Virus record (IMG/VR): IMGVR_UViG_3300009168_000004
Location: 1-64,000 of that record
Direction: 5' to 3' (one strand)
Length of the DNA: 64,000 nt
Origin: a virus
Below are positions 1 through 64,000 of the stretch, piece by piece. The notes beneath the pieces are model-generated. The model searched no databases. It saw only the letters and a list, made by a program, of their open reading frames with translations, and was not told the DNA's origin. Position 1 is the first letter of the stretch, and the number at the start of each line of letters is the position of its first letter. The position numbers were made by a program, and so were the translations under genes.

Positions 1-10
1 GGGTTCCTCT

Positions 11-292
11 TCAGACGTGGTCGTGGAAGACGGTCAGGTCAAGCCACTCTTGTGTGACGGCGAAGGTCACCCCGACGGTCGGGGCGGCAGCCAGGACGAA
101 CTGCATGGCGCTTTCGCCGTCCATCGAGTTGATGGCTTCGACGTCCGGGGCGGACACGAAGTCCAAGGCGTAGCCCGGGAAGTCGACGTGGACTGCGACG
201 TTCTCCAGGCGGCTGTCGTGGACGACGGTGATCGTCGAGCCGGGGAAGAGCTTGGAGAACTCGCGGGTGAAGTACTGGACGACGGTGATCAT
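11..292 (-). CDS. hypothetical early protein
   Basis: 93-aa ORF with GC3-rich codons, co-oriented with neighbours. Confidence 0.6.
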   Translation of the reverse strand: MITVVQYFTREFSKLFPGSTITVVHDSRLENVAVHVDFPGYALDFVSAPDVEAINSMDGESAMQFVLAAAPTVGVTFAVTQEWLDLTVFHDHV

Positions 293-396
293 CGGGCGAT
301 CCTCTGGCGGATGTTGGCGCGGGCGAGAGCGGCGGCTGGCCCCATCGTGGAGCGGAAGGACCAGTAGTCGAAGGCGAAGGTTAGAAGGTTGCGCAT
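289..396 (-). CDS. small hypothetical protein (35 aa)
   Basis: ATG at 396 after ACAGGAG RBS, downstream of promoter 422-453; TGA overlaps the next ATG. Confidence 0.45.
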   Translation of the reverse strand: MRNLLTFAFDYWSFRSTMGPAAALARANIRQRIAR

Positions 397-421
397 CGGG
401 TAGCTCCTGTTTGGTGGAGCT

Positions 422-453
422 ACCTTACTCATGAAGCATTTGCAGAGTGTTAA
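422..453 (-). promoter_or_regulatory. early promoter-like element, class I
   Basis: TTAACA-ctctgcaaatgcttcatgag(20)-TAAGGT on - strand; motif recurs in the early region. Confidence 0.65.
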
Positions 454-944
454 TCCGCAGAGACCTTCGCCTTATTTTTCAGGGGCTGGCCCATCTTTCC
501 AAGGGTGTCCTGGTACGCGAACGCCGCCCTCAGGGCAGCCACCCGGTCAGCCTCGGTCCGGGGCAGGACCTCGACCTTCGAGTCCAGCATCGTGCTGTAG
601 CGGAACTTGCCGTCGGCGTTGGCGAAGGTCACGTACATGACCGGCTGGCGCTCGGCACCGACGTAGGCGCCGACGTGGGGTTCGGAGATCTCGGTGACCG
701 TGAACTTCGCGCCGCCCGAGTGGATGCGGTTGCCAGCCACGACCTGGTCGGCCCGGACGGTCCGCTGCTCCTTGAACCAGGCGTACGCCGCAGCGCCCCG
801 CTTGGTCAGCTTCTTGCCCGTGCCGGCGCAGCCGAAGCAGGTCGAGCCGTGCATCTGGCAGTAGGAGTAGCTGCCCGATCCGCCGCAGCGGCCGCAGTGG
901 GTTCGCTCGAACTCGGTGGACGGGGTGGTGGGGGTCGCGGTCAT
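450..944 (-). CDS. protein with DnaJ-type zinc-finger N-terminus
   Basis: CGRCGGSG...CFGCAGTG motifs; RBS GGCACAGGAG. Confidence 0.7.
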   Translation of the reverse strand: MTATPTTPSTEFERTHCGRCGGSGSYSYCQMHGSTCFGCAGTGKKLTKRGAAAYAWFKEQRTVRADQVVAGNRIHSGGAKFTVTEISEPHVGAYVGAERQPVMYVTFANADGKFRYSTMLDSKVEVLPRTEADRVAALRAAFAYQDTLGKMGQPLKNKAKVSAD

Positions 945-975
945 CTTCAGATCTCCTGTGCCAGTTGGTGCAGAG

Positions 976-1008
976 ACAGTAGCCCTAGACTCTTCAACAG
1001 CTCGTCAA
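976..1008 (-). promoter_or_regulatory. early promoter-like element, class II
   Basis: TTGACG-agctgttgaagagtctagggc(21)-TACTGT. Confidence 0.6.
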
Positions 1009-1356
1009 TGCGTCCCGTCGTAGTCAGGATTTTTCTTGGAGAATGCGTCCTGCTCGGCAAAGAGCGCCGCCAGGCGGGTCCGCATCCCGACGGTCTGGTC
1101 CATCAGGGCGGCCAGGACGTCGGACAGCGACTCGATGCCGGAGCCCTGGGCGTCCAGGACCGGCAGGCCGTGGGCGATCCCGTTGCCGGTCACGAGCCAG
1201 TCCTGCCCGGACCAGACGAGCTCGACGGGCCCGCGCATCCACAGGACGGTTCCCGAGGGCAGGGGTCTGGCTGAACTCGAAGCCGGCCATCCTGGCGACG
1301 GCCTCGAAGGGGTGGGGTGCGGTGGTGGTGGTGGTGGTGGTGGTGGTGGTGGTCAT
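1005..1356 (-). pseudogene. hypothetical protein with poly-Thr N-terminus and apparent +1 frameshift
   Basis: ATG at 1356 followed by (ACC)11; the GC3-rich frame switches near 1262-1265 into ORF 1005..1238. Confidence 0.45.
1321..1353. repeat. (GGT)11 microsatellite
   Basis: 11 perfect GGT units. Confidence 0.95.
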
Positions 1357-1535
1357 GATTGCTTCTCCATCATCGTCTGGAACCTCTGGAGCCAGTCGTC
1401 CATGAAACGATGGTGGACCTCCATGGTCGAGTGCATGCTGCTCGCTGCTCTCTGCATTTCGCTTGCTGCCGAAGACATCGTGCTCGCGGCTCGGGAGACT
1501 TCCTCCGCTCCCAATAGAGTTATGTATCGTTCCAT
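1353..1535 (-). CDS. hypothetical protein
   Basis: 60-aa ORF with GGAGAG RBS; stop overlaps the next start. Confidence 0.6.
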   Translation of the reverse strand: MERYITLLGAEEVSRAASTMSSAASEMQRAASSMHSTMEVHHRFMDDWLQRFQTMMEKQS

Positions 1536-1547
1536 TTGCTCTCTCCT

Positions 1548-1784
1548 TCAGCGGTAGTAGCGGTTGGACTTGCGGCGGTAGGGGGACAGGTCGTAGCGGC
1601 GGGCAGCAGCCTCGTCGGCCTTGCTGACCGCGCGGGGGACGCTGGCCCAGCCCGACGCCCACTCGACGCCGTCCTCGGACAGCTTCGGCGCGCCCAGCTT
1701 CGTGTGGCCGGTGACGTGGGGGTTGGCGCTCTGCGAGAGACCGGACAGGCAGGCCATGCGGCCGAACTCAAAGGGGGTAGCCAT
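1548..1784 (-). CDS. hypothetical protein
   Basis: 78-aa ORF with AAAGGA RBS, downstream of promoter 1811-1842. Confidence 0.65.
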   Translation of the reverse strand: MATPFEFGRMACLSGLSQSANPHVTGHTKLGAPKLSEDGVEWASGWASVPRAVSKADEAAARRYDLSPYRRKSNRYYR

Positions 1785-1810
1785 CGGGGTTGTCCTTTCG
1801 GGTTGCAGGC

Positions 1811-1842
1811 ACCTTACCCAAGACTCTTCAAAAGAACATCAA
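1811..1842 (-). promoter_or_regulatory. early promoter-like element, class II
   Basis: TTGATG-ttcttttgaagagtcttggg(20)-TAAGGT. Confidence 0.6.
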
Positions 1843-2291
1843 CGCAGCATCCCCAGCAGAGCATCTTGCAGAACTATCTGGGCGGTCTCGTACCGACGGG
1901 CTAGGCTGGGTGTCAGCCCGTCGGACCTGGCGGGGTCCAGGTTGTCGGCCAGGTCGGCCAGCTTCACCCGGACGGCATCGAAGTTCCCCGACTGGGCGAT
2001 CGCCTGGATGTACTCGGCGTAGGTCTTCCGGTGGTCTCGGGTCAGGAGGGCGACCGACTCGATCACGCCCAGCGGGAAGCCAGCGAACCGGAGGTCGTCG
2101 GCGTCGACGTGCGTGTCCTCGATCGCGTCGTGGAGCAGGGCGACCATCTTTATCTCGAGCGGAGCGTAGGCTCCCAGCCGGCGCATCACGCGATCAGCGT
2201 GCTGCCAGTAGGGCTCGCCCCTCTTGTCCGTCAGCCCGTCGTGGGCATCCTTGACGAAGTCCAGGGTTCTCCTCAGGTCCATCGGCTGCAT
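1839..2291 (-). CDS. HD-domain phosphohydrolase, SpoT/Mesh1 ((p)ppGpp hydrolase)-like
   Basis: AH.G..DKRGEPY..H, ALLHDAIEDT and VKLADLADN motifs. Confidence 0.8.
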   Translation of the reverse strand: MQPMDLRRTLDFVKDAHDGLTDKRGEPYWQHADRVMRRLGAYAPLEIKMVALLHDAIEDTHVDADDLRFAGFPLGVIESVALLTRDHRKTYAEYIQAIAQSGNFDAVRVKLADLADNLDPARSDGLTPSLARRYETAQIVLQDALLGMLR

Positions 2292-2302
2292 CTTCCTGCT
2301 CC

Positions 2303-2506
2303 TCAGATCGTGATGGTCTTGTGGGTGACTTCGGTCAGCAGGACCCGATAGTCGTGGTCCAGGCGAGCGCCGTCCCGGCGGATGCGGGCGACGGCAGCCT
2401 TCGCGATCTCCAGGGTGGTGAAGGTCTGGTCGTTGGCCGAGACGACGTCGGTGCCGTTCTTCGACATCCAGAGGGTGCTGACGCGGTAGAAGGTGTTCGT
2501 GCTCAT
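2303..2506 (-). CDS. hypothetical protein
   Basis: MSTNTFY start after GGCACAGGA RBS. Confidence 0.6.
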   Translation of the reverse strand: MSTNTFYRVSTLWMSKNGTDVVSANDQTFTTLEIAKAAVARIRRDGARLDHDYRVLLTEVTHKTITI

Positions 2507-2539
2507 GGTCTGAAGTCCTGTGCCTGTTTCGATGGGGCT

Positions 2540-2571
2540 AGCATATTCAAGAAACGTTTGCAGAGCGTTAA
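2540..2571 (-). promoter_or_regulatory. early promoter-like element, class I
   Basis: TTAACG-ctctgcaaacgtttcttgaa(20)-TATGCT. Confidence 0.6.
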
Positions 2572-2574
2572 CGA

Positions 2575-2903
2575 TCACAGGTACCTCCAAGCATTTTCCA
2601 TGGCGCCCATGATCAGGTCGTCGAGTTGATTGCGGTGGATAGGGCGCTCATCGCGCAGTGGCAGGGGTGGTCGGCTCCGGTGCATCCGTCGCCGCAGTGG
2701 TTCTTGGATCGCTGGGCGGCAAACAGCTTGGCAAAGTCCTCCTGCGCCTTGTTCGCGATCGCCAGCTCCCGGGCCTCGTCGGCCGTCAACCACTCGCGGT
2801 CTTCGGGGGTTGGGGAGCCGCCCAGCATGAACAGCCGGGTGGCCATCGAGTCGTCGTTCGGGTCTTGGGTCACAGGTACCTCCAAGCATTTTCCATGGCG
2901 CCC
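2575..2903. repeat. 34-bp perfect direct repeat (2575-2608 and 2870-2903)
   Basis: tcacaggtacctccaagcattttccatggcgccc occurs twice. Confidence 0.95.
2613..2873 (-). CDS. hypothetical Cys/His-rich protein
   Basis: GTG start inside the 34-bp repeat after GGAGGT; contains HCGDGCTGADHPCHC. Confidence 0.55.
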   Translation of the reverse strand: MTQDPNDDSMATRLFMLGGSPTPEDREWLTADEARELAIANKAQEDFAKLFAAQRSKNHCGDGCTGADHPCHCAMSALSTAINSTT

Positions 2904-3160
2904 TTGAGGGCTTCCTTCTGCGACAGGCCATAGCCCGACCACATCCGGCCGTTCGGATACCACACGACGATCTGGTCCGGACCGTCCTTGTGGCCGCGGG
3001 CCATCAGCCACTGCTTGCCGTGGAGGGTGGCCACCCGGAAGCCGACGAACTCGTCGATGCCGGAGTAGTCCTTGGCGAATGCGGGCTTGTCGACCAGCGG
3101 GAGGTCTACGCGGAACTCGGCGAAGCCGGTCGGGATCTGGATGGTGACGGTGCGGGCCAT
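2870..3160 (-). CDS. hypothetical protein
   Basis: 96-aa ORF with GC3-rich codons. Confidence 0.65.
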   Translation of the reverse strand: MARTVTIQIPTGFAEFRVDLPLVDKPAFAKDYSGIDEFVGFRVATLHGKQWLMARGHKDGPDQIVVWYPNGRMWSGYGLSQKEALKGAMENAWRYL

Positions 3161-3161
3161 G

Positions 3162-3284
3162 TTAGCAGGCCCCCGTGAGGGTGATGCGGAGGCGGCCAGC
3201 GTCGGCCTTGAAGCCGATGCCGCGCTGAGCGAGGCCGGCGATCGTTTCGATGAATTGTTCGAGGTCTACGCAGTCGATGGTCAT
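3162..3284 (-). CDS. small hypothetical protein (40 aa)
   Basis: MTIDCVDLEQF..., ACAGGA RBS, follows promoter 3318-3350. Confidence 0.5.
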   Translation of the reverse strand: MTIDCVDLEQFIETIAGLAQRGIGFKADAGRLRITLTGAC

Positions 3285-3317
3285 TGGAGTTGTCCTGTTG
3301 CCTGTTTCGATGCAGGC

Positions 3318-3350
3318 ACCGTACTCCAAGACTCTTCAACAGAACATCTC
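3318..3350 (-). promoter_or_regulatory. early promoter-like element, class II (degenerate upstream hexamer)
   Basis: GAGATG-ttctgttgaagagtcttggag(21)-TACGGT. Confidence 0.5.
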
Positions 3351-3377
3351 ATGCAGGGATCATTCGCAGAAAAAAGT

Positions 3378-3764
3378 TCAGGCCGGCTTCTTGGGCTCCG
3401 CCGCCAGGTGCTCCCCGGCCAGGCCTCGGGCGTCGTTCGCCCCGGCGGCGATCCGACGGACGACCTCCACGCTCGCCAGGAGCCACGCCCGTCGGGCATC
3501 GCTGTAGGCATCCCGTTCATCCCGGGCCTTCGACTCAGCCTCCCAGCGGGCTGCTCTGGTCGCCCGGAGGGCCTCCCGCTTCACCGGGTCGTGGAGGGCA
3601 CAGAAGCCCATCCGCTTGCCCTCGTACTGGCGCCAGACCTTCACCTTGTTTCGGCACTGGTGGCTGAAGTAGCTGCCCACTCCCCGGACGGCGCACCGGC
3701 ACCGAGTGGCGTCGGGCTGACGCTGACTGAGCGCCCGGTTCGGGGACCAGATGAAGAAGCTCAT
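3378..3764 (-). CDS. hypothetical protein, possible Zn-binding
   Basis: C...QC...FCALH pattern followed by a coiled coil. Confidence 0.6.
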   Translation of the reverse strand: MSFFIWSPNRALSQRQPDATRCRCAVRGVGSYFSHQCRNKVKVWRQYEGKRMGFCALHDPVKREALRATRAARWEAESKARDERDAYSDARRAWLLASVEVVRRIAAGANDARGLAGEHLAAEPKKPA

Positions 3765-3842
3765 GGGGTCACCGGAGGAGGAGTGGACCGAGGACTGCGG
3801 CCAGGTACAGGCCGAGGATGACCACCCAGAAGACCAGCTCGC

Positions 3843-4118
3843 TCAGGCATCCTCGGAGCCTTCCGTTTCCGTCGCCGGATACCATCTCGCACCCTTCTCG
3901 CCCTGCGTCACTGCGCTGTGAACCTTGCCGCGATCGCGCAGCCACTTCAGATCCGGGTCGATCAGGTTCGACTTCAGCCCAGCCCTCTTGCGTTCTTCGC
4001 ACCGAAAGTACGACTTGAACACGTCGGCCCCACTCAGTCCGGGGCTGGCCCGGATGATGCTCTCGATGATGCTCCGACGGACCAGCGTTCGGCCATCAGT
4101 GTACTTGGGCATCTTCAC
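3843..4118 (-). CDS. hypothetical basic protein, possibly wHTH
   Basis: 91-aa ORF with GGGAGGA RBS. Confidence 0.55.
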   Translation of the reverse strand: MKMPKYTDGRTLVRRSIIESIIRASPGLSGADVFKSYFRCEERKRAGLKSNLIDPDLKWLRDRGKVHSAVTQGEKGARWYPATETEGSEDA

Positions 4119-4145
4119 TCCTCCCTGATGGTCTCATCGCCGTTG

Positions 4146-4370
4146 TCATCGCGCTCTCTTATTCCACGCGGCGGAGGCCTCGGCTCGTCGTGGATAGCCG
4201 ATCGTGTTTGTCATTCCCATCGGACAGCCGTCTCGAATGTCACGGCAATAGGCGCGCCAGCTTGCGATTGTTGAGCCGTTGCTGTCGTGCTCCAGCCCGG
4301 CCTCCGATCCGCAAAACGGACACGGCTGCAACTCGCCCTTGATCGGCGGTACAATGACGGGCTCGGTCAT
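4146..4370 (-). CDS. Lar-family restriction-alleviation-like zinc-binding protein
   Basis: ELQPCPFCGS...C...C...AWNKRA signature. Confidence 0.75.
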   Translation of the reverse strand: MTEPVIVPPIKGELQPCPFCGSEAGLEHDSNGSTIASWRAYCRDIRDGCPMGMTNTIGYPRRAEASAAWNKRAR

Positions 4371-4615
4371 GGCTTGGTTCCAAGAACTGCCGTCCTGGTC
4401 CTGTCGATCGCATCCACAAGGGGGTTGGTCCCGGCATCGCTCAGCTCTGCCCAAGTGACCGTGCGGGAGTCTCGAGCCTGCAGGGGGTGGTGCAAAGCGC
4501 AGGTCGTCACCGCGATGCCCTCCGGCACGATGCGCATCACGGTCGTCGCTTCGTCGAAGCCCTTGCCCCGGTGAACCCTGTCGACGTGGGCGGCGGCTCT
4601 CATCAGCATGTCCAT
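4367..4615 (-). CDS. hypothetical protein
   Basis: 82-aa ORF with GAGGAG RBS, coupled to the Lar-like gene. Confidence 0.6.
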   Translation of the reverse strand: MDMLMRAAAHVDRVHRGKGFDEATTVMRIVPEGIAVTTCALHHPLQARDSRTVTWAELSDAGTNPLVDAIDRTRTAVLGTKP

Positions 4616-4646
4616 TCACTTCTCTCCTCTGTTGCAATGGCTTGGG

Positions 4647-5693
4647 TCAACCGGCTCGCGTGGCTGACCTCCCCTTGAAGCGTTCGACCGAGTAGTCGTG
4701 GACGACGAAGCCGAGGGCGGCGTCGCCCCGCTCGTGCTCGGCGATCCACGTCTTGCCCTTCAGCGTCTCCCGCCAGAAGCCCCGGACCATGTGCCGCTTC
4801 CTGCGGGCCAGGGCCTGCACGCGGTCCAGGATCGTCATGGCCCGGATCGTCGGGACGGTCAGGGTGACGACAGTGTGCGAGATGAACTTCTTGTAGTTCC
4901 CCTTGGCCACGTAGCCCTTCGAGGGGTGGACTTCGCGGAAGGCGACGGGAAGGTCGTTGATCGTCGAGAGGAACGCCCAGAGATAGCGCAGGTCGCCGGC
5001 GAGCTCAGCGATCGGGTTGTGCTTCTGGATCTCGACCATCATCTGCGAGATGGTGGTCTCGATCAGGGGCGACGGCATGATCCCGACGTGGGGGCTCCTG
5101 TAGTGCAGGTCACCCGTGAGCACGCCCTCGACCGACGCCGTCGTCGTGGCCCGGTCGGGCTGCAGGTGCGAGGCGATCGGCATCTCCCGGTCCATGACCC
5201 TCCAGGGGAGGGGGTGGTCCTCCGAGCACCAGGCGTACGCCAGGAAGTGGGGCTGCGCTTGCTCGAGCGTCTCGTCGTGCGCACCGTAGGTGTGGCTGGC
5301 GCACTCGATCGCCGTGAAGGCGTAGTCGATCGTCGGGTGCTGGATGCACAGCCAGCCGAGGCGCGCGGGCATCTCCCCGATGGATGGGGGGTCCAGGAAC
5401 TGGGTGCCGATCTCGAGGGCCCTGCTGTGCCGGACCCTGGCGTTGTACTCGATCCACGTCACCCGGTGGGGCAGGCGAGACAGGAAGCGCATCGCGTTCA
5501 GCGACGCAGCCGTGTCCTCTCCGAGCCGATCCGCACCGCCGATGTCCGCGAGGAACGAACTCATCGAGTCGTCCATCACGAACTTGCGGGCTCCGGCCAG
5601 CGTCTCGGCGAACTTGCGCCCCCCGATCAGGTGCCCGTGCTTGGACAGGCACCGGCCGATGATCGCGTCGGCCAGGGTCGGGGGGTTCTTCAA
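4647..5693 (-). CDS. conserved phage hypothetical protein (C-terminal RHxVRGxWR motif)
   Basis: probable TTG start at 5693 after CAGGAGG; about 348 aa. Confidence 0.7.
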   Translation of the reverse strand: MKNPPTLADAIIGRCLSKHGHLIGGRKFAETLAGARKFVMDDSMSSFLADIGGADRLGEDTAASLNAMRFLSRLPHRVTWIEYNARVRHSRALEIGTQFLDPPSIGEMPARLGWLCIQHPTIDYAFTAIECASHTYGAHDETLEQAQPHFLAYAWCSEDHPLPWRVMDREMPIASHLQPDRATTTASVEGVLTGDLHYRSPHVGIMPSPLIETTISQMMVEIQKHNPIAELAGDLRYLWAFLSTINDLPVAFREVHPSKGYVAKGNYKKFISHTVVTLTVPTIRAMTILDRVQALARRKRHMVRGFWRETLKGKTWIAEHERGDAALGFVVHDYSVERFKGRSATRAG

Positions 5694-6184
5694 GCCACCC
5701 TCCTGTGGCTCTGGGTGCGCGCCCAGCTCAGCAGCCCGTCCGGGCCCGGTTGGACGTACCGGCTGCGCGGAACCTCGCCCCACGTGCGCGGCATGGGCTC
5801 GTAGACCCAAGCGATGTAGTCCTTCGGATCGCCGTCGATCCTGACCCGGCGCTTGACCCTGCGGTAGTGCCCGTGGGCTACGCCCTCGAGCCGGTCCATC
5901 GACTTCAGCATGTCCGCCTCGTCCGGGCCCTTCAGGTCGAAGACCTCGCCCCGGACCTGGGCTCCGCCGGGGTGCCCGTCACAGTTGAAGATGTAGGGGT
6001 AGCCCACGTTCTTCATCCGATACGTCGCCCTGGTCGTCGCCTCGCCCTGGAACGATGCTCGGTCCAAGTGCCAGTGGTTCCCATAACCTCTCATCAAGGT
6101 CCCGTACACAAACACCAGCGTCCGCTGGTCCCGGACCTTCGTCGGGGCGTTGCAGAACAAGATCGTGTCGCGCTTCGTCGTCAT
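5690..6184 (-). CDS. gamma-glutamylcyclotransferase (AIG2/GGACT-like)
   Basis: VFVYGTLMRG.GNH, V.GEV and MDRLEG motifs. Confidence 0.88.
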   Translation of the reverse strand: MTTKRDTILFCNAPTKVRDQRTLVFVYGTLMRGYGNHWHLDRASFQGEATTRATYRMKNVGYPYIFNCDGHPGGAQVRGEVFDLKGPDEADMLKSMDRLEGVAHGHYRRVKRRVRIDGDPKDYIAWVYEPMPRTWGEVPRSRYVQPGPDGLLSWARTQSHRRVA

Positions 6185-6316
6185 TGCCTTCTCCTGTGCC
6201 ATTCAAATTCTCGAACGCCTGCCCGAGCTGGCGGGCCTTCAGCTTGGCGACCACCGCCCTCTCCGCCTCGCGAACGAGGCGGGACATCTCGGTGGCGATG
6301 GTCTCGCTGTCCCACA

Positions 6317-6514
6317 TCAGTCCGCCGAGATCCATCCCAGGTCGACCGGACCGAGGAGGACGCGGATGAAGGTGCCGCCCATGTAGGCTTCGTCGCCAGG
6401 GTGGTGCGGGCGGAACTCGATGTCGACGACCGTCCCGAAGGAGCGGGTGTTGCCGAAGCGGTAGTCGTCGCCGATGCGGAAGTCTGAGTCGTCGCGGTCT
6501 GAGCGGAAGTCCAT
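6317..6514 (-). CDS. hypothetical protein
   Basis: 65-aa ORF with ACAGGAG RBS, after promoter 6544-6576. Confidence 0.55.
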   Translation of the reverse strand: MDFRSDRDDSDFRIGDDYRFGNTRSFGTVVDIEFRPHHPGDEAYMGGTFIRVLLGPVDLGWISAD

Positions 6515-6543
6515 GGTCGTGATCTCCTGTTGCCGTTGGAAGC

Positions 6544-6576
6544 ACTCTACTCATGAAACCATTTGCAGAGTGTCAA
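6544..6576 (-). promoter_or_regulatory. early promoter-like element, class I
   Basis: TTGACA-ctctgcaaatggtttcatgag(21)-TAGAGT. Confidence 0.65.
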
Positions 6577-6589
6577 CGCCGGCGAACTT

Positions 6590-7372
6590 TCAGGACGCCG
6601 CCTCCGCCGCCGGGGGAGGGAGCAGGATCGTGCCCTGCGCAGGCTCGGAGGTGTCGGGCTTGATCTCGTCGTCGGTCATCGAGGGCGACCGGGGCGTGAT
6701 GATCAAGTCCTTCGCCAGGTTCGGCGCACCGCGCTGGCGGTGCCGGTAGGCCAGGTACTCGGTCACGTCCTTGCCCGCCCAGCTCTGCTGCAGGGCGACG
6801 TCCAGGTAGGCCGGGTCGAGCCCACAGTCCACGTAGCCCTGCTCGATCGTCTTGAGGTAGGTCTCCGACGGGGGCTGGATGCCTTCGTCGTTCATCTGGT
6901 AGAACAGGACCCTGTAGACCTTCTTGTTGCCCCGGAGCTTGAAGTAGGACTTCCGGTAGGCCCCGGAGCCGACGCCCTCGTAGCGATCGAGCTTCGCCTC
7001 GTCCCGAGCCGTGATCGACCAGAGCGCACCGGGGCAGCGCGACCCCTCCTTGACCGTCACGTCGGCCACGCCCCGGAAGACCAGGGCGCAGTCGTCGACG
7101 TAGAGGGCGCGCCGGTACTTGGCACCGGGGCATCGCTTCTCCATCTGCGCCGCGTTCAGGTTGGAGCCGTAGGCCCAGTAGAGCTGCCGGACCTCGGGCT
7201 CCGGCCGGGTGCTCCGGACGATGGGCCGGTCCTTCCACACCCGCTCGGGCGTCAGCCGCTCCCTGGTGATGTCGTCGGCCCGGTCCTGCCAGGGCTCGCG
7301 CTTCGGGCCAGTGGTGGTCGGCATGTTGCGCTCGGCCATCCACTCGCTCAGGTTCTTGTATCCTCGTGCCAC
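6590..7372 (-). CDS. gamma-glutamylcyclotransferase (GGCT/AIG2_2-like)
   Basis: LYWAYGSNL...QM..RCP.A, LDRYEG and PS..YL..I..GY motifs. Confidence 0.88.
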   Translation of the reverse strand: MARGYKNLSEWMAERNMPTTTGPKREPWQDRADDITRERLTPERVWKDRPIVRSTRPEPEVRQLYWAYGSNLNAAQMEKRCPGAKYRRALYVDDCALVFRGVADVTVKEGSRCPGALWSITARDEAKLDRYEGVGSGAYRKSYFKLRGNKKVYRVLFYQMNDEGIQPPSETYLKTIEQGYVDCGLDPAYLDVALQQSWAGKDVTEYLAYRHRQRGAPNLAKDLIITPRSPSMTDDEIKPDTSEPAQGTILLPPPAAEAAS

Positions 7373-7373
7373 T

Positions 7374-7607
7374 TCACTTCTCCTGTGCCAGTTCGATCAG
7401 TCCAATGTGGAGCAGATCCTTTACAAAGTCGTCAAACGAAGAGGTTCGAATTTCTCCTCCAGTCTGCATGACGATCCGCTCGGCCGCCTGCTTCATCCAG
7501 GTCGTGTCGTCCCCGACGGGGGAGTGGGAGGTCCGGTGCATGTGGCGGACCAGGGCTTCCGGGGTGGCCGCGTCGACCACCCGGCCGTCTACGATGTACG
7601 TGGTCAT
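7374..7607 (-). CDS. hypothetical protein of the amidoligase cluster
   Basis: 77-aa ORF between the amidoligase and GGCT genes. Confidence 0.65.
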   Translation of the reverse strand: MTTYIVDGRVVDAATPEALVRHMHRTSHSPVGDDTTWMKQAAERIVMQTGGEIRTSSFDDFVKDLLHIGLIELAQEK

Positions 7608-7608
7608 G

Positions 7609-8619
7609 TCAGCGAGCTCCTCGGTTGAAGTGCACCGTCCGGGCGGCGAAGTAGGACTTCTCCGCGTCGTCGGCCTTGATAGCGTCCATCAGCTCATCCA
7701 GGTTGGCAGCCTGCTTCGGGCCCTCCTTCGAGGCTGCCGAAATCTTCAGGCAGAACCTGACCCAGTTGATGACCTTCTCCGCCTCGACCGTGCCCTGGTG
7801 GTGGCGGAACTCGATCGTGCCGTGCTGCCAGAAGGACTGCAGGTTGACCTTCCGATAGCGGTTGCCGTCCCGCATCGCCTGCACACCGTGCCGGCGGAAC
7901 GACTCTGAGCTGCCGTTCGTGTGGTAGGCTGCCGCAGCGACCTGGTCCACAGTCTGGGCGGCCATCAGCATCATCACGTTGAACCGGATCGGCTGGCAGA
8001 ACATGTTGGCCGTCCCCCGTCGGGAGGGGCTCATGAACCGATCGATCGTCGACTCAGCCGAGGAGTAGAGCTGGATGACGTTCTTGAAGAAGTCAGCCGA
8101 CTCGCCGCGGGCACCGATGTGGACGTGCAGACCGCACCGGACCGTGACCTTGCAGCCCATCGCCTTGAGGGCGTTGCAGACCGTGCGGACCTGCTGGAAC
8201 CCAGCCTCGCCCTGGAGGGGAGGGCTGACCGCCTCAGCGCCGCGGTCGTAGCCGACGGACTGGTCGGTCACGATCTTCCAGTGCCGGCGGAGGGAGTGGT
8301 TGTAGCCCTCTTCGTGGCACTCGACGCCAGCCTCGGTCACCTTCCGGGCGCAGGTCGCCAGGGTCATCCCGGCGGGGCGGACGAACTCCAGCTCGACGCC
8401 GAAGGTGAAGGCGGCCAGGTCGTAGCCGACCGGGGCCGTCGGGGACGTCAGGGCTGACGTCTGACCGAGCTGAGCCCGGAGCCAGTTCAGCCGCTCCCGA
8501 CGGTAAGCGATCGTCTCGAGGGGGCCGTTGAGGGTGCGAACGCGGCGGACGCCGCGGGCCTGTGCGAGGGGAACGAGGTCGTTCCATTCCGCTTGAAGCT
8601 GACGAAGAACCGAAACCAT
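7609..8619 (-). CDS. putative amidoligase (COOH-NH2 ligase, Amidoligase_2 family)
   Basis: TFGVELEF, WKIVTD.S, E.VSPPL, CGLHVHIG, RY.KVN and TIEFR.H.GT motifs. Confidence 0.88.
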   Translation of the reverse strand: MVSVLRQLQAEWNDLVPLAQARGVRRVRTLNGPLETIAYRRERLNWLRAQLGQTSALTSPTAPVGYDLAAFTFGVELEFVRPAGMTLATCARKVTEAGVECHEEGYNHSLRRHWKIVTDQSVGYDRGAEAVSPPLQGEAGFQQVRTVCNALKAMGCKVTVRCGLHVHIGARGESADFFKNVIQLYSSAESTIDRFMSPSRRGTANMFCQPIRFNVMMLMAAQTVDQVAAAAYHTNGSSESFRRHGVQAMRDGNRYRKVNLQSFWQHGTIEFRHHQGTVEAEKVINWVRFCLKISAASKEGPKQAANLDELMDAIKADDAEKSYFAARTVHFNRGAR

Positions 8620-8713
8620 GACGTTGTTTTCCTGTGCCGGGAAGATCTACTGGTAGTATCCCATCCAAGCCCTAGTGTAAACCTGGCGGGGGGCGAAGAA
8701 GTTCAGTGGAGGC

Positions 8714-8745
8714 ACCATACAAGAGAAAAGTTTGCAGAGTGTCAA
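8714..8745 (-). promoter_or_regulatory. early promoter-like element, class I
   Basis: TTGACA-ctctgcaaacttttctcttg(20)-TATGGT. Confidence 0.65.
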
Positions 8746-8772
8746 CGGGGGCCGAAGCCCCCGATTTTATTT

Positions 8773-9099
8773 TCAGGCCACCGGGTGGAAGACGGCGCAG
8801 TCAGAGTAGGCGCCCTTGATCTCGGTCCGGTACTGGTGGCCGTCGATCAGGACGACCTCGCCGTTGGTCAGGGCAGGCTCGACGTTCAGGCGGTCGATCT
8901 CGGCGCGGTCTGCATCGCTGTACGAGGACTTGATGCAGCCGGCGATCTGCATCGCCCAGTAGACGCCGTCGCCGACCTTCGCGTAGTCGCGGTAGAGGGC
9001 GGCGCGCATCGGCAGGTAGTCCTTGGCCCGACGGGGGTGGGCGACGTTGAAGGTGTTGACCTGGTCGAAGGAGCCGGTGGAGAGGGTGAGGGTGCGCAT
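8773..9099 (-). CDS. hypothetical early protein
   Basis: MRTLTLS start after ACAGGA RBS, behind repeat copy 1. Confidence 0.7.
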   Translation of the reverse strand: MRTLTLSTGSFDQVNTFNVAHPRRAKDYLPMRAALYRDYAKVGDGVYWAMQIAGCIKSSYSDADRAEIDRLNVEPALTNGEVVLIDGHQYRTEIKGAYSDCAVFHPVA

Positions 9100-9189
9100 C
9101 GGGGTTGTCCTGTGTCTGTGTTTCAGTGTCAGCACCATACTGCAAGAGTGTTTGCAGAGTGTTAACAGCAGAGACTTTGCAGAAAATAA

Positions 9190-9384
9190 TCAGGCCTCGT
9201 CTCCGTTTATTTTTTGCATGGCTGCCACGCCCTCCGCGACGGTCATCGTGCCCGCGCCGACCGCCTCCATGACGGATCGCATGTCCGGGTTCATCCTGGC
9301 GCGGTGGCGGGCCTCTGCCTCCGGGTCGTGGGGTCGCGGGTTCTGCTGGCTCCAGCGTCCCACCGTCTTGTTTGGCTTTGCCAT
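9190..9384 (-). CDS. hypothetical early protein
   Basis: MAKPNK start after AAAGGA, behind repeat copy 2. Confidence 0.65.
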   Translation of the reverse strand: MAKPNKTVGRWSQQNPRPHDPEAEARHRARMNPDMRSVMEAVGAGTMTVAEGVAAMQKINGDEA

Positions 9385-9544
9385 GTCCGTGTTCCTTTGT
9401 TTCAGTGTCAGCACCATACTGCAAGAGTGTTTGCAGAGTGTTAACAGCAGAGACTTTGCAGAAAAAGAAACCGTCGGACCTCTTGGCGGCGCCGCGTGGC
9501 TAGCGGCCTTGCCTAGGATTGCTCCCGGGTCCGACGGCAGGGCT

Positions 9545-9763
9545 TCAGACGCCGCGGGCGATCAGCTCGGCGTCGATCAGCATGGTCGAGAGGTGGTCCT
9601 CCATCTTGTCGACCCACTTGTCCGCGTAGCGGGCGGAGGCCGAGATCTCCAGGTGGTCGATGCAGAAGATGAACTTCTCGCCGGTGGCGAACCAGGCGCT
9701 CGCGTCGGCGATCGTCAGGACTTCCAGCTTCTTGGCGAGGTAGTTGGCGGTCGAGGTGGTCAT
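9545..9763 (-). CDS. hypothetical early protein
   Basis: MTTSTANY start after AAAGGA, behind repeat copy 3. Confidence 0.65.
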   Translation of the reverse strand: MTTSTANYLAKKLEVLTIADASAWFATGEKFIFCIDHLEISASARYADKWVDKMEDHLSTMLIDAELIARGV

Positions 9764-9842
9764 CTGCGTGTTCCTTTGTTTCAGTGTCAGCACCATACTG
9801 CAAGAGTGTTTGCAGAGTGTTAACAGCAGAGACTTTGCAGAG

Positions 9843-9871
9843 AAAAGATTGGGGGCTCCCGAAGGAGCCCC
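9843..9871 (-). terminator. probable intrinsic terminator
   Basis: GGGGCTCC-N-GGAGCCCC hairpin followed by TCTTTT on - strand, just after gene 9880..10248. Confidence 0.55.
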
Positions 9872-9879
9872 CGGCCGGA

Positions 9880-10248
9880 TCACATCGCCCAGTAAGCCTC
9901 TGACGACGGGCTGCAGTAGCCCGGAGTGTTGCTGGCTTCCTGGTAGGCCTGGCCCGACAGGAGGTTGGTGCGGGTGACCGTGCGGACGACCTTCGTCGCA
10001 TAGTGGTCGATCGAGCAGGCGCCGTAGGGGCCAGGGCCGACGCCGGCGGTCCGGTTGTCGCCGTGGGTGCAGCCGTACTTCACGATGTCGGCAGCGTCCT
10101 TAGCGATCGCCCGCTCGTTGAACTTCCGGCAGGTCGCCAGGGCAGCGCCCAGGGTCTTGTACTTCTTCGCTTCGTGGGTCGCCGGGTTGCCGAACTTGGT
10201 GGGGCCGACCTGCATCGTCGAGGAGATGTGGTAGATTACGTAGGTCAT
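9880..10248 (-). CDS. hypothetical early protein
   Basis: 122-aa ORF ending in CSPSSEAYWAM; ACAGGA RBS. Confidence 0.7.
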   Translation of the reverse strand: MTYVIYHISSTMQVGPTKFGNPATHEAKKYKTLGAALATCRKFNERAIAKDAADIVKYGCTHGDNRTAGVGPGPYGACSIDHYATKVVRTVTRTNLLSGQAYQEASNTPGYCSPSSEAYWAM

Positions 10249-10292
10249 CGGGGGTGTCCTGTTTGCCGGGGTTGGTCTGTTTCGGTATGGAC

Positions 10293-10324
10293 ACCATACA
10301 AGAGAACCTTCAACAGTCCATCAA
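10293..10324 (-). promoter_or_regulatory. early promoter-like element, class II
   Basis: TTGATG-gactgttgaaggttctcttg(20)-TATGGT. Confidence 0.6.
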
Positions 10325-10442
10325 CGCGGGAAAAAATCAAGAGGAAAGTTTGGGGGCCGGACGGCGTGGTCAAAAGTCCGTCAACGAGGTCCAGCAAACG
10401 CCATGAGGTGCAAGAGGTGCAAGAGGTGGCGTGAGGTGGCTC

Positions 10443-10778
10443 TCACGCCGCGCGTTCGATCCTGCACCTGCAGTGCTTCAGGACGTGGTGCATCTTGCCT
10501 GCGAACTTGTCGAGCATCTGGCGAACCGCAGTGCTGGACACCCCCAAGCGCCGCGCGACCTCGGCCTGCTTCAGCCCTTCGCACATCAGCAGGAAGGCGT
10601 GCTCTTTGCGGGCCATGTTGTACGCATCGACGCCGAGCGGCTGCTCCTGGTCGAGCACAAACCACGACGACTCGTCGTAGCACTGCCGCGGCTTCTCGCA
10701 CACCTCGCACCTGTTCCACCCGGCGAACAGGCCTCCGGGCCAGCGCTTCTTGGCGCGGCACGCTTCACAGTAGATCAT
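10443..10778 (-). CDS. Zn-finger plus sigma70 region-4/LuxR-like HTH protein
   Basis: CEAC...CEVC; EGLKQAEVARRLGVSSTAVRQ. Confidence 0.7.
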   Translation of the reverse strand: MIYCEACRAKKRWPGGLFAGWNRCEVCEKPRQCYDESSWFVLDQEQPLGVDAYNMARKEHAFLLMCEGLKQAEVARRLGVSSTAVRQMLDKFAGKMHHVLKHCRCRIERAA

Positions 10779-10958
10779 CGGGGGGCGTGAGGTTCAAGAG
10801 GTTCATGAGGTGCAAGAGGTGCTCATGTGTGGCTCTCATCCTGGGGAACAGCCGACCGGGGCTTTTCGAGAGGGGGCTTCGAAGGGGACGGCCCCGGTCG
10901 GTTTTACTCCCAGGCCAGTACTGACACGACTCAGCTGGGCTGGAGCAGCCAGTGTGGA

Positions 10959-11504
10959 TCAGCTCCCGGACGATGTAAACTCCTTCAGAAGCTTCACCTC
11001 GACGCCGGCCTCCCGGAACATGTCGCAGGCCAGCAGGGCCTTGCTCTGCCAGGGCTCGGCCTGCGGGATCTCCTCGCACACGACCCGTCGGACCCCGCAG
11101 GCGATGATGGACTTCGCGCACTCCTCGCAGGGGAAGAGCGTCGCCACCATCGTCGCCCCCTTCGTGTCGAACTTGGCGTTGTCGAGGGCGTTCCGCTCCG
11201 CGTGGATCGTGTAGAGGTACTTGGTCGCCCGGTGGTTCAGCCGGTCCTCCGTGTCCCTGAGCCCTGGCGGGAAGCCGTTGTAGCCGAGAACCAGGTCCCG
11301 ACGGTCGGCCCCGACCAGGACCGCGCCCACCTTGGTGCTCGGGTCCTTGCTGCACTGCTCCGCCCAGAAGTGGGCCAGCGCCATGTAGCGACGATCCCAC
11401 TTGTCCTGGTTCAGACGCGGCAGGCGGTAGTCCTCCTCGGGGCCTCCGAGCCCGCTGAGATCGATCTCATCGCCCATCGTGGTCACCGACGGGCTTCCCG
11501 GCAT
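10959..11504 (-). CDS. dCMP deaminase
   Basis: SKDPSTKVGAV, GYNGFP, HAERNA and PCEEC motifs; true start may be 11477. Confidence 0.92.
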   Translation of the reverse strand: MPGSPSVTTMGDEIDLSGLGGPEEDYRLPRLNQDKWDRRYMALAHFWAEQCSKDPSTKVGAVLVGADRRDLVLGYNGFPPGLRDTEDRLNHRATKYLYTIHAERNALDNAKFDTKGATMVATLFPCEECAKSIIACGVRRVVCEEIPQAEPWQSKALLACDMFREAGVEVKLLKEFTSSGS

Positions 11505-11928
11505 TCATCTCGTCGTACCACCACGCGATGCGGCGGTTCAGGATCGCCCGCTGGTCCGCGTCCGGGGGCTTCCACCCGGCGGGCTTCACCACGTCGAGCG
11601 AGTTCTTCCGCTTGGATCTGTCGTCGTCCCCGCCGGTCGCCCGCTCCTTCGCCATGTTCGCCCTCTGGACGGTGTCCCAGAGCTCGCCCCAGGGCAGCCC
11701 CATCATGTGCCCGGTGCCCAAGGCGACGTAGACGAGGTCGAGCAGCGCGTCCGCCGCCTTCTGAAGGCTGCCCTCCTCGACCGCCAGCTTGTACTCCAGC
11801 AGCTCCTCCATCATGAAGTCGAACCGGAACTTGCTGTCGCCCTCGCTGAGCAGCTTCGGCGGGCCGGCGTCCGACCGATCGAGCCCGAACTTCCTGTGGA
11901 AGGCGCCGACGTCTTCAAACATTCCCAT
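11467..11928 (-). CDS. MazG-like / PRA-PH nucleotide pyrophosphohydrolase
   Basis: EELLEY, ADALLDLVYV, ANMAK and KPAGWKPP motifs. Confidence 0.88.
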   Translation of the reverse strand: MGMFEDVGAFHRKFGLDRSDAGPPKLLSEGDSKFRFDFMMEELLEYKLAVEEGSLQKAADALLDLVYVALGTGHMMGLPWGELWDTVQRANMAKERATGGDDDRSKRKNSLDVVKPAGWKPPDADQRAILNRRIAWWYDEMNAGKPVGDHDGR

Positions 11929-12772
11929 TCTGCTTCTCCTGTGCCAGGTAGGTGTCCATGTCGTTCTTGAAGACGTGGAGCGAGGTCATGTGCATACTGT
12001 AGGTCCAGGGCACGATCTCGTTCCACACCTGCGGGTTCAGCCGGCGGCACTGCTCGATGACCCAGAGCAGGAGCCGGACGGCGAGGTAGCAATCGTCGTT
12101 GTAGTGCCGGATGAGGTCGCAGGACCTGAGCGGATACCAGATCATCGCCCGCTTGTCCCGGACCATGATCTGGTAGCCCAGGGTGCAGACCTTTCGGCCC
12201 CCGTCGGACAGCCCCGTGTCCTCCGGGAAGAACAGCGGGATGTAAGCCTGCCTTGTGTGGGGCTCCCGAGCCAGCAGGTCGATCAAATCCTGGAGGTCCC
12301 CGTAACCATGGGCGATCCCGTACTTGGGCCGGTTGTCCACCGCTGGCCATTTGCGAAGCCCGTACTCGCCGGCCGGCGGCTTGGGCAGGACCCCATCGTC
12401 GGTCCGACGGGCGAACTTCGGCCAGAGCCGTTCCATGTACGTGTGGTTGAAGCGTTCGGTTTTGAACTTCGCTGCCGACAGGCCCCACGGCCACTTCGCC
12501 CACTGGGTTCCAGGGTTCAGGGGCTCGCCCCCGACGCGCTCGAGGAAGTGGTCGTCGGCCCACGGCCGATTGCAGTTCGTGTCCTGTCGCCAGTGCTCCA
12601 AGCCTTCGCCCCCGTGCAGGGGCACGCTCACGTTCACGTCCTGGAGCTCGAACGTGTCCGTGTTGACCGGGACGCCCTGCCACCGCTCAGTCTTGACCGG
12701 CGGGGCCTTTCTCATCTCCGCCTTCAGCTTCTCCCTCAGCTCCGTGAACGTCTCCGCTTGCACCGCCAGCAT
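11915..12772 (-). CDS. thymidylate-synthase homologue, predicted dCMP (hydroxy)methylase type
   Basis: TRQA, catalytic VCTL, RSCDLIRHYNDD (Asp at the ThyA Asn177 position), SLHVF. Confidence 0.85.
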   Translation of the reverse strand: MLAVQAETFTELREKLKAEMRKAPPVKTERWQGVPVNTDTFELQDVNVSVPLHGGEGLEHWRQDTNCNRPWADDHFLERVGGEPLNPGTQWAKWPWGLSAAKFKTERFNHTYMERLWPKFARRTDDGVLPKPPAGEYGLRKWPAVDNRPKYGIAHGYGDLQDLIDLLAREPHTRQAYIPLFFPEDTGLSDGGRKVCTLGYQIMVRDKRAMIWYPLRSCDLIRHYNDDCYLAVRLLLWVIEQCRRLNPQVWNEIVPWTYSMHMTSLHVFKNDMDTYLAQEKQNGNV

Positions 12773-13034
12773 ACTTCTCCGCCTCCATCTTTGCCCTGGC
12801 CTCCGGCGTCATCGCGTGGACCAGGAAGTTGCATCCGTCCTTCTTGATGTCGGTCACCACGCCGCACTTATCACAGGACCCCGTCTCAAAGAAAGTGTTC
12901 GCCTCCGACATGGTCAACCGCTGACCGCAGCCGGCGCAGGAGAACTTCTGGTACACGTCCGCCCCTCGAGCGATCGCATCGTTGGCTGCGATCACGACTT
13001 CGTCGAACGGGTGGTTGAGCTTATTCGCTGACAC
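12687..13034 (-). CDS. zinc-ribbon protein
   Basis: GTG start after GGAG; CAGC...CDKC. Confidence 0.6.
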   Translation of the reverse strand: MSANKLNHPFDEVVIAANDAIARGADVYQKFSCAGCGQRLTMSEANTFFETGSCDKCGVVTDIKKDGCNFLVHAMTPEARAKMEAEKYAGGASGDVHGAEGEAEGGDEKGPAGQD

Positions 13035-14439
13035 TGGCTGGCTCCGTTGATTGGGGAACTCCCCGGGGAATTTTACGGGGAGTTCTGGGACTTCTTGTGC
13101 GAACGCGGGGAGCATCCTCAGTCCTGGCGGCGCGGGGCGGCGGGGCGATGGGCTTCATCCCGTACTTGTCCACCCGGACGGCGCACCGACGGGAGAGCCA
13201 GCAGGCCCCGCAGGCCTTCTTCTGGTCCGTGTAGCCCACGTTCTGACAGTACCAGGTCTTGGCCTCGTCCACGTGCTCGTTGGGCTGATTGACCCGCTCG
13301 CCCGTCGTCTCGAACGGCTCCTTCTTGATGTGCGCCATGATCTGCTTCGAGACGTACGTGCAGAACTGGATGGGCATGGCCTTGCCGGTCTGCCGGACCA
13401 TGTGCTGGTTCAGGTCGTGGCTCCACTCCCCGCGGTCGTTGAGGACGGTTCCGTAGAAGACGAAGTCGTCGGGGAAGCCCTGGATGCGGGCGCGCTCCCG
13501 GACGGTGTAGGGCTCGCCCCGGTGGAAGTGGACCGAGGCGTTGCCGCCGGTCAGGACGTGCGCCGGTCCGTCCCAGTGGCCCTTGAGGAACCCGATCCGC
13601 TTGACCATGGGGTTGTCGCCCCGCGCCGCCCGCTCCTTCTTCGACTCCTCGCTCGGGTGGTACTCCAGGGTGAAGCCGCCCTTCTTGTCGCGGAAGTACT
13701 CCTTCACCTCATCCCATGAGTTCTTCTTCCTGTACCTGCCGAGGTTCAGGGCGCGGAAGCAGTCCAGCGTCCCGTCGGCCGGATCGTGGTTTGGAAAGTT
13801 GCCGCGAGCCCTGGGCTCGGGCAGGTCGCCGATCACGTCCTTGACCTTCAGCGAGTGGACGGCCTCGCCGGGGATGAAGGTCCACTTCTCCTTCCGCAGC
13901 GCGCCCAGCATGAACATCCGGTCTCGCCCCTTCTGAACGTTGCCGTAGCCCCAGTTGCTGACCCACTCCGGGAAGAGGTCGTAGTCCGGCAGCAGCTCGT
14001 GATACTTCGCCATCGGGAACGCCATGAAGGACTTGGGCAGGTCGTCCATCACGAAGTACCGGGGCTTGAACTCCGCCACCAGCTCGCAGAAGAGCGGGAT
14101 GTCTGCGGGGTCGAACATCTTCTCGCGCTGGCCGGGGTTGGCTCCGGACAGGCGGCTGAAGTTGCCGCACTCCGGGTGGCCGAGGGCGATGTCCGCGTTG
14201 CTGAACCTCTGGAACTCCTCCTCGGTCATCGTCGGCCGGTCGTTCGGGAAGAGCGCACCGGGGTAGTTGACCTCGAAGGTGTTCTGCCCGTGGGCGTCCT
14301 TCTCGTGGTAGTACTTCCGCCACTCCACGTTGCCTTCGATCTTGAACCCGGCTGCTCGGGCTCCGATCAGCATCGATCCGATGCCGCAGGTTATGCCGAC
14401 GGCCCTGAGCTGGTCATCGGTCTTCGGTCGTCGAGCCAT
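13021..14439 (-). CDS. deviant DNA cytosine-C5 methyltransferase homologue
   Basis: motif I TCGIGS, IV HPECGNFS, VI DDL (normally ENV), VIII QKGRDR, IX RERARIQGFPDDF, X TGKAMP (normally GNAV/GNSV). Confidence 0.85.
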   Translation of the reverse strand: MARRPKTDDQLRAVGITCGIGSMLIGARAAGFKIEGNVEWRKYYHEKDAHGQNTFEVNYPGALFPNDRPTMTEEEFQRFSNADIALGHPECGNFSRLSGANPGQREKMFDPADIPLFCELVAEFKPRYFVMDDLPKSFMAFPMAKYHELLPDYDLFPEWVSNWGYGNVQKGRDRMFMLGALRKEKWTFIPGEAVHSLKVKDVIGDLPEPRARGNFPNHDPADGTLDCFRALNLGRYRKKNSWDEVKEYFRDKKGGFTLEYHPSEESKKERAARGDNPMVKRIGFLKGHWDGPAHVLTGGNASVHFHRGEPYTVRERARIQGFPDDFVFYGTVLNDRGEWSHDLNQHMVRQTGKAMPIQFCTYVSKQIMAHIKKEPFETTGERVNQPNEHVDEAKTWYCQNVGYTDQKKACGACWLSRRCAVRVDKYGMKPIAPPPRAARTEDAPRVRTRSPRTPRKIPRGVPQSTEPASVSE

Positions 14440-14440
14440 G

Positions 14441-15811
14441 TCAATACTGCTCCCCTGTGAAGATCATGACGAGCAGCTTACGATAGTCCTCGGGGGATCT
14501 GTCCACCTCCTTTGTCCGCAGGGGGATCTTGGGAGCTTCTGCGAGCCCCCTCGGCAGGTCTTCGCTGAACATCGCCCGCAGCAGCCCCTTGTCCCGACGG
14601 TCGATCCAGGGCACGCCCATCGCCCCCTCGACCACGGACCGGGCCAGGAATGGGGACCTCAGCTCGATCGCGTGCCGCATCATCACCCGGTCGAGCCGGG
14701 GCAGGTGCCACATGACCATCTCCTGGAAGATGTCGCTGTACTGAGAGTCGTATCGCATCGCTCGGCCGTAGCCGCCGAAGCACTCGTCGGCCCCGTCCCC
14801 GGTCAGGACCACGGGCTCGCTGATCGCGTTGGCCAGCGCAATCTGGGGGATCAGGGAGCCGAGGTCGACGGGCTCCTGCATGTAGTGCAGGCCCTCCTCC
14901 AGGGTTCCGGCCTCCCAGCTAATCACCTTGGCCTCCGCATCGTTCTCGTTCATCAGGAGCTGCACCCTAGCAAGCTCCTGCGCGTTCGTCAGGTCGGTGG
15001 GGTGCTCGACGGGCTGGGCGTAGTAGGGGACGACCTGGTCGCTGAACCTGCGGGCCAGGGTGTAGACGATCGAGCTGTCGAGCCCGCCCGAGACGAGGCA
15101 GGCCACTGGCACGTCGGCCGACAGGACCCGCCGCTTCGTGGCCTTCACGATCTCCTCCCTGAGGTCGTCGTAGTTGCTGTGCCACTGGGGCTCCAGCTTG
15201 TCGACGACCTGCGCGATGACTCGGCCCGACGGGAAGAGGCGCACGTACTCTCCGGGCAGGACCTTCTTGATCTCGTTGTAGGGCGTCCTCCGCTGGTCCG
15301 GGCAGTAGCCCCACTTGATGCAGGCGGACATGTAGACCTTGTCGAAGGTCACCGGACCGCGGGACTTCAGAGGGTCCAGCTCGGAGCAGGCGGCGACGAT
15401 CTTGTCGGCTCGGTAGTAGAGCGGCTTCTGCGCCAGGTAGTCGACCAGGCAGTGGAGAGACTCCTCGTTGGAGTTCAAGGCGACGATCGACCAGAAGCCG
15501 TCGTACTCGGTGAAGCCCATCGGGCCCTGGTCGATCCACGTGTCCATCGCGATGGTGCTGTCGCAGTCGGCTCCGGGGAAGCGCTCCCGGAAGTCCAGGA
15601 TCTCGCCGACGAACCCGACGGACCACCCCTTCCGGTGCATGGGCTGATCGTTCTCTGGCCCCAGGCCCACGATGGGCAGGCGGACGTGGCCGATCGCCCC
15701 CGTCCTGGTCTGGGCGATCCGGGGCTCACGCGTGCCCCTGTGCTTCATCATCTCCACCGCTGCCGCGATGTCCTCGCCCTTCGCGCCGAGCTCGGCGTAC
15801 ACTCCGCACAT
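14441..15811 (-). CDS. asparagine-synthetase (AsnB)-like Ntn amidotransferase / ATP-PPase
   Basis: N-terminal MCG, HRG, GHVRL, KPLYY, SGGLDSS, TGDGADECFGGY and LDR...ELRSPFL motifs. Confidence 0.92.
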   Translation of the reverse strand: MCGVYAELGAKGEDIAAAVEMMKHRGTREPRIAQTRTGAIGHVRLPIVGLGPENDQPMHRKGWSVGFVGEILDFRERFPGADCDSTIAMDTWIDQGPMGFTEYDGFWSIVALNSNEESLHCLVDYLAQKPLYYRADKIVAACSELDPLKSRGPVTFDKVYMSACIKWGYCPDQRRTPYNEIKKVLPGEYVRLFPSGRVIAQVVDKLEPQWHSNYDDLREEIVKATKRRVLSADVPVACLVSGGLDSSIVYTLARRFSDQVVPYYAQPVEHPTDLTNAQELARVQLLMNENDAEAKVISWEAGTLEEGLHYMQEPVDLGSLIPQIALANAISEPVVLTGDGADECFGGYGRAMRYDSQYSDIFQEMVMWHLPRLDRVMMRHAIELRSPFLARSVVEGAMGVPWIDRRDKGLLRAMFSEDLPRGLAEAPKIPLRTKEVDRSPEDYRKLLVMIFTGEQY

Positions 15812-15949
15812 TGAGTTCTCCTGTGCCTTGAAACAAAAAAGGGGAGCAGGCCAAGGGGGCTACCACGGCGGGCAGTGCCAGAATGGCGACCTGCTCCCCA
15901 GTCATTGGGGCGTCAGGGGTTAGCCCAACGTCCTCCCCTTCCGGGGAGC

Positions 15950-16216
15950 TCAGTCTGTCTTCTTGGCCGGCGGGCTCCGGGGCAGGAGCGGCTTCGCGTC
16001 CGGGTTGAAGAGGTTGCGGCCGGAGCCGAACGTGTAGTCCTCAGCGCTCCGGCTGCGACCTGGCATCCCTGCTGTGCGGCGGACGGGGCGCTGTGGGGGC
16101 GGAAGGTCCGTTATGAGGCGTGTGAGCTCCCTCTTGCTCCTCTGCCGGATCGCGTACAGCGCCAGGACGGCGACGACGAAGACCAGGATTGCGATTGCCC
16201 AAGCTATCGTGTTCAT
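15950..16216 (-). CDS. small membrane-anchored protein
   Basis: N-terminal hydrophobic helix followed by a basic Pro-rich tail. Confidence 0.6.
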   Translation of the reverse strand: MNTIAWAIAILVFVVAVLALYAIRQRSKRELTRLITDLPPPQRPVRRTAGMPGRSRSAEDYTFGSGRNLFNPDAKPLLPRSPPAKKTD

Positions 16217-16485
16217 TTGTCTCTCTGTGCTTCTGGAATGCCGAGGTGTGCGTACCCGGCGATGTCGTCCCAAGTATCCTTCAGGTCCGGGTCGCCCGTG
16301 AGCAGGCGGTGGACTTTGTGCGCGATCATCCGGAGCGAAGCCCTCTGCCCCCGGCTCATCGCCTGCCAGTTCTTGGCCTTCTCCCAGATCTCGATCGTGG
16401 CCTCGCTGATCTCCGCTCCGTCGTCCCAGTTGCCGTGCGTCGACTTCCGCTCTTCTCGAAGTTCCTTCGTCGTGCTCGTAGACAT
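16213..16485 (-). CDS. DUF6378-like protein (all-alpha, often near nucleotide-modification genes)
   Basis: ER..THG, KVHR...GD...DTWDDIAGYA motifs. Confidence 0.75.
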   Translation of the reverse strand: MSTSTTKELREERKSTHGNWDDGAEISEATIEIWEKAKNWQAMSRGQRASLRMIAHKVHRLLTGDPDLKDTWDDIAGYAHLGIPEAQRDK

Positions 16486-16928
16486 CAGTATCGTCCTTGG
16501 TACAGGTCAAGAAGGAGCAGGCCGACCAGCGCCCGCACCGTCGGGTCGTTGTAGAGCAGCGTCCGGCCGGAGGTGTGCGGGATCAGCCGCCAGATCACGC
16601 CGTCCACGAGCTGTGGGTGTATCAGGACTTTTTCAATCTTCCGTGAAAGCCGGTGGTTCAATTCCGCCCTGACCTCATCGCCCAGGACTACGACCGTGGT
16701 CCCGACGGGAGCGTGGAGCCGGAGCTCGAAGGGGTGGTCCAGGATGTTGCGGCGGCGGAACGATCGCTCGTAGTCCACGCTGCTGATGGTCGGGGCCACA
16801 TCCTTGATCAGCCGCCAGAGCCGCCACCCGGCGGACCGGATCGGGGTCGCGCACAAGGCGTCGATCGGGCGATCCGAGTGGGGGTTGGTCAGACCCAGCA
16901 GAAGCGGGGAGGTCTTCGGTTTGGCCAT
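16485..16928 (-). CDS. minimal uracil-DNA-glycosylase-superfamily protein
   Basis: LLG..NP, SAG.RL, VVVLG and IPHTSGR...YND resemble UDG motifs A and B. Confidence 0.55.
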   Translation of the reverse strand: MAKPKTSPLLLGLTNPHSDRPIDALCATPIRSAGWRLWRLIKDVAPTISSVDYERSFRRRNILDHPFELRLHAPVGTTVVVLGDEVRAELNHRLSRKIEKVLIHPQLVDGVIWRLIPHTSGRTLLYNDPTVRALVGLLLLDLYQGRY

Positions 16929-16950
16929 GAGCTGCACCCTGAACCGAACC

Positions 16951-17230
16951 GCGAACGATGTAAACTACGGGTAGAGCCTTGGTAAGAAGAATGCGGACGG
17001 CGCCGGGGCTCGCACTCCCAGCTTCGGGCTTCGCTCTTGGCACAGGAGCATTCGTCCTGGGCAGGCCGAAACGCACACTGCGGGCGAGAGGAACCAGATG
17101 GACTAGTTCCCAGCGCAGCAGCAAAGCCCTACCGCCAGGTCTGGACATTGGGGTCTAGGGCGAACGATGTAAACCTCGGTTAACCATGCACCCGCAATAG
17201 GTTTACATTGTCCGCGTTTCGGCTAAGACT
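16951..17230. promoter_or_regulatory. divergent promoter region with three GCG(A/G)AC(G/A)ATGTAAAC boxes
   Basis: direct copies at 16951-16965 and 17160-17174, inverted copy at 17201-17215; each provides a TTTACA -35 hexamer. Confidence 0.6.
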
Positions 17231-17236
17231 GCCCCG

Positions 17237-17935
17237 ATGGCCAGGAGATGGTTTGCCCCGACGGGCAATAAACCAAAGAGGGCGGAGCACTCACTGCAGT
17301 CGAAGGCCGTCGCGGAGCTGACGGTCAAGCTGCGGCGCGAGGTGTTTCTCACTGCGATCCCGAACGGCGATCATCGTTTGATCCCGGTCGCTGTCCGGCT
17401 GAAGGCCGAGGGGGTGAAGCCGGGTGTGGCTGACCTCATGTTTCTCGCGCCGGGTCCCGAGGTGTCCTTCATCGAGATGAAGGCCGGCCGGGGCAGTCAG
17501 TCGGACGAGCAGCTCGGCTTCGAGGCCATGTGCGGTCGGCTCGGCATCAAGTACGTGGTGTGCCGGTCAGTCGAAGAGGTCCTTGAAACTGTTGGTTCGT
17601 GGGGGTATCTGAAGAATGTCCAATCCATTCCTGGATCACGCGGAGCGAATAGCTCCAGCGCCAGTCAAGCGAGAGTGGCGGCGCCAGGAGGCAAAGCAGG
17701 AGCGCGAAGACCAGAAGCGGTCGCCCGCCATGATCCTGCTGGAGAAGAAGCAGAAGGAGCAGAACGCGCAGTTGAAGTTGTACCGAGAGTGGAAGCGACT
17801 GGTCAGGGACGACATCAAGAAGGCGCACGGCCAGGACTTCGCCAACCTCATGCGCATCCTCCGGAACCTGAAGCTGGCCGAAGTCGACGTCCTGGTCCTC
17901 TTCGTCGCCGAAGCGCGGTGGCTCCTCGAGTCTGA
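17237..17935 (+). CDS. VRR-NUC domain nuclease (domain ends near 17615)
   Basis: E..LQ, IPNG, EGVKPGVADL, FIEMK and S.EQ motifs. Confidence 0.8.
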   Translation: MARRWFAPTGNKPKRAEHSLQSKAVAELTVKLRREVFLTAIPNGDHRLIPVAVRLKAEGVKPGVADLMFLAPGPEVSFIEMKAGRGSQSDEQLGFEAMCGRLGIKYVVCRSVEEVLETVGSWGYLKNVQSIPGSRGANSSSASQARVAAPGGKAGARRPEAVARHDPAGEEAEGAERAVEVVPRVEATGQGRHQEGARPGLRQPHAHPPEPEAGRSRRPGPLRRRSAVAPRV

Positions 17936-18086
17936 CCTGACCACCCGGCTGGCGACCCTCAGCTACATCGACGGGTCGCTGGTCCGATGCAACGTCCGAA
18001 ACGGCCTGCCCCACTTCGACGACCCGCTGTGGGACGAGCCACCCAACGCGTTCTTGAAAATCCGCAAGATGCTGACGGGCGTCTGA
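17616..18086 (+). CDS. hypothetical protein
   Basis: 156-aa GC3-rich ORF; TGATG coupling to the next gene. Confidence 0.75.
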   Translation: MSNPFLDHAERIAPAPVKREWRRQEAKQEREDQKRSPAMILLEKKQKEQNAQLKLYREWKRLVRDDIKKAHGQDFANLMRILRNLKLAEVDVLVLFVAEARWLLESDLTTRLATLSYIDGSLVRCNVRNGLPHFDDPLWDEPPNAFLKIRKMLTGV

Positions 18087-18382
18087 TGCTGACCCGTCGG
18101 GACTTCCTCGCCGCGGCCATGACGACGTTCGTGGCATCGGCCGCCGCCGGAGCCAGGGAGCCCCTGACCTTCGAGGAGAGGTGGGAGGGGAGCGGAAAGT
18201 CCGATCGCCAGAAGTTCGGCGACCGGAAGATTGAGATGGAGATTGTCGAGCCGGACAAGCCGTCCGCCCTCGACGATGCGCCGTTCCGGGCGAGCCCGAC
18301 GGTGCGAAAGCAGCCGACCTTTCGGCGGCGCCGCCGGCGCTGGCGGAGAAGGCGGCGAAGAGCACAGGAGCAGAAGAAGTGA
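18086..18382 (+). CDS. twin-arginine signal protein with poly-Arg C-terminus
   Basis: MLTRRDFLAAAM...; RRRRRRWRRRRRR. Confidence 0.65.
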   Translation: MLTRRDFLAAAMTTFVASAAAGAREPLTFEERWEGSGKSDRQKFGDRKIEMEIVEPDKPSALDDAPFRASPTVRKQPTFRRRRRRWRRRRRRAQEQKK

Positions 18383-18858
18383 ACAGCAGACCACACCAGC
18401 CTCAGAGGTTCCCCCGCGAGGCAGTACTGATGGACAAGCTTGCCCAAGCGATCGATCTCGAACCCGAAGTCCGCCAGGAGCTGCCCCCGGCGGACGCCCC
18501 CGAGGCGGTCCGGGCCGGAATGGTCCTGCCTGACTACGTCACGCACATGGACGGGGCGACCCGGTCCGGGATGCTCTCGGCTGCCGCCGTCGTCCGGGAG
18601 TACGAGGCCACGGCCAAGATGATCGACGAGATGGGGCAGGAGCTCCGGGCGTCCCAGGACCGGGTCGCTGAGATGATGAGCACCTACGCCGAGGCGTTCA
18701 AGAAGCTCCAGGACACGGTCCAGGCCTACCGGGACGAGGGCAAGCGGCTGTTCGAGCAGGTCGAGTCCAGCTCCAAGCTGGCCGACCGCGTGTCTGAGAC
18801 CTGCGACATGCTCCGGCGGGAGCTCGAAGAGGCTGGCCGCCGCGACGACAACAGTTGA
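18379..18858 (+). CDS. coiled-coil hypothetical protein
   Basis: 159-aa ORF with heptad-like C-terminal half. Confidence 0.7.
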   Translation: MNSRPHQPQRFPREAVLMDKLAQAIDLEPEVRQELPPADAPEAVRAGMVLPDYVTHMDGATRSGMLSAAAVVREYEATAKMIDEMGQELRASQDRVAEMMSTYAEAFKKLQDTVQAYRDEGKRLFEQVESSSKLADRVSETCDMLRRELEEAGRRDDNS

Positions 18859-18878
18859 CCACAGGGGAGGACGGCAAT

Positions 18879-19277
18879 ATGCCAGCTCAGATCGGACCGA
18901 AGAGGAAGAGGCCCAAGGAGCAGACCAAGCAGATCGACGAGCAGATCGGACTGCGAATAATGCAGCGCCGGAACCAGCTCAAGATGAGCCAGAGCGAACT
19001 GGGGGAGTGCCTCGGCATCACGTTCCAGCAGATCCAGAAGTATGAGCGGGGCCTGAACCGGGTCTCGGCCTCAGCCCTGGTCTTCTTTGCCAAGGCGCTC
19101 AACGCCCCCATCGCCCACTTCTACGAGGGCATCGAGGGCGTGCCCCCGCGGGAGCCCACCGCGATGGACAAGTTCGTCGCCACGCGGGATGGGATCGAGG
19201 GGCTGACAGCCCTGTCGAAGATGAAGCCCCCGCTCCGTCGGGCGTTCATCGACCTGGCCGGACAGGCCGCCAAGTGA
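18879..19277 (+). CDS. XRE/HTH_3 transcriptional regulator (alphaproteobacterial type)
   Basis: IG.RI..RR....MSQ.ELG..LGITFQQIQKYERG.NRVSAS.L. Confidence 0.9.
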   Translation: MPAQIGPKRKRPKEQTKQIDEQIGLRIMQRRNQLKMSQSELGECLGITFQQIQKYERGLNRVSASALVFFAKALNAPIAHFYEGIEGVPPREPTAMDKFVATRDGIEGLTALSKMKPPLRRAFIDLAGQAAK

Positions 19278-19492
19278 GGAAGTTCCTGACGCCGGACCAG
19301 CGGCTGGAGATCATGAGGCTCTACCTCAAGGGCGAGAAGGTGGACGCGATAGCGGCAGCCTTCGGGGTGGGGAGGACGTACCCAACTCAGCTGTGTCACA
19401 GAAGGGGACTGCCGAAACGAAGACAGAGGGGCAGCGCGCCGCAGCGAGAGGAGGTCGGGGTGACGCTTAGTGCCGCCTTCGGCAGCGACTAA
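19274..19492 (+). CDS. small HTH protein
   Basis: LTPDQRLEI..LY..G..V..IAA.FGV. Confidence 0.65.
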   Translation: MRKFLTPDQRLEIMRLYLKGEKVDAIAAAFGVGRTYPTQLCHRRGLPKRRQRGSAPQREEVGVTLSAAFGSD

Positions 19493-19776
19493 GCGCTGAC
19501 CTTGAAGTCGGGCGTCGCCATCTGGACGGCGCCCGACTCGAAGCCCGAGAGGTCGGCGTCCGGGGACAGAACGGCCACCACGACCTCGGCCACCTGCCAC
19601 CTGGCCATCTGGATCTTCACCCGGAGATGCGCCAGGTCCAGGCCATCCTGGGCTGGCAGCCCCCTCAGCTTGGCCCAGGATTTGAGACAGGCGCGCTCGG
19701 AACCGACGTGAACTAAGGCCCCGACGGGGTTGAACAGGCCCATTTGGCCACGCTTGTGGTGCAGTTTGCCGCCCAT
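19489..19776 (-). CDS. hypothetical protein
   Basis: 95-aa ORF with GAGGGG RBS, convergent with the + operon. Confidence 0.5.
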   Translation of the reverse strand: MGGKLHHKRGQMGLFNPVGALVHVGSERACLKSWAKLRGLPAQDGLDLAHLRVKIQMARWQVAEVVVAVLSPDADLSGFESGAVQMATPDFKVSA

Positions 19777-20090
19777 TCGTCGGTTCCCCTCTCAGATTGG
19801 CTGGGAAGCCCAAGGAGCGGGCTTCCAGCCGAAGGCCACATATCGCCCACCCAGCCGCTCAGGCCACGCCGGCGGGCTCCTAATCAGCTCACCGGTTCCG
19901 GGGCTGAGCCCCTGCGTCCTGCAGATCTGACAAAAAAGCTCCCAGATCCTCTCTCCCCCCGGACTTCGCACAAGACGCTCAGCATGAGAGAAAGTTCGCT
20001 CCGGAGTTGCCCTGACATGCCCGGACAGCACAAGATTGCCCCTTCAGCTCCGACGCCAATGTCTCCATCCTGAATATCTATAACTGGCGG

Positions 20091-20261
20091 TCAGAAGACG
20101 GCCAGGTACTTCAGCATGACCAGGATGCCGATGATGATCACGACGATCCTGATGATGTTCTTGATCCTCGCGTCGCCGATCGGCATCAGGTCGACCAGGT
20201 AGACGATCAGGACGATGACCAGGAACGTGACCAGGATGCTGATGACTATGCTCATGCTCAT
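20091..20261 (-). CDS. Thivi_2564-like two-TM membrane protein (holin candidate)
   Basis: MSMSIVISILVTFLVIVLIVYLVDLMPIGDARIKNIIRIVVIIIGILVMLKYLAVF. Confidence 0.7.
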   Translation of the reverse strand: MSMSIVISILVTFLVIVLIVYLVDLMPIGDARIKNIIRIVVIIIGILVMLKYLAVF

Positions 20262-20282
20262 TGGGGTTCCCTTCCGGGGTGC

Positions 20283-20681
20283 TCAGGTCCCGATTGTGAA
20301 GCTCAGGTCTCCGGCCGAGAACAGGACCTGCTGGCCGGTCAGGATGGACTGCGGGGACGAAAGAGCCTTGGAGGCCAGCCGGTTCCCCGCGGAGGCGGCG
20401 TCGAACACGGCGACCCAGTCCAGATCGACGTCGCCCTCGGACGCGCCCCAGTCCACGTCGTCGGACGACTCCATGACGTTGACCGTGCCAGCCGAAGGCA
20501 CCGTCCAGACGATCGCTTGCCGTCCGGCTGAGTTGACGTCGGCCGACACCTCGACGCCGGCCGCCTTGGGGTCGCCGTCGAAGAGCGCCAGGTAGACCGT
20601 CGCTGGAGCCGTCGGCATGGCCTGGCCGCCGAGCCACCGGACGATCTTGTTTCCCAGGTACGTTGAGAGGTCGCTTGCCAT
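20283..20681 (-). CDS. small virion/tail-fibre-associated protein, paralogue of 31891..32265
   Basis: SDLSTYLG...VYLALF.GDP...DAASAGNRLA. Confidence 0.8.
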   Translation of the reverse strand: MASDLSTYLGNKIVRWLGGQAMPTAPATVYLALFDGDPKAAGVEVSADVNSAGRQAIVWTVPSAGTVNVMESSDDVDWGASEGDVDLDWVAVFDAASAGNRLASKALSSPQSILTGQQVLFSAGDLSFTIGT

Positions 20682-20692
20682 CACATCTCCTT

Positions 20693-23600
20693 TTATCGCC
20701 CCGACGGGATCGGGGACACTTGGACTCTGGTTACGGGTTCGTGAGCCTCCCTGGCCCGAAGCCTGCCCTCGTCGACGAAGTGGGCGGCGAGGTGCAGAGC
20801 GACCGAGGGGGCGGCTTCGAGGATGCTCTCGTCGACGAAGTGCGAGGACAGCTCGACGGGGCAGGACGCCATCACGAACTCGACCTCGACCAGGTACTGG
20901 AAGCCCATCGCGAAGCCCGAGGTTCCGAGGAAGCGATACCAGGAGTACGCCGTCGAGTTGACCGAGAAGTCCAGGAGCTGGTCGATCTGATCGATCAGGA
21001 GCGGAGAGCCGATGGCGGTCCAGGACGACCCGTCCGCGCTGCCCTGGAACTGGTAGGTGCCGAGCTGGTCCGCCGAGGACTGCACCACCCGGACGCCGGT
21101 GATCTTGGCCGGCACGTCGAGGGCGAACTTGATGTAGAGCCCGGTGACGTCCGCGTTCATGTCGATGCCGAGGGCGTCGGTGACCCCTGAGCTGAACCAG
21201 TTGAAGGCGCCGTCTACGATGTTGCTGGCGGTCCCCTCGAAGGTGGCCAGGTCCGTGGTGACCGCGATGCGCCCCGTCCGGTCGCCGATCCGCAGGTTGC
21301 ATGGGTTGGTGTCCGTGATCTCCACAGAGAGCACGCCCTCGTCCACGAAGTGCGCCTCGAGCGCCGCCGGTCCCGGCGGACCGCCATCGATGTCGAAGAT
21401 CGACTCGTCGACGAAGTGGGCTTCGAGGCTGACGACCGCAGGGGGATCTCCCGCGCACGCACCCGACGAGAGCTGGGGGAACATGCGAAAGTCGAACTCG
21501 TTGATGCCGATCGAGTTGAGCCAGCCGGGGGTGCTCTTCTGCCGGATGCGGTACCACCGATAAGATCCTGGGGCGTCGACGTTCTGCTCGCTCGTGAAGG
21601 CGAAGCCCGTGCCCGCGTGCCAGGGGTCGGTCAGGACGTGGACGTCTGAGACGAAGTCGTCGTTGGAGCCCTCGAAGTAGTGCTGACCATGGAAGTCGGT
21701 TCCGGGGGTGAAGCCGTTCATCTTCGTGGTCTCGATGAAGACCTTCTGCCGGAAGTCGAACTTGATGACCACGCCGGTCTGCGCCGTCGTGATGACGATG
21801 CCGCTCGCCGTGACGCCGTCCACCAGCTCGTGGATCGCCCCAGAGTCAAGTGTGCCAGTGAGGCTCATCCCGATCCCATACGGACCATCGTTGTCGCGGT
21901 TGCCCAGGCTCTGCACGTACTTGTAGGTTCCGCAGGGGTTCCCCGCGCTGCCGCCGTCGATCCAGAACTCCACCTCCTGGATCTTCAGGGCGCCGGAGCC
22001 GCTGACCCTGCGCATGCGGTAGTAGCGGAAGAACTGATCGTTGTCCTCGAGCGTCGCGACCGTGCGGAAGTAGGAGCCATTGTTGACGATCTCGTTGGCC
22101 AGGTTCGTGGGGACCGAGCAGATCGTCCAGGTCGAGCCGTCGTTCGAGCCCTCCCACACTGCAGTCTGGTTCGTGTCCGCGTTGCCGGTCTGCCAGTAGA
22201 TCGCCGCCTGGCGCACCATGCGGAGCGAGCCGAAGTCGAACTTGATCGCCCAGTTGGAGTCGACCAGGAGCGCGAAGGGGCTGAACCCGGTGCGCACCCC
22301 GTCCACGATGCAGTCCAGGTCAGAGCCCGTGTCCTCGGTCCCGGCGTCCAGGGAGACGACGATGTCTCCCGTCCGGTCGCCGGAGCCCAGGGCGTTCGCG
22401 TAGCTCAGGCAGATGTCGCCGGGGTCCAGGTTGGCCTCGAGGGTCCTGAACTGGACCTCCCGGACGAAGTGCGAGACCGACGAGCTGCCGGCCTGGAGCT
22501 CCAGCTTGTAGTGCAGGAACGCCTTGTCGTTCGCGTTGAAGCCGTTGTAGGTCGTGGTGTTGCCAATGTCGCTGCCGCCGATGCGGACGGGCTCCCGGCC
22601 GATCGCTTCGTAGGACGACCCGTCGTTCGATCCGTACGCGCGCCAGAGCCCTTGAGCCGATGAGCCTGACTGAACCCACTTCATCTCATTGATGACCTGC
22701 GCCCGGATGAAGTGGAAGACCAGGCCGCCCGAGGTTCCGATCGTCAGCCAGGCCACGTCGTCGCCCGTGTCGCCGTCGAACCAGGACCCGTCGGCTGCAG
22801 CCTCCGACGGGTTGATCGTGAAGTCAGCGTCCACCGCCGTGACCGAGATCGCCCCGGTCCTGTCCACCGTGATGTAGGCCGGCAGGGGGTCGGGCACCGC
22901 GTCCGTGGCGCCGATGATGAACTCGATCTCCTCGATCCACGCGTCGTCGGTCAGGATGACGTCGGGGTCTGTCTTGCGCAGGCGGTAGTACTTGTAGCCG
23001 TTCGGGTTGGTGAAGGTGTACTCTGCGTCTACGTCCTCGCCCAGCGCGATGCCAGTCATGAGTGGCACATAGCCGGTCTGTGGGGCATCTGACGCCTCAA
23101 ACGTCCACACACCCAGAGCCTCGACGCTCTCCTGGTACCACTTGAAGCCCACGATCCGCTGCTTGAACCCGGACGGGCGGAAGTCGAAGACGATCGAGGC
23201 GCTGGTCTGGTTCAGCGCCTCGTCGAACTTGAACGAGCCCGTGGCGTCGTTCGTGAAGCTGCCGTCGATCAGCTTGGCCGCGTTGCCGGACAGGTCAGAG
23301 AAGTTCTGCGAGACCCAGATGGTGCCCGTCCGATCGCCCGTCCCTCCGGGCTCGCCGTAGTCTGGAGCCGGCGGCGGGTCCGGCGGCGGGTCCGGCGTCG
23401 TCTCGGAGGAGTTGATCTTGAACTCGAACTCGATCAGCTCCGGCACCGACGGCGGGACGACCGACTTCCCCTGCGTCATGCGGAAGTAGCGATAGCCGAC
23501 GGTGCTCTGGAAGCCGGCGATCTCGATGCAGGCGACCGCGTACTCCTCGCCAGCCGTGAACAGCCACAGGCCGCTCGCCAGGTTGACGTAGGTCGCATCG

Positions 23601-23878
23601 TCGTCTGAGCCCTCGAACAGCCAGACGCCCATCGTCATGGAGTGAACGTGCGTCCGGATGTAGTACCGGAAGGCGTCGATGACGGGGTCGGCTCCTGAGC
23701 CGAAGTCGAACTTGATGTAGCCGTCCCCCTGACCTGGCGTCATGGCCAGCCCGGGGTTGGCGGTGGTGTCCCCGTTCACCAGGTCGTTCGGGTCCCCCGC
23801 AAACATGTTGGACGTGACGGTGATGTCGGCCGTCCGGTCGCCTGCGCCTCCGGGGTTGGAGTATGCTGTGTCGACCAT
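20693..23878 (-). CDS. large acidic virion protein with about six discoidin/F5-8-like repeats (receptor-binding candidate)
   Basis: repeated GDRT..I.V, DG, FDFG, W.FEGS.D, YRYYR, E.EF; four AHFVDE-type motifs. Confidence 0.75.
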   Translation of the reverse strand: MVDTAYSNPGGAGDRTADITVTSNMFAGDPNDLVNGDTTANPGLAMTPGQGDGYIKFDFGSGADPVIDAFRYYIRTHVHSMTMGVWLFEGSDDDATYVNLASGLWLFTAGEEYAVACIEIAGFQSTVGYRYFRMTQGKSVVPPSVPELIEFEFKINSSETTPDPPPDPPPAPDYGEPGGTGDRTGTIWVSQNFSDLSGNAAKLIDGSFTNDATGSFKFDEALNQTSASIVFDFRPSGFKQRIVGFKWYQESVEALGVWTFEASDAPQTGYVPLMTGIALGEDVDAEYTFTNPNGYKYYRLRKTDPDVILTDDAWIEEIEFIIGATDAVPDPLPAYITVDRTGAISVTAVDADFTINPSEAAADGSWFDGDTGDDVAWLTIGTSGGLVFHFIRAQVINEMKWVQSGSSAQGLWRAYGSNDGSSYEAIGREPVRIGGSDIGNTTTYNGFNANDKAFLHYKLELQAGSSSVSHFVREVQFRTLEANLDPGDICLSYANALGSGDRTGDIVVSLDAGTEDTGSDLDCIVDGVRTGFSPFALLVDSNWAIKFDFGSLRMVRQAAIYWQTGNADTNQTAVWEGSNDGSTWTICSVPTNLANEIVNNGSYFRTVATLEDNDQFFRYYRMRRVSGSGALKIQEVEFWIDGGSAGNPCGTYKYVQSLGNRDNDGPYGIGMSLTGTLDSGAIHELVDGVTASGIVITTAQTGVVIKFDFRQKVFIETTKMNGFTPGTDFHGQHYFEGSNDDFVSDVHVLTDPWHAGTGFAFTSEQNVDAPGSYRWYRIRQKSTPGWLNSIGINEFDFRMFPQLSSGACAGDPPAVVSLEAHFVDESIFDIDGGPPGPAALEAHFVDEGVLSVEITDTNPCNLRIGDRTGRIAVTTDLATFEGTASNIVDGAFNWFSSGVTDALGIDMNADVTGLYIKFALDVPAKITGVRVVQSSADQLGTYQFQGSADGSSWTAIGSPLLIDQIDQLLDFSVNSTAYSWYRFLGTSGFAMGFQYLVEVEFVMASCPVELSSHFVDESILEAAPSVALHLAAHFVDEGRLRAREAHEPVTRVQVSPIPSGR

Positions 23879-23879
23879 C

Positions 23880-24656
23880 TTACGATCCCGGTATCAGCCC
23901 ACGTCGGCCAGCGAACGTTCCAGTGAACTCGACCGCAGACCCGTCGATGGCGACCGGCGGCATGATGGAGAGCCGATCGCCCGGCTCGAACTGCACCGCG
24001 TCCGGAAAGTCGATGGCGGGGTCCGTGTCCCCGGCGCCCCAGTTTAGCGTCCCGATCGGGGTGTCGTTCTTGCGGATCTCGAACTCCAGGGAGCTGGCAG
24101 GGCCAACGCGGAGCTGGAACAGCGAGTTGGCCAGGTTGTCCTCGAGGAAGACCTGCGTGGCGAAGAGGTGCGAGAAGAGCCGATCCTCGTCTGGGTCCAG
24201 CCCCAGGCCAGGCGCTCCGGGGACGAAGCAGGCCACGTCGTAGCGGTAGGGATCGTCGCCCCAGAGGCGCAGGTACGCGGGCTCGCCCAGGATGATCAGG
24301 TCCGGGTTGAACGGCAGGTCGATCGTGTGGTCCTGCAGGACCATGAACAAGCCTTCGCCGAACACCGTGATGATGTCCAGCTCGAAGACGGGCTGCCCGT
24401 CCTGCGCCTCGCCGCGCCACTCGAACGCTGCGACCGGCAGGGTGTAGGGCCCGAACGTCGTGCCGTCGGAGAGGAAGATCATCATCTGGCTGCCGATGAC
24501 CTCGATGTTGGAGATGCCAACCGCGCTCGGCGGGTTCTCCTCCATCTCCGTGACCCGGAAGTCCAGATCCCAGAAGTTCGTGTCGACCTCGGCCGCAGTG
24601 AGGGGCGACCCCGTGCCGGTGCCCCACACACCGTCTGTAACGTAGATGATGGCCAT
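23880..24656 (-). CDS. tail tip/fibre-anchoring protein
   Basis: G.PLT.AEVD.NF..L N-terminus typical of fibre proteins; position in tail module. Confidence 0.7.
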   Translation of the reverse strand: MAIIYVTDGVWGTGTGSPLTAAEVDTNFWDLDFRVTEMEENPPSAVGISNIEVIGSQMMIFLSDGTTFGPYTLPVAAFEWRGEAQDGQPVFELDIITVFGEGLFMVLQDHTIDLPFNPDLIILGEPAYLRLWGDDPYRYDVACFVPGAPGLGLDPDEDRLFSHLFATQVFLEDNLANSLFQLRVGPASSLEFEIRKNDTPIGTLNWGAGDTDPAIDFPDAVQFEPGDRLSIMPPVAIDGSAVEFTGTFAGRRGLIPGS

Positions 24657-24665
24657 GTCCTGTCC

Positions 24666-25058
24666 TTACGCCGGGTCTTTCGTAGTGCGCACCTGGTCCC
24701 GCTTGATGATCTCGATGTTGTCCGCCGGCTGGATGCGGGAGAAGCCGATGCGCGTTCGCTTCTTGTCGATCTGGTTCCGGCCCTGGTACTCGGTCATGAC
24801 CTCGACGTCGACGTACTGGTTGGCGTCGTCCTTGTTCTTGATCCTGGCCACGTCGAACTTGCGGCGCTCCTCCTTCGGGTTCGACTCGGCTTCGACGTCG
24901 TTCTGGTTCGAGGCGCTGAGCTGGAAGACGCTGGACCCGCTGTTGCCCCACTCCATGACGGTGTCCTCGACGATCTTCTCCTCGGGCTTCGTCGTCCGGC
25001 CGGCAGGGAAGACGCCACCGGGCAGGAACGGGCGGACCAGGTTCTCGACGTTGCTCAT
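24666..25058 (-). CDS. tail-module hypothetical protein
   Basis: MSNVENLVRPF; ATGA coupling to the upstream gene. Confidence 0.7.
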   Translation of the reverse strand: MSNVENLVRPFLPGGVFPAGRTTKPEEKIVEDTVMEWGNSGSSVFQLSASNQNDVEAESNPKEERRKFDVARIKNKDDANQYVDVEVMTEYQGRNQIDKKRTRIGFSRIQPADNIEIIKRDQVRTTKDPA

Positions 25059-26962
25059 GCGGTGGCCTCCAAGTCGATCTGGGTCGGGATGACGAGATCT
25101 TCGACTGTGATGGTGACGAAGGTCTCGAAGGGTCCGGTCGTCAGGGGCTTCAGCGTGAGGCTGATGACCGTCGGGATCTCCTTGAGCGCGCCGTTGACTG
25201 CCGCCACGTCTGCGATCATCGGGATCAAAGGCTCGAGAACGAGGCGCTGATCCTTGGACGAGTTCGTGATGCTGACCGCCTTGACCAGGTCCTTGGCCTT
25301 CAGGTTCAGGAGGTCGATACCGTCGTCGTTGGGCGTGTAAGCGTCCACCGTGAACGCGAGCTCCGTGACCGTCGGGTCGATCAGGCTGACGAGGGAGTCG
25401 TAGACCTGGTAGTCGGCCCCGACGTAGTCGGCTGAGCAGTAGGTCGGGGTGCCGGCGCTCTCGGTGTAGGGGGGTTCGTCCTTCCCGATCAGGCAGGCGA
25501 AGGTGATCTTGCTGAGGGCGGCTCCCGTGTCCCCGTCCAGGGAGTGAGCAATGGTGATGACCTTGCCCGTGGCCTCGCCGCCGGGGAGCCGGCCGTTCGT
25601 GACCTGGGCGTTCTTGCGCAGGCTGAACTCCAGCCCGACGTCCATCGGGCACTCGAACGTGATCTCGACGGCCCTGGCCTTGCCCAGCAGGTTGGCCCTG
25701 GCGATGCAGAGCAGGTACTTGATGGCCGCCTGTCCGCGCTCGGTCGTGAAGAACTTGCGCCTTCGCACGTCGCCGATCGGGACCTCGTCGCCAATCCAGT
25801 CGCTGATCTTGTTGCCGTTGATCTCCACCCGGATGATCTCGTCCTCTCCGGGCTCGGTCACGATCGGCTGGCAGGACGTTTTGAGATTGATGACCAGGGT
25901 CTCGCGATACTTCCTGGACACGTCGTAGCCCAGCACAAGGCGACCGATCCCGTAGCCCAGGGGAGCGTAGGTCATCTCGACCTGGCTGCTGAAGCCAGCC
26001 GTCTCGCCGCTCCACCACTTGCCGCTGACCTTCGGCTCGAAGATGATCGAACCGACGGAGAGGGGCACCGGCGGGACGGGGTCGTCGAACGGGTGCTCCG
26101 GGTCGGCGAAGTAGTGCGGGATCTCCATCTCGGGGACGCTGAGCAGCGAGTGGTCTTCGAGCTCCCCCAGGATCACGATGTAGCCGCCGGGGACCTTGGC
26201 GCCGGTCTTGGGCCAGTCCCCAAACAGCCCCTTGAACGTGAAGGACGTCAGGAACTTCCCGCCCTGGTAAGCCTCGGGGTCGACCGGCCAGGCCTTCTCG
26301 ATGAAGGGCATCATGTTGAGCCCGTCCCCAACGTCCACCACCACATCCTGGTCCCAGTCGACGGTTCCCTGCAGGACGATGGCGGAGGCCGGGGAGGCGT
26401 TCAGGGTCAACTGCATGTTCTCGTAGAACTGATCGTCCTCGGACAGCGTGACCGTGCCGTCTTCGCCGGAGATGATCGAGCTGACCGTCAGGTCGTGAGT
26501 CACCGGGTCAACGTGCCAGTGCACGGCGCGGCTCTCCAGCACGACGTCCGGGTCGTCCAGCTTGTCCTCGGAGATGAAGATCGGATCGTAGAAGGGGGAG
26601 ACCTTGAGCGTGTCGGCCAGCGCAGCCTTCTGCTCCAGATAGTCCTCGGGGCGAGCCGTGAAGGTGACCGTCACGATCTCGGCGAAGACGTCCGTCGGGA
26701 CGCCGACGATGCGGCCATAGAAGATCGGGATGATCACGCCCGCGTCGATCTCCTTGGACAGAAACGCCCACCGCATCCGGCCAGGCTTCAGGAAGCCCCC
26801 GTCCCTCGGGTTCCTCAGGTCGATGTCGATCTGCGCGAACTCGCCCTCGGTGTGGATGAACTCGAACGCCAGGACGTCCTCGTCCACAACGTTGTGCACG
26901 TCAGGATCGAAGGCGATCCCGCCGGAGGCCACGTACGCGAAGTAGAAGCGGTCCTTTGCCAT
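25055..26962 (-). CDS. tail tip / baseplate hub-like protein
   Basis: 635 aa, second gene after the tape measure. Confidence 0.65.
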   Translation of the reverse strand: MAKDRFYFAYVASGGIAFDPDVHNVVDEDVLAFEFIHTEGEFAQIDIDLRNPRDGGFLKPGRMRWAFLSKEIDAGVIIPIFYGRIVGVPTDVFAEIVTVTFTARPEDYLEQKAALADTLKVSPFYDPIFISEDKLDDPDVVLESRAVHWHVDPVTHDLTVSSIISGEDGTVTLSEDDQFYENMQLTLNASPASAIVLQGTVDWDQDVVVDVGDGLNMMPFIEKAWPVDPEAYQGGKFLTSFTFKGLFGDWPKTGAKVPGGYIVILGELEDHSLLSVPEMEIPHYFADPEHPFDDPVPPVPLSVGSIIFEPKVSGKWWSGETAGFSSQVEMTYAPLGYGIGRLVLGYDVSRKYRETLVINLKTSCQPIVTEPGEDEIIRVEINGNKISDWIGDEVPIGDVRRRKFFTTERGQAAIKYLLCIARANLLGKARAVEITFECPMDVGLEFSLRKNAQVTNGRLPGGEATGKVITIAHSLDGDTGAALSKITFACLIGKDEPPYTESAGTPTYCSADYVGADYQVYDSLVSLIDPTVTELAFTVDAYTPNDDGIDLLNLKAKDLVKAVSITNSSKDQRLVLEPLIPMIADVAAVNGALKEIPTVISLTLKPLTTGPFETFVTITVEDLVIPTQIDLEATA

Positions 26963-27417
26963 CAGCTTGGGTCGTCGTCCAGTTCATACTCTTCGAGCGC
27001 AACGCTCCAGTTCACGCCCGCCGCCCACTCCTCCTCGGAGATCGAAAAGCTCATGACGCGCATGACCAGGACCGGCCGGTAGTAGGTCCAGGCCCCTTCG
27101 ACCACGTGGCTACCTGGCACCGCGTCGCGCTCCTGAGCTCCGCCGGAGGTCTTGTACGAGAGGAAGGACAGGCACCTGACGGTCACCAGGGTTCCGGGGA
27201 AGTACGCGAACGGCGGCCGCTGGTCGGCGCCGCTGACGCTCGAGGCGAACAGCTTGAACTGTGGCAGCGAGACGTCGATCAGCTTTCCGTTGATCGACCT
27301 GCGCATCTGCGCCGCCTGCTGGATCGGGGCCAGCGTCTGAGTCAAGCCTCGGGCCGAGTAGGGCGGCAGGCCGGCGCCGCTGATCTCGAGGAGCGTTGAG
27401 AACCCTGGTGCTGGCAT
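26962..27417 (-). CDS. distal tail (Dit)-like protein
   Basis: first gene after TMP; RRSINGKL.D and W.V.LEE motifs. Confidence 0.65.
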   Translation of the reverse strand: MPAPGFSTLLEISGAGLPPYSARGLTQTLAPIQQAAQMRRSINGKLIDVSLPQFKLFASSVSGADQRPPFAYFPGTLVTVRCLSFLSYKTSGGAQERDAVPGSHVVEGAWTYYRPVLVMRVMSFSISEEEWAAGVNWSVALEEYELDDDPS

Positions 27418-29579
27418 TATCGTCCCACCCACTGCGGCTTGCGTCCGGTCGACCTGGTCTGCCGCCGGACCGCGTACTTGATCAGGCCCCTGGCGCTGTC
27501 CTCGGACGCCGTCACCGGGAAGCTCTCGCCACCCGGCAGGTTCAGGACGATGGGCCTGCCCCCGGCGGCCGGAGCCTGGACTGGCCCCCCATCCGCGAAC
27601 CGTGGCCTGCTGACGCTGCCTGCGAGCCCGCCCAGCGCGTGCTGGAAAGCCCCGCCAGGATTGAAGGTCCCGTTGTTGACTGAGCGCATGAACGCGTGGC
27701 CGTACTTGCGGACCGCCCTGGCGCGGATGACCCACTCGTTGTTCGAGAGCCAAGCCGGGATGCTGTCGGAGGTGGAGGTTCCGGGTCCCCGGATGTGCCC
27801 GCCTCCGGCGGCCTTGACCTCCCCGCCGCCCGCCGCGTTGTTGGCCTTGCTCTTGATCTTGTCCAGGAGCGACAGGAGGCTCTGGGCGAAGGTGAAGAGC
27901 CCACCCAGCTTCGACATGACGAACTCGACCGCGGCATTCCAGACGTTCTGAAAGGTCTGCGTGATCGACGTCCAGATCCCGTTGACGGTGTCAGCGATGA
28001 ACTGGAGGCCAGACCTGATCGCGTCGGGCAGGGTGACGGTGAAGAAGTTGACGAGCCCGTTCCAGACGGCGATGCTCGCATCGACGATCCACTTCCAGCC
28101 CGCAGCTACGATCTCTCCGAGGCTCTTCAGAGCAGATGAGATCGCGTCGGGCAGAGTCGTTCCGAAGAACGTGGTGATGCCCTGCAGGATCGACGACACC
28201 CCCGACGAGATCGCCTGCGGAAGAGTCGTCCCGAAGAACGTGACGAGCGCCGCCCAGACCTTGGTGATGTCCCCGCCCATCGCCTCGAAGGCGGCGAACG
28301 CCAGCATAACCGCGGCGATGGCCAGGCCGATCGGACCGAGCGACGCGACCACAAGACGCAGAGCAACCGCCAGGCCCCGGAGACCAATGGCCGCAAATCC
28401 AAGCGCTTGGGGCAGGCGAAGGAGGACGCTGAGGACGATCTGGAAGGCGCCACCTCCGGCCTTGAGCAGCGCGAACAGGACCGTGAAGGCTCGGGTCATC
28501 AGTCCCACAAGAACGACGATGGCCAGGCCGCCGCCCGTGAGCTCCGTCCCGAAGACCGCGTTGATCGCGGCGGCCACCGGCTGCAGGGCAGCGACGAAGG
28601 AGTTGATCGCGGGGATGACCGCGTTCTGGATGATGTTCGCGATCGTCCCGACGGCCTGGCCGATCACGGTGAACGCCCGCTCGACGCCTCCGCCCTGGAC
28701 GAACGCGTCGATCTTGGCGGCGATCGAGTCGAACGTGGCGATGATCTTCGCTCGGTTCTGCTCGAACAGGGCGACCACGCGGTTGACGATGCCGGAGACT
28801 GCAGGACCGAGACTCCGCTGCATGTCGCCGATGAAGGTGTCCGCCGCCCGTCCGGCCGTGATGAGCGAACCGGCGAGGGTTCCGCCGAACGTGTCGGCCA
28901 GCTTGCCGAAGGCCTCCTGCTTGGCCGCCGTAGCCTGAAGCCGCTGCGTCTCCTCCCGCAGCGCCTCCTCCTGCTGCCGGGTGAACTCCGCTTCCTTCTG
29001 AGACTGCTTGTACGAGAAGTTCAGATCCTGGATCGCCTGGTCGTACTCAGAGAAGGAGAGCTTGCCGTTGGCCAGGTCCCGATTGAGCCCCTGAACCGAC
29101 TGGCGATAGCTGAACTGCGCCTTCTCGGTGGCCTGGGCAGTCTGGGCGGCTCGGATCTGCGCGTCGGTCTGCGAGTCCTGCGACTTGCCAGCCTCGTCGT
29201 AGGACTTGGCAGCCAGCCTCGCCCCGGCGATCAGGCCTCCGCTGACCGCCGCAGCCATCGTGGCGACCCGACGGGAGCCCATGATGAAGCGGTTCGAGGC
29301 AGTGGCTGCGCGTCCCAGCCCGGACGTGAGCTTGCCGAAGCCGCTGGACATCGCCTCGATCGAGCCGAGCGCGCCAGGTGCAGGCCTGAGCTGCTGCAGA
29401 GCCTTGGCTCCGGAGCGCATCTGCGTGAACCAGCTGCTCAGGCTCTTGCCGGACCGCGCCGCCGCGCCGTCGATCGTCGCGAACGCGGTCTGTCCGGCCG
29501 CGCCGAGCGCAAGGAGGCCAGCCTCGGCTTGGGGCAGGCCTTCGATCCTGACTTCGGAAACGAGGTCTTCGTCAGCCAT
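27417..29579 (-). CDS. tail tape measure protein
   Basis: 720 aa, Ala/Gly-rich helical with aromatic periodic repeats; A.GG.I.GPGT.TSDSIPAWLSN.E motif. Confidence 0.9.
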   Translation of the reverse strand: MADEDLVSEVRIEGLPQAEAGLLALGAAGQTAFATIDGAAARSGKSLSSWFTQMRSGAKALQQLRPAPGALGSIEAMSSGFGKLTSGLGRAATASNRFIMGSRRVATMAAAVSGGLIAGARLAAKSYDEAGKSQDSQTDAQIRAAQTAQATEKAQFSYRQSVQGLNRDLANGKLSFSEYDQAIQDLNFSYKQSQKEAEFTRQQEEALREETQRLQATAAKQEAFGKLADTFGGTLAGSLITAGRAADTFIGDMQRSLGPAVSGIVNRVVALFEQNRAKIIATFDSIAAKIDAFVQGGGVERAFTVIGQAVGTIANIIQNAVIPAINSFVAALQPVAAAINAVFGTELTGGGLAIVVLVGLMTRAFTVLFALLKAGGGAFQIVLSVLLRLPQALGFAAIGLRGLAVALRLVVASLGPIGLAIAAVMLAFAAFEAMGGDITKVWAALVTFFGTTLPQAISSGVSSILQGITTFFGTTLPDAISSALKSLGEIVAAGWKWIVDASIAVWNGLVNFFTVTLPDAIRSGLQFIADTVNGIWTSITQTFQNVWNAAVEFVMSKLGGLFTFAQSLLSLLDKIKSKANNAAGGGEVKAAGGGHIRGPGTSTSDSIPAWLSNNEWVIRARAVRKYGHAFMRSVNNGTFNPGGAFQHALGGLAGSVSRPRFADGGPVQAPAAGGRPIVLNLPGGESFPVTASEDSARGLIKYAVRRQTRSTGRKPQWVGR

Positions 29580-30135
29580 TGGTCCGCAGGGCCTCCCGGT
29601 AGTATCGACCGAGCCGCTTCTGCTCCTGCCGAACGATGTCTCGCAGCCGCCACTTGCGCGGGATGACCACGAACTCCTTGCCCACGTACTTGGCCTCCAC
29701 CGTCCCGGCGCCCGTCCGGGCCATCAGGAGCGGCGATCGGCCCAGCCGCTCGACGCGGAAGAGATTTCCGGGGTAGTCGCGTGCCCTGATCCCCTGGGCT
29801 TCCCTGGCCCACGGCAGGGGTATCCACAAGAGGGGGCGGCCAAAGATCTTCGCCCCGAACTCGAACACCCGCCAGTAGAACACGCTGTGCGTGACCCGGA
29901 TGCTCAGCCGAACGCGGCTCCGAAAGGACAGGTACGCCCGGAAGCCAGCCTGCCACCGAGCGCTGCCGAAGTTCCCTCCGGCCTTGATGTTTTCGCGACC
30001 CCGAGTCTCAATGGCCGCCGCTGCCCGACGGGCAGAAGCCTGCGTGGCCTTGACCATCTTCTCGGAGTAGCGCTTTGTCTGCGCACTCCAGAGCTGGCCG
30101 ACGGCCTTGCCATTGAACGAGACCCGGATGGTCAC
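29572..30135 (-). CDS. neck/tail-completion (HK97 gp10-like) protein
   Basis: basic 187-aa protein with Y..VFEFGA.I motif. Confidence 0.6.
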   Translation of the reverse strand: MTIRVSFNGKAVGQLWSAQTKRYSEKMVKATQASARRAAAAIETRGRENIKAGGNFGSARWQAGFRAYLSFRSRVRLSIRVTHSVFYWRVFEFGAKIFGRPLLWIPLPWAREAQGIRARDYPGNLFRVERLGRSPLLMARTGAGTVEAKYVGKEFVVIPRKWRLRDIVRQEQKRLGRYYREALRTNG

Positions 30136-30375
30136 TGCGACTTGTCCTCCAGTTGCTTCATGAACTTAGCGAAGCCCTTCTTGTCGGCGTGCGCAGAGTT
30201 CCTCAGCAGCACGACCAGCCTGGCATCCCTCGCCATCTGGTCCCGTTCGATCACTTCGCACCAGGCGCTGAGCTGTCTGGGGGTGTAGCCCCAGGCGGCT
30301 TCGACGGGGTGCCCTGCTCGGATGACTGTGTTGAGGGCGCGGGCAATCTCGTAGCCGCTCCCTTGGTAGGCCCGT
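30132..30375 (-). CDS. tail assembly chaperone T segment (probable -1 frameshift product)
   Basis: GH....W.YTPRQL-like segment in the -1 frame overlapping the TAC; no obvious RBS/start of its own. Confidence 0.55.
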
Positions 30376-30763
30376 CGGCGACGCCGCCGCCCGCGCCCCA
30401 CAGCTCCGACAGGCCGTCGACGAAAGACTGCAGGCCCTGGGGGAAGGTGCACTCGACGATCCCCATGACCAGCAGGGCCGTGACCCCGGCCGGCAGCTCC
30501 AGGCACTCCTGGATCGCGTCCGGGTCGTCCTTCTTCCCCAGTCCGGCCGCGCACAGCTTGGCCAGCATGACGGGCGACTGCGAGAGTAGCGAGCTCACGA
30601 TGTCACCCTCGAGCCTCTTCTCGGCGAACACCAGACGCAGCTCCGGGATCTCCGACAGGAGGTTCATAATGAACGCAGCGCTGAGGCCCTTTACCTCAGC
30701 GATCTTCCGGTCCTTGACCTTGACCTCGAAGGTCATGGCACCCAGGTCAACAAGACTTACCAC
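30251..30763 (-). CDS. tail assembly chaperone
   Basis: lies between major tail protein and TMP. Confidence 0.75.
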   Translation of the reverse strand: MVSLVDLGAMTFEVKVKDRKIAEVKGLSAAFIMNLLSEIPELRLVFAEKRLEGDIVSSLLSQSPVMLAKLCAAGLGKKDDPDAIQECLELPAGVTALLVMGIVECTFPQGLQSFVDGLSELWGAGGGVADGPTKGAATRLPAPSTQSSEQGTPSKPPGATPPDSSAPGAK

Positions 30764-30835
30764 TCTACTCTCCTCGTTAGGAGGCGCCCGCTTTGGGAAG
30801 CGGACGCCGCCGGGTTAGGGCCGCCCGAAGCAGGC

Positions 30836-31390
30836 TTAGCTGGCGTCCGCCAGGTTGGTCCACTTGAGGATGCCGAACTTGCCGAGCGTGTCGCCCACGG
30901 TCTCGCTGACGAGCATCTCGCCCTCGAGCTCCATGTTGCCCCACTCGTCCTCCTCGAAGGCTCCGAACTCCCCGTTCGGGTTCAGGCTGACCCGGTACAG
31001 GAGCCAGTCGATCCGCGGACCGACGTCATTGGTGGCTTCGATCTTGAGCTGACCGATGATCTCGGTCTCGGCGAAGATCTCGACCTCAGGTCCGCCGACT
31101 GCGTCTTCGTCGAGGGTGCCCATGACCATCAGAGCCACGTTGTACGGCGTGAACTCCTCCATGGTGATGGCGAGGGTTCCGCCCTGCTCCAGGAGCACGC
31201 TCAGGTCCTTCTGACGAATGCCTTCGCGAGAGGTGAAGTGATCGAGCTTTTCGTTCGTCGGGGTGATGGTCGCTTCGGTGCAGTTGCCGAGGTCGGTCCA
31301 GTCTACGGCGCCGTCCTTCTTGAACGACACTTTGCCCTTGCCGATCCGATAGTTGCCGGTGTTCGGGCTGATGAGGGTTGGTTCAGGCAT
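30836..31390 (-). CDS. major tail (tube) protein
   Basis: NY.IGKG...DLGN...LDHF.SR.G; position in tail module. Confidence 0.8.
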   Translation of the reverse strand: MPEPTLISPNTGNYRIGKGKVSFKKDGAVDWTDLGNCTEATITPTNEKLDHFTSREGIRQKDLSVLLEQGGTLAITMEEFTPYNVALMVMGTLDEDAVGGPEVEIFAETEIIGQLKIEATNDVGPRIDWLLYRVSLNPNGEFGAFEEDEWGNMELEGEMLVSETVGDTLGKFGILKWTNLADAS

Positions 31391-31403
31391 ATCTCAAATT
31401 CTC

Positions 31404-31883
31404 CTATTGTCGCGTTGGATCGAACACGTAGGTGATGGAGAAGTCGAGCCGCATCTGACCTTCACCAGAGCTTCCACCCTTCATGTCGACGTCAGTGCCA
31501 GTCAGCTCGATAGCTCCGTTTGGTCCGACGAGGGTCCTCAGCGCCGCGTCCATTTCGACGGCGGCAAGGTATGCGAGCCTCATCGTATTCAACTCAGTAC
31601 CGATTTCTTCGTTTAGCGGCCGGCGGTCCTTCACAAGGAAGTAGACTTCAGGCCGCATCGTCACAAGCTGCGGGCCGATGCCGCTCGCTCCTCCCCTGCC
31701 CTGCCGCGACCCTGTGAGCCGCGAGGTCTCCGCGCCGTCGAGCAGGACAGAAGCTGGCCGCTCGTCCTGATCCACAAGCCCGCGGTTGCGATACGCGTTC
31801 TTGAACCGCGCCGAGTCAGTGACCGTCAGCCCTACGATCGTGGCGAAGAGCTGAGAGAGGATTTGTTCGCGCTTGTCGGCCAT
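31404..31883 (-). CDS. tail terminator-like protein
   Basis: D.REQIL N-terminus, F.ITY C-terminus; upstream of major tail gene. Confidence 0.6.
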   Translation of the reverse strand: MADKREQILSQLFATIVGLTVTDSARFKNAYRNRGLVDQDERPASVLLDGAETSRLTGSRQGRGGASGIGPQLVTMRPEVYFLVKDRRPLNEEIGTELNTMRLAYLAAVEMDAALRTLVGPNGAIELTGTDVDMKGGSSGEGQMRLDFSITYVFDPTRQ

Positions 31884-31890
31884 GCCGCCC

Positions 31891-32265
31891 TCAGTACGAA
31901 ACGTCTAGATCGCCGGTTGCGATGGCCACCTTCTCCCCGCTGTCCACGCCGACCGACGAGACAATTTTCTTGGCCAGGCGATTGCCAGCCGAGGCTGCGT
32001 CGTGGAGGGTCACGTAGGTCACGGTCGCTGCCCCGGAGGCGTCCCCGAAGTCGATCTCCGCCGTGTTCGACATGGCGCGAGCAGCGATGGAGCCGAACGT
32101 GACCGCCTGGCGGGTCAGGGCGACGGTGCCCGTGACCTCCGTGCCTGCCCCGTCGGGGTCGCCGTTGTAGAGTCCGGCGTAGACGTTTGCCGGGTCGGAA
32201 GGGAAAGCGCTGCTCTTCAGCCAGTTGAGCAGTGCGTCTCCGAGGTAGGTGGACATGTCGGACAT
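31891..32265 (-). CDS. small virion protein, paralogue of 20283..20681
   Basis: SDMSTYLG...GDP...DAASAGNRLA. Confidence 0.8.
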   Translation of the reverse strand: MSDMSTYLGDALLNWLKSSAFPSDPANVYAGLYNGDPDGAGTEVTGTVALTRQAVTFGSIAARAMSNTAEIDFGDASGAATVTYVTLHDAASAGNRLAKKIVSSVGVDSGEKVAIATGDLDVSY

Positions 32266-32293
32266 GGTCTAGGGATCTCCTTTGGTGCCCGTC

Positions 32294-32500
32294 TCAGCCT
32301 TCCAGCTTCGACTTGATGATCGGGATCGGCTCTTGCGGAGCCGGGTTGCTGGGATCGCGACGCGGCTCACCTGGCCGGCGCAGCCCCATGCTGAAGCCGA
32401 CCTTGCCGAGAACGACCTTCGTCTTGCCAGTCTCCGGGTCCTCGATGCGGTGGGGCTTCCTCTTGTCGATGCCAGCCTCCTCCGCGTACTTCTTTTCCAT
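32294..32500 (-). CDS. hypothetical protein
   Basis: 68 aa with GGGAG RBS; contains GKVGFSMGL. Confidence 0.6.
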   Translation of the reverse strand: MEKKYAEEAGIDKRKPHRIEDPETGKTKVVLGKVGFSMGLRRPGEPRRDPSNPAPQEPIPIIKSKLEG

Positions 32501-32512
32501 CGTTCAAACTCC

Positions 32513-34354
32513 CTACGGGGGTGTAGCTCTGATTTCGAAACCGAGCCCGTTCAGTTCGCGGAAAGCGTTTCCGCCCGTCGCCGTGATGGCCATCGTCTCG
32601 GCTGCGGTCGAAGCAGACTGACGTTGGGCGACGAGATACTGCATGCCCGGTACGGCCGTGCTTCCGTTGGTCAGGACCGTTGCAGCATTGGGTCCAAGAG
32701 CTGCCGTGTTGAAGTCGTCATTCTCCGCCGCCTCTCCAACCGCAACCGCCCCTCCCATCCAGACCCAGCGGGAAGAGGTGGTTTCGGAATTGACAGTCGA
32801 CAATCCCCAAGAGACGGCGCTCGCTCCGTTCGCGCTCATCGTCCGCGAACTGCGGATGAAGCTCTGCGGGCTTGCCGACACGCCCCAAACGGCTGCATGC
32901 CCGCCCGAGATCTCGTACGCGCCGATGAACGATCGCTGCTTCGTCCCGCCCAGCGTCGCCGTCACCGTCATTCCGGTCTGCGCAGTAGGAACAAAGATGA
33001 TGCGGAAGTCGATGACGCAGTTCTTCGTGACGGTCTGGTTCCACGTGGTCGCGTTCACGTCAACCGCAAGGACCGTCAAGCCCTTGTTGTTCGTGACGTT
33101 GCTGACGGTCGCGCCCGTGCCGACGACCATCGTCAGGACTGCAACGTAGCTCCCGGCCGCAACGTTGAACGAAGCGCTGGCAAGCGAGCCGCCCGTGGTG
33201 CCGCTGTTGACTGCGCTCTGGACGATGGTGGCCACCTGAAGGTTCGCCGACACGGCGGCCGTGCTGGCGGTCTCGATCGTCTCGCTGAAGCCCTCCCCGT
33301 CAGTGTAGGACACGCGGCAGCGCAGCGCCTTGCCGACCAGCGAGTGCTCCACCGTGTAGGCAGCGGACGTTGCGCCCGAGATGTCCACGCTGTCCGTGTG
33401 GTTGCGCCACTGATAGGTGATGCCGGTGGCCGGACCATCCGGGTCGTCGTCGTTGAACGTGCAGGTGATCGTCTGACCTTCGACGGGCGTCGTGTCGTCG
33501 ATCGATGCGGTCGCGTCGCCGCTGTCCACAGGACCCGACGGGATCGAAGTGACGATGGCGTTGTCGATCGCAAAGCCCAGCCCGAAGTTCACAGCCGGAA
33601 CATACTGCGTGTTCTCGACGACCGAAGCCATGCTGAAGCCCAGGCCGAAGCTCGCCGAGATGAACTCGGTGCTCATCGCCCTGACGATCGCCGCCGCGTT
33701 GAAGCCCAGGCTGAAGTCCGCAGCGATATACTGCGTGTTCTCGATGATCGCCGCCGCGTCGAAGCCCAGGCCAAACGCGACCGGGCCGATGTACTTGATC
33801 TCTGTGACCGGAGACTCGATGATGAAGCCCAGGTCGAACGATGCTTGCAGCTCATAGACCGCCCGCGCGATCGGGACCATGCCGAACCCGAAGCCAAAGG
33901 ACGCGCCGTGGATCTCGTTGACGATCGCGATGTCGGCGACCTCCGAGTCGAAGCCCACGCCCAGGGCGATGGCTCCGATGAGCTCGACGGGCCGGAGGTA
34001 GTTGACCGTCTGATTGTAGGTCACCGCACAGTCGTAGAAGAAGATCGTCGGGTCGCTCTGACGGGGACCCTTGATCGGCTCGACAATGTTGTACTCAGCC
34101 CCGGCGAAGAAGATCTTGTCAAGCTTGTGGTTCGGGGCCTCGCTTCCAAACTCCTCCAGGCTCAGAGCGGAGACGAGGATGCGGGATGCGCCTTCCTCGT
34201 GCAGCCCCTTCTCGCGCGGGTTGTACTCCAGGCGCGCAGCACGGCACTTCCTCGTCACGCCTCCGCGGACGATGAGAGCCTGGTCAGCGTCGATCTTCCC
34301 CAGCTTCTTGAGCTGGCGATCGACGACCTTGCGTGCCCGTGTGTAAGAGACCAT
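32513..34354 (-). CDS. head-closure-like domain fused to FGLGF repeats, an Ig-like domain and a C-terminal beta domain
   Basis: follows DUF4054 gene; about 8 (A/S)FGLGF-type repeats; D.DG...YQW...ISGAT...Y.V...GK.LR..VSYTDG.G..E. Confidence 0.65.
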   Translation of the reverse strand: MVSYTRARKVVDRQLKKLGKIDADQALIVRGGVTRKCRAARLEYNPREKGLHEEGASRILVSALSLEEFGSEAPNHKLDKIFFAGAEYNIVEPIKGPRQSDPTIFFYDCAVTYNQTVNYLRPVELIGAIALGVGFDSEVADIAIVNEIHGASFGFGFGMVPIARAVYELQASFDLGFIIESPVTEIKYIGPVAFGLGFDAAAIIENTQYIAADFSLGFNAAAIVRAMSTEFISASFGLGFSMASVVENTQYVPAVNFGLGFAIDNAIVTSIPSGPVDSGDATASIDDTTPVEGQTITCTFNDDDPDGPATGITYQWRNHTDSVDISGATSAAYTVEHSLVGKALRCRVSYTDGEGFSETIETASTAAVSANLQVATIVQSAVNSGTTGGSLASASFNVAAGSYVAVLTMVVGTGATVSNVTNNKGLTVLAVDVNATTWNQTVTKNCVIDFRIIFVPTAQTGMTVTATLGGTKQRSFIGAYEISGGHAAVWGVSASPQSFIRSSRTMSANGASAVSWGLSTVNSETTSSRWVWMGGAVAVGEAAENDDFNTAALGPNAATVLTNGSTAVPGMQYLVAQRQSASTAAETMAITATGGNAFRELNGLGFEIRATPP

Positions 34355-34355
34355 C

Positions 34356-34739
34356 TCAGATCGCGACGATGGCTGGTTTGTTGCGGGTCAGAAGTCGAAG
34401 ATAGTTCCGGCCATAGATCGTACTGGCGTAGTCGCTCATCCCGGAGGACAGGTCGGCCTTGTCGTCGAAGTACGAGATCGAGAGGACCCCGCCGAAGCTT
34501 TCGCTGGCGATCCGGCCGGAGCCCGTGTCGATCTCGGCGTCGTCCCCGGAGGAGTTCTCCGTCGCAATCATGTGCGCCGCCAGGTACATGATCGCCGGCT
34601 GGTAGTCGGGTTCCGCCCACGACTCGTCGACTGAGGCCGAAGCCTCAGTCAGGATCAGGGTGACGTAGTCGTCGTCCTGTCCCTCAAAGACCGGGAAGCG
34701 AGCTTTGAACTGGGCGGCGTCGGGAACAGTGTACGGCAT
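34356..34739 (-). CDS. DUF4054 head-tail adaptor
   Basis: FKARFPVF, AH, SES.G..S.SY and T.YG..Y motifs. Confidence 0.8.
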   Translation of the reverse strand: MPYTVPDAAQFKARFPVFEGQDDDYVTLILTEASASVDESWAEPDYQPAIMYLAAHMIATENSSGDDAEIDTGSGRIASESFGGVLSISYFDDKADLSSGMSDYASTIYGRNYLRLLTRNKPAIVAI

Positions 34740-34799
34740 TGGATGGGTCCTCAGAGCTGAATAGCGGGCCGTGGAGCGGCCAATCCAGGGCCGCCCCTG

Positions 34800-35612
34800 T
34801 CATCTCCCCTTGTTTCGACTGACCTGCTGGCGGGGCTGGCTCAGCCCTCGAGGCGGGCTGCGAACCGGGGCTTCGCTTTTGCCTGGTCCCGGACCTTGGC
34901 CGAGCTGGACGACCTTCGGCCTTTCGCCACCACTGCCTTCGCCTTCTTGGCCGCCGTCTCGATCGCGGCCACCGCCTTGCCCGGTGGCCGGACGCCCCGG
35001 CCCTTCATGGCCAGCTTCTTCGCTGCCGCCCTGGCCTTCACCTGAGCCGCCGTCTGCTTCTTCGGTGTCCTCATCGCCATCCGTTCCGCTGTTGGCATCA
35101 CTCAACTCCTCATTTTCACTGTCCTCATCCTCGTCGTCTCCGATCACGAGGCCGATCTTTTCGCGCTTCAGAACCTCAGCCGGGTCCTCCTTCTTGGGGA
35201 TCGGAGCCATCAAGACCGCGTTGGCCTCGTCGACTGCACCGGCTTGGATGTGGTGAGCAGCGTTGGCCGCCCGTCGGGCCAGCTCCAGGCGCATCTCGCC
35301 GTGGTTCGGGCGCGAGCCCATGACGCCTTCGCCGATGACCCGGTTGACCACGGTCAAGATTTCGTTGTACTCGAGCTGATCGTAGTTCCGCAGAGTGTCA
35401 AGAACCGCGATGAGCTGCGGGCTGTCCTTGTCGATGTCCGTCCCCTCGGGGACGATGACGATGTTCTTGTGGTGCTTCTTGATCCTGTCGATCGTTCGCT
35501 GGGTCAGCTCTACGTTGACCGGCGATCCGACGGGAGCCTGGCGCGGGCGACCGCGCACGTTCACGAACACGCGCGGGCCGTCGCCGAAGTTCAGGAGGGT
35601 GACGATTGGCAT
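34800..35612 (-). CDS. hypothetical protein downstream of the capsid gene, acidic tail
   Basis: 270-aa ORF; the C-terminal third overlaps a nested ORF. Confidence 0.65.
   Translation of the reverse strand: MPIVTLLNFGDGPRVFVNVRGRPRQAPVGSPVNVELTQRTIDRIKKHHKNIVIVPEGTDIDKDSPQLIAVLDTLRNYDQLEYNEILTVVNRVIGEGVMGSRPNHGEMRLELARRAANAAHHIQAGAVDEANAVLMAPIPKKEDPAEVLKREKIGLVIGDDEDEDSENEELSDANSGTDGDEDTEEADGGSGEGQGGSEEAGHEGPGRPATGQGGGRDRDGGQEGEGSGGERPKVVQLGQGPGPGKSEAPVRSPPRGLSQPRQQVSRNKGR
34841..35098 (-). CDS. nested Lys/Ala/Arg-rich basic protein
   Basis: GAGGAG RBS, ATG, GC3-rich codons. Confidence 0.55.
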   Translation of the reverse strand: MPTAERMAMRTPKKQTAAQVKARAAAKKLAMKGRGVRPPGKAVAAIETAAKKAKAVVAKGRRSSSSAKVRDQAKAKPRFAARLEG

Positions 35613-35639
35613 CTTGGTTCTCTCTGGGTTTCAGTCTGG

Positions 35640-35670
35640 AGAAAGCCGGAAGAGGGAGCGACCCTCTTCC
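35640..35670 (-). terminator. probable terminator after the major capsid gene
   Basis: GGAAGAGGG-N5-CCCTCTTCC hairpin followed by GGCTTTCT. Confidence 0.5.
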
Positions 35671-35697
35671 GACCCATTCAAGCTCAATCCAGAAGGA

Positions 35698-36663
35698 TCA
35701 GCTCGGCTCGTCCCCGGAGATGCCGTCCAGGTAGCGAACAGCGCCCGGACGCCGGATCTCGAGGCCGGCGACGCGGAAGATGCCGGGGATGTCGTACACC
35801 AGGGGTCCGGTCTGCCACACGGGCAGGAAGCGATGCGGCATGGGAATGTGCATCTTGAGCACAGCCGGATCGCGGCGATACGCGACCATGCGGCCCGTCC
35901 CGCCAGTGCCCGCGTCTTCCAGTCCGCGGACGGCGCGGATGATGATCGGCCGGCCGGTCTGGAAGCTCACGATGTTCTTCGACGCGACGAAGTCCAGGAT
36001 CGTGAGGGTCGTGTCGGGGACGCGCTTCGACACCAGGATGGTCATGGCCTCACCCGGCAGGAGCAGCGTGTCCGCGTATTCGATCTGGGCTGAGCTGGTC
36101 CACATGCCAGTGAGGATGGCGTTGATGTCCGCCATGATCTCGTCGGCAGTCTTCGAGTCCCAGTCCGTCGAGCCCTCGGCGCCCTCGGCTGCCTGCACCG
36201 TGGTGATGCCAGGGTAGTCGATGATGCCGTGGAAGTTCTTGTCGCTCATGCCCCGGAGGGCAAGGTTGTCCACGAACTCCTCGTAGGCCCTGCGGGCTGC
36301 GGAGGCGCGCTCGGTGGTCAGGTTCGTGCCGGGGACCATCATGGCCTGGCCGAGCTCCTGCAGCGAGTATCGGTATCCGATGTCGGCCATCTCAACGCCC
36401 ACTTCGAACTGCGAGCGTTCGACGTCTGCGATGTGGATGTCCTTCGCGAGGTGGTGGAACCATCCCGCCTTGCCGACCTTGTCGCTCGAGAAGTACGTGA
36501 TCGACTTGGCCCACTCGTTGGCTGCCGTGTCGACCGGGATGAGCGTCGGATACTGTATCTCCGGATACTGGACCTCGACGACTTGGGGTTCGATGTAAGA
36601 CGTCTGCGACACCAGGAAGCCGAGGGCCTGCTGTGCCGCATCCGCCGAGTAGATATTGAACAT
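35698..36663 (-). CDS. major capsid protein (DUF2184 family, HK97 fold)
   Basis: IPV, GY.YS.QEL..A, W..KT.DEI..D and G.EIRRP.A..Y.DGI motifs. Confidence 0.9.
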   Translation of the reverse strand: MFNIYSADAAQQALGFLVSQTSYIEPQVVEVQYPEIQYPTLIPVDTAANEWAKSITYFSSDKVGKAGWFHHLAKDIHIADVERSQFEVGVEMADIGYRYSLQELGQAMMVPGTNLTTERASAARRAYEEFVDNLALRGMSDKNFHGIIDYPGITTVQAAEGAEGSTDWDSKTADEIMADINAILTGMWTSSAQIEYADTLLLPGEAMTILVSKRVPDTTLTILDFVASKNIVSFQTGRPIIIRAVRGLEDAGTGGTGRMVAYRRDPAVLKMHIPMPHRFLPVWQTGPLVYDIPGIFRVAGLEIRRPGAVRYLDGISGDEPS

Positions 36664-36742
36664 TGAATGCTCCGGTTGGGGTTCTGCTTGTTTGCGGATG
36701 GCGACCAGGAGGAGCTCGCGCTCCTCTCAGTCTCCGATGGGG

Positions 36743-37231
36743 TCAGACGCCGTCGTTCTTCTCGAGGCCAGGGAAGTAGGCGATCGCACGCCCGTTCACC
36801 AAGGCACTGGTCTCCCAGCGGGCACCCTTGAGCGGACCGACGCCGCCGGTGTTCGAGAAGATGCCGGTGGTGCCGTCGAAGTGGACGGGGTCGCCAGCGT
36901 TGACCGCGACTGCAGGCTCGAGCCACATCATGCCGCGGCGGAGGACGCCGACGTTCTGATAGCGCTCGTACTTGTCGGGGTCGGTGGCGTAGGAGTTACG
37001 CATCGTGATGTCGCGGATGGACGCGCCGCGATAGAGGGCCAAGTCACCGCCGAGGATGACTGCGTTGTCGCCGAACGTGGCGATGGTCCCGCGGCTGACT
37101 GCCCGCCCGAACGGGATGCCCGTCTCGGGTTCGCAGTTCCCGGTGAACGCATCGGTCACGTCGTAGGAGCCGTGAACCGTACCCGGACCAGGCGGGCGAA
37201 TGGTCTCGACGTATTCAGTCTGGATGGGCAT
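36743..37231 (-). CDS. capsid decoration/cement protein
   Basis: IPFGRAV, V.VLR.G..W and V.AGDPV motifs; immediately upstream of MCP. Confidence 0.75.
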   Translation of the reverse strand: MPIQTEYVETIRPPGPGTVHGSYDVTDAFTGNCEPETGIPFGRAVSRGTIATFGDNAVILGGDLALYRGASIRDITMRNSYATDPDKYERYQNVGVLRRGMMWLEPAVAVNAGDPVHFDGTTGIFSNTGGVGPLKGARWETSALVNGRAIAYFPGLEKNDGV

Positions 37232-37321
37232 TATAGATTTCTCCGGTTGGATTTGTCTTGGTAGTTCTTCGGAGCCATCACCCGTCAGCCGAAGCTGACG
37301 AGATCAAGCCGCCGGTCTTGT

Positions 37322-38545
37322 TCAGGCAGTTCCCTGCGGTGTCTTCCAAGCGTTCTGCATGCGGTTGTTGTAGTCGCTGTAGGACTTCTCTGCAGCCGCC
37401 CGGTCGCCCAGGACCGGCTGGCTGCCGCCGGTGAAGGCCGCCCTGGCGACATCGACTGCGCGGTTGGTGTCGACCGCCTTGACGCTTGCCGTGAGGGTGG
37501 CAAACGACGTGGCAACCTGCTCGTCGGTCCAGCCCTTGGCGACATCCTTGAGCGCGTGGTCGACGACCTGCCGGCGGATCTCCCCGTCGGTCTTGCCGTC
37601 CACCACCAGCTTGTCGCCGAGGATTGCAGCGGCCTTGCCCATGCAGATCGTGCGGTCGGCAACGAGCTGATCGAGCTGCTGCGGGGTCAGCTTGGCGCTG
37701 TCGAGCTGGCTCTTCAGCGTTGCGTTCTCCGCCGTTAGGGTGTCCTTGTCCTTCGACAGGGTGGTGACCTGGGCAGTCATGTCGGTGACCTGCTTGTTCA
37801 GGCTATCCGACACGCTCTTGTGCGTGGCCTCGAGCGCCTTCACCTGGTTGGCGGCGTTGTCGAGGGCGCGCTGCACGACTTGGATCGTCGTGTCGGTCAT
37901 CTCGCAGGTGATGCCGTCCACGGTCATTGTGCGCAGGTTCATTTGGTCTCTCCGGGTTGGGGGTGGTTCAGGCTCAGCGTCTTCGACGCCGAATGGCAGT
38001 TCGTCCCCGACGGATAGCCTGGCTCCGCCGCGGGCCGCTTTCACGAGGGCGATGTGGTTCGCCCGGATGTTGCGTTGGATGGCGTCGTAAGCCTCGCCGG
38101 TCGGCGTGGTGCCGGACGCAACCTCGATGTCGCACGAATACCCGACGGAGAGCTGTCGCTTGCCAGCCTCGATCGCCTTGACGGCGGACGAGTCCATGAA
38201 CAGCATCGGGACGCGGACGTATTCTTGATCTCGGAGGACGTCGCCGTCGCTCTGGCCGACCGCGTACTCGCTCCAGTTTTCGGAGGTGACCTCGACCTTC
38301 GGGTGGTCGTTGGTCAGGGGGCGGTGGGCGAGGGACGCCATCGCGTCCTTGTGGAAGACTTCGCTCTCAGGCCGGTAGACCCGGACGACGTCCTTGTCCG
38401 CCAGCTCGCCACCAATCTCCTTGCCGAGATAGAGTTGAATGCCGGTGCGCGAAACGCGGGGAGCAGCCGCCAGATAGCCCCCGGCCTTCTTGGACATGTG
38501 GGCGGCGTCGAAGGACAGCCGGTCGTACAGGTTCAGCTTGATCAT
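37322..38545 (-). CDS. DUF2213 prohead protease / scaffold
   Basis: RTGIQ.Y, YRP..EVF, T.DHP, LSVGY and NHIALV..ARGG motifs plus a coiled-coil C-terminus. Confidence 0.9.
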   Translation of the reverse strand: MIKLNLYDRLSFDAAHMSKKAGGYLAAAPRVSRTGIQLYLGKEIGGELADKDVVRVYRPESEVFHKDAMASLAHRPLTNDHPKVEVTSENWSEYAVGQSDGDVLRDQEYVRVPMLFMDSSAVKAIEAGKRQLSVGYSCDIEVASGTTPTGEAYDAIQRNIRANHIALVKAARGGARLSVGDELPFGVEDAEPEPPPTRRDQMNLRTMTVDGITCEMTDTTIQVVQRALDNAANQVKALEATHKSVSDSLNKQVTDMTAQVTTLSKDKDTLTAENATLKSQLDSAKLTPQQLDQLVADRTICMGKAAAILGDKLVVDGKTDGEIRRQVVDHALKDVAKGWTDEQVATSFATLTASVKAVDTNRAVDVARAAFTGGSQPVLGDRAAAEKSYSDYNNRMQNAWKTPQGTA

Positions 38546-38570
38546 GCAGCCTCCTTGCGGAGGCCAGGGA

Positions 38571-39305
38571 TCAGGGCCTCCAGTACCGCGAGACCCAGTA
38601 GTCTTCGCGGATGGTCTCGACCTGCCAGGGCTTCCGTCTGCCGTTGAAGAACATGATGCAGGTCCGCTTCGAGATCTCGCGGAGCTTGCGATAGTCGACC
38701 GAGTAGGAGGCCACCGTCGGATAGGTGAAGCCGTCGCACCCTTCGAGACCAACCAGGTTCATGCTCAGCCACGACTGGTCGGAGCCGAGCCACTTCTTCT
38801 TGAACGTCTGAGCTGGGCTGGTGGCCGGGTCGAACTTGGACCAGATGAAGTCGAGGTCTCCGGCTGTGAACATCTGCAGCGAGCCGTTGAAGACCTTCGG
38901 ATGGTGGGCACCCGCGCAGGCCCAGCCCATGAAGCGGAACTTCTCCGTGGACTCGATCATCGGGGTGATGTCGCGCATGATGATCGCGTCCAGGTCGATC
39001 CCCATGATGCGGTGCCCGTCCCGGATCTTCATCTGAAACTGGGTGGCCGGATCGTACAGCTTGAGCCGCCTGTAGCACGACGGCAAATTTCTTTTTGTGG
39101 CGTTGGCCAGGTCTGCACCGTCCGACCACAAGGGATGCGTCTCGCAGGCGAGACCAGTCGGATCGTCCGTGACGCAGACGATGCGATGGGGCACCTTCAC
39201 GTTGGCCTGCAGAGCCTTGACCATCGCGTTTACGTGCACAGCGGAGTAGGTCGCTCGGACTGGGTTCTTCCAGTCGGTCCACTTCCAGAGGACTATGTGC
39301 AGCAT
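38571..39305 (-). CDS. GT-A fold glycosyltransferase (GT8-like)
   Basis: CVTDD, DLD, FNGS, SDQ.W and F.G..KPW motifs. Confidence 0.8.
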   Translation of the reverse strand: MLHIVLWKWTDWKNPVRATYSAVHVNAMVKALQANVKVPHRIVCVTDDPTGLACETHPLWSDGADLANATKRNLPSCYRRLKLYDPATQFQMKIRDGHRIMGIDLDAIIMRDITPMIESTEKFRFMGWACAGAHHPKVFNGSLQMFTAGDLDFIWSKFDPATSPAQTFKKKWLGSDQSWLSMNLVGLEGCDGFTYPTVASYSVDYRKLREISKRTCIMFFNGRRKPWQVETIREDYWVSRYWRP

Positions 39306-40030
39306 CAGAGGACCCGCACCCACTCGAAGCGAACAGGATTGACAGCGCGATACGGACCAGAGCCGATCTTGGCGCGGAGGACAGGGTTGCGGCGAGCGTG
39401 CCACTGCGTGTCCTTGCGTCCCCAATCCTTGGTGTTGGCGTCGAAGATGTCATCGGCCCGGAAGACTATCGTCGAAAACGCCTTGGTCGGCATTTCGATG
39501 AGGCCGGCGCCCTTAGCGCAGCGGCGGAAGTTTCCGTCTGACCCGTAGTGCCCAGCGAAGTCTTCGTCGTACCCGCCCATCGACCAGAAGTCTTCAGCTC
39601 GCATCAGGTAGCTGTTCGGATGCGGCCGTTCGAGCGAGGTACCGTTCGTGAGCACCTGGTTCGGCATGTAATATGTTCCCGATCGGACGTCCATCTGGAA
39701 AATACTCAGGAGCTGGTCCCGCGGGACCAGGTGATCCATGTCCGTCAGGAACGCCCACTCGGTCTCAACGTTCTGCATTGCCAGGTTGCGAGCCCCGTCC
39801 TGGTTCCAAGGAATGTTGGGCACCACCCGGTAGAGTTTGGTTCCTATAGGGCTTTGCTGCCCCCACTGCCAGATCGCCGTAGCGGCATCCCACCGGGGGC
39901 TCCCGTCGTCCACCAGCACGACCTTCACCCGATCCTGGAGCACCGGAGGGTAGGCTGCCCACTCGTCCAGGTGACGCTTCAGCATGTTGGGGTTGTCGTA
40001 GTAGGCCAGCACCAGGGTCAGGTCCTTCAT
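39305..40030 (-). CDS. GT2/GT7-like glycosyltransferase
   Basis: VLVDDGS, ARNL, TDMDH and F...GGYDEDF.G.YG.D motifs. Confidence 0.85.
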   Translation of the reverse strand: MKDLTLVLAYYDNPNMLKRHLDEWAAYPPVLQDRVKVVLVDDGSPRWDAATAIWQWGQQSPIGTKLYRVVPNIPWNQDGARNLAMQNVETEWAFLTDMDHLVPRDQLLSIFQMDVRSGTYYMPNQVLTNGTSLERPHPNSYLMRAEDFWSMGGYDEDFAGHYGSDGNFRRCAKGAGLIEMPTKAFSTIVFRADDIFDANTKDWGRKDTQWHARRNPVLRAKIGSGPYRAVNPVRFEWVRVL

Positions 40031-40758
40031 GGCTTTCCCCTGCTCGGCCAGGCGTCGCCCGTCCAGTACTTCGTTGTCAGTTCAAACCTGTCCGGAGGGT
40101 ATCCAAGAGACGAGTTGGCCTCCCCGAGGGTGTGGTTGACCAGGCACGGGACCCGCCAGAACATCGTCAGCCCGATCGCCTGGAAGCACGCGGAGACGAT
40201 GCCGTCCACGTTCTTGTCCCAGTGCTTCGGCCCCTCCAGGTAGTTGTGGAGCTCAGCCGAGTCGAGCAGCGCATGCGCGGACGCACGCGACAGGACCAGG
40301 CACTGGGCTCCCCACATCTTGAAGCCAATCTGCATCCCATGCGAGTGGATGCCGTCCCGGAGTCTGCTGGTGCTCTCAGCCTTCTCGCACATCTTGGACA
40401 TCCGGATGGGCAGGTACAGCGAGAGGCAGCCGAACCCCTCCCAGGTCTGGATGTTGAACAGGTCGTCGCGCAGAGCCCTGTGGGAGTTCTTCGCCCACAG
40501 GATGTCGTCCTCGCACACCATGAGGAACGGCTCCTGGGTAATTTCGACCAGGGTCCGCAGAGCCTTGAGCCAGTTGCGCAGGTTCCCCAGGAGCGGCACG
40601 TTTCTGCGAACGTACATGTTCTCGTCGAGCCGGCAGTCGACGGAGCCGTCGGAGAAGATGCGGATGTCCTGGTCGAAGCCCGCATCCCGCATCGAGGCGA
40701 GCGACCGCTCCAGCGTCAGGACTGGCCGGGGCGCAGTGATGTAGGCGATCGCTATCAT
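40027..40758 (-). CDS. GT-A fold glycosyltransferase (GT25-like)
   Basis: VCEDD, GAQC, N.D and P.LV.H motifs. Confidence 0.7.
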   Translation of the reverse strand: MIAIAYITAPRPVLTLERSLASMRDAGFDQDIRIFSDGSVDCRLDENMYVRRNVPLLGNLRNWLKALRTLVEITQEPFLMVCEDDILWAKNSHRALRDDLFNIQTWEGFGCLSLYLPIRMSKMCEKAESTSRLRDGIHSHGMQIGFKMWGAQCLVLSRASAHALLDSAELHNYLEGPKHWDKNVDGIVSACFQAIGLTMFWRVPCLVNHTLGEANSSLGYPPDRFELTTKYWTGDAWPSRGKP

Positions 40759-40898
40759 GAGTCATCGCCAAACCGGGCCAGCAGCGTCCGCCACAGGAGC
40801 TCCCACTGGCTCCGGCTCGTCCACGAGGGCCTGTCGATCCGGCACCCCTCGAAGACGACGTAGTCCAGATAGATGTCGACCGACGGGCGATCGGTCAC
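40755..40898 (-). CDS. small hypothetical protein (47 aa)
   Basis: GTGA/ATGA coupling on both sides. Confidence 0.45.
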   Translation of the reverse strand: MTDRPSVDIYLDYVVFEGCRIDRPSWTSRSQWELLWRTLLARFGDDS

Positions 40899-41488
40899 AG
40901 CTGGACCCACCAGTGGGCGACAGACATGAGGTAGTCCTTGGTGGGGCGCTTCACCTCAGCCTGCACCCGATCGCCGAACGCTTCGTGGACGGCCTTGTGC
41001 ACCCCAGGCCACAGGTAGTCGTCGCCGGACATGACCGCCCCATCCCTCATCAGGGGCAGGTAGTCGGCGATGTCCTGCTGCACGGCTTCGTAGGTGTGCA
41101 GCCCGTCGATCATGATGTAGTCGATGGACTTCGGCTCGAACAGGACCCGCGCGTCGTGGGAGTACAGCCGGTGGGGCATGATCACAGAGCTGACCGGCTT
41201 GGTGTTATCGTTGAAGACCTCGAGGGCATCCCTGCCCCTCAGGAGGGCAAAAAACTCGGTGTGCTTCAGATCGCCCCCGCCGTCGGTCCAGGGGTCGATG
41301 CAGTGCAGGGTGATGGGCTTGCCGGAGTTCAGGATCTCCACAGCCATGAACGCCGCCGACCGCCCCATCCACGATCCTATCTCCACGAAGGTGGAGGGTC
41401 GGTCCTGCGGGGCGCGCTGCACGGCGTCGACGTAGAGCTGGATGAACGACGCCCATCCGTGAATGCTCTTGTAAAAGTGTTCCATCAC
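40895..41488 (-). CDS. class I SAM-dependent methyltransferase (Methyltransf_24-like)
   Basis: VEIGSW.GRS, IDPW, IDG.HTYE.V..D and GDDY.WPGV motifs. Confidence 0.88.
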   Translation of the reverse strand: MMEHFYKSIHGWASFIQLYVDAVQRAPQDRPSTFVEIGSWMGRSAAFMAVEILNSGKPITLHCIDPWTDGGGDLKHTEFFALLRGRDALEVFNDNTKPVSSVIMPHRLYSHDARVLFEPKSIDYIMIDGLHTYEAVQQDIADYLPLMRDGAVMSGDDYLWPGVHKAVHEAFGDRVQAEVKRPTKDYLMSVAHWWVQL

Positions 41489-41724
41489 TGCGGATGTCCT
41501 TTGTTCAGGTTGGGGCGAGCGAGGAGGTCGTCGGCGTCAGAGAGGCCCGCCTTGATCACTCGCCTGAGGTCGAACGGCCAGGTCAGGACGGCGAAGATGC
41601 TGGTCTGCCTGTCCTCCAGGAAGAAGCGGTTCAACGGCTCAGCCAGCAAGAGAACGTAGACCCCAGTCAAGAGATAGCACGTCACCACGCCGAGGATGAA
41701 GTAAGCTGCGTATTCCATCTGCAT
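41485..41724 (-). CDS. small membrane protein
   Basis: hydrophobic N-terminal helix; AAAGGA RBS. Confidence 0.6.
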   Translation of the reverse strand: MQMEYAAYFILGVVTCYLLTGVYVLLLAEPLNRFFLEDRQTSIFAVLTWPFDLRRVIKAGLSDADDLLARPNLNKGHPQ

Positions 41725-41731
41725 TCCTTTC

Positions 41732-42634
41732 TTACGAGTCGAAGGTGCCTTGCTCAATCTCGTTGACCAGGACCGCCCAGGCGTCCCGGCCAACCTTTCC
41801 CGTTGGCTTCCATTCACCATCTGTTCTGGCGAAGAACGCGCAGTCGACGTAGCCGCCCATCGTCCATCCGACGGTGGTCTCGAGGATGTACCAGCGAGTC
41901 TCGTCGCGAACCATGTCGACGGCCGCCCACTTCATCCGCTCGACCTCGAAGAAGCGGTCAGAGTAGTCGAGGGCGGACCGGACCTCGTCATCTGCGTCGA
42001 CGACGCTCTGGAAGTTCCGGCTGCCCGAAGCCATCGGCCTGTCCGTCCGGTTGAACCTCCGCAGGACCAGGCGCTGCCTGCCGATCCCGACGACCCGGAC
42101 GTCGTGGTCGTTCTCCGGGATGAAGCGCTGCCACAAGAGGTAGCCAAGCTGGGCCAGGTCGTAGTGCATCGGGATGCCCCGGTCGCTGAACGCCGCCCTG
42201 ACCTCGGCCATCGCCTCCTGGTAGCTGTTGATCATGCGGACGTTGTTCGACGAAGCCCCCTCGGCGGACTTGGAGAGAAACGGGTACGCTGGCTCGTCGT
42301 TGTTCAGATACCCCTTCGCCGCCATCGGCGTGAAGAAGGCCTTGGTCGGCGGCATCCACCGCGCCAAGTGCCTGGCCTGCTCGAGCTTGTCGTCGTACAG
42401 AACCGACGAGCGATAGTCCGGAATGAGCGTGAGCCCGTTGTTGACGCTGAGGTTCTGCATCAGCTTCTTGTGGAGGCGGCGCAGGTTCGGATGGTGGTGC
42501 ATGTGCACGAAGGCGTAGCCCCGGTCCGGCTCGACGGCAGCCTCGAACATGCGGCAGGAGATGCCCCTGCCCCCGCAGGCTTCGTGGAGCCGCTTGCCCC
42601 AGCCCTGCGGATCGTCGTAGGCCCAGACGCTCAA
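41732..42634 (-). CDS. RimK-type ATP-grasp ligase
   Basis: DDK..Q, YP..SK...GASS.NV, WQRFIP.N.HDVRV, ASGS, AVD and ILE motifs; TTG start after ACAGGAG. Confidence 0.8.
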   Translation of the reverse strand: MSVWAYDDPQGWGKRLHEACGGRGISCRMFEAAVEPDRGYAFVHMHHHPNLRRLHKKLMQNLSVNNGLTLIPDYRSSVLYDDKLEQARHLARWMPPTKAFFTPMAAKGYLNNDEPAYPFLSKSAEGASSNNVRMINSYQEAMAEVRAAFSDRGIPMHYDLAQLGYLLWQRFIPENDHDVRVVGIGRQRLVLRRFNRTDRPMASGSRNFQSVVDADDEVRSALDYSDRFFEVERMKWAAVDMVRDETRWYILETTVGWTMGGYVDCAFFARTDGEWKPTGKVGRDAWAVLVNEIEQGTFDS

Positions 42635-42810
42635 CTCCTGTCCCGATGCTGCTCTTCCCAGGATGGCACCCCCAACAGGATTGCTGAGCCCGCGACCAGG
42701 AGGTGAGCTACGATCTCCCAGCCGAACGGAGTGGCGAGCACCGACACGCACAGGCACGTCGCCCCCGCCGACTGGGCGTCCAGCAGCATCCACCGATGCC
42801 ATGTTGTCAC
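42631..42810 (-). CDS. small hydrophobic protein (59 aa)
   Basis: GTG start after GGAGG; stop overlaps the ligase start. Confidence 0.4.
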   Translation of the reverse strand: MTTWHRWMLLDAQSAGATCLCVSVLATPFGWEIVAHLLVAGSAILLGVPSWEEQHRDRS

Positions 42811-43857
42811 TCACAGGTCCTCCGTCGTGAACCGTCGGTCGCGCGCAGGCACGAACACGCATCGGCAGTGCGGGTGCGCGGGGATCAAGCTGCGGGCAAC
42901 GTTGATGCGGTAGGGTCCCTCCTCGGCGATGTCTTCGCACTCCGGGCAGACCTCGTCGTCGCCGGCCGTCAGGACGTTGACGCGCTTCAGCTTCTCGATC
43001 GCCTCCTGCGCCTTCCTGATCCTGCGGACGGTCTCGCGGTGGGGCACCGTGGTCCGGCTGACCTTCGAGCCTGCCCCCGTGTTCGGATTGAACTTCCGCT
43101 TCTTGTCCTCGAAGAACGACACAGCGTCCTGCGCAGGGCGGCGGATCTTCCTGACCTCCGGGATGATGCCGACCTCGGTGACCCCGACGGACTCGTAGGA
43201 CGACAGGCTTCCTTCGTTGAATGTCCGCATGACGATCGTGTCAGCCAGGGCGTCGATGCGGGTTCCGCCCACCTTGTCGATGCGGGAGTACATCGCCCGG
43301 AGCAGGAGGTTCGCATTCTTCTTGGACAAGATCCCGTCGGCTGCAGCCCGAACCAGGTTCTGGCTGACCGCCTCGCTGATGCCCTGCAGCTCCACAAACG
43401 CAGACTGGACGATGGTGTCCACCCTGTCCCTGTGGTTCTCCGGCGACCTGGCGACGTTCAGATCCCGCGTGTTCCTGTCCGCGAACCGCAGCCCCTTCTC
43501 GAAGGCGCGCTCAACGTAGCCTGCCAGATACCGGCCATCGTGCTCGAGGACGTTCTGGGTCAGGGCGGAGTCGACGAACTGCTGGAAGCCCATGATCTTG
43601 GCTGGCCCAGCCGTGACCATGGCCGCGGCTGACATGCCCGAGAAGGCGGTCATGGGCTTCAGCCCGAGCGCGTCGTTGTCGATGATCTGCATCCGCAGCA
43701 GGGCGCGCAGCCGGTTCATGCGGATGGCCATGGCCGATCGCATGGCGGAGCGAATGGTCTTGGTCCCCGACGGGTCTCGGCTGGTCGGCTTGGCGTCCGA
43801 CAGGTAGGTGCAGCAGGAGCACCTGTCGTGGATGACCTCGTTCTTGTACTTCAGCAT
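42811..43857 (-). CDS. head morphogenesis protein (SPP1 gp7 / Mu gpF family)
   Basis: RDP..T N-terminus; TAGDDEVCPEC...IPAHPHCRC. Confidence 0.85.
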   Translation of the reverse strand: MLKYKNEVIHDRCSCCTYLSDAKPTSRDPSGTKTIRSAMRSAMAIRMNRLRALLRMQIIDNDALGLKPMTAFSGMSAAAMVTAGPAKIMGFQQFVDSALTQNVLEHDGRYLAGYVERAFEKGLRFADRNTRDLNVARSPENHRDRVDTIVQSAFVELQGISEAVSQNLVRAAADGILSKKNANLLLRAMYSRIDKVGGTRIDALADTIVMRTFNEGSLSSYESVGVTEVGIIPEVRKIRRPAQDAVSFFEDKKRKFNPNTGAGSKVSRTTVPHRETVRRIRKAQEAIEKLKRVNVLTAGDDEVCPECEDIAEEGPYRINVARSLIPAHPHCRCVFVPARDRRFTTEDL

Positions 43858-43864
43858 CGGTTCC

Positions 43865-44380
43865 TCACTGGAGCAGGAGCAGGTCGTCGTCCAGGACCAC
43901 CGCGTCGACGAAGTCCACGGTGATCCGGAACCGATCCGGCCTCTCGGTCGGCATGGCTGTCAGTTGCACGCGCTTGCCGGCGTGCGGGGAGGGCTCCGGG
44001 ATCAGGGTGGGGATTATCACCGATCCCCCGATCGGCAGCACCAGCGGGCTCCGCACGTGCTCTGGGACGGGTGTCTGCTCGGGTCCCTTGTGGGGATGGA
44101 CGTAGAAGGAGAACACGTCGGGCAGCTCCCGAACGTGGAGCTCCAGACTCCGGGGACGAAGCGTCCGCCAGCCGAGACCTCCCCCCGTCCCGAACCGGAC
44201 GGGAGGAGCAGCCGGCACCGTGAGCTCGAACGCGAAGACGTCAGGGGCCTCGGTGACCTCGAACGAAAGTCCGACGCCAGAGACGCCGTCGGGGGCAAAC
44301 GACAGCTTGAACCAGGCCGGAGCGGTCCCCCTGGGGAACCACCCGGATGGGCTCAGGAGCCGGTTGTAGAACTCACGCAT
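43865..44380 (-). CDS. hypothetical virion protein
   Basis: 171 aa, coupled to neighbours; DDDLLLL C-terminus. Confidence 0.6.
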   Translation of the reverse strand: MREFYNRLLSPSGWFPRGTAPAWFKLSFAPDGVSGVGLSFEVTEAPDVFAFELTVPAAPPVRFGTGGGLGWRTLRPRSLELHVRELPDVFSFYVHPHKGPEQTPVPEHVRSPLVLPIGGSVIIPTLIPEPSPHAGKRVQLTAMPTERPDRFRITVDFVDAVVLDDDLLLLQ

Positions 44381-44750
44381 GGGTGATCTGACCCGACACG
44401 CAGGTGACCGTGCCGTTGACCTCGATGGCCAGCTCGCTGACGATGACCTCGCCCCCGCCGCCCATCAGGCTGACGAGCATGGCGTCCACGACGGTGACGC
44501 CGTCCCCGTCGGCCAGGCGCGCCAGGTTGGCAGAGCCAGCTCCGGTGGCCAGGGCCTCGATGGGCGTTCCCCTCAGGGTCATCGTCCCTCCCGACGGGGC
44601 GGAGAAGGACGGCTTCTGCAGGGGGATGGTCGCCAGGAGCTCGCTGGCAGCCGTGAAGAGGAGCAGCATCCCCGGATCTGCCTTGGCGTCGATCCGATCG
44701 ATCACGATCTGGAGCCGGTCGTTCTTGGTGGGCATCGAGTACGATGACAT
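44373..44750 (-). CDS. small virion beta-sandwich protein
   Basis: LATIPL..PSF..PSGG, A...G.A..ARL.D.DG and ITHA motifs. Confidence 0.7.
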   Translation of the reverse strand: MSSYSMPTKNDRLQIVIDRIDAKADPGMLLLFTAASELLATIPLQKPSFSAPSGGTMTLRGTPIEALATGAGSANLARLADGDGVTVVDAMLVSLMGGGGEVIVSELAIEVNGTVTCVSGQITHA

Positions 44751-44771
44751 TGCCTGTCCCCTGTTCTTCTG

Positions 44772-44999
44772 CTAGACCCACGCTGTCCCGTTCCAGAACC
44801 GGACAGGCTTGGTGATCCACGCCACGCCGTCCCACACCTTCGACGGCTTGCTGCTCCACGACGTGTCGTTCCAGACCTTGAGCCTCGAGGCGGCTGCGGC
44901 GGTCGTCACTTCGCCGGAGAAGAAGCCGCCCGACATCGCGAAGTCCCGCGGGCCGTCGTCGACGACGTATCCGCCCGTTGCGCTGAAGCTTCGACTCAT
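44772..44999 (-). CDS. small virion protein with (K/R)xW(N/D)xxxW repeats
   Basis: KVWNDTSW, KVWDGVAW, RFWNGTAW. Confidence 0.65.
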   Translation of the reverse strand: MSRSFSATGGYVVDDGPRDFAMSGGFFSGEVTTAAAASRLKVWNDTSWSSKPSKVWDGVAWITKPVRFWNGTAWV

Positions 45000-46315
45000 G
45001 ATGTCACCACCGGCTTCGGGTCGATGTAGAACGTCGAGTTGTTTCGCATCGCCATCGGATAGATCGTGATCGGTCCCTTCTCCCTTGGCGTCACCGTCAC
45101 AGCCATCGAGAACTTCGCGGTCAGCGCGCCGGCCCACGTGCCGTGTCCATCAGGCAGCGTAACAGGAGGGGCGAGATAGGAAACGTCCGCGGCGCTCGTG
45201 GCACGCGAGCCGCTGACCTGACCGTCAGTGCCGAGATATTCAACGTCGATCCAGATGTCTTGGTTGGTCGGCCGCACGCCGCCCGCCCAGATGCCTTCGA
45301 CCGTGACGGTGACCGGCACTCCAATCACTTCATTCCACACCGTGATGGGCAGGGCTTCGAACGGAAGCTTGTTGCGGTTGGACCCTGTCGCCAGTCGCCA
45401 CGAGATCGGGAAGGTGCCATCGCTCGCTCCTCCGCTCCTGACGATGGTCGCCTCGGTGAACATGCCGCCGGCCCTGTTGTGCTTCTCAGTCCTGTAGTTG
45501 GTGTCGCCGGTATCGCATCGAATGTACGTGATCTCAAGTCCGCCGAGCGAGGCGATGATGGCGCTGTACGGGGCGCAGGGTCCGATGCGACAATCCTTGA
45601 AGACGTAGGTGTGAGAGTTGGACGCCGCCCCAGAGATCATGGACTTGCCTGCCCCCATGACCGACAGGTCGCTCCCCTCCTGAAGCAATGTGCCGATAGC
45701 CGCGCCGGGAAGGTAGAGCGTCGTCGGTACGATGGCGCCAACGATGAACGGTTCGCCAAATCCACGAATGCTGACGCGCCCGCCCGGCGAGACGCCTTGC
45801 GAGACGTTGCCGAAGCTGACTTGGGTTCTCTCGAGAATTGTTATCGAGCCGTTGACGCCCGGAGCAATGCGAGATCCAGTCGCCGTACTGACCAGAGCCA
45901 GCAAGCAACGAACCATGCGCCACGACGTTTGCCCTGAGCCTATGGCAATGCTTGTGACGTTGGCGCCGGTGCCGCAGTAGAACTGCACGCCGTAGCATTC
46001 GGCGACGCTTCCGGAGAGAACGAGGTTGCCGCCTAGCTGCGTTGTAATCTTGGCCGTCGTTCGAAGGTCGGCAAAGACGGGAGGAACCGAACCGCCGACG
46101 CGCAGAACGCAATAGACGTAGCACGGACTGGCTTCGGTGCCTGGCGAAGTGATGAGCGCAGCGCCGGCGTTGATCTCATTGTGGTCATCAGCAAGAAAGA
46201 ACACATCACTGATTGCCTTGCTCGTCATCGCCGCGGCGAGCGTCAGGTATGCGTTGGCCCAGTCTGCCCCTGAGGCAGCGCCCGTCGCTCCGCTCCATAC
46301 GAAATAGTTGGCCAT
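44996..46315 (-). CDS. beta-helix-like virion appendage protein
   Basis: YFV.S.A.G...G.DWANAY.TL..A N-terminus typical of beta-helix proteins. Confidence 0.65.
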   Translation of the reverse strand: MANYFVWSGATGAASGADWANAYLTLAAAMTSKAISDVFFLADDHNEINAGAALITSPGTEASPCYVYCVLRVGGSVPPVFADLRTTAKITTQLGGNLVLSGSVAECYGVQFYCGTGANVTSIAIGSGQTSWRMVRCLLALVSTATGSRIAPGVNGSITILERTQVSFGNVSQGVSPGGRVSIRGFGEPFIVGAIVPTTLYLPGAAIGTLLQEGSDLSVMGAGKSMISGAASNSHTYVFKDCRIGPCAPYSAIIASLGGLEITYIRCDTGDTNYRTEKHNRAGGMFTEATIVRSGGASDGTFPISWRLATGSNRNKLPFEALPITVWNEVIGVPVTVTVEGIWAGGVRPTNQDIWIDVEYLGTDGQVSGSRATSAADVSYLAPPVTLPDGHGTWAGALTAKFSMAVTVTPREKGPITIYPMAMRNNSTFYIDPKPVVTS

Positions 46316-46572
46316 CAGTTGGTGTCCACCCAGACGTCGTAGAGAGCAGGGTCGAGCGGAGCCATCGTGCCGACGGTCATCCTGGCGATCCTCTCCCAGT
46401 CCGCGTTCTCTCTCGCGTACAGCTTGTCGTCGATCGGAGCCTCTGGAAGTGTATTGGCTGCCGACGCTGCCTTCCATCGCGCGCCGTCCCAGATGTACTG
46501 CGGGACGCCGCCCAGAGGAGGGACGGGATAGAGCTGACCAACTGTTGGTGAGGCAGGGAAGTTGAGGGCCAT
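46315..46572 (-). CDS. small fibre-associated protein
   Basis: NFPASPTVGQ, Y.WDG..W, PEAP.D...YAR and D.W.DT motifs. Confidence 0.7.
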   Translation of the reverse strand: MALNFPASPTVGQLYPVPPLGGVPQYIWDGARWKAASAANTLPEAPIDDKLYARENADWERIARMTVGTMAPLDPALYDVWVDTN

Positions 46573-46573
46573 G

Positions 46574-49500
46574 TTATCTATACTCCTTGATTATAACTCC
46601 ACCACTGCCACCACTGCCGCCAAGAACTCCAACATTTTCATTCACTGAATAGCCAGCAGAACCGCCGCCACCGGGGAATTGTCCACCGCCACCGGCCACT
46701 AGATAATCCCCCACCTTTCCGCCAGAGCCGCCCATCGGTGCATTGCCGCCGACGCCCGGAAGCACGAACGTTGGAGTCATGCTGCCAACAGCCCACGTTC
46801 CGGGAGCGCCCGCGATGTTAAGGTCGCCGCCTGAACTCGTCCCGCCCGCGCCACCAGCGATGTTGCTAACTGCGCCACCGGCTCCACTCGTGCCGCCGCC
46901 ACCACCGCCAGCGGTCAACAAGTCTCCGAATGTCGTAGTGCCGCCAACTGCTGCGCCACCACCACCAGCGCCGATCGTCACGGTTTGCGTCGTTGGTGAA
47001 TTGATGCGCTTGCGAGCGTATCCGCCTGACCCGCCGCCGCCTCCGGTAGAGACCTGCCCCGCGGTTGTCGCGCCACCATTGCCGCCGCCGCCACCGCCGC
47101 CCCATGCTTCCACAACGATGAAAGCAACATCGTCGCTTGACGGCGACCACTCGCCGCTTGCTGTGATGATGGTCTCGCCGATCAGCAAACCATCACCGGG
47201 CAGCACGCCCTGAATGGCGACACTCCATGCATCAGACGCCACGCGCATCGTCACGTCCTGCCAGAAATAGTTACCCTCTCCGTAATTGGTTCTAGGACAG
47301 CCCGCGCCGGAAGTCGTGTACGTCGCAAGCACGTACGTAACTTCATCTGGATACTGTGCGGCTGGCGGTGGGGTCGTCATAAAATAATTGTCGTCATCGC
47401 GGGCAATGCAAATGAAAGTACCGGCAGCAACGTTGGCTGGCACTTCAAGCGCAGCCTCCACCCATCCCTCACCGATGCTTTCATCGGTCATGACGGTGGT
47501 GCCGATAAGCACGTCGAAATCGAAGTCATAAAGAAAGAGTTGTCGCGTTGATACTGCTGACGGAGCGCCCGACCTGTAGAACCTTAGATGCGTTATCTGA
47601 CAATCCACATTCATCAAAAGGACGGTACCAAAGCGAAGGTTCGCGGCCTCGACAGTTGTCGAAGGTACAGCGGCATCCGGGAAAATGTGATGGGCTGCTC
47701 CGAGTGCACTTTCTGTATCCTTCGGGCCATACAGAGCATGACCTTCTGTGTCGATGTAGTAATCTCCATCAAGCCCAAGACTGCTGGCAGGGGGACCGAC
47801 GCCGTCATGAATGATGGCTCCCGTCGCCTGTATGGCAACCGGCCACGTCTCGCCCAAAGACATGTACTGCCATTCAAGGTCGGTGCCGTAGTTGTATGGG
47901 GCCTCGTAGCCACTAGGAGGAAAGACGTCCGGGCCGTCGCCGACACCCATGCGGATGCCGAAGTGAACGGCGGCATCAGGATTGGTTGGTACCGGGGCAA
48001 CGGTTTGCGCGTAAGCTAGAGCATCAAAGGAAGCGACAATCGCCAAGTGCTGATCGGCCACAACAGGAATTGGAGCGGGGAAGGCGGCGGACACCCAACC
48101 GTCAAAGCCCGCAGTCTCAACCGTCGCATTGGTTACACCAAGCAGCGTCCCCGTCGTTCCGTCGTACAGATAAAGTTGCCGCGTCGTATTTGCAGAAGTG
48201 GGGTTGCGCCGAAACTTCGCGCTGATGACCTGCCCATCAACGAGTGCGATGAACTCGTTGCCGACCACTAATGGATTTGGGTCGAACTCCCACAAGGGAG
48301 GTTCGGTCAACATGAACTCTGGGTCCAGCATCACGGCTTCGAACTTCGGGCCGTAAAGCGTGTCCGTGTCCGTATCGATGTAGTAGTCGCCGCCCTCGCC
48401 CAGCGCATCGTCGGGCAGGCCTGTGCCTGAATGAATTGTCTGGCCGCTGCCGCCGCCGCCTCCGGTTCCTGGTATGCCTTGTGGACCTTGCGGTCCCTCC
48501 GGACCTTCAGGTCCAGCAGGACCTGCGGCACCGTCAACGCCGTCAGCTCCATCTGCACCATCAGCACCGGGCACGCCCTGGATGCCCTGAGGTCCTGCCG
48601 GGCCCACCGCTCCGTCAGCACCGGCAGGTCCTTCAGGTCCTTCAGGTCCAGCCGGTCCGGCTTCTCCGAGGGGGACCGCCACCGTCTCGACCCACTGGAT
48701 GGTGTCGCCGTCGTCGTAGTTGATGAAGAGAACGCCGATCGAGCTGTCCCACCACAGCGCGCCGACGGGCGCACCGACGGGGGCGGTGTCGCTGATGATG
48801 ATGATCGAAGCGTCGCCCCCTCCCGTGCCTGGCTCACCTTGCGGACCTTCAGGACCCATCGGCCCTTCAGGTCCCATCGGTCCCACATCGCCGGTATCTC
48901 CCTTCGGACCCTGAGATCCGTCTGCTCCATCTGCTCCAGGAGGGCCTGCTACGCCGTCAGCGCCAGCAGGACCAGCAGGACCAGCAGGGCCAGCACTGCC
49001 GTCAGCACCAGCAGGACCTTGCAGTCCAGGTTCACCGTCATCTCCCTTTGGTCCTTCTGGTCCTTCTGGTCCTTCTGGTCCTGTCGCTCCGTCGATGCCC
49101 GTCGGTCCCTGGGGTCCCTCGGGTCCAGGAGCACCTGGAGCACCGGGTTCTCCTGGGTCGCCCTTCTCGCCCACGGTCCGGAGGAGGACGGTGATGGCCT
49201 GGTTGGCTGCGAACACGCCGGAGCCCGACGCGGACACGAACTCGACGGGCACCGTGAAGTAGTCTGCGAGGTTGGTGGCCGGCGCAGTCATCCGCCAGAC
49301 CTGGTTGCTCAGAGCGAAGTCCCGGTCCTGGATGATGAACTCGTCGTCGGTGTTGGCGAGGGACAGGAGGACGGACAGGTCGAAGTCGTCCTGCGTGATC
49401 CAGTCGACCGACAGCATGGTGGCGGCCTGCTGGTCTGTGTTGTTCCAGCGCAGCTTGCCGGTGCCGGGGTCCGCCATCGCCACCGAACTTGTGTCGGCCC

Positions 49501-49903
49501 GGTAGTGGAAGACCGAGGTCGAAGCCCCCTGCTCCCCGGTGGCGCCAGTCTCACCCGGCGGGCCCTGGTCGGCGGCGTCGCCGAACACGGTCGACTGGGC
49601 TGGCCCCAGGGTCCGGACCCGCAGAGGAGCGACGATCGCCCCGTCGTTGTGCTGGAGGAAGACGAGGACCTGCTCCGACGGGTCGTCGTTGTACACGGTC
49701 ACCAGCTCGACCGTCCGGAGGATGCCCGCCCCAGGCGAGGGCGACGCCACGACGGTGCCCCCGCCCGCGTCCGCGACGATCGTGTTGAGCCTCCCCGGCG
49801 TGATCGTGTCGTCGATGGTGGTCTTGTCGACCCACGACGCGTGGACGCGCGCCGCCCTGTCGGTGACGACCTCCAGCGTGTCGCCCTCCTGGAGTATCAG
49901 CAT
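46574..49903 (-). CDS. collagen-like fibre protein with two DUF4082-like domains and a Gly-rich C-terminal domain
   Basis: two long G-X-Y tracts; G.G.P....G..GDYYIDT....LYGPK twice; WGGGGGG domain. Confidence 0.85.
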
Positions 49904-52524
49904 CAGGTTGCCTCATCTTCGCTGTCGTCTTCGTCCTCAGTGATCCGCTCGAACTCTTTGATGCGGCCCTTCTCGTCGTGCTTCGTGACCGTCGTGATCT
50001 CCCGCCCGCCCCTGTTGACGATGGTCACGGGGACGGTGACGTGGATCGTCTGCTCGTCCTTCGGGGCGCGCTTGCTGAGGGCGGTCGCCGCGTCCTTCTG
50101 GGTCTTGAAGTTCCCGATCTTCCCGTTCTTGTCGTCGGCCCTCCACCTCACCGCCTCGCCCCGTCCCGACGCGACCGCACCCCCTGCGCCGCCGGACCTC
50201 TGCTCGTTCGTGACGACCTGCTTGACGGTGCCCACCTTGGTGTTGCCCTTGTAGGCGTTGTAGGACTTGAGCTTGACCGGCGCCTCCTTGCCCAGGACCT
50301 TGGTCTCGCGGTTGTGGTCGGAGGCCTCGTACATGTCCAGGCCTGCGACCTGGCCGGCGAACTTGCCCTTCTCGGTGGTCTCTCCGACCTTGGGCGCAGC
50401 CGCTGCCGCCCCTCCGCCCCCGCCCGATCCGAACTGCCCGTTCTCTGCTCGCTCCTGGTTCTCGTTGTACTCGTCCAGGGCCACCTCGGGGACGTCGGTC
50501 TCGTTGTTGAAGCCCGTCATCTGGATCTCCTGGAAGACCTCGGGCCCGAGGACGATCTCGCCCCGGTAGGGCTCCATCTCGTCGATCTGCTCAGGCCCGT
50601 TGTAGGTGATCGTGACGTGCGGGTTGTAGTCCTCGTAGTCGTACGAGCAGCCCTGGTGCTTCAAGGAGGAGTGGCGCCAGGACAGGTCGGAGTTGCCGAA
50701 GGCGAGGACGACAGCCTTGCCGAACCTCTCGACGATGCGGGGTCCGCCGGGGACGACGCGGATGTGCCCCTCCAGGTCCTGGCCCCAGGCCTCGCCCATC
50801 TTGATCCAGTCGACCGCCTCCTTCGAGTACATGATCGTGACGTGCATCTCGGCCGGGGTGACCGTGGACTTGAAGCCCTGCGAGGCCGCCCAGTCGATGA
50901 TGGCCTGCGCGTTCAGCACCCTGCGGTAGACGTAGAGGGGCTTCGGGGTCGCGTCGGCGAGGGCGTCCCGGACGGCGGCGTTGCCCGACGGGGTCCGCAT
51001 CCTGTCCCTGCCCTTGATCCTGCGGCGCCGCTGGGCAGCCCGGAAGTCGTTGGCCGCCCTCTTGGCCGGGTCCAGGTTGCTGTTGGCGGGCTCGGGCAGA
51101 TCCGCGTCTGGGTCCTCGGGGTCCACCTCGGCGTTCGGGTCAGCGTTCGGATCGACCACGGGCTCAGGTTCTGCGCGCAGACCCTCCTCGTGGTCTGGGT
51201 CGTCGAACTCCTCGATGATCTGCTCGATGCCTGGGTAGGTTCCGTCCTCGATGAGCTGCGCCTCCCTGGCCTTCTTGAGCACCACCGGGTCCAGGATCGC
51301 GGCATCCACGTCCACCTTGAACGTGTCGGCCTTCTTCTTCTCCAGGTCAGCCTTCTGCTCCGGCGTCATCTGCCAGAGGGAGTTCCACACGTAGAAGATC
51401 TCCTCGGGCTTGGAGCCGAGGGCGGACCGGATCAAGACTTCGTCCAGGCGCCAGAGCACCGGGGAGTCGTCGTTCTTCTGCTTCGAGGAGACCGAGTCGT
51501 AGTAGTTCCTGGTGTCGCTCTCGCCCGTCGCGCTCATGCCCGCGGGGGACTGGCCGAAGAAGCGGGTCGCCGGGATGTCGGCTGCGCCGCAGACCATCAG
51601 GAAGTACATCTGCAGGATCTCGGGCAGGGACGCGAACGAGGCCACCTGCCTCTGCCACTCCTCCTCCTTGTCGATCAGGAGCATGGAGTGCACGCCCTTG
51701 ATGATGTTGGCGAGGCCGAACCGCTCGAGCAGGTTCCGCTCGTAGGTCCTGGATGAGATGTTCAGCGTCAGCCCTGGGATCTTGATGATGTCGATCTTCG
51801 ACTCCGCCACGAGCTGAGCCACCGACGCAGTCACCAGGCCGCAGGACTTGATGGCGTCGGCGACGTTCAGCAGGACGGAGTCGCCCCAGGGCTGCTTGGT
51901 CGTCAGGACGTCCTGTCTCGGCATCCCGACGAAGGGGACGACGCGGCTCGGGTGGAAGCGGACCAGGGTGCCGTTGAACAGGGAGTGGCGCTCGTAGTAG
52001 GAGGGCTCACCGTACCAGGGCGAGGTGATGTCGTCGATCATGGGGCCAGGCGACACGTCCCAGCGGCTCACCGGGTGCAGGAACTCCAGGTCTCCGACCC
52101 TGACCGCCTCGATGTCCACCGGGGTCTCGTTGGATGCGCCCTTGATGCCCATGACGATGCCGGCGCCCCCGTAGAGCCGAGCCTTCTGCTTGGCCACCTT
52201 CATCTTCTGCTGCAGGCCAAGGCGCTGCTCCTCCGCCTCGATCGCCGTGATCTCCTCCGGGTCGCCGGCCTGCCAGGACCGCCACTCCCTGGTGGCGTCC
52301 TCCGCCGGAATGTCGATGAGCTTCCGGGCGATCCAGTCGCCGCGGTAGGCCGCGTCGGCCTGCGCCTGGTCCATGTCCGGCATGACCCAGTTGACGCCGG
52401 TCATCTTGTCCTTGGCCGTGCCGAGGCCCGTCGCCAGGTTCTCCAGGCTGTCCCGCGCAGACTTCTGGCTCGGTGGGGGCTTGGATGCCCGACGGGTTGG
52501 TGCGGAAGCTGCTCTCTTAGCCAT
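49903..52524 (-). CDS. portal protein (DUF1073) fused to an Acb1-like 2H phosphoesterase and further C-terminal modules
   Basis: follows TerL; RLYGG, HPSRV and IP.TR.FGQSP.G.SATGE.D..NYYD portal motifs; HVTIMYS and PHVTITY. Confidence 0.88.
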
Positions 52525-54070
52525 CTGTGTTACCCCTGACCCAACTGAGCGATGTGTCGTAGTTGTAGGTCTTCTCGATCATCTTGTTGAAGGCGCCGGC
52601 CGAAGCGTCCACCTGGTCCTTGAACTGGCCCGACGGGAAGGCTTCGTGCTCGTTGATGAAGTCCCGGTTCCACTTCTTTCGCAGGAGCTTGACGTTGCCT
52701 GCCTGCACCGCAGCCGCGTAGGGCTCGGCCCGGACCTCCTTCTTGCCGGTCACCCGGTCGATGAAGCAGAGGTGCCCGTGCAGGTTGGCGACCGTGCGCT
52801 GCGCGCTCTCCTTGCCGCCGGACCCCGGCTCCTGCTCCACGTAGACGACGGTCCGCTGGATGCTGTCGTCCAGCTCGGCCGTCGCCTTGATCTTGGTCTC
52901 TCGGGTGTAGGCGTCCCACTGGCCCCGGACGACGTCCTCGACGATCACGGTGCCGTCGGCCATCTGGTTCATGAGCACGCCCGCCGTGTGGGCGCCGCCT
53001 CCGGACGTGCCGGCCTTGTCCCAGTACCTGACCCGCTTCTTGATCTCGGACTGGGGGAACGAGCCGATGATGCGCATCTCCTCGATGGGGAACATGCCGC
53101 CGCCCTGGATGATCGGGTTCTGCTGATACAGGCTCTCCCACGAGACTTCGGTGTAGGTCTTCCGCTGCTCCAGGAGGAACTCCAGGGACTTGAACTCTGG
53201 GAACAGGGCCTCGCCGACGGACCGGGGCTCGCAGTTCACCCGGATCGACTCCTCGGTGGCGAAGGCCGGGTAGCGGAGGATGGTCATGTCGGGGAAGCGC
53301 TCGATCAGTCGGCCGGCGGGGTCGTCCACGTGCCACCTGGTGACGGTCATGAGCATGCCCGCCCGGTCGTCGAACCGGGACATGAAGTCGTCCGTCATCC
53401 AGGACCAGGTCTTGTCTCGGATGGTCGGCGACTGCGCCTCGCCCCGGCCCTTGATCGGATCGTCGACCACGCCGAAGTCCAGCGACTTCCCGGTGATCTG
53501 CCCGTCGGGGGCGGTCGTGTTCTCGAAGTAGCCCTTGCGCCCGACGAAGTGCATCAGGTGGCTGTTCCGCTGGTACTGGCCCGCGTACTCGCCGCCGCCC
53601 TTCAGGGGCAGGATGCGCGTGTCCGGGAACGCCCTCTTGAAGCGATCGTCCTCGAACCGCCTCTGCAGCTCCGTGTTGGTCTTCGTGCCCAGGTCGCCCG
53701 AGTACGATGCGAAGATCGTCCGGAAGTCGGGCTCGTGCCCGTGGAACCAGGACACCCCGTCCTGCACGCTCCTGGACTTTCCATGTTGCGGCGGAGCCAT
53801 CAGGAGCAGCTTCGGCCGGTGGCCGTTCTTCAGGCGGATGAAGAACCTCTGCAGGAGGCCGCTGACCTGGCGCGGCCACCAGCCGACCCGCATCTCGGGG
53901 TCCATCATCTTGCGGTAGGCGTACAGGTTCTCCCTGGCCTCCGCCGCTTGCAGGTCCATGATCAGGTCCAGGTCCTGCTGGGTGAACCTGGGGCGGTTGC
54001 GGCTGTCGTGCTCTGCGCGGGCGATGGCCTCCCTGATCTGCTCCTTGCGGGGGTTGTGCGCGTCCATCAT
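52517..54070 (-). CDS. terL: terminase large subunit
   Basis: APPQHGKS Walker A, VVDDPIK Walker B, TRWH.DD, RYWD.A, EQEPGSGGK and DQVDA motifs. Confidence 0.95.
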   Translation of the reverse strand: MMDAHNPRKEQIREAIARAEHDSRNRPRFTQQDLDLIMDLQAAEARENLYAYRKMMDPEMRVGWWPRQVSGLLQRFFIRLKNGHRPKLLLMAPPQHGKSRSVQDGVSWFHGHEPDFRTIFASYSGDLGTKTNTELQRRFEDDRFKRAFPDTRILPLKGGGEYAGQYQRNSHLMHFVGRKGYFENTTAPDGQITGKSLDFGVVDDPIKGRGEAQSPTIRDKTWSWMTDDFMSRFDDRAGMLMTVTRWHVDDPAGRLIERFPDMTILRYPAFATEESIRVNCEPRSVGEALFPEFKSLEFLLEQRKTYTEVSWESLYQQNPIIQGGGMFPIEEMRIIGSFPQSEIKKRVRYWDKAGTSGGGAHTAGVLMNQMADGTVIVEDVVRGQWDAYTRETKIKATAELDDSIQRTVVYVEQEPGSGGKESAQRTVANLHGHLCFIDRVTGKKEVRAEPYAAAVQAGNVKLLRKKWNRDFINEHEAFPSGQFKDQVDASAGAFNKMIEKTYNYDTSLSWVRGNTDG

Positions 54071-55158
54071 CAGAATGCAAAGCTCACGTTGGTGGCTTCG
54101 ACCTTGTCGACGTCGAGCGGGTCGTCCGGGTCCGTCTTGAACGTGATCGAGACCGTGATCGTGCCTGGCCCCCTCTTGGTCTCCCCCGTGTTGAAGGTCT
54201 TGTAGACCCCGGCCATCTCGTCCTCCGGGAAGCGCCCGACGTCGTCGTGGTCGACGTTCGGCGGGAAGAAGGCCGGGGCGCCTGCGTAGAAGTCGACGTC
54301 GGCGTTGAAGATGTCGTCGGTCGCGACGTCCTCGGGCTGAACCACCGGCCACGCCTCGTACCCCATGACCTTCAGGTACCGGGCGAACCAGAGCTTGCCC
54401 TCGTAGCTGGCCTTGCCGCCGATCGCCCCCGGACGGGACCAGGTCACGTCGAAGGTCACCACCTTCTGGCCGACGGCGACAGCGGCAGACTTGAGGGCGT
54501 CGTAGGCGATCCAGATCAGGCGCGTGCCCGGACCGACGGTCTGGGTCTTGGACGCTCCGACCTCGTCGTGGCCGGCAGTCTCGGTCAGCAGGAAGATGTC
54601 CCAGTTGAAGCCGGCCAGGCCGATGTCCGTCGCGATCGACATGGCGAGGACGTTCGAGTAGAGCGAGCTGGCATCGTCGGGCGCAGTGTAGTCTGAGCCG
54701 CCCGCTCCATTCCACGAGACTGTGAACGGCACCTCCTGCTCGCCGAACGGATCGAAGCCGGAGGAGCAGATCGCCCCGGTCAGCGTGTCGATGAGGACGT
54801 ACTCACCGGCGTCGATCACGTGGAAGGTCAGCCCGGAGAAGACCTTCGACCTGGGGTCGGCCACCGCAGGGAACGCGTGGAACTTGTTGGGGGCTGCGGT
54901 GAAGGCGGGCACGGGGTCGGCTTCGCTGCCCGGAGGGGCAGACACCTTCTCTGGGAACGGGCCGTAGGCCAGGACGCCGTCCTGCCAGCCGAACCAGGGG
55001 AAGTCCGACTGCAGAGTGATGCGGACGCTGGGGTCCGTGCCCCCCGACGGGATGCTCGAGTCGACCTGCCCCATGCCCTGGACGAACAGCAGGAGATACC
55101 GGCCTCCGGGCCAGTTCACGTTCACCAGGTGCTGGGTGGGGTCGTGGGCTAGCGGCAT
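54070..55158 (-). CDS. hypothetical, probable virion protein
   Basis: 362-aa acidic beta-rich ORF starting MPLAHDPTQHLVNVNW; TGATG-coupled on both sides. Confidence 0.7.
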   Translation of the reverse strand: MPLAHDPTQHLVNVNWPGGRYLLLFVQGMGQVDSSIPSGGTDPSVRITLQSDFPWFGWQDGVLAYGPFPEKVSAPPGSEADPVPAFTAAPNKFHAFPAVADPRSKVFSGLTFHVIDAGEYVLIDTLTGAICSSGFDPFGEQEVPFTVSWNGAGGSDYTAPDDASSLYSNVLAMSIATDIGLAGFNWDIFLLTETAGHDEVGASKTQTVGPGTRLIWIAYDALKSAAVAVGQKVVTFDVTWSRPGAIGGKASYEGKLWFARYLKVMGYEAWPVVQPEDVATDDIFNADVDFYAGAPAFFPPNVDHDDVGRFPEDEMAGVYKTFNTGETKRGPGTITVSITFKTDPDDPLDVDKVEATNVSFAF

Positions 55159-55835
55159 CAGCGTGCAGTCCGGCCGAAGGTTCGCTTTGGGAGGTAGCTG
55201 TCGGCCCCTGGGGGCTTGCGGAGGGGCTGGACGCTGGCCCGGTGGTGATACGGGCAGTAGGCCAGCGGACGCGCTCGGCTGGCCCCTGAGGCCCGTGGCG
55301 CGTCGCACACCAGCCCGTCGGGCATCGGCCACTGGCAGCGATCGCCCTCGGGGACGGTGGCATCCCCTGCCGAGGTCGCCATCGGACCCTCGAGGCTGGC
55401 GGCTCCCTTGGTTTCCTTGGACTTCGGAGGCCTCACCTGGTCGATCTGCATGGTCCTGGACACAAACACGGTGGTGTTCCCCATCCCCATGTTGACCCTG
55501 CCAGCCCGAGGCTCAGGTCCGGTCTGAGTGTCCTGGGACTTGTAGTTCGCCTTGGCTCTGACCCTGCTGATCTGACGCATCTTCACGTCCATCCGCACGC
55601 CAGTTGCCCTGCCGGCGGTCCTCGGATACTTCTTCTGCAGGTCGAGGCGGTGGATCTTGCCCCCGACGGCAGAGATCGTGAAGGTGACACAGGAGCGGGG
55701 GAACTCCGCCCGCATCGCCTTGACGATCTTGGCGATCGTCAGGTAGGCCCCGCGCGTGCCCGAGTACAGGAGCTCGAGGTGCGCGATCTCCTGAGAGGTC
55801 CACCTGCTGTTCGGGGAGTCGGTCTTTGTCATCAT
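55158..55835 (-). CDS. gcrA: GcrA-like cell-cycle regulator
   Basis: WT..EI..L..L, T.SAV.GKIHRL.L and CQWP...C...YCPYH motifs. Confidence 0.8.
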   Translation of the reverse strand: MMTKTDSPNSRWTSQEIAHLELLYSGTRGAYLTIAKIVKAMRAEFPRSCVTFTISAVGGKIHRLDLQKKYPRTAGRATGVRMDVKMRQISRVRAKANYKSQDTQTGPEPRAGRVNMGMGNTTVFVSRTMQIDQVRPPKSKETKGAASLEGPMATSAGDATVPEGDRCQWPMPDGLVCDAPRASGASRARPLAYCPYHHRASVQPLRKPPGADSYLPKRTFGRTAR

Positions 55836-56125
55836 CAACAGAAGTCTCGTTTTGTTGCGTACAAGTTTAACGACCAATCCTCATGGTCTTTCTACGTTGA
55901 CAGCATTCTCGTTTTCCTGACAGCAATTGCATCCTTCTGTTCTCATGACCTTTCTACGTTGACAGGAACTTCGTTTTGGAACCAGCAATTGCATCCTTCT
56001 TTTCTCATGACCTTTTGGGGTTAACAGAAATCTCGTTTTCCGCGTTGCAATTGCATGCTTCAGTTCTCATGGTCTTTTGGGGTTGACAGAAATCTCGTTT
56101 TGACCCGTAGAAGTTTAACTGATCC

Positions 56126-56418
56126 TGTGAGCCACATACGCCGGGTGTGTGCCTCATCGGCCGGCCAGTGTGCCGGATGTGTGGCCAGAGGTTCAGGTGT
56201 GAGCCGCATACGCTAGCAGTGTGCCTCATCGGTCGGTTCCCCGACAGGTGTGTGGCCAGAGGTTCAGGTGTGAGCCCTCATTGCCAGGTGTGAGACTCAC
56301 AGGCGCGGACGGGATCTTGTGCGACGGGTGCAGATCCGATGTGTGGCTCACTGGCCGGGTTGTGAGGCTCACTGCTCCGCTGTGGTCCGGATGTGGGGCG
56401 TGTGTGCCAGGTGTGTTG
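56126..56418. repeat. second repeat family with 71-72-bp TGTG-rich units
   Basis: TGTGAGCC.CATACGC...GTGTGCCTCATCGG...GTGTGGCCAGAGGTTCAGG at 56126 and 56198, partial at 56269. Confidence 0.85.
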
Positions 56419-56637
56419 GTCAACAGAAGTCTCGTTTTAGTCCGTACAAGTTTAACTTCCATTCCTCATCTTCTGCCAACGTTAACAGGAACTTCGTTTT
56501 GATCCAAGCAATTGCATCGATCAGTTCTCATCTTCTGCCAACGTTAACAGAAATCTCGTTTTAGCCGACGCAAGTTTACCGATCTTTCCTCATGGTCTTT
56601 CTACGTTAACAGAAATCTCGTTTTATTCAGTGCAAGT

Positions 56638-56985
56638 TTAACTGCACTCCTCCCGGAAGCGCCGGCAGTTGCCCTGGCCTCGGTCCCCGCGTTCGTCCTT
56701 GAACATGCAGGCGCGGCGCAGCCGCTCGCAGCGGCCACCTCTACCACCGCCACCAATGATGTCGCCGATGCCCCCAATGACGCCGCCGCCGCCGCCGCCT
56801 CCCCTTCCACCGCGCTCATCTCCGCACTGCTCTCGGAAGCGCCGGCAGTTGCCGTCGCCCCGCTCGCCCAGCGAGTCACGCATCAGGCAGGCTTGGCGCA
56901 GAGATCGGCAGTCTTGTGCCTCGACGAGGGTCGGGATCAGCCCGACGGTTGCGAGGGAAGCGGCGATCAGGAGTGCCTTGAGCAT
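56638..56985 (-). CDS. secreted Cys-rich protein with a duplicated four-Cys module
   Basis: signal peptide ending VEA; C..LR.AC..(R/K)D..G(E/D)RG.GNCRRFRE.C twice, Gly linker. Confidence 0.75.
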   Translation of the reverse strand: MLKALLIAASLATVGLIPTLVEAQDCRSLRQACLMRDSLGERGDGNCRRFREQCGDERGGRGGGGGGGVIGGIGDIIGGGGRGGRCERLRRACMFKDERGDRGQGNCRRFREECS

Positions 56986-57283
56986 TTGGTTGTTTCCCCT
57001 TGGTTGACAGAAATCTCGTTTTGGAACCAGCAAGTTTACCGATCCGCTCTCATCTTCTGGTGACGTTGACAGAAATCTCGTTTTATTCCCAGCAAGTTTA
57101 CCGACCGATCCTCATCTCTCTTCAACGTTGACAGAAATCTCGTTTTGATCAGTGCAAGTTTACCGATCAATCCTCATGGTCCGTTGGGGTTGACAGAAAT
57201 CTCGTTTTGATCGGTAGAAGTTTAGCTTTCAGCTCTCATCTTCTGCCAACGTTGACAGAAATCTCGTTTTCCTGACAGCAAGT

Positions 57284-57760
57284 TTAATCATCCTCGCCTG
57301 TCGTCTGGAAGGCTTCGTCCTCGATCTCAGTAAACTCTGCGTCCACGACCGACGGGTCGTCGGGCAGGGATGGGTCGTGCTCGATCAGGGTCGGCGGGCG
57401 GTAGCCCCGGTCCAGGAGCTGCTGCCTGAGCTGGGCGGCGGTCATCTTCGGGCCGCCGTCTGCGCCGACCGCCGCAGCCGTGATCGTCGCATCGACCTGC
57501 TTGGGGATGATCTTGCCGACGAGCGGACCGAAGATGTCGGGCTTCTTGCGGGACAGCCACACCAGGTAACCGATCGCTCCGTCCTTGCCCTTCCCGTCTG
57601 ACCCGCTCTTGTGCATGGCGTCGATCACGAGCTCTTGGACGATGCGCCCGTTCTTGTTGGGAATGCCCTTGCGGGTCTTCGTGGCCTTGTCGCCCTTGTG
57701 GAGCGGCTTGAGGCCCCGGTATTGGGGCAGGTCCAGCTTCGGAGATCTTGATCCGGCCAT
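57284..57760 (-). CDS. terS: terminase small subunit (probable)
   Basis: RKGIPNK, G..GYL.WL....P..F..LVGKIIP; upstream of TerL. Confidence 0.65.
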   Translation of the reverse strand: MAGSRSPKLDLPQYRGLKPLHKGDKATKTRKGIPNKNGRIVQELVIDAMHKSGSDGKGKDGAIGYLVWLSRKKPDIFGPLVGKIIPKQVDATITAAAVGADGGPKMTAAQLRQQLLDRGYRPPTLIEHDPSLPDDPSVVDAEFTEIEDEAFQTTGEDD

Positions 57761-57879
57761 CCGACACCAAATCTAGTTGTTTGACGGACCGATGAAGGAA
57801 CCGAACCTGGGCGTCGACCTGGCCGAGCGACGATAGGGGCCGCTTCCGGACCTTTTTCGAAACCACAAACTCCTATTAG

Positions 57880-58170
57880 GAACGTTCGCTGGACCCACCG
57901 GACCCGACGGTCTGGACGGGGAGGGGCTCCCTATACTGCTCCTACCCTTATTTTAACCCCTTTTCCCCCCTTTCCTACCCGACGGGACAGCATATTCTCA
58001 CACACACACGTGCAAAGAATATCCGTCCAGGCGTCCAGTTCCTCGGCTAACCATCTTGTAATCAAACAATTTTTTGATAGGACGCGTCACTGGACGCCTG
58101 GACACGAAAATGGCGGCACCCGTTTTCTGATCTGGACGGCCCGACGGGTGGAGGACGGGTCCGGACGGGT
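57880..58170. other. candidate replication origin
   Basis: 15-bp perfect inverted repeat (58025-58039 / 58089-58103) around an AT-rich core, GGAC(G/C) repeats, directly downstream of the primase-helicase. Confidence 0.5.
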
Positions 58171-60947
58171 CAGCCCAACGGGGGCACCCGTCCGCGATGC
58201 TGCCGGGGTACTTCCGCGTTCAGATCCTGGTCCGTTCGGCTCAGGGTGGTGTGTCCGCCCTGCCGGTTCGCAAGGAACCCAGCCCTCGCATTCCAGTGCG
58301 CCAGCCCCGCCTCGTTCAGCTTCAGACCGCCCACGTGCCGCTGCGGCTGCCCGAACTTGTCGAACTTGAACATTGCGCTATCCGGGTGGAACTTCAGGGC
58401 CTTCGCGAATGCGCCAGGCGACGGGATCGGCAGGCCGTGGTTCTCCTCTCGCCAACTGTGAAACGCCGCGTAAAGATCCGCGCTGACGTTCATCGCGGTC
58501 CGGTCGTACTCGCAGCAATCCCTGACGAAGCCGATCGAGATGTTGCTGTCCTCCCGGAGCTCAGCCGAGGCCTCGTCCATGTCAGGAGTGTACGAGTAGT
58601 GGCCCCTCGCCAGGGCCCGCTTCATCCCGGCAATAGCCCAGTTCAGGACGCCTGACTTCTCCTCCTCAAGCACCCAGTCCGCCGGAGACGAGTAGCCCCT
58701 CGCAACCGCCTCAGCGGCCACGCCCGTCGGGCGCAGGGGGTCGAACACCGTCCGGATGCGCAGGATGGCCAGGCGGTTCTCCATTGCCCTGCTCATCTCC
58801 CTGAACTGCGGCATCACGTTCGCGCCCCAGAACGACGGCCCGCGGTAGACGTGCGCGGTCTGGGCACCGTTCTTGATGTTCACCCCGACGGGGTCCGACG
58901 ACAGCAGCGCCTTCACCATCGAGCTGATCTCCCACTTGGACTGATCGAAGGCTTCGTGCAGGACCCAGGGCACGCTGCGGAGGAACGGCTCCGTGCCGTG
59001 CGGCTTTGAGAGCTGGTCGATGGGCTGCGTGATCGGGGCGTTCGTTATCAGGCCGCTGAGGACGTTCAGGAGGGTCGACTTGCCGGAGTTGCTCTCGCCG
59101 ACCAGGACCAGAGCCCGCATCAGCGCCTTCTGCTTCCGGGCCAGGAGCGCCATGCCTAGGTTCTCCTGGATGAATGCGACCGCGCCGTCGTCCTTCACGA
59201 TGTCCTTGAGCGTCCGCATCCAGATCGGGCAGGCGGCCGCCGGGTCGTACTCGCACTCGATGCGGGCTGTGGCGTAGTCGTCCGGCCTATGCGGCCGGTG
59301 GTGCATGGTTTCCAGGTCGACCAGGCCTGACTGCGTTGAGATCATCCCGTGCGCGTCCCACTGCACGTCAGCTTCGTCCTGGTGGATCTCCCCCATCCGC
59401 TGCAGGTGGGCGATCGTCTCATTGATCACGGTCGTCGTGGGCACGATGCCCAGGGCGTCGCACCCGACGTTGATCTCTCGAGCTAACCAGGACTTTTCCT
59501 CCTTCGTCACCCCGTACATCGCCCACAGCCCATCCCGGTAGCGCCAGGGCACAGAGCCGATGTACATGAGCTGCTCGCCCCGCTGCTCCAGAGCTGCCAG
59601 GACGCCGGCGGCCAGGACCACGTGGGCGTCCTTCTTGCCCTTTTTCTTCCTCCCCTCCTTGGGCTCAGGCCGGGGCTCGCTCTTCCGCTGCGCACGGACC
59701 TGGTCGAGGTGCACCACCTGGGCAGCCCTCCCCGTCGGGCGGGGTGCTGGCTTCGGCATGGAGGCGAGCTGCTGCATGCCCCGGTTGGCCTGCAGGGAGG
59801 CCAGCTCCGGCGGCTCCCCGCCCATCGCTTCGTCTAGGATCTCGCCGCTGTCGTCCTCAGGATCGTGTGAGCCCTCATCGGCCGTGAGTGCCCTCTCTTC
59901 CTCCACTTGGTCCTCTGGCGGCTCCGCCGGGAACTCGTGGCCCACCTTCTTGATCCACCCCCGCATCGCGCCTCGGACCTTCCGGCGCTCGACGTCCATG
60001 TTCCAGCTGTCCTCGGCGACGCGCTCTAGGGCCTCCATCATCTTGGCCTCGACGAAGTCCTCGGTGTAGCCCTGGGACAGCATGCCCGACGTGACGTCGC
60101 GGATGGTCAGGTGGACGGAGAAGGTCTCGTCTATGCCCTCGTCCCGGCGCTGCTCCAGGTACTCCATCCGGGCCAGGCGGTCCCGCCAGTCGATGTGGTC
60201 GGTGTAGCCCTGCAGCTCAGCCACCCGGAGGAACGGGTTCTCCTGCTCCGCCACCTTCCGCTCCCGGACCTTTCGCGTCAGCACTGGAGGGGCCTCCTGG
60301 GCGGCCAGGGAGCCCAGCCAGGCGCTCAGCACCGCTCGGGGGTACCTTTCCCCCTCGCCAGCCAGCACGCGCACCAGCGCCCACGCCCCGGCTTTGGTGT
60401 TGTGGGTTCCCGGAACCCGGAGCAGGGTGACAGCGTGCCGGGTCGCCTTGTCCCCCGCCAGGTGGTTTCCAAGGACTTGGAGTTCCGCCTCGTAGGCTCT
60501 GACGTCCTCGGGTCCGGGCGCATCCGTCGGGTCGGTGAAGAACCAGTAGGCGTGGACGCCCCCTCCGGACCTGTGCATTCGGCTGGGCGGGTTCGGCAGG
60601 GCGGCCAGGGCTGCCAGGACCTCGTCCTCGGTGTTCAGGATGTCCTTGAAGTCGATGTCGACGTGCAGGCACGTCAGGGCGGCCACGTTGGGCTTGACCC
60701 GCTTGTGCCCCTTCAGGATCGGGCTGACGCAGTGGAAGCAGCCCCGCTCGGCCCTGTCGTGCTTGACCAGGAACCGGCGGATGCGCTCTGGGTCCCTCGT
60801 CAGGACGTGGACTTCGCCCTTGCCTGACTGGCCCCGGACGTTGGGCAGGCTGCACACGTAGACGGGGTGGTCGTGCCCCTGCAGCATGTAGTCGACATAG
60901 AGCGTCAGGTCGGCGCCGGGGCCGACTTCTTCGTTAATCTCAGTCAC
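58170..60947 (-). CDS. AEP (RepB-like) primase / D5-P4-type SF3 helicase
   Basis: LHVDID, SGGGVHAYW, LRVPGTHN; D5_N-like region; GESNSGKST Walker A. Confidence 0.9.
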   Translation of the reverse strand: MTEINEEVGPGADLTLYVDYMLQGHDHPVYVCSLPNVRGQSGKGEVHVLTRDPERIRRFLVKHDRAERGCFHCVSPILKGHKRVKPNVAALTCLHVDIDFKDILNTEDEVLAALAALPNPPSRMHRSGGGVHAYWFFTDPTDAPGPEDVRAYEAELQVLGNHLAGDKATRHAVTLLRVPGTHNTKAGAWALVRVLAGEGERYPRAVLSAWLGSLAAQEAPPVLTRKVRERKVAEQENPFLRVAELQGYTDHIDWRDRLARMEYLEQRRDEGIDETFSVHLTIRDVTSGMLSQGYTEDFVEAKMMEALERVAEDSWNMDVERRKVRGAMRGWIKKVGHEFPAEPPEDQVEEERALTADEGSHDPEDDSGEILDEAMGGEPPELASLQANRGMQQLASMPKPAPRPTGRAAQVVHLDQVRAQRKSEPRPEPKEGRKKKGKKDAHVVLAAGVLAALEQRGEQLMYIGSVPWRYRDGLWAMYGVTKEEKSWLAREINVGCDALGIVPTTTVINETIAHLQRMGEIHQDEADVQWDAHGMISTQSGLVDLETMHHRPHRPDDYATARIECEYDPAAACPIWMRTLKDIVKDDGAVAFIQENLGMALLARKQKALMRALVLVGESNSGKSTLLNVLSGLITNAPITQPIDQLSKPHGTEPFLRSVPWVLHEAFDQSKWEISSMVKALLSSDPVGVNIKNGAQTAHVYRGPSFWGANVMPQFREMSRAMENRLAILRIRTVFDPLRPTGVAAEAVARGYSSPADWVLEEEKSGVLNWAIAGMKRALARGHYSYTPDMDEASAELREDSNISIGFVRDCCEYDRTAMNVSADLYAAFHSWREENHGLPIPSPGAFAKALKFHPDSAMFKFDKFGQPQRHVGGLKLNEAGLAHWNARAGFLANRQGGHTTLSRTDQDLNAEVPRQHRGRVPPLG

Positions 60948-61035
60948 AATCTCACCCCGCCGTTGTCACGAACAGACGGTTGGGGGACCGACCCGAGCCA
61001 AATTCCCGGATCGATCCCCCGCTCAGACCGTCAGG

Positions 61036-61914
61036 TCAGCGGCGCCTTGCGGTGCCGCCGTTCTTCTTGGCAGGTGCAGCAGCCCTCTGCGCCGGAGTGG
61101 CCGCGCGCTGGTTCGGGCGGGCTGCCCTGACGGGAGCCTCCTCAGCCTGCGCCTCGGCCTCCTCGCCGGCCTCCTCCCCCTCGTCGCCAGCGTCAGCCGG
61201 GTCGGAGGGGGTGTACTCGAACAGGGACTTCTCCTCCCATCCGACGACCTTCATCGTCGGCACCTTGATCCATCCGAACTCGGGGTTGGAGTGCTTGTAC
61301 TTCCTGACGCCGACGGCCACGATCGGCCACTCGTCGGGACGGGTCCGCATCTCCTTGCCGTAGACTTTGCAAAGGTCGCCCATCATGCCCAGGCCGCCCT
61401 TCGACGAGGTGGCGAACGTGAACAGCTGCTCCTCCTCGGCTTGGTCCCCTGGGGTCTTGAGGAGCAGGTAGTTGCTGTACTGCCAAGGGTCCCGCGCCTT
61501 GCCCTGGTCGTCGACCTCCCACTGCTCCTCGTCGGAGTCACCCAGCTCTTCGCGTCGAGCGGGCCGGAAGCCGGACGCCAGCGGACCCATGAGCTGTTCC
61601 GCGGGCTTGTTGTCCACCCACTTGATCCAGCCGATCATGAGCTGGTTCATGTTGCAGGTGTACTCTGTGCCCTCTTCGATCTCCTCGTCGTCCTCGCCGC
61701 ACAGCCAGTCCCCCTTGTTGAACTTCAGGAGCTGCCCGACGATGAACCGACCGGCGAACTGGTCGCCGTAGGCCTCGAAGGCGTTGCGCTCGTTCACTCC
61801 GCCGACGGACGTCTGGGCGGGTCGGGCCACGGCGGTGCCGGTGCTCGGTGGTGCCTCGTCTGCTGGCGGGATGATCGTCTCACGGTTTGGTGCGCGTGGT
61901 GTGCTTCTTACCAT
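61036..61914 (-). CDS. phage ssDNA-binding-like protein
   Basis: G.LLKF.KGDW, GWIKW.D.KP and DPWQ motifs, acidic tail; position in replication module. Confidence 0.65.
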   Translation of the reverse strand: MVRSTPRAPNRETIIPPADEAPPSTGTAVARPAQTSVGGVNERNAFEAYGDQFAGRFIVGQLLKFNKGDWLCGEDDEEIEEGTEYTCNMNQLMIGWIKWVDNKPAEQLMGPLASGFRPARREELGDSDEEQWEVDDQGKARDPWQYSNYLLLKTPGDQAEEEQLFTFATSSKGGLGMMGDLCKVYGKEMRTRPDEWPIVAVGVRKYKHSNPEFGWIKVPTMKVVGWEEKSLFEYTPSDPADAGDEGEEAGEEAEAQAEEAPVRAARPNQRAATPAQRAAAPAKKNGGTARRR

Positions 61915-62021
61915 TTTTCTGTCTGCCTTCTGCTGTTTCACTGCTTGCTGCTTTCGATCCACATCGGGCAGGGTGCCCTAGTGGGGACGCAACGTGGTGG
62001 AGAGTGATGTTCCCACCCCGC

Positions 62022-63122
62022 CTATCCGCGCGCCCGGAGCTGCTTCTTCCGGGGCGTGGAGTTCTTTGTGGCCTCAGCCTCGAGCGCCACCCTGACCATC
62101 AGCATGTCCGACGGGTCGCCGGTCGTGCTGTATGCCTCGACGTCCACGCCAGCCTCGGTTGCTGCGGCGCGGATGCCCTTCATGTCGTAGTTCCGCCGGC
62201 CCTTCACGGCCGACCAGGTCACCACGCCGGGGATGCGGCGGATGCCCTTGTCCTTCAGCCTGTCCTTGATGAGCTGCTTCTGGGTGTTCAGGGCGATCTC
62301 GGCCTTGTCTTTCAGGCCGTCCAGGCGCTCGTGCTCCCGGCACAGGTCGGTGATCTCAGCGGTGAACTGGGGGTCGGCTGCCGCCTCAGACTCCGGGACG
62401 GAGTGGCGGACGATGCCGCAGGCCTGGGTGAACGGGCAGTACTCGCACTCCTTGCCGCCGGCGATCCACCCCTCCGGGGGCAGCTCGTCGGGGCGGGTTG
62501 CGGTCTTGATCCGGACGGCGCGCTTGTGGCCTGCGTCGTAGACCTTCGGGTCGAACTTGATCGCGAACTCGTGGACTTCGTCCAGGAAGGAGGCGTCCAT
62601 GTAGGACAGGATCGCGTACTCCGGCTTGTAGACGGTCAGCTCCCGGACCAGGCCGAGCTGCATCTGCGTCTGGAACTCGTTCTCCTCCTTGGCCCTCGAC
62701 ATGTTCACGCGGGGGTCCACCGACTTGCACTCGACCAGGACGCACTGCCCCGCGCCGATGTCAGCGATCCCGAAGTCCTTCAGGAGCAGGTCCCGAGGCT
62801 GGTCGATCAGCAGCCCGTCTGGGGTCGCCGACGCGTATCGGTCGTTGAAGGTCTTCTGGTCCTTCCCGGCCCACAGGAGCTTCTTGCCGTACTTCCTGCG
62901 CATGGCGGGGACGTAGAAGTGCTGCTCGAGCAGCTTGCCCCTGGCCCTGGCGCCCCATCGGTCGCCGTGCCCCTCGTCCACTCGCCCCTCGGTCTTCACC
63001 CAGTACATCCTGCGGGAGCAGAGCCCGATCTCCGACGCGCCGATCGTGCGCTGCCGGTCCATCACGAACGTCGTCTCCATCGTTGGTGACAGCGCGTAGG
63101 CTTCCAGGGCTTCTCTAATCAT
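62022..63122 (-). CDS. Cas4/RecB-like PD-(D/E)XK exonuclease
   Basis: GASEIG.C.R, ATPDG, VECKS, Q.Q.Q and C..CP....C motifs. Confidence 0.85.
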   Translation of the reverse strand: MIREALEAYALSPTMETTFVMDRQRTIGASEIGLCSRRMYWVKTEGRVDEGHGDRWGARARGKLLEQHFYVPAMRRKYGKKLLWAGKDQKTFNDRYASATPDGLLIDQPRDLLLKDFGIADIGAGQCVLVECKSVDPRVNMSRAKEENEFQTQMQLGLVRELTVYKPEYAILSYMDASFLDEVHEFAIKFDPKVYDAGHKRAVRIKTATRPDELPPEGWIAGGKECEYCPFTQACGIVRHSVPESEAAADPQFTAEITDLCREHERLDGLKDKAEIALNTQKQLIKDRLKDKGIRRIPGVVTWSAVKGRRNYDMKGIRAAATEAGVDVEAYSTTGDPSDMLMVRVALEAEATKNSTPRKKQLRARG

Positions 63123-63366
63123 GTGGGATCTTGCTCACGTCGATGGTGGCGTCGTAGTCCCGCAGGGCATCGTCAGCGAACAGGAGCGCGTTCGCCCGCA
63201 TCTGGGCGATCCGTTCGCGATTGCGGAGGATGACGACAGCGTTCATTGCGCCCGGGATCTGAAGCTGGGCGGACACCGCCGCCACGTACGCGTCGCCCCA
63301 GAACTTGGCTCGAAGCTCGTGAACTTTTTCTTTTTTGACAAAGATGTCAGGCCTGGGAATTGTCAT
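63115..63366 (-). CDS. hypothetical protein
   Basis: 83 aa with AAGGA RBS. Confidence 0.55.
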   Translation of the reverse strand: MTIPRPDIFVKKEKVHELRAKFWGDAYVAAVSAQLQIPGAMNAVVILRNRERIAQMRANALLFADDALRDYDATIDVSKIPHD

Positions 63367-63476
63367 TCGGCATCTTCCTTCGGGTTATCTGAAGCCCCGC
63401 CGTCCGCGCTGGCACCGCACGCGGATGGTCTGAGGCGAAACGGGGCCGACTGCGTGACCAGCCGACCCCATCCCGC

Positions 63477-63758
63477 TTACGCTGCGATCTGCAGCGGCAC
63501 GCAATCCGAGGACAGCGGCATGCCAGGTCTCGGTCTGCACCGAAACTGGATGATCGTGCCCGTCGGGGTGGCCTGCACGGACTGGATCATATCCTTCCGG
63601 TCCATGATCGACTGCGCCCTGGCCATGATCGCCAGCCGCTCATCGCGCTGCTTCTGCTTCAGCGTGCGTCGCTCCACGCTGCCGAAAAGGTTGCCCAGGA
63701 AGTCGTCCATGGACTCTTCGCGGCGTGGCGTGGGAACGAACTCTACTCGTCCGCACAT
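63477..63758 (-). CDS. hypothetical protein
   Basis: 93-aa ORF with AAGGAGG upstream; start uncertain. Confidence 0.5.
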   Translation of the reverse strand: MCGRVEFVPTPRREESMDDFLGNLFGSVERRTLKQKQRDERLAIMARAQSIMDRKDMIQSVQATPTGTIIQFRCRPRPGMPLSSDCVPLQIAA

Positions 63759-64000
63759 CGAAGCCTCCTTGTCTACGCACAGGGGTCAACTGGGGAAGGT
63801 GCGTGCGCTTCCAGCCTGCCCGACGGGGACCATACCACTTCGGCCCAGCGAGGCCACTAGGAATTTGAGGGTTGTCCCCCAGCAGTGTGAATGCGAAACA
63901 AGCGGAGCTGACTGGACGACTCCAGCATCAGGGGATGGCGGGGATGCCCGTCCTTCGTCAGACCAAGGCAATGCACCGGAATGCCCTGTCGGTCAAGCAT

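Follow-up and report, generated by a model that had tools for sequence, protein, structure and literature searches.

An uncultured 75-kb soil/sediment phage carries, between its small terminase gene (terS) and the remaining packaging operon, 14 AT-rich units of 62 bp. The array is a real, non-coding element in which both the boxes and the unit length are under selection. Judging from its architecture, we propose that it is probably a DNA-level row of phased composite protein-binding sites; a function at the DNA rather than the RNA level is, on balance, the better account. That its partner is TerS and its purpose packaging is a tentative suggestion, although the likeliest of the roles weighed.

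Layout of the 62-bp array

A search for GTTRACAG-N4-YTCGTTTT with up to three mismatches gave exactly 14 matches, all on the plus strand, against a chance expectation of 0.53, and Tandem Repeats Finder called three arrays of period 62. The 14 units, exact period and three blocks of the preliminary description were thereby recovered in full (14/14), with unit starts at 55834+62n (five units), 56419+62n (four) and 57003+62n (five). Block 1 (55834..56117; five units, three with the GCAATTGCA variant of box 3) has a degenerate end unit that overlaps the ATG of a GcrA-like gene. Block 2 (56419..56640; four units) starts, along transcription, at the stop codon of a secreted-protein gene and ends at a second repeat family. 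Block 3 (57003..57286; five units, the last in plus coordinates truncated after box 3) runs along transcription, on the minus strand, from the terS stop codon to 17 nt before the secreted-protein ATG. Both stops do fall on last units, as had been noticed: the TAA of the ORF at 57284-57760 occupies unit positions 34-36 (TTA of GTTTA) of the unit starting at 57251, and that of the ORF at 56638-56985 the same positions (again TTA of GTTTA) of the unit starting at 56605. The fillers are indeed unrelated to each other, one being the 301-bp GC-rich second repeat family and the other a 362-bp stretch that holds a gene.

The distances between successive block starts are 585 and 584 bp, and the blocks are mutually out of 62-bp register (585 mod 62 = 27). 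This near-constant spacing, earlier taken as a second scale of selection, is real here but is not conserved in near-identical strains. Low-depth contigs from two other samples have a net 62-bp deletion in block 2 and, in both, a 73-bp filler duplication, which speaks against selection on 585 bp; one of them additionally ‘goes back’ by 124 bp. The strain variants differ by whole 62-bp units, one hybrid unit included.

The three blocks are the phage's three most AT-rich 200-bp windows (40-44% GC vs. 64.5% overall). The motif has no further copy in the 5.77-Mb bin, nor did a PWM scan find one elsewhere in the phage.

Selection on boxes and unit length

Across the units, 26/62 columns are ≥90% identical and 15/62 are ≤55% identical, so the conserved boxes first picked out by eye are real. 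Four almost invariant boxes lie about 15.5 bp apart; pairwise identity is 0.97 in box 2 and 0.34 in spacer N7, where the 14 units carry 12 alleles. No indels occur in 11/11 full unit intervals. Because near-random spacers show no length change at all, and strains differ in whole 62-bp steps, unit length is constrained, as had been claimed. The conserved columns are 36% GC and the variable ones 49% in a phage of 64.5% GC, which suggests that the boxes are kept AT-rich by selection. In blocks 2 and 3 there is also a half-period signal at lag 31 (0.40-0.42 vs. 0.27 background), and a GTTGRCAGAA-type palindrome spans 5/11 unit junctions; both are typical of protein sites.

The single orientation and the spacing of about six helical turns suit a bound protein, in keeping with the one-face geometry put forward at the outset. 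In the mechanism that we propose, the 14 same-orientation composite sites would form a cis-acting DNA element for a sequence-specific DNA-binding protein. Spacers of fixed length and free sequence would hold the four AT-rich boxes in register, and the 62-bp repeat (~5.9 helical turns) would align bound proteins on nearly one face, where they could coat or loop ~1.4 kb.

The same composition could instead serve a decoy that titrates a host DNA-binding factor, either an H-NS/MucR-type AT-preferring silencer or the −35-binding region of σ70. The blocks are AT-rich islands inside a GC-rich genome, their copy number is high, and box 1 is a perfect TTGACA, lacking a −10, in 8/14 units. The boxes, however, were enriched neither in the bin nor in five genomes carrying related prophages, and 401 sampled genomes of the class of one prophage host gave about as many matches as a reversed-pattern control. 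We regard such titration as highly unlikely.

An RNA-level role was weighed for its reading frames. Since no terminator was found between the primase gene and terL, the late mRNA probably includes the blocks; a scan of 55000-58400 likewise gave no terminator-like site. On the minus strand, an ATG followed by AGR occurs in every linker; seven units encode five codons that run to the TAA of the next core (MRIGR twice, MRIDR, MRADR, MRKDR, MRAES and MRNGS), and four GCAATTGC-type units encode 21 codons whose terminal TGA overlaps the next ATG (ATGA). This ATG, TAA, ATGA arrangement holds in 11/11 linkers, and the two MRIGR copies differ by synonymous changes only, as would be compatible with an AU-rich repeated leader, a protein or RNase sponge, or a translated mini-ORF array. 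Several observations weigh against an RNA-level role, which we consider quite unlikely. No Shine-Dalgarno sequence lies at a workable distance (purine runs sit 0-3 nt from the ATG), mini-ORF GC3 is 0.35-0.5 vs. ~0.85 in phage genes, and by our estimate 20 codons stay open by chance with a probability of ~0.27 in such composition. The array has no Rfam match at E ≤ 1 and no stable or unit-wise fold, with z-scores of −1.73, +0.99 and −1.85 relative to shuffles, so that a structured or processed RNA, the latter once suggested, finds no backing; nor are the downstream genes ToxN-like. A type III toxin-antitoxin system (ToxI-like) was rejected on the missing terminator and on the downstream products, a secreted mini-protein and a GcrA-like protein.

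It is very improbable that the array is a phage-borne sponge rather than a packaging or replication signal, whether as DNA (14 phased host-factor sites) or as late RNA, in which 11 coupled AUG-AGR mini-ORFs or the AU-rich boxes would tie up ribosomes, tRNA-Arg, a nuclease or an RNA-binding protein. If true, this would add a novel class of non-coding elements for host takeover or anti-defence, borne on a mobile insertion along with a secreted mini-protein.

Genomic setting, relatives and possible function

The phage contig closes on itself through a 123-bp overlap into a 75,212-bp circle, consistent with circular permutation. The D5-type primase-helicase gene (58170..60947, minus strand; 925 aa) is the final gene of the replication module and is separated from terS by a non-coding stretch (57761..58169). 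The ORF that ends on block 3 (57284..57760, minus strand; 158 aa) is identified as TerS by synteny, in line with the first reading: in at least 15 relatives a homologue sits immediately upstream of TerL. It belongs to no named family, matches phrog_11043, had no Pfam or PDB match in profile searches, and its AF2 model is poor (pLDDT 58.6). The secreted mini-protein (56638..56985, minus strand; 115 aa) has a signal peptide and a Cys/Gly-rich body; none of the fetched relatives had a homologue, and its gene appears to be cargo of the insertion. Next comes the GcrA-like protein (55158..55844, minus strand; 228 aa), with an N-terminal HTH, a C-terminal C.WP...YC..H motif and a Pfam GcrA match (E = 5e-5) below the curated cut-off. 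Its stop codon overlaps the ATG (ATGA) of gene X (54070..55161, minus strand), a 363-aa ORFan delineated from a GC3 frame plot and translation and without a PHROG, IMG/VR or Atlas relative. TerL follows (52517..54070, minus strand; 517 aa as called in the protein database). The GcrA-like architecture between terS and terL recurs in L112, L078, L069 and L134, and such a gene is regularly found in this gap in the phage group.

GcrA itself, proposed earlier as a binder, finds no sites in the array: GANTC occurs in none of the units, and both GANTC sites of 55834-57300 lie in fillers, which led us to reject GcrA/CcrM-controlled sites. By eye, we saw no convincing CtrA box, Pho box, alphaproteobacterial SOS box, σ54 or ECF/EcfG −35/−10 element, IHF site or tyrosine-recombinase core symmetry. 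There is no tyrosine integrase on the contig, and on that ground an attP site was ruled out.

We scanned relatives for tandem and k-mer repeats, using the fetched TerL relatives with upstream flank from IMG/VR, JGI metagenomes and GTDB genomes. The array was absent within 8-10 kb upstream of TerL from relatives at 44-57% TerL identity, a range below that of closer TerL relatives, which reach 60-68% identity on 74-81-kb contigs; in two complete relatives it was absent from the whole genome. It was also missing from L158 and L159, the loci recovered when IMG/VR was searched with the GcrA-like gene, gene X and TerS. The expectation that relatives would keep the spacing, whose failure the first reading had named as a refutation, fails for 585 bp, and at 44-57% TerL identity the entire array is gone. 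Among the scanned relatives, only L076 has a complex repeat region, which is not positionally homologous. The closest syntenic relative, L112, has the same order of primase, exonuclease, TerS and TerL, with a primase 43-50% identical to that of the phage; its terS overlaps the next gene (GcrA-like), and the whole insertion is absent. The array, the secreted-protein gene and the second repeat family make up a 1.44-kb lineage-specific insertion. Exact-pattern scans of IMG/VR for boxes 1+2 and boxes 2+3 returned single chance matches only, and neither a blastn search with the full region in phage and plasmid collections nor a megablast search with 9 kb in phages gave a match. Literature searches brought no equivalent element to light.

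A lineage-specific array that is absent from relatives could be a self-propagating minisatellite or recombination scaffold derived from one intergenic element, its boxes persisting by gene conversion or unequal crossing-over and its blocks serving as homology for cassette gain and loss. The closest analogues are the PeSL-type mobile regulatory cassettes of T4-like phages. The whole-unit strain differences with their hybrid unit fit such an origin, as do the two unrelated cassettes between blocks and the shuffling of spacer alleles: CCTGACA and GGAACCA each occur in blocks 1 and 3, and CTTCTGCCAAC is common to blocks 2 and 3. Gene conversion alone, however, fails on 26 fixed columns beside near-random patches of constant length (7-12 bp) and leaves the AT-richness of the fixed columns unexplained, and we judge this reading unlikely.

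The second repeat family (56118..56418; 63% GC) consists of a TGTGAGCC.CA-like 14-21-mer repeated ~10 times at distances of 20 and 51-52 bp (71-72-bp period), GTGAG.CTCAC palindromes included; from its sequence it looks like an operator or iteron cluster. Its 11-mer TGTGAGCCGCA is also clustered in L076. A replication origin could be assembled from these parts, with the second family as iterons and the AT-rich blocks as the unwinding region. The blocks being the genome's three most AT-rich windows, the 20-21-bp spaced repeats with palindromes, and a position 0.9-2.3 kb downstream of the primase-helicase gene are in its favour, and box 2 (ATCTCGTTTT) weakly resembles the AT-rich 13-mers of unwinding elements. 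Iteron origins combine direct repeats of about 17-22 bp at helical spacing with an AT-rich unwinding region and a linked initiator gene. Compared with these, the spacing (20/51 bp) and AT-rich flanks of the second family fit, whereas the 62-bp units do not and the insertion encodes no initiator. Moreover, L112 shares the replication module but lacks the insertion, and in both phages the primase gene is directly followed by a non-coding stretch of its own that is AT-rich and bears repeats, separate from the insertion. In our phage this is 57761..58169, where GTCCAG/CTGGAC-type direct and inverted repeats flank an A/T-rich centre and which, lying just after the primase gene, is the better origin candidate; that of L112 is positionally equivalent. 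GC skew was uninformative, with no signal at the array, and an unwinding region needs no four boxes in strict register. An origin at the array is decidedly unlikely.

The insertion broke the overlap of terS with the next gene seen in L112, and a new control region would then have been needed. The units could accordingly be regulatory DNA (operators, upstream activating sites or ‘stoperator’-like roadblocks bound by a phage or host regulator) that sets expression of the secreted protein and of the late genes from the GcrA-like gene through gene X to terL independently of terS. At the end of every block lies something that is expressed, an ATG with a GGGGAAAC ribosome-binding site 17 nt beyond block 3 and the GcrA-like ATG on which block 1 ends, and all units are oriented along transcription. 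A co-oriented intergenic parallel exists in phage TLS, where 18 unexplained 21-bp intergenic repeats lie upstream of start codons and are co-oriented with transcription (PMC11447400). Against this, we found no σ70-type −35/−10 pair (hexamers 16-18 bp apart) on either strand of 55000-58400, the box 1 TTGACA lacks a −10 partner and is oriented opposite to every gene, and no box occurs upstream of other phage genes. The contig has no sigma region 4 domain, and neither a phage sigma factor nor an RNA polymerase was found; 14 tandem copies also far exceed any known operator set. A regulatory role seems somewhat unlikely, and tandem σ70 promoters were ruled out, as the variable N7 patch lies where the −10 belongs.

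We return to packaging. The phage probably packages by the headful: it assembles as a circle, and its TerL has a distant relative in a pac phage, Yersinia phage PY100. This phage, among the nearest cultured TerL relatives at ~36% identity, reportedly uses a headful/pac mechanism (PMC8583763). The pac sites known so far are located within terS or next to it, and TerS binds repeated boxes in them, e.g. SPP1 pacL/pacR (PMC6316719); block 3 likewise starts on the terS stop. The 20-bp core of the unit includes AGATTT..CTG, which weakly resembles the P22 pac sequence AAGATTTATCTG (PMC11447400). Of the roles considered, the likeliest for the array is that of an accessory packaging-recognition region, a pac-type landing pad that would concentrate TerS, possibly with the GcrA-like protein, and recruit it to the concatemers of a headful-packaging phage. 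Since terS overlaps the next gene in L112, the array is not an ancestral or obligatory pac site. Against a pac role stand the variable copy number among near-identical strains and the relatives of the same TerS family that lack the array; no comparable element was found in the same terminase family among the fetched TerL relatives.

Should TerS indeed land on the array, the phage would show that a pac-type signal need not evolve inside terS but can arrive as a large, modular and expandable insertion, and its units would provide 14 naturally varied composite sites on which to study DNA recognition by small terminases. Should the role be regulatory, RNA-level or that of a decoy, phages of GC-rich soil bacteria would carry a type of accessory non-coding element that has not been characterised. 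In both cases the array shows strong selection on its boxes and on spacer length and belongs to no known family, and the compact unit (62 bp, four boxes) is suited to direct biochemistry.

Comparison with known systems

Plasmid and phage centromeres and iterons, such as F sopC (12 × 43 bp) and the P1 and R6K iterons, are repeat arrays of this general kind. Like them, the 62-bp array has tandem units in the same orientation, a period close to whole helical turns, conserved cores (protein-binding in the known arrays) split by less conserved DNA, and a variable copy number. It differs in its longer, four-box unit and in having no ParB or initiator nearby; it is also accompanied by a separate, better origin candidate and is absent from a relative that shares the replication module. 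The centromere-like partition site offered as an alternative in the preliminary description finds no support: a Pfam ParB_N search of the whole bin matched contig C171 only, not the phage contig.

Lambda bar minigenes and ToxI type III antitoxin repeats are short repeated units inside a phage transcript. The array resembles them in its AUG-AGR mini-ORFs and in tandem units a few tens of nucleotides long, but has no Shine-Dalgarno sequence, adjacent endoribonuclease toxin gene or terminator, and its 62-nt unit has no conserved fold. A CRISPR array, which would have identical repeats of 23-47 bp and unique spacers, was rejected: the 36-bp core contains N7, the patch that varies most, CTCAT is common to the 26-bp ‘spacers’, these are found again in other units, and no Rfam CRISPR family matches.

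The stoperators of L5 are co-oriented intergenic phage repeats comparable to the array. The 21-bp repeats of TLS are, like the array, asymmetric, co-oriented with transcription and promoterless, and abut stop or start codons (PMC11447400). The TLS and L5 repeats are single and dispersed over many intergenic gaps, whereas the 14 copies of the array are tandem at one locus.

Finally, known pac regions span ~20-250 bp with few boxes and, unlike them, the array is missing from phages that share the TerS family, and its copy number changes from strain to strain. Its 14 units in three blocks extend over 1.45 kb, with a gene and a second repeat family in between, and to our knowledge this is much larger than any described pac site. 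SPP1 pacL/pacC/pacR and P22 pac (gene 3) nevertheless share its position, in or adjoining terS, and its plan of repeated short cis-acting boxes, bound by TerS in those phages and putatively so in the array.

Organization and variation of the 62-bp array

A pattern search for boxes 1 and 2 of the repeat unit (GTTRACAG-N4-YTCGTTTT, ≤3 mismatches) identified exactly 14 matches across the 64-kb window, every one on the plus strand, versus a mean of 0.53 in shuffled sequence. The sites fall at 55834+62n (five), 56419+62n (four) and 57003+62n (five), and Tandem Repeats Finder called three period-62 arrays, confirming the preliminary description of 14 units with an exact 62-bp period in three blocks (55834-56117, 56419-56640 and 57003-57286). 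The near-constant block spacing reported there is present in this genome (585 and 584 bp between block starts), and the blocks are mutually out of 62-bp register (585 mod 62 = 27). Outside the array, the motif had no copy by pattern search in the 5.77-Mb assembly (bin) containing the phage contig, and a PWM scan found no recurrence of the boxes elsewhere in the phage.

Each unit comprises box 1 (GTTRACAG, positions 1-8, plus strand), a semi-variable 4-mer, box 2 (YTCGTTTT, 13-20), a 7-nt spacer (N7, 21-27), box 3 (GCAAGTTTA, or GCAATTGCA in four units; 28-36), nine variable bases, box 4 (CTCAT; 47-51 in the column table, about 46-50 by hand count) and 11 variable bases. Conserved patches do alternate with variable patches of fixed length, as had been noted: identity is at least 90% in 26 columns and at most 55% in 15; its mean over pairs of units is 0.97 across box 2 and 0.34 across the nearly random N7 (12 alleles in 14 units); and the 11 full intervals are free of indels. 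Conserved columns have a GC content of 36% and variable columns 49%, compared with 64.5% for the genome, and of all 200-bp windows in the phage, the blocks account for the three richest in AT. By inspection, box starts recur about every 15-16 bp; at a lag of 31, half the period, blocks 2 and 3 give a signal of 0.40-0.42 against 0.27, and a near-palindrome surrounds a GTTGRCAGAA half-site at five of 11 junctions. Taken together, these features show that box sequence and box spacing are both under selection; a young, neutral duplication would look different. Because the same spacer alleles are found in different blocks, segments have evidently been exchanged among units. A selfish element or recombination scaffold, a reading that this exchange favors and the fixed boxes oppose, seems rather improbable.

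Near-identical strains sampled from other soils and sediments also have the array, with differences. In low-depth contigs from two samples that agree with one another (X2 and X3), block 2 has a net loss of 62 bp that produces a hybrid unit, and the filler contains a 73-bp duplication; in the low-depth X2 contig, an additional 124 bp ‘goes back’. Thus, the 62-bp quantum is kept and the 585-bp spacing is not. Of the proposed selection on length at two scales, the 62-bp scale stands, since strains differ by whole units, and the 585-bp scale falls with X2 and X3, low in depth as these contigs are.

A comparable array was absent from IMG/VR TerL relatives, 80 JGI metagenome loci, 76 GTDB genome loci and two complete related phage genomes. 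One relative, L076 (52% TerL identity), is the only one with a complex repeat region (800-1900, 1.1 kb), in which four to six 60-bp units flank, on both sides, about 20-25 copies of the 12-mer ATGAGCCGCAAA, interleaved with CGTTCTCCAAC...GTTGACGGG. This region lies 7-8 kb away from terS, amid unrelated genes. The 11-mer TGTGAGCCGCA is common to the L076 12-mer and the second repeat family of our phage, hinting that one DNA-binding protein serves both.

Phage genome and the terS-terL interval

The window makes up the first 64 kb of a 75,335-bp contig, the ends of which overlap by 123 bp to give a 75,212-bp circle with a GC content of 64.5%, versus 70.6% in the bin, indicating a complete phage genome binned together with a bacterium. 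Among genomes, the closest relatives of TerL are largely prophage-like loci of Alphaproteobacteria, so the bin, from a family with genomes of 9-14 Mb, is probably not the host; these relatives agree with the presence of a GcrA-like gene. There was no close cultured phage (top TerL identity 39%). The minus strand carries nearly all genes, and recognizable products include a tape-measure protein (27417-29579), head maturation protease (37322-38752), portal (49903-52524), TerL (52517-54070), D5-type primase-helicase (58170-60947), nucleotidyltransferase (61036-61962), RecE/Cas4-like exonuclease (62022-63122) and DNA polymerase A (64674-66644). In a GC3 frame plot, the order of transcription is primase-helicase, 409 bp of non-coding DNA, a 158-aa ORF, block 3, a 115-aa secreted Cys/Gly-rich ORF (56638-56985, minus strand), block 2, the second repeat family (56118-56418), block 1, the GcrA-like gene, ORFan gene X and TerL.

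Several other features were observed along the contig. The 873-aa portal protein has a C-terminal extension in which residues 538-650 match an RNA ligase-annotated PHROG (phrog_755, E = 5e-19). A cluster at 6590-14439 encodes an amidoligase, a gamma-glutamyl cyclotransferase-like protein, a dCMP deaminase, a nucleotide pyrophosphohydrolase, a thymidylate-synthase-like protein and a DNA methyltransferase. These genes point to hypermodified DNA, perhaps at thymidine, in which case the T-rich array would carry dense modification. The few genes on the plus strand include one for a cI-type HTH repressor-like protein (18855-19277); no integrase was found on the contig. On the minus strand at 9150-9880, three near-identical elements of about 75-80 bp (TTTTCTGCAAAGTCTCTGCTGTTAAC...TTGCAGTATGGTGCTGACACTGAAAC), each upstream of a small gene and at least one following a clear hairpin terminator, resemble a repeated cassette bearing an early promoter whose -35 region is non-canonical; they have only the 8-mer CTGTTAAC in common with the 62-bp core (boxes 1-3). 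Runs of the 9-mer TTGCACCTC / TTGAACCTC (minus strand; 10405-10428 and 10789-10820) lie either side of a 111-aa ORF (10443-10778) that weakly matches a sigma-factor PHROG (phrog_3282, E = 4e-4) and may encode a small regulator for which these repeats are the operators.

In at least 15 relatives, tblastn places a homologue of the 158-aa protein (140-210 aa, basic at the N-terminus and acidic at the C-terminus) immediately upstream of TerL, and by this synteny we call it a putative TerS; it had no match in Pfam or PDB, and its AF2 model was poor. In four relatives, the terS-terL gap is occupied by a GcrA-like gene (L112, 7365-8015; L078, 8446-9297; L069, 9030-9791; L134, 2637-3164) that matches ORF 55158-55844 of our phage (W..EE HTH + C.WP...YC..H). 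That such a gene regularly recurs at this position across the uncultured group points to a function linked with the terminase operon, instead of or besides host cell-cycle control. L112 also has the same order of exonuclease, nucleotidyltransferase and primase, and shows a 25-nt overlap between terS and the start of the GcrA-like gene. Thus, 55845-57283, comprising blocks 1-3, the gene for the secreted protein and the second repeat family, is a lineage-specific insertion at a point where terS and the GcrA-like gene normally adjoin tightly; its contents had a homologue in no fetched relative.

The 409 bp between the primase-helicase gene and terS (57761-58169) contain an A/T-rich centre surrounded by direct and inverted GTCCAG/CTGGAC repeats, and a GT-run followed by TATGCT. 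L112 has an AT-rich, repeat-bearing gap in the equivalent position after its primase gene (6062-6312). On these grounds, 57761-58169 probably serves as a replication origin, a late control region or both. An origin at the array itself, beside the iteron-like filler, is doubtful: the second repeat family, which resembles a cluster of operators or iterons serving another protein (20/51-bp spacing, GTGAG.CTCAC palindromes), is absent from L112. GC skew was uninformative on the origin.

Proposed DNA-level binding sites and other readings

AT-rich boxes held strictly in register with freely varying spacers between them, palindromic half-sites, a single orientation and near-integral helical spacing favor, with some confidence, a DNA-level row of composite protein-binding sites. 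Among specific binders, GcrA, proposed earlier, fits poorly with the absence of GANTC from every unit, which also rejects the array as a GcrA/CcrM target. The suggested centromere-like role fails for want of a ParB on the contig, as does attP for want of an integrase; no phage sigma factor to which the units might belong was found. A regulatory array is a minority possibility. No σ70-type promoter or intrinsic terminator was found in the region. A decoy for a host factor is very improbable, and a host repeat family was not supported in the genomes sampled.

An element acting as RNA, suggested initially as a processed array, is unlikely: it had no Rfam match and folds on either strand no better than shuffles, and the window contains no tRNA or tmRNA. 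Ordinary protein-coding sequence is excluded by a period that is not a multiple of three and a GC3 signal that collapses over the blocks. In the direction of transcription, the unit reads TAAACTTGC-N7-AAAACGAGATTTCTGTCAAC-N11-ATGAG-N10, with ATG then AGR in all linkers. Seven units form five-codon ORFs stopped by the TAA of the next core, and four GCAATTGC-type units form 21-codon ORFs whose final TGA overlaps the next ATG; two MRIGR copies have synonymous differences only. Translation of these mini-ORFs is a minor rival, since they lack usable Shine-Dalgarno spacing, their codon usage is foreign and such open frames are statistically unsurprising. The stops of terS and the secreted-protein gene do fall on block-end units, as described, both on a core TAA (estimated chance for both genes about 1 in 9), as expected of a GC-rich ORF running into an AT-rich unit.

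A possible packaging role and known repeat arrays

If the array is a row of binding sites, it may serve packaging, a tentative reading, though more probable than any of its rivals, suggested by its start at the terS stop, the circular assembly of the genome and a TerL distantly related to that of PY100, a headful/pac phage (PMC8583763). It would then be only an accessory or replacement pac signal beside terS, because relatives with the same TerS family lack it. Known pac regions are repeated boxes at terS that are bound by TerS (PMC6316719), and the array core is weakly similar to the P22 pac sequence (PMC11447400); unlike these regions, the array has a size and interruption without precedent. 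The collections searched yielded no homologue, and the architecture of the array corresponds to that of no described element; it nonetheless falls within a broad known class, the tandem cis-acting repeat arrays of phages and plasmids.
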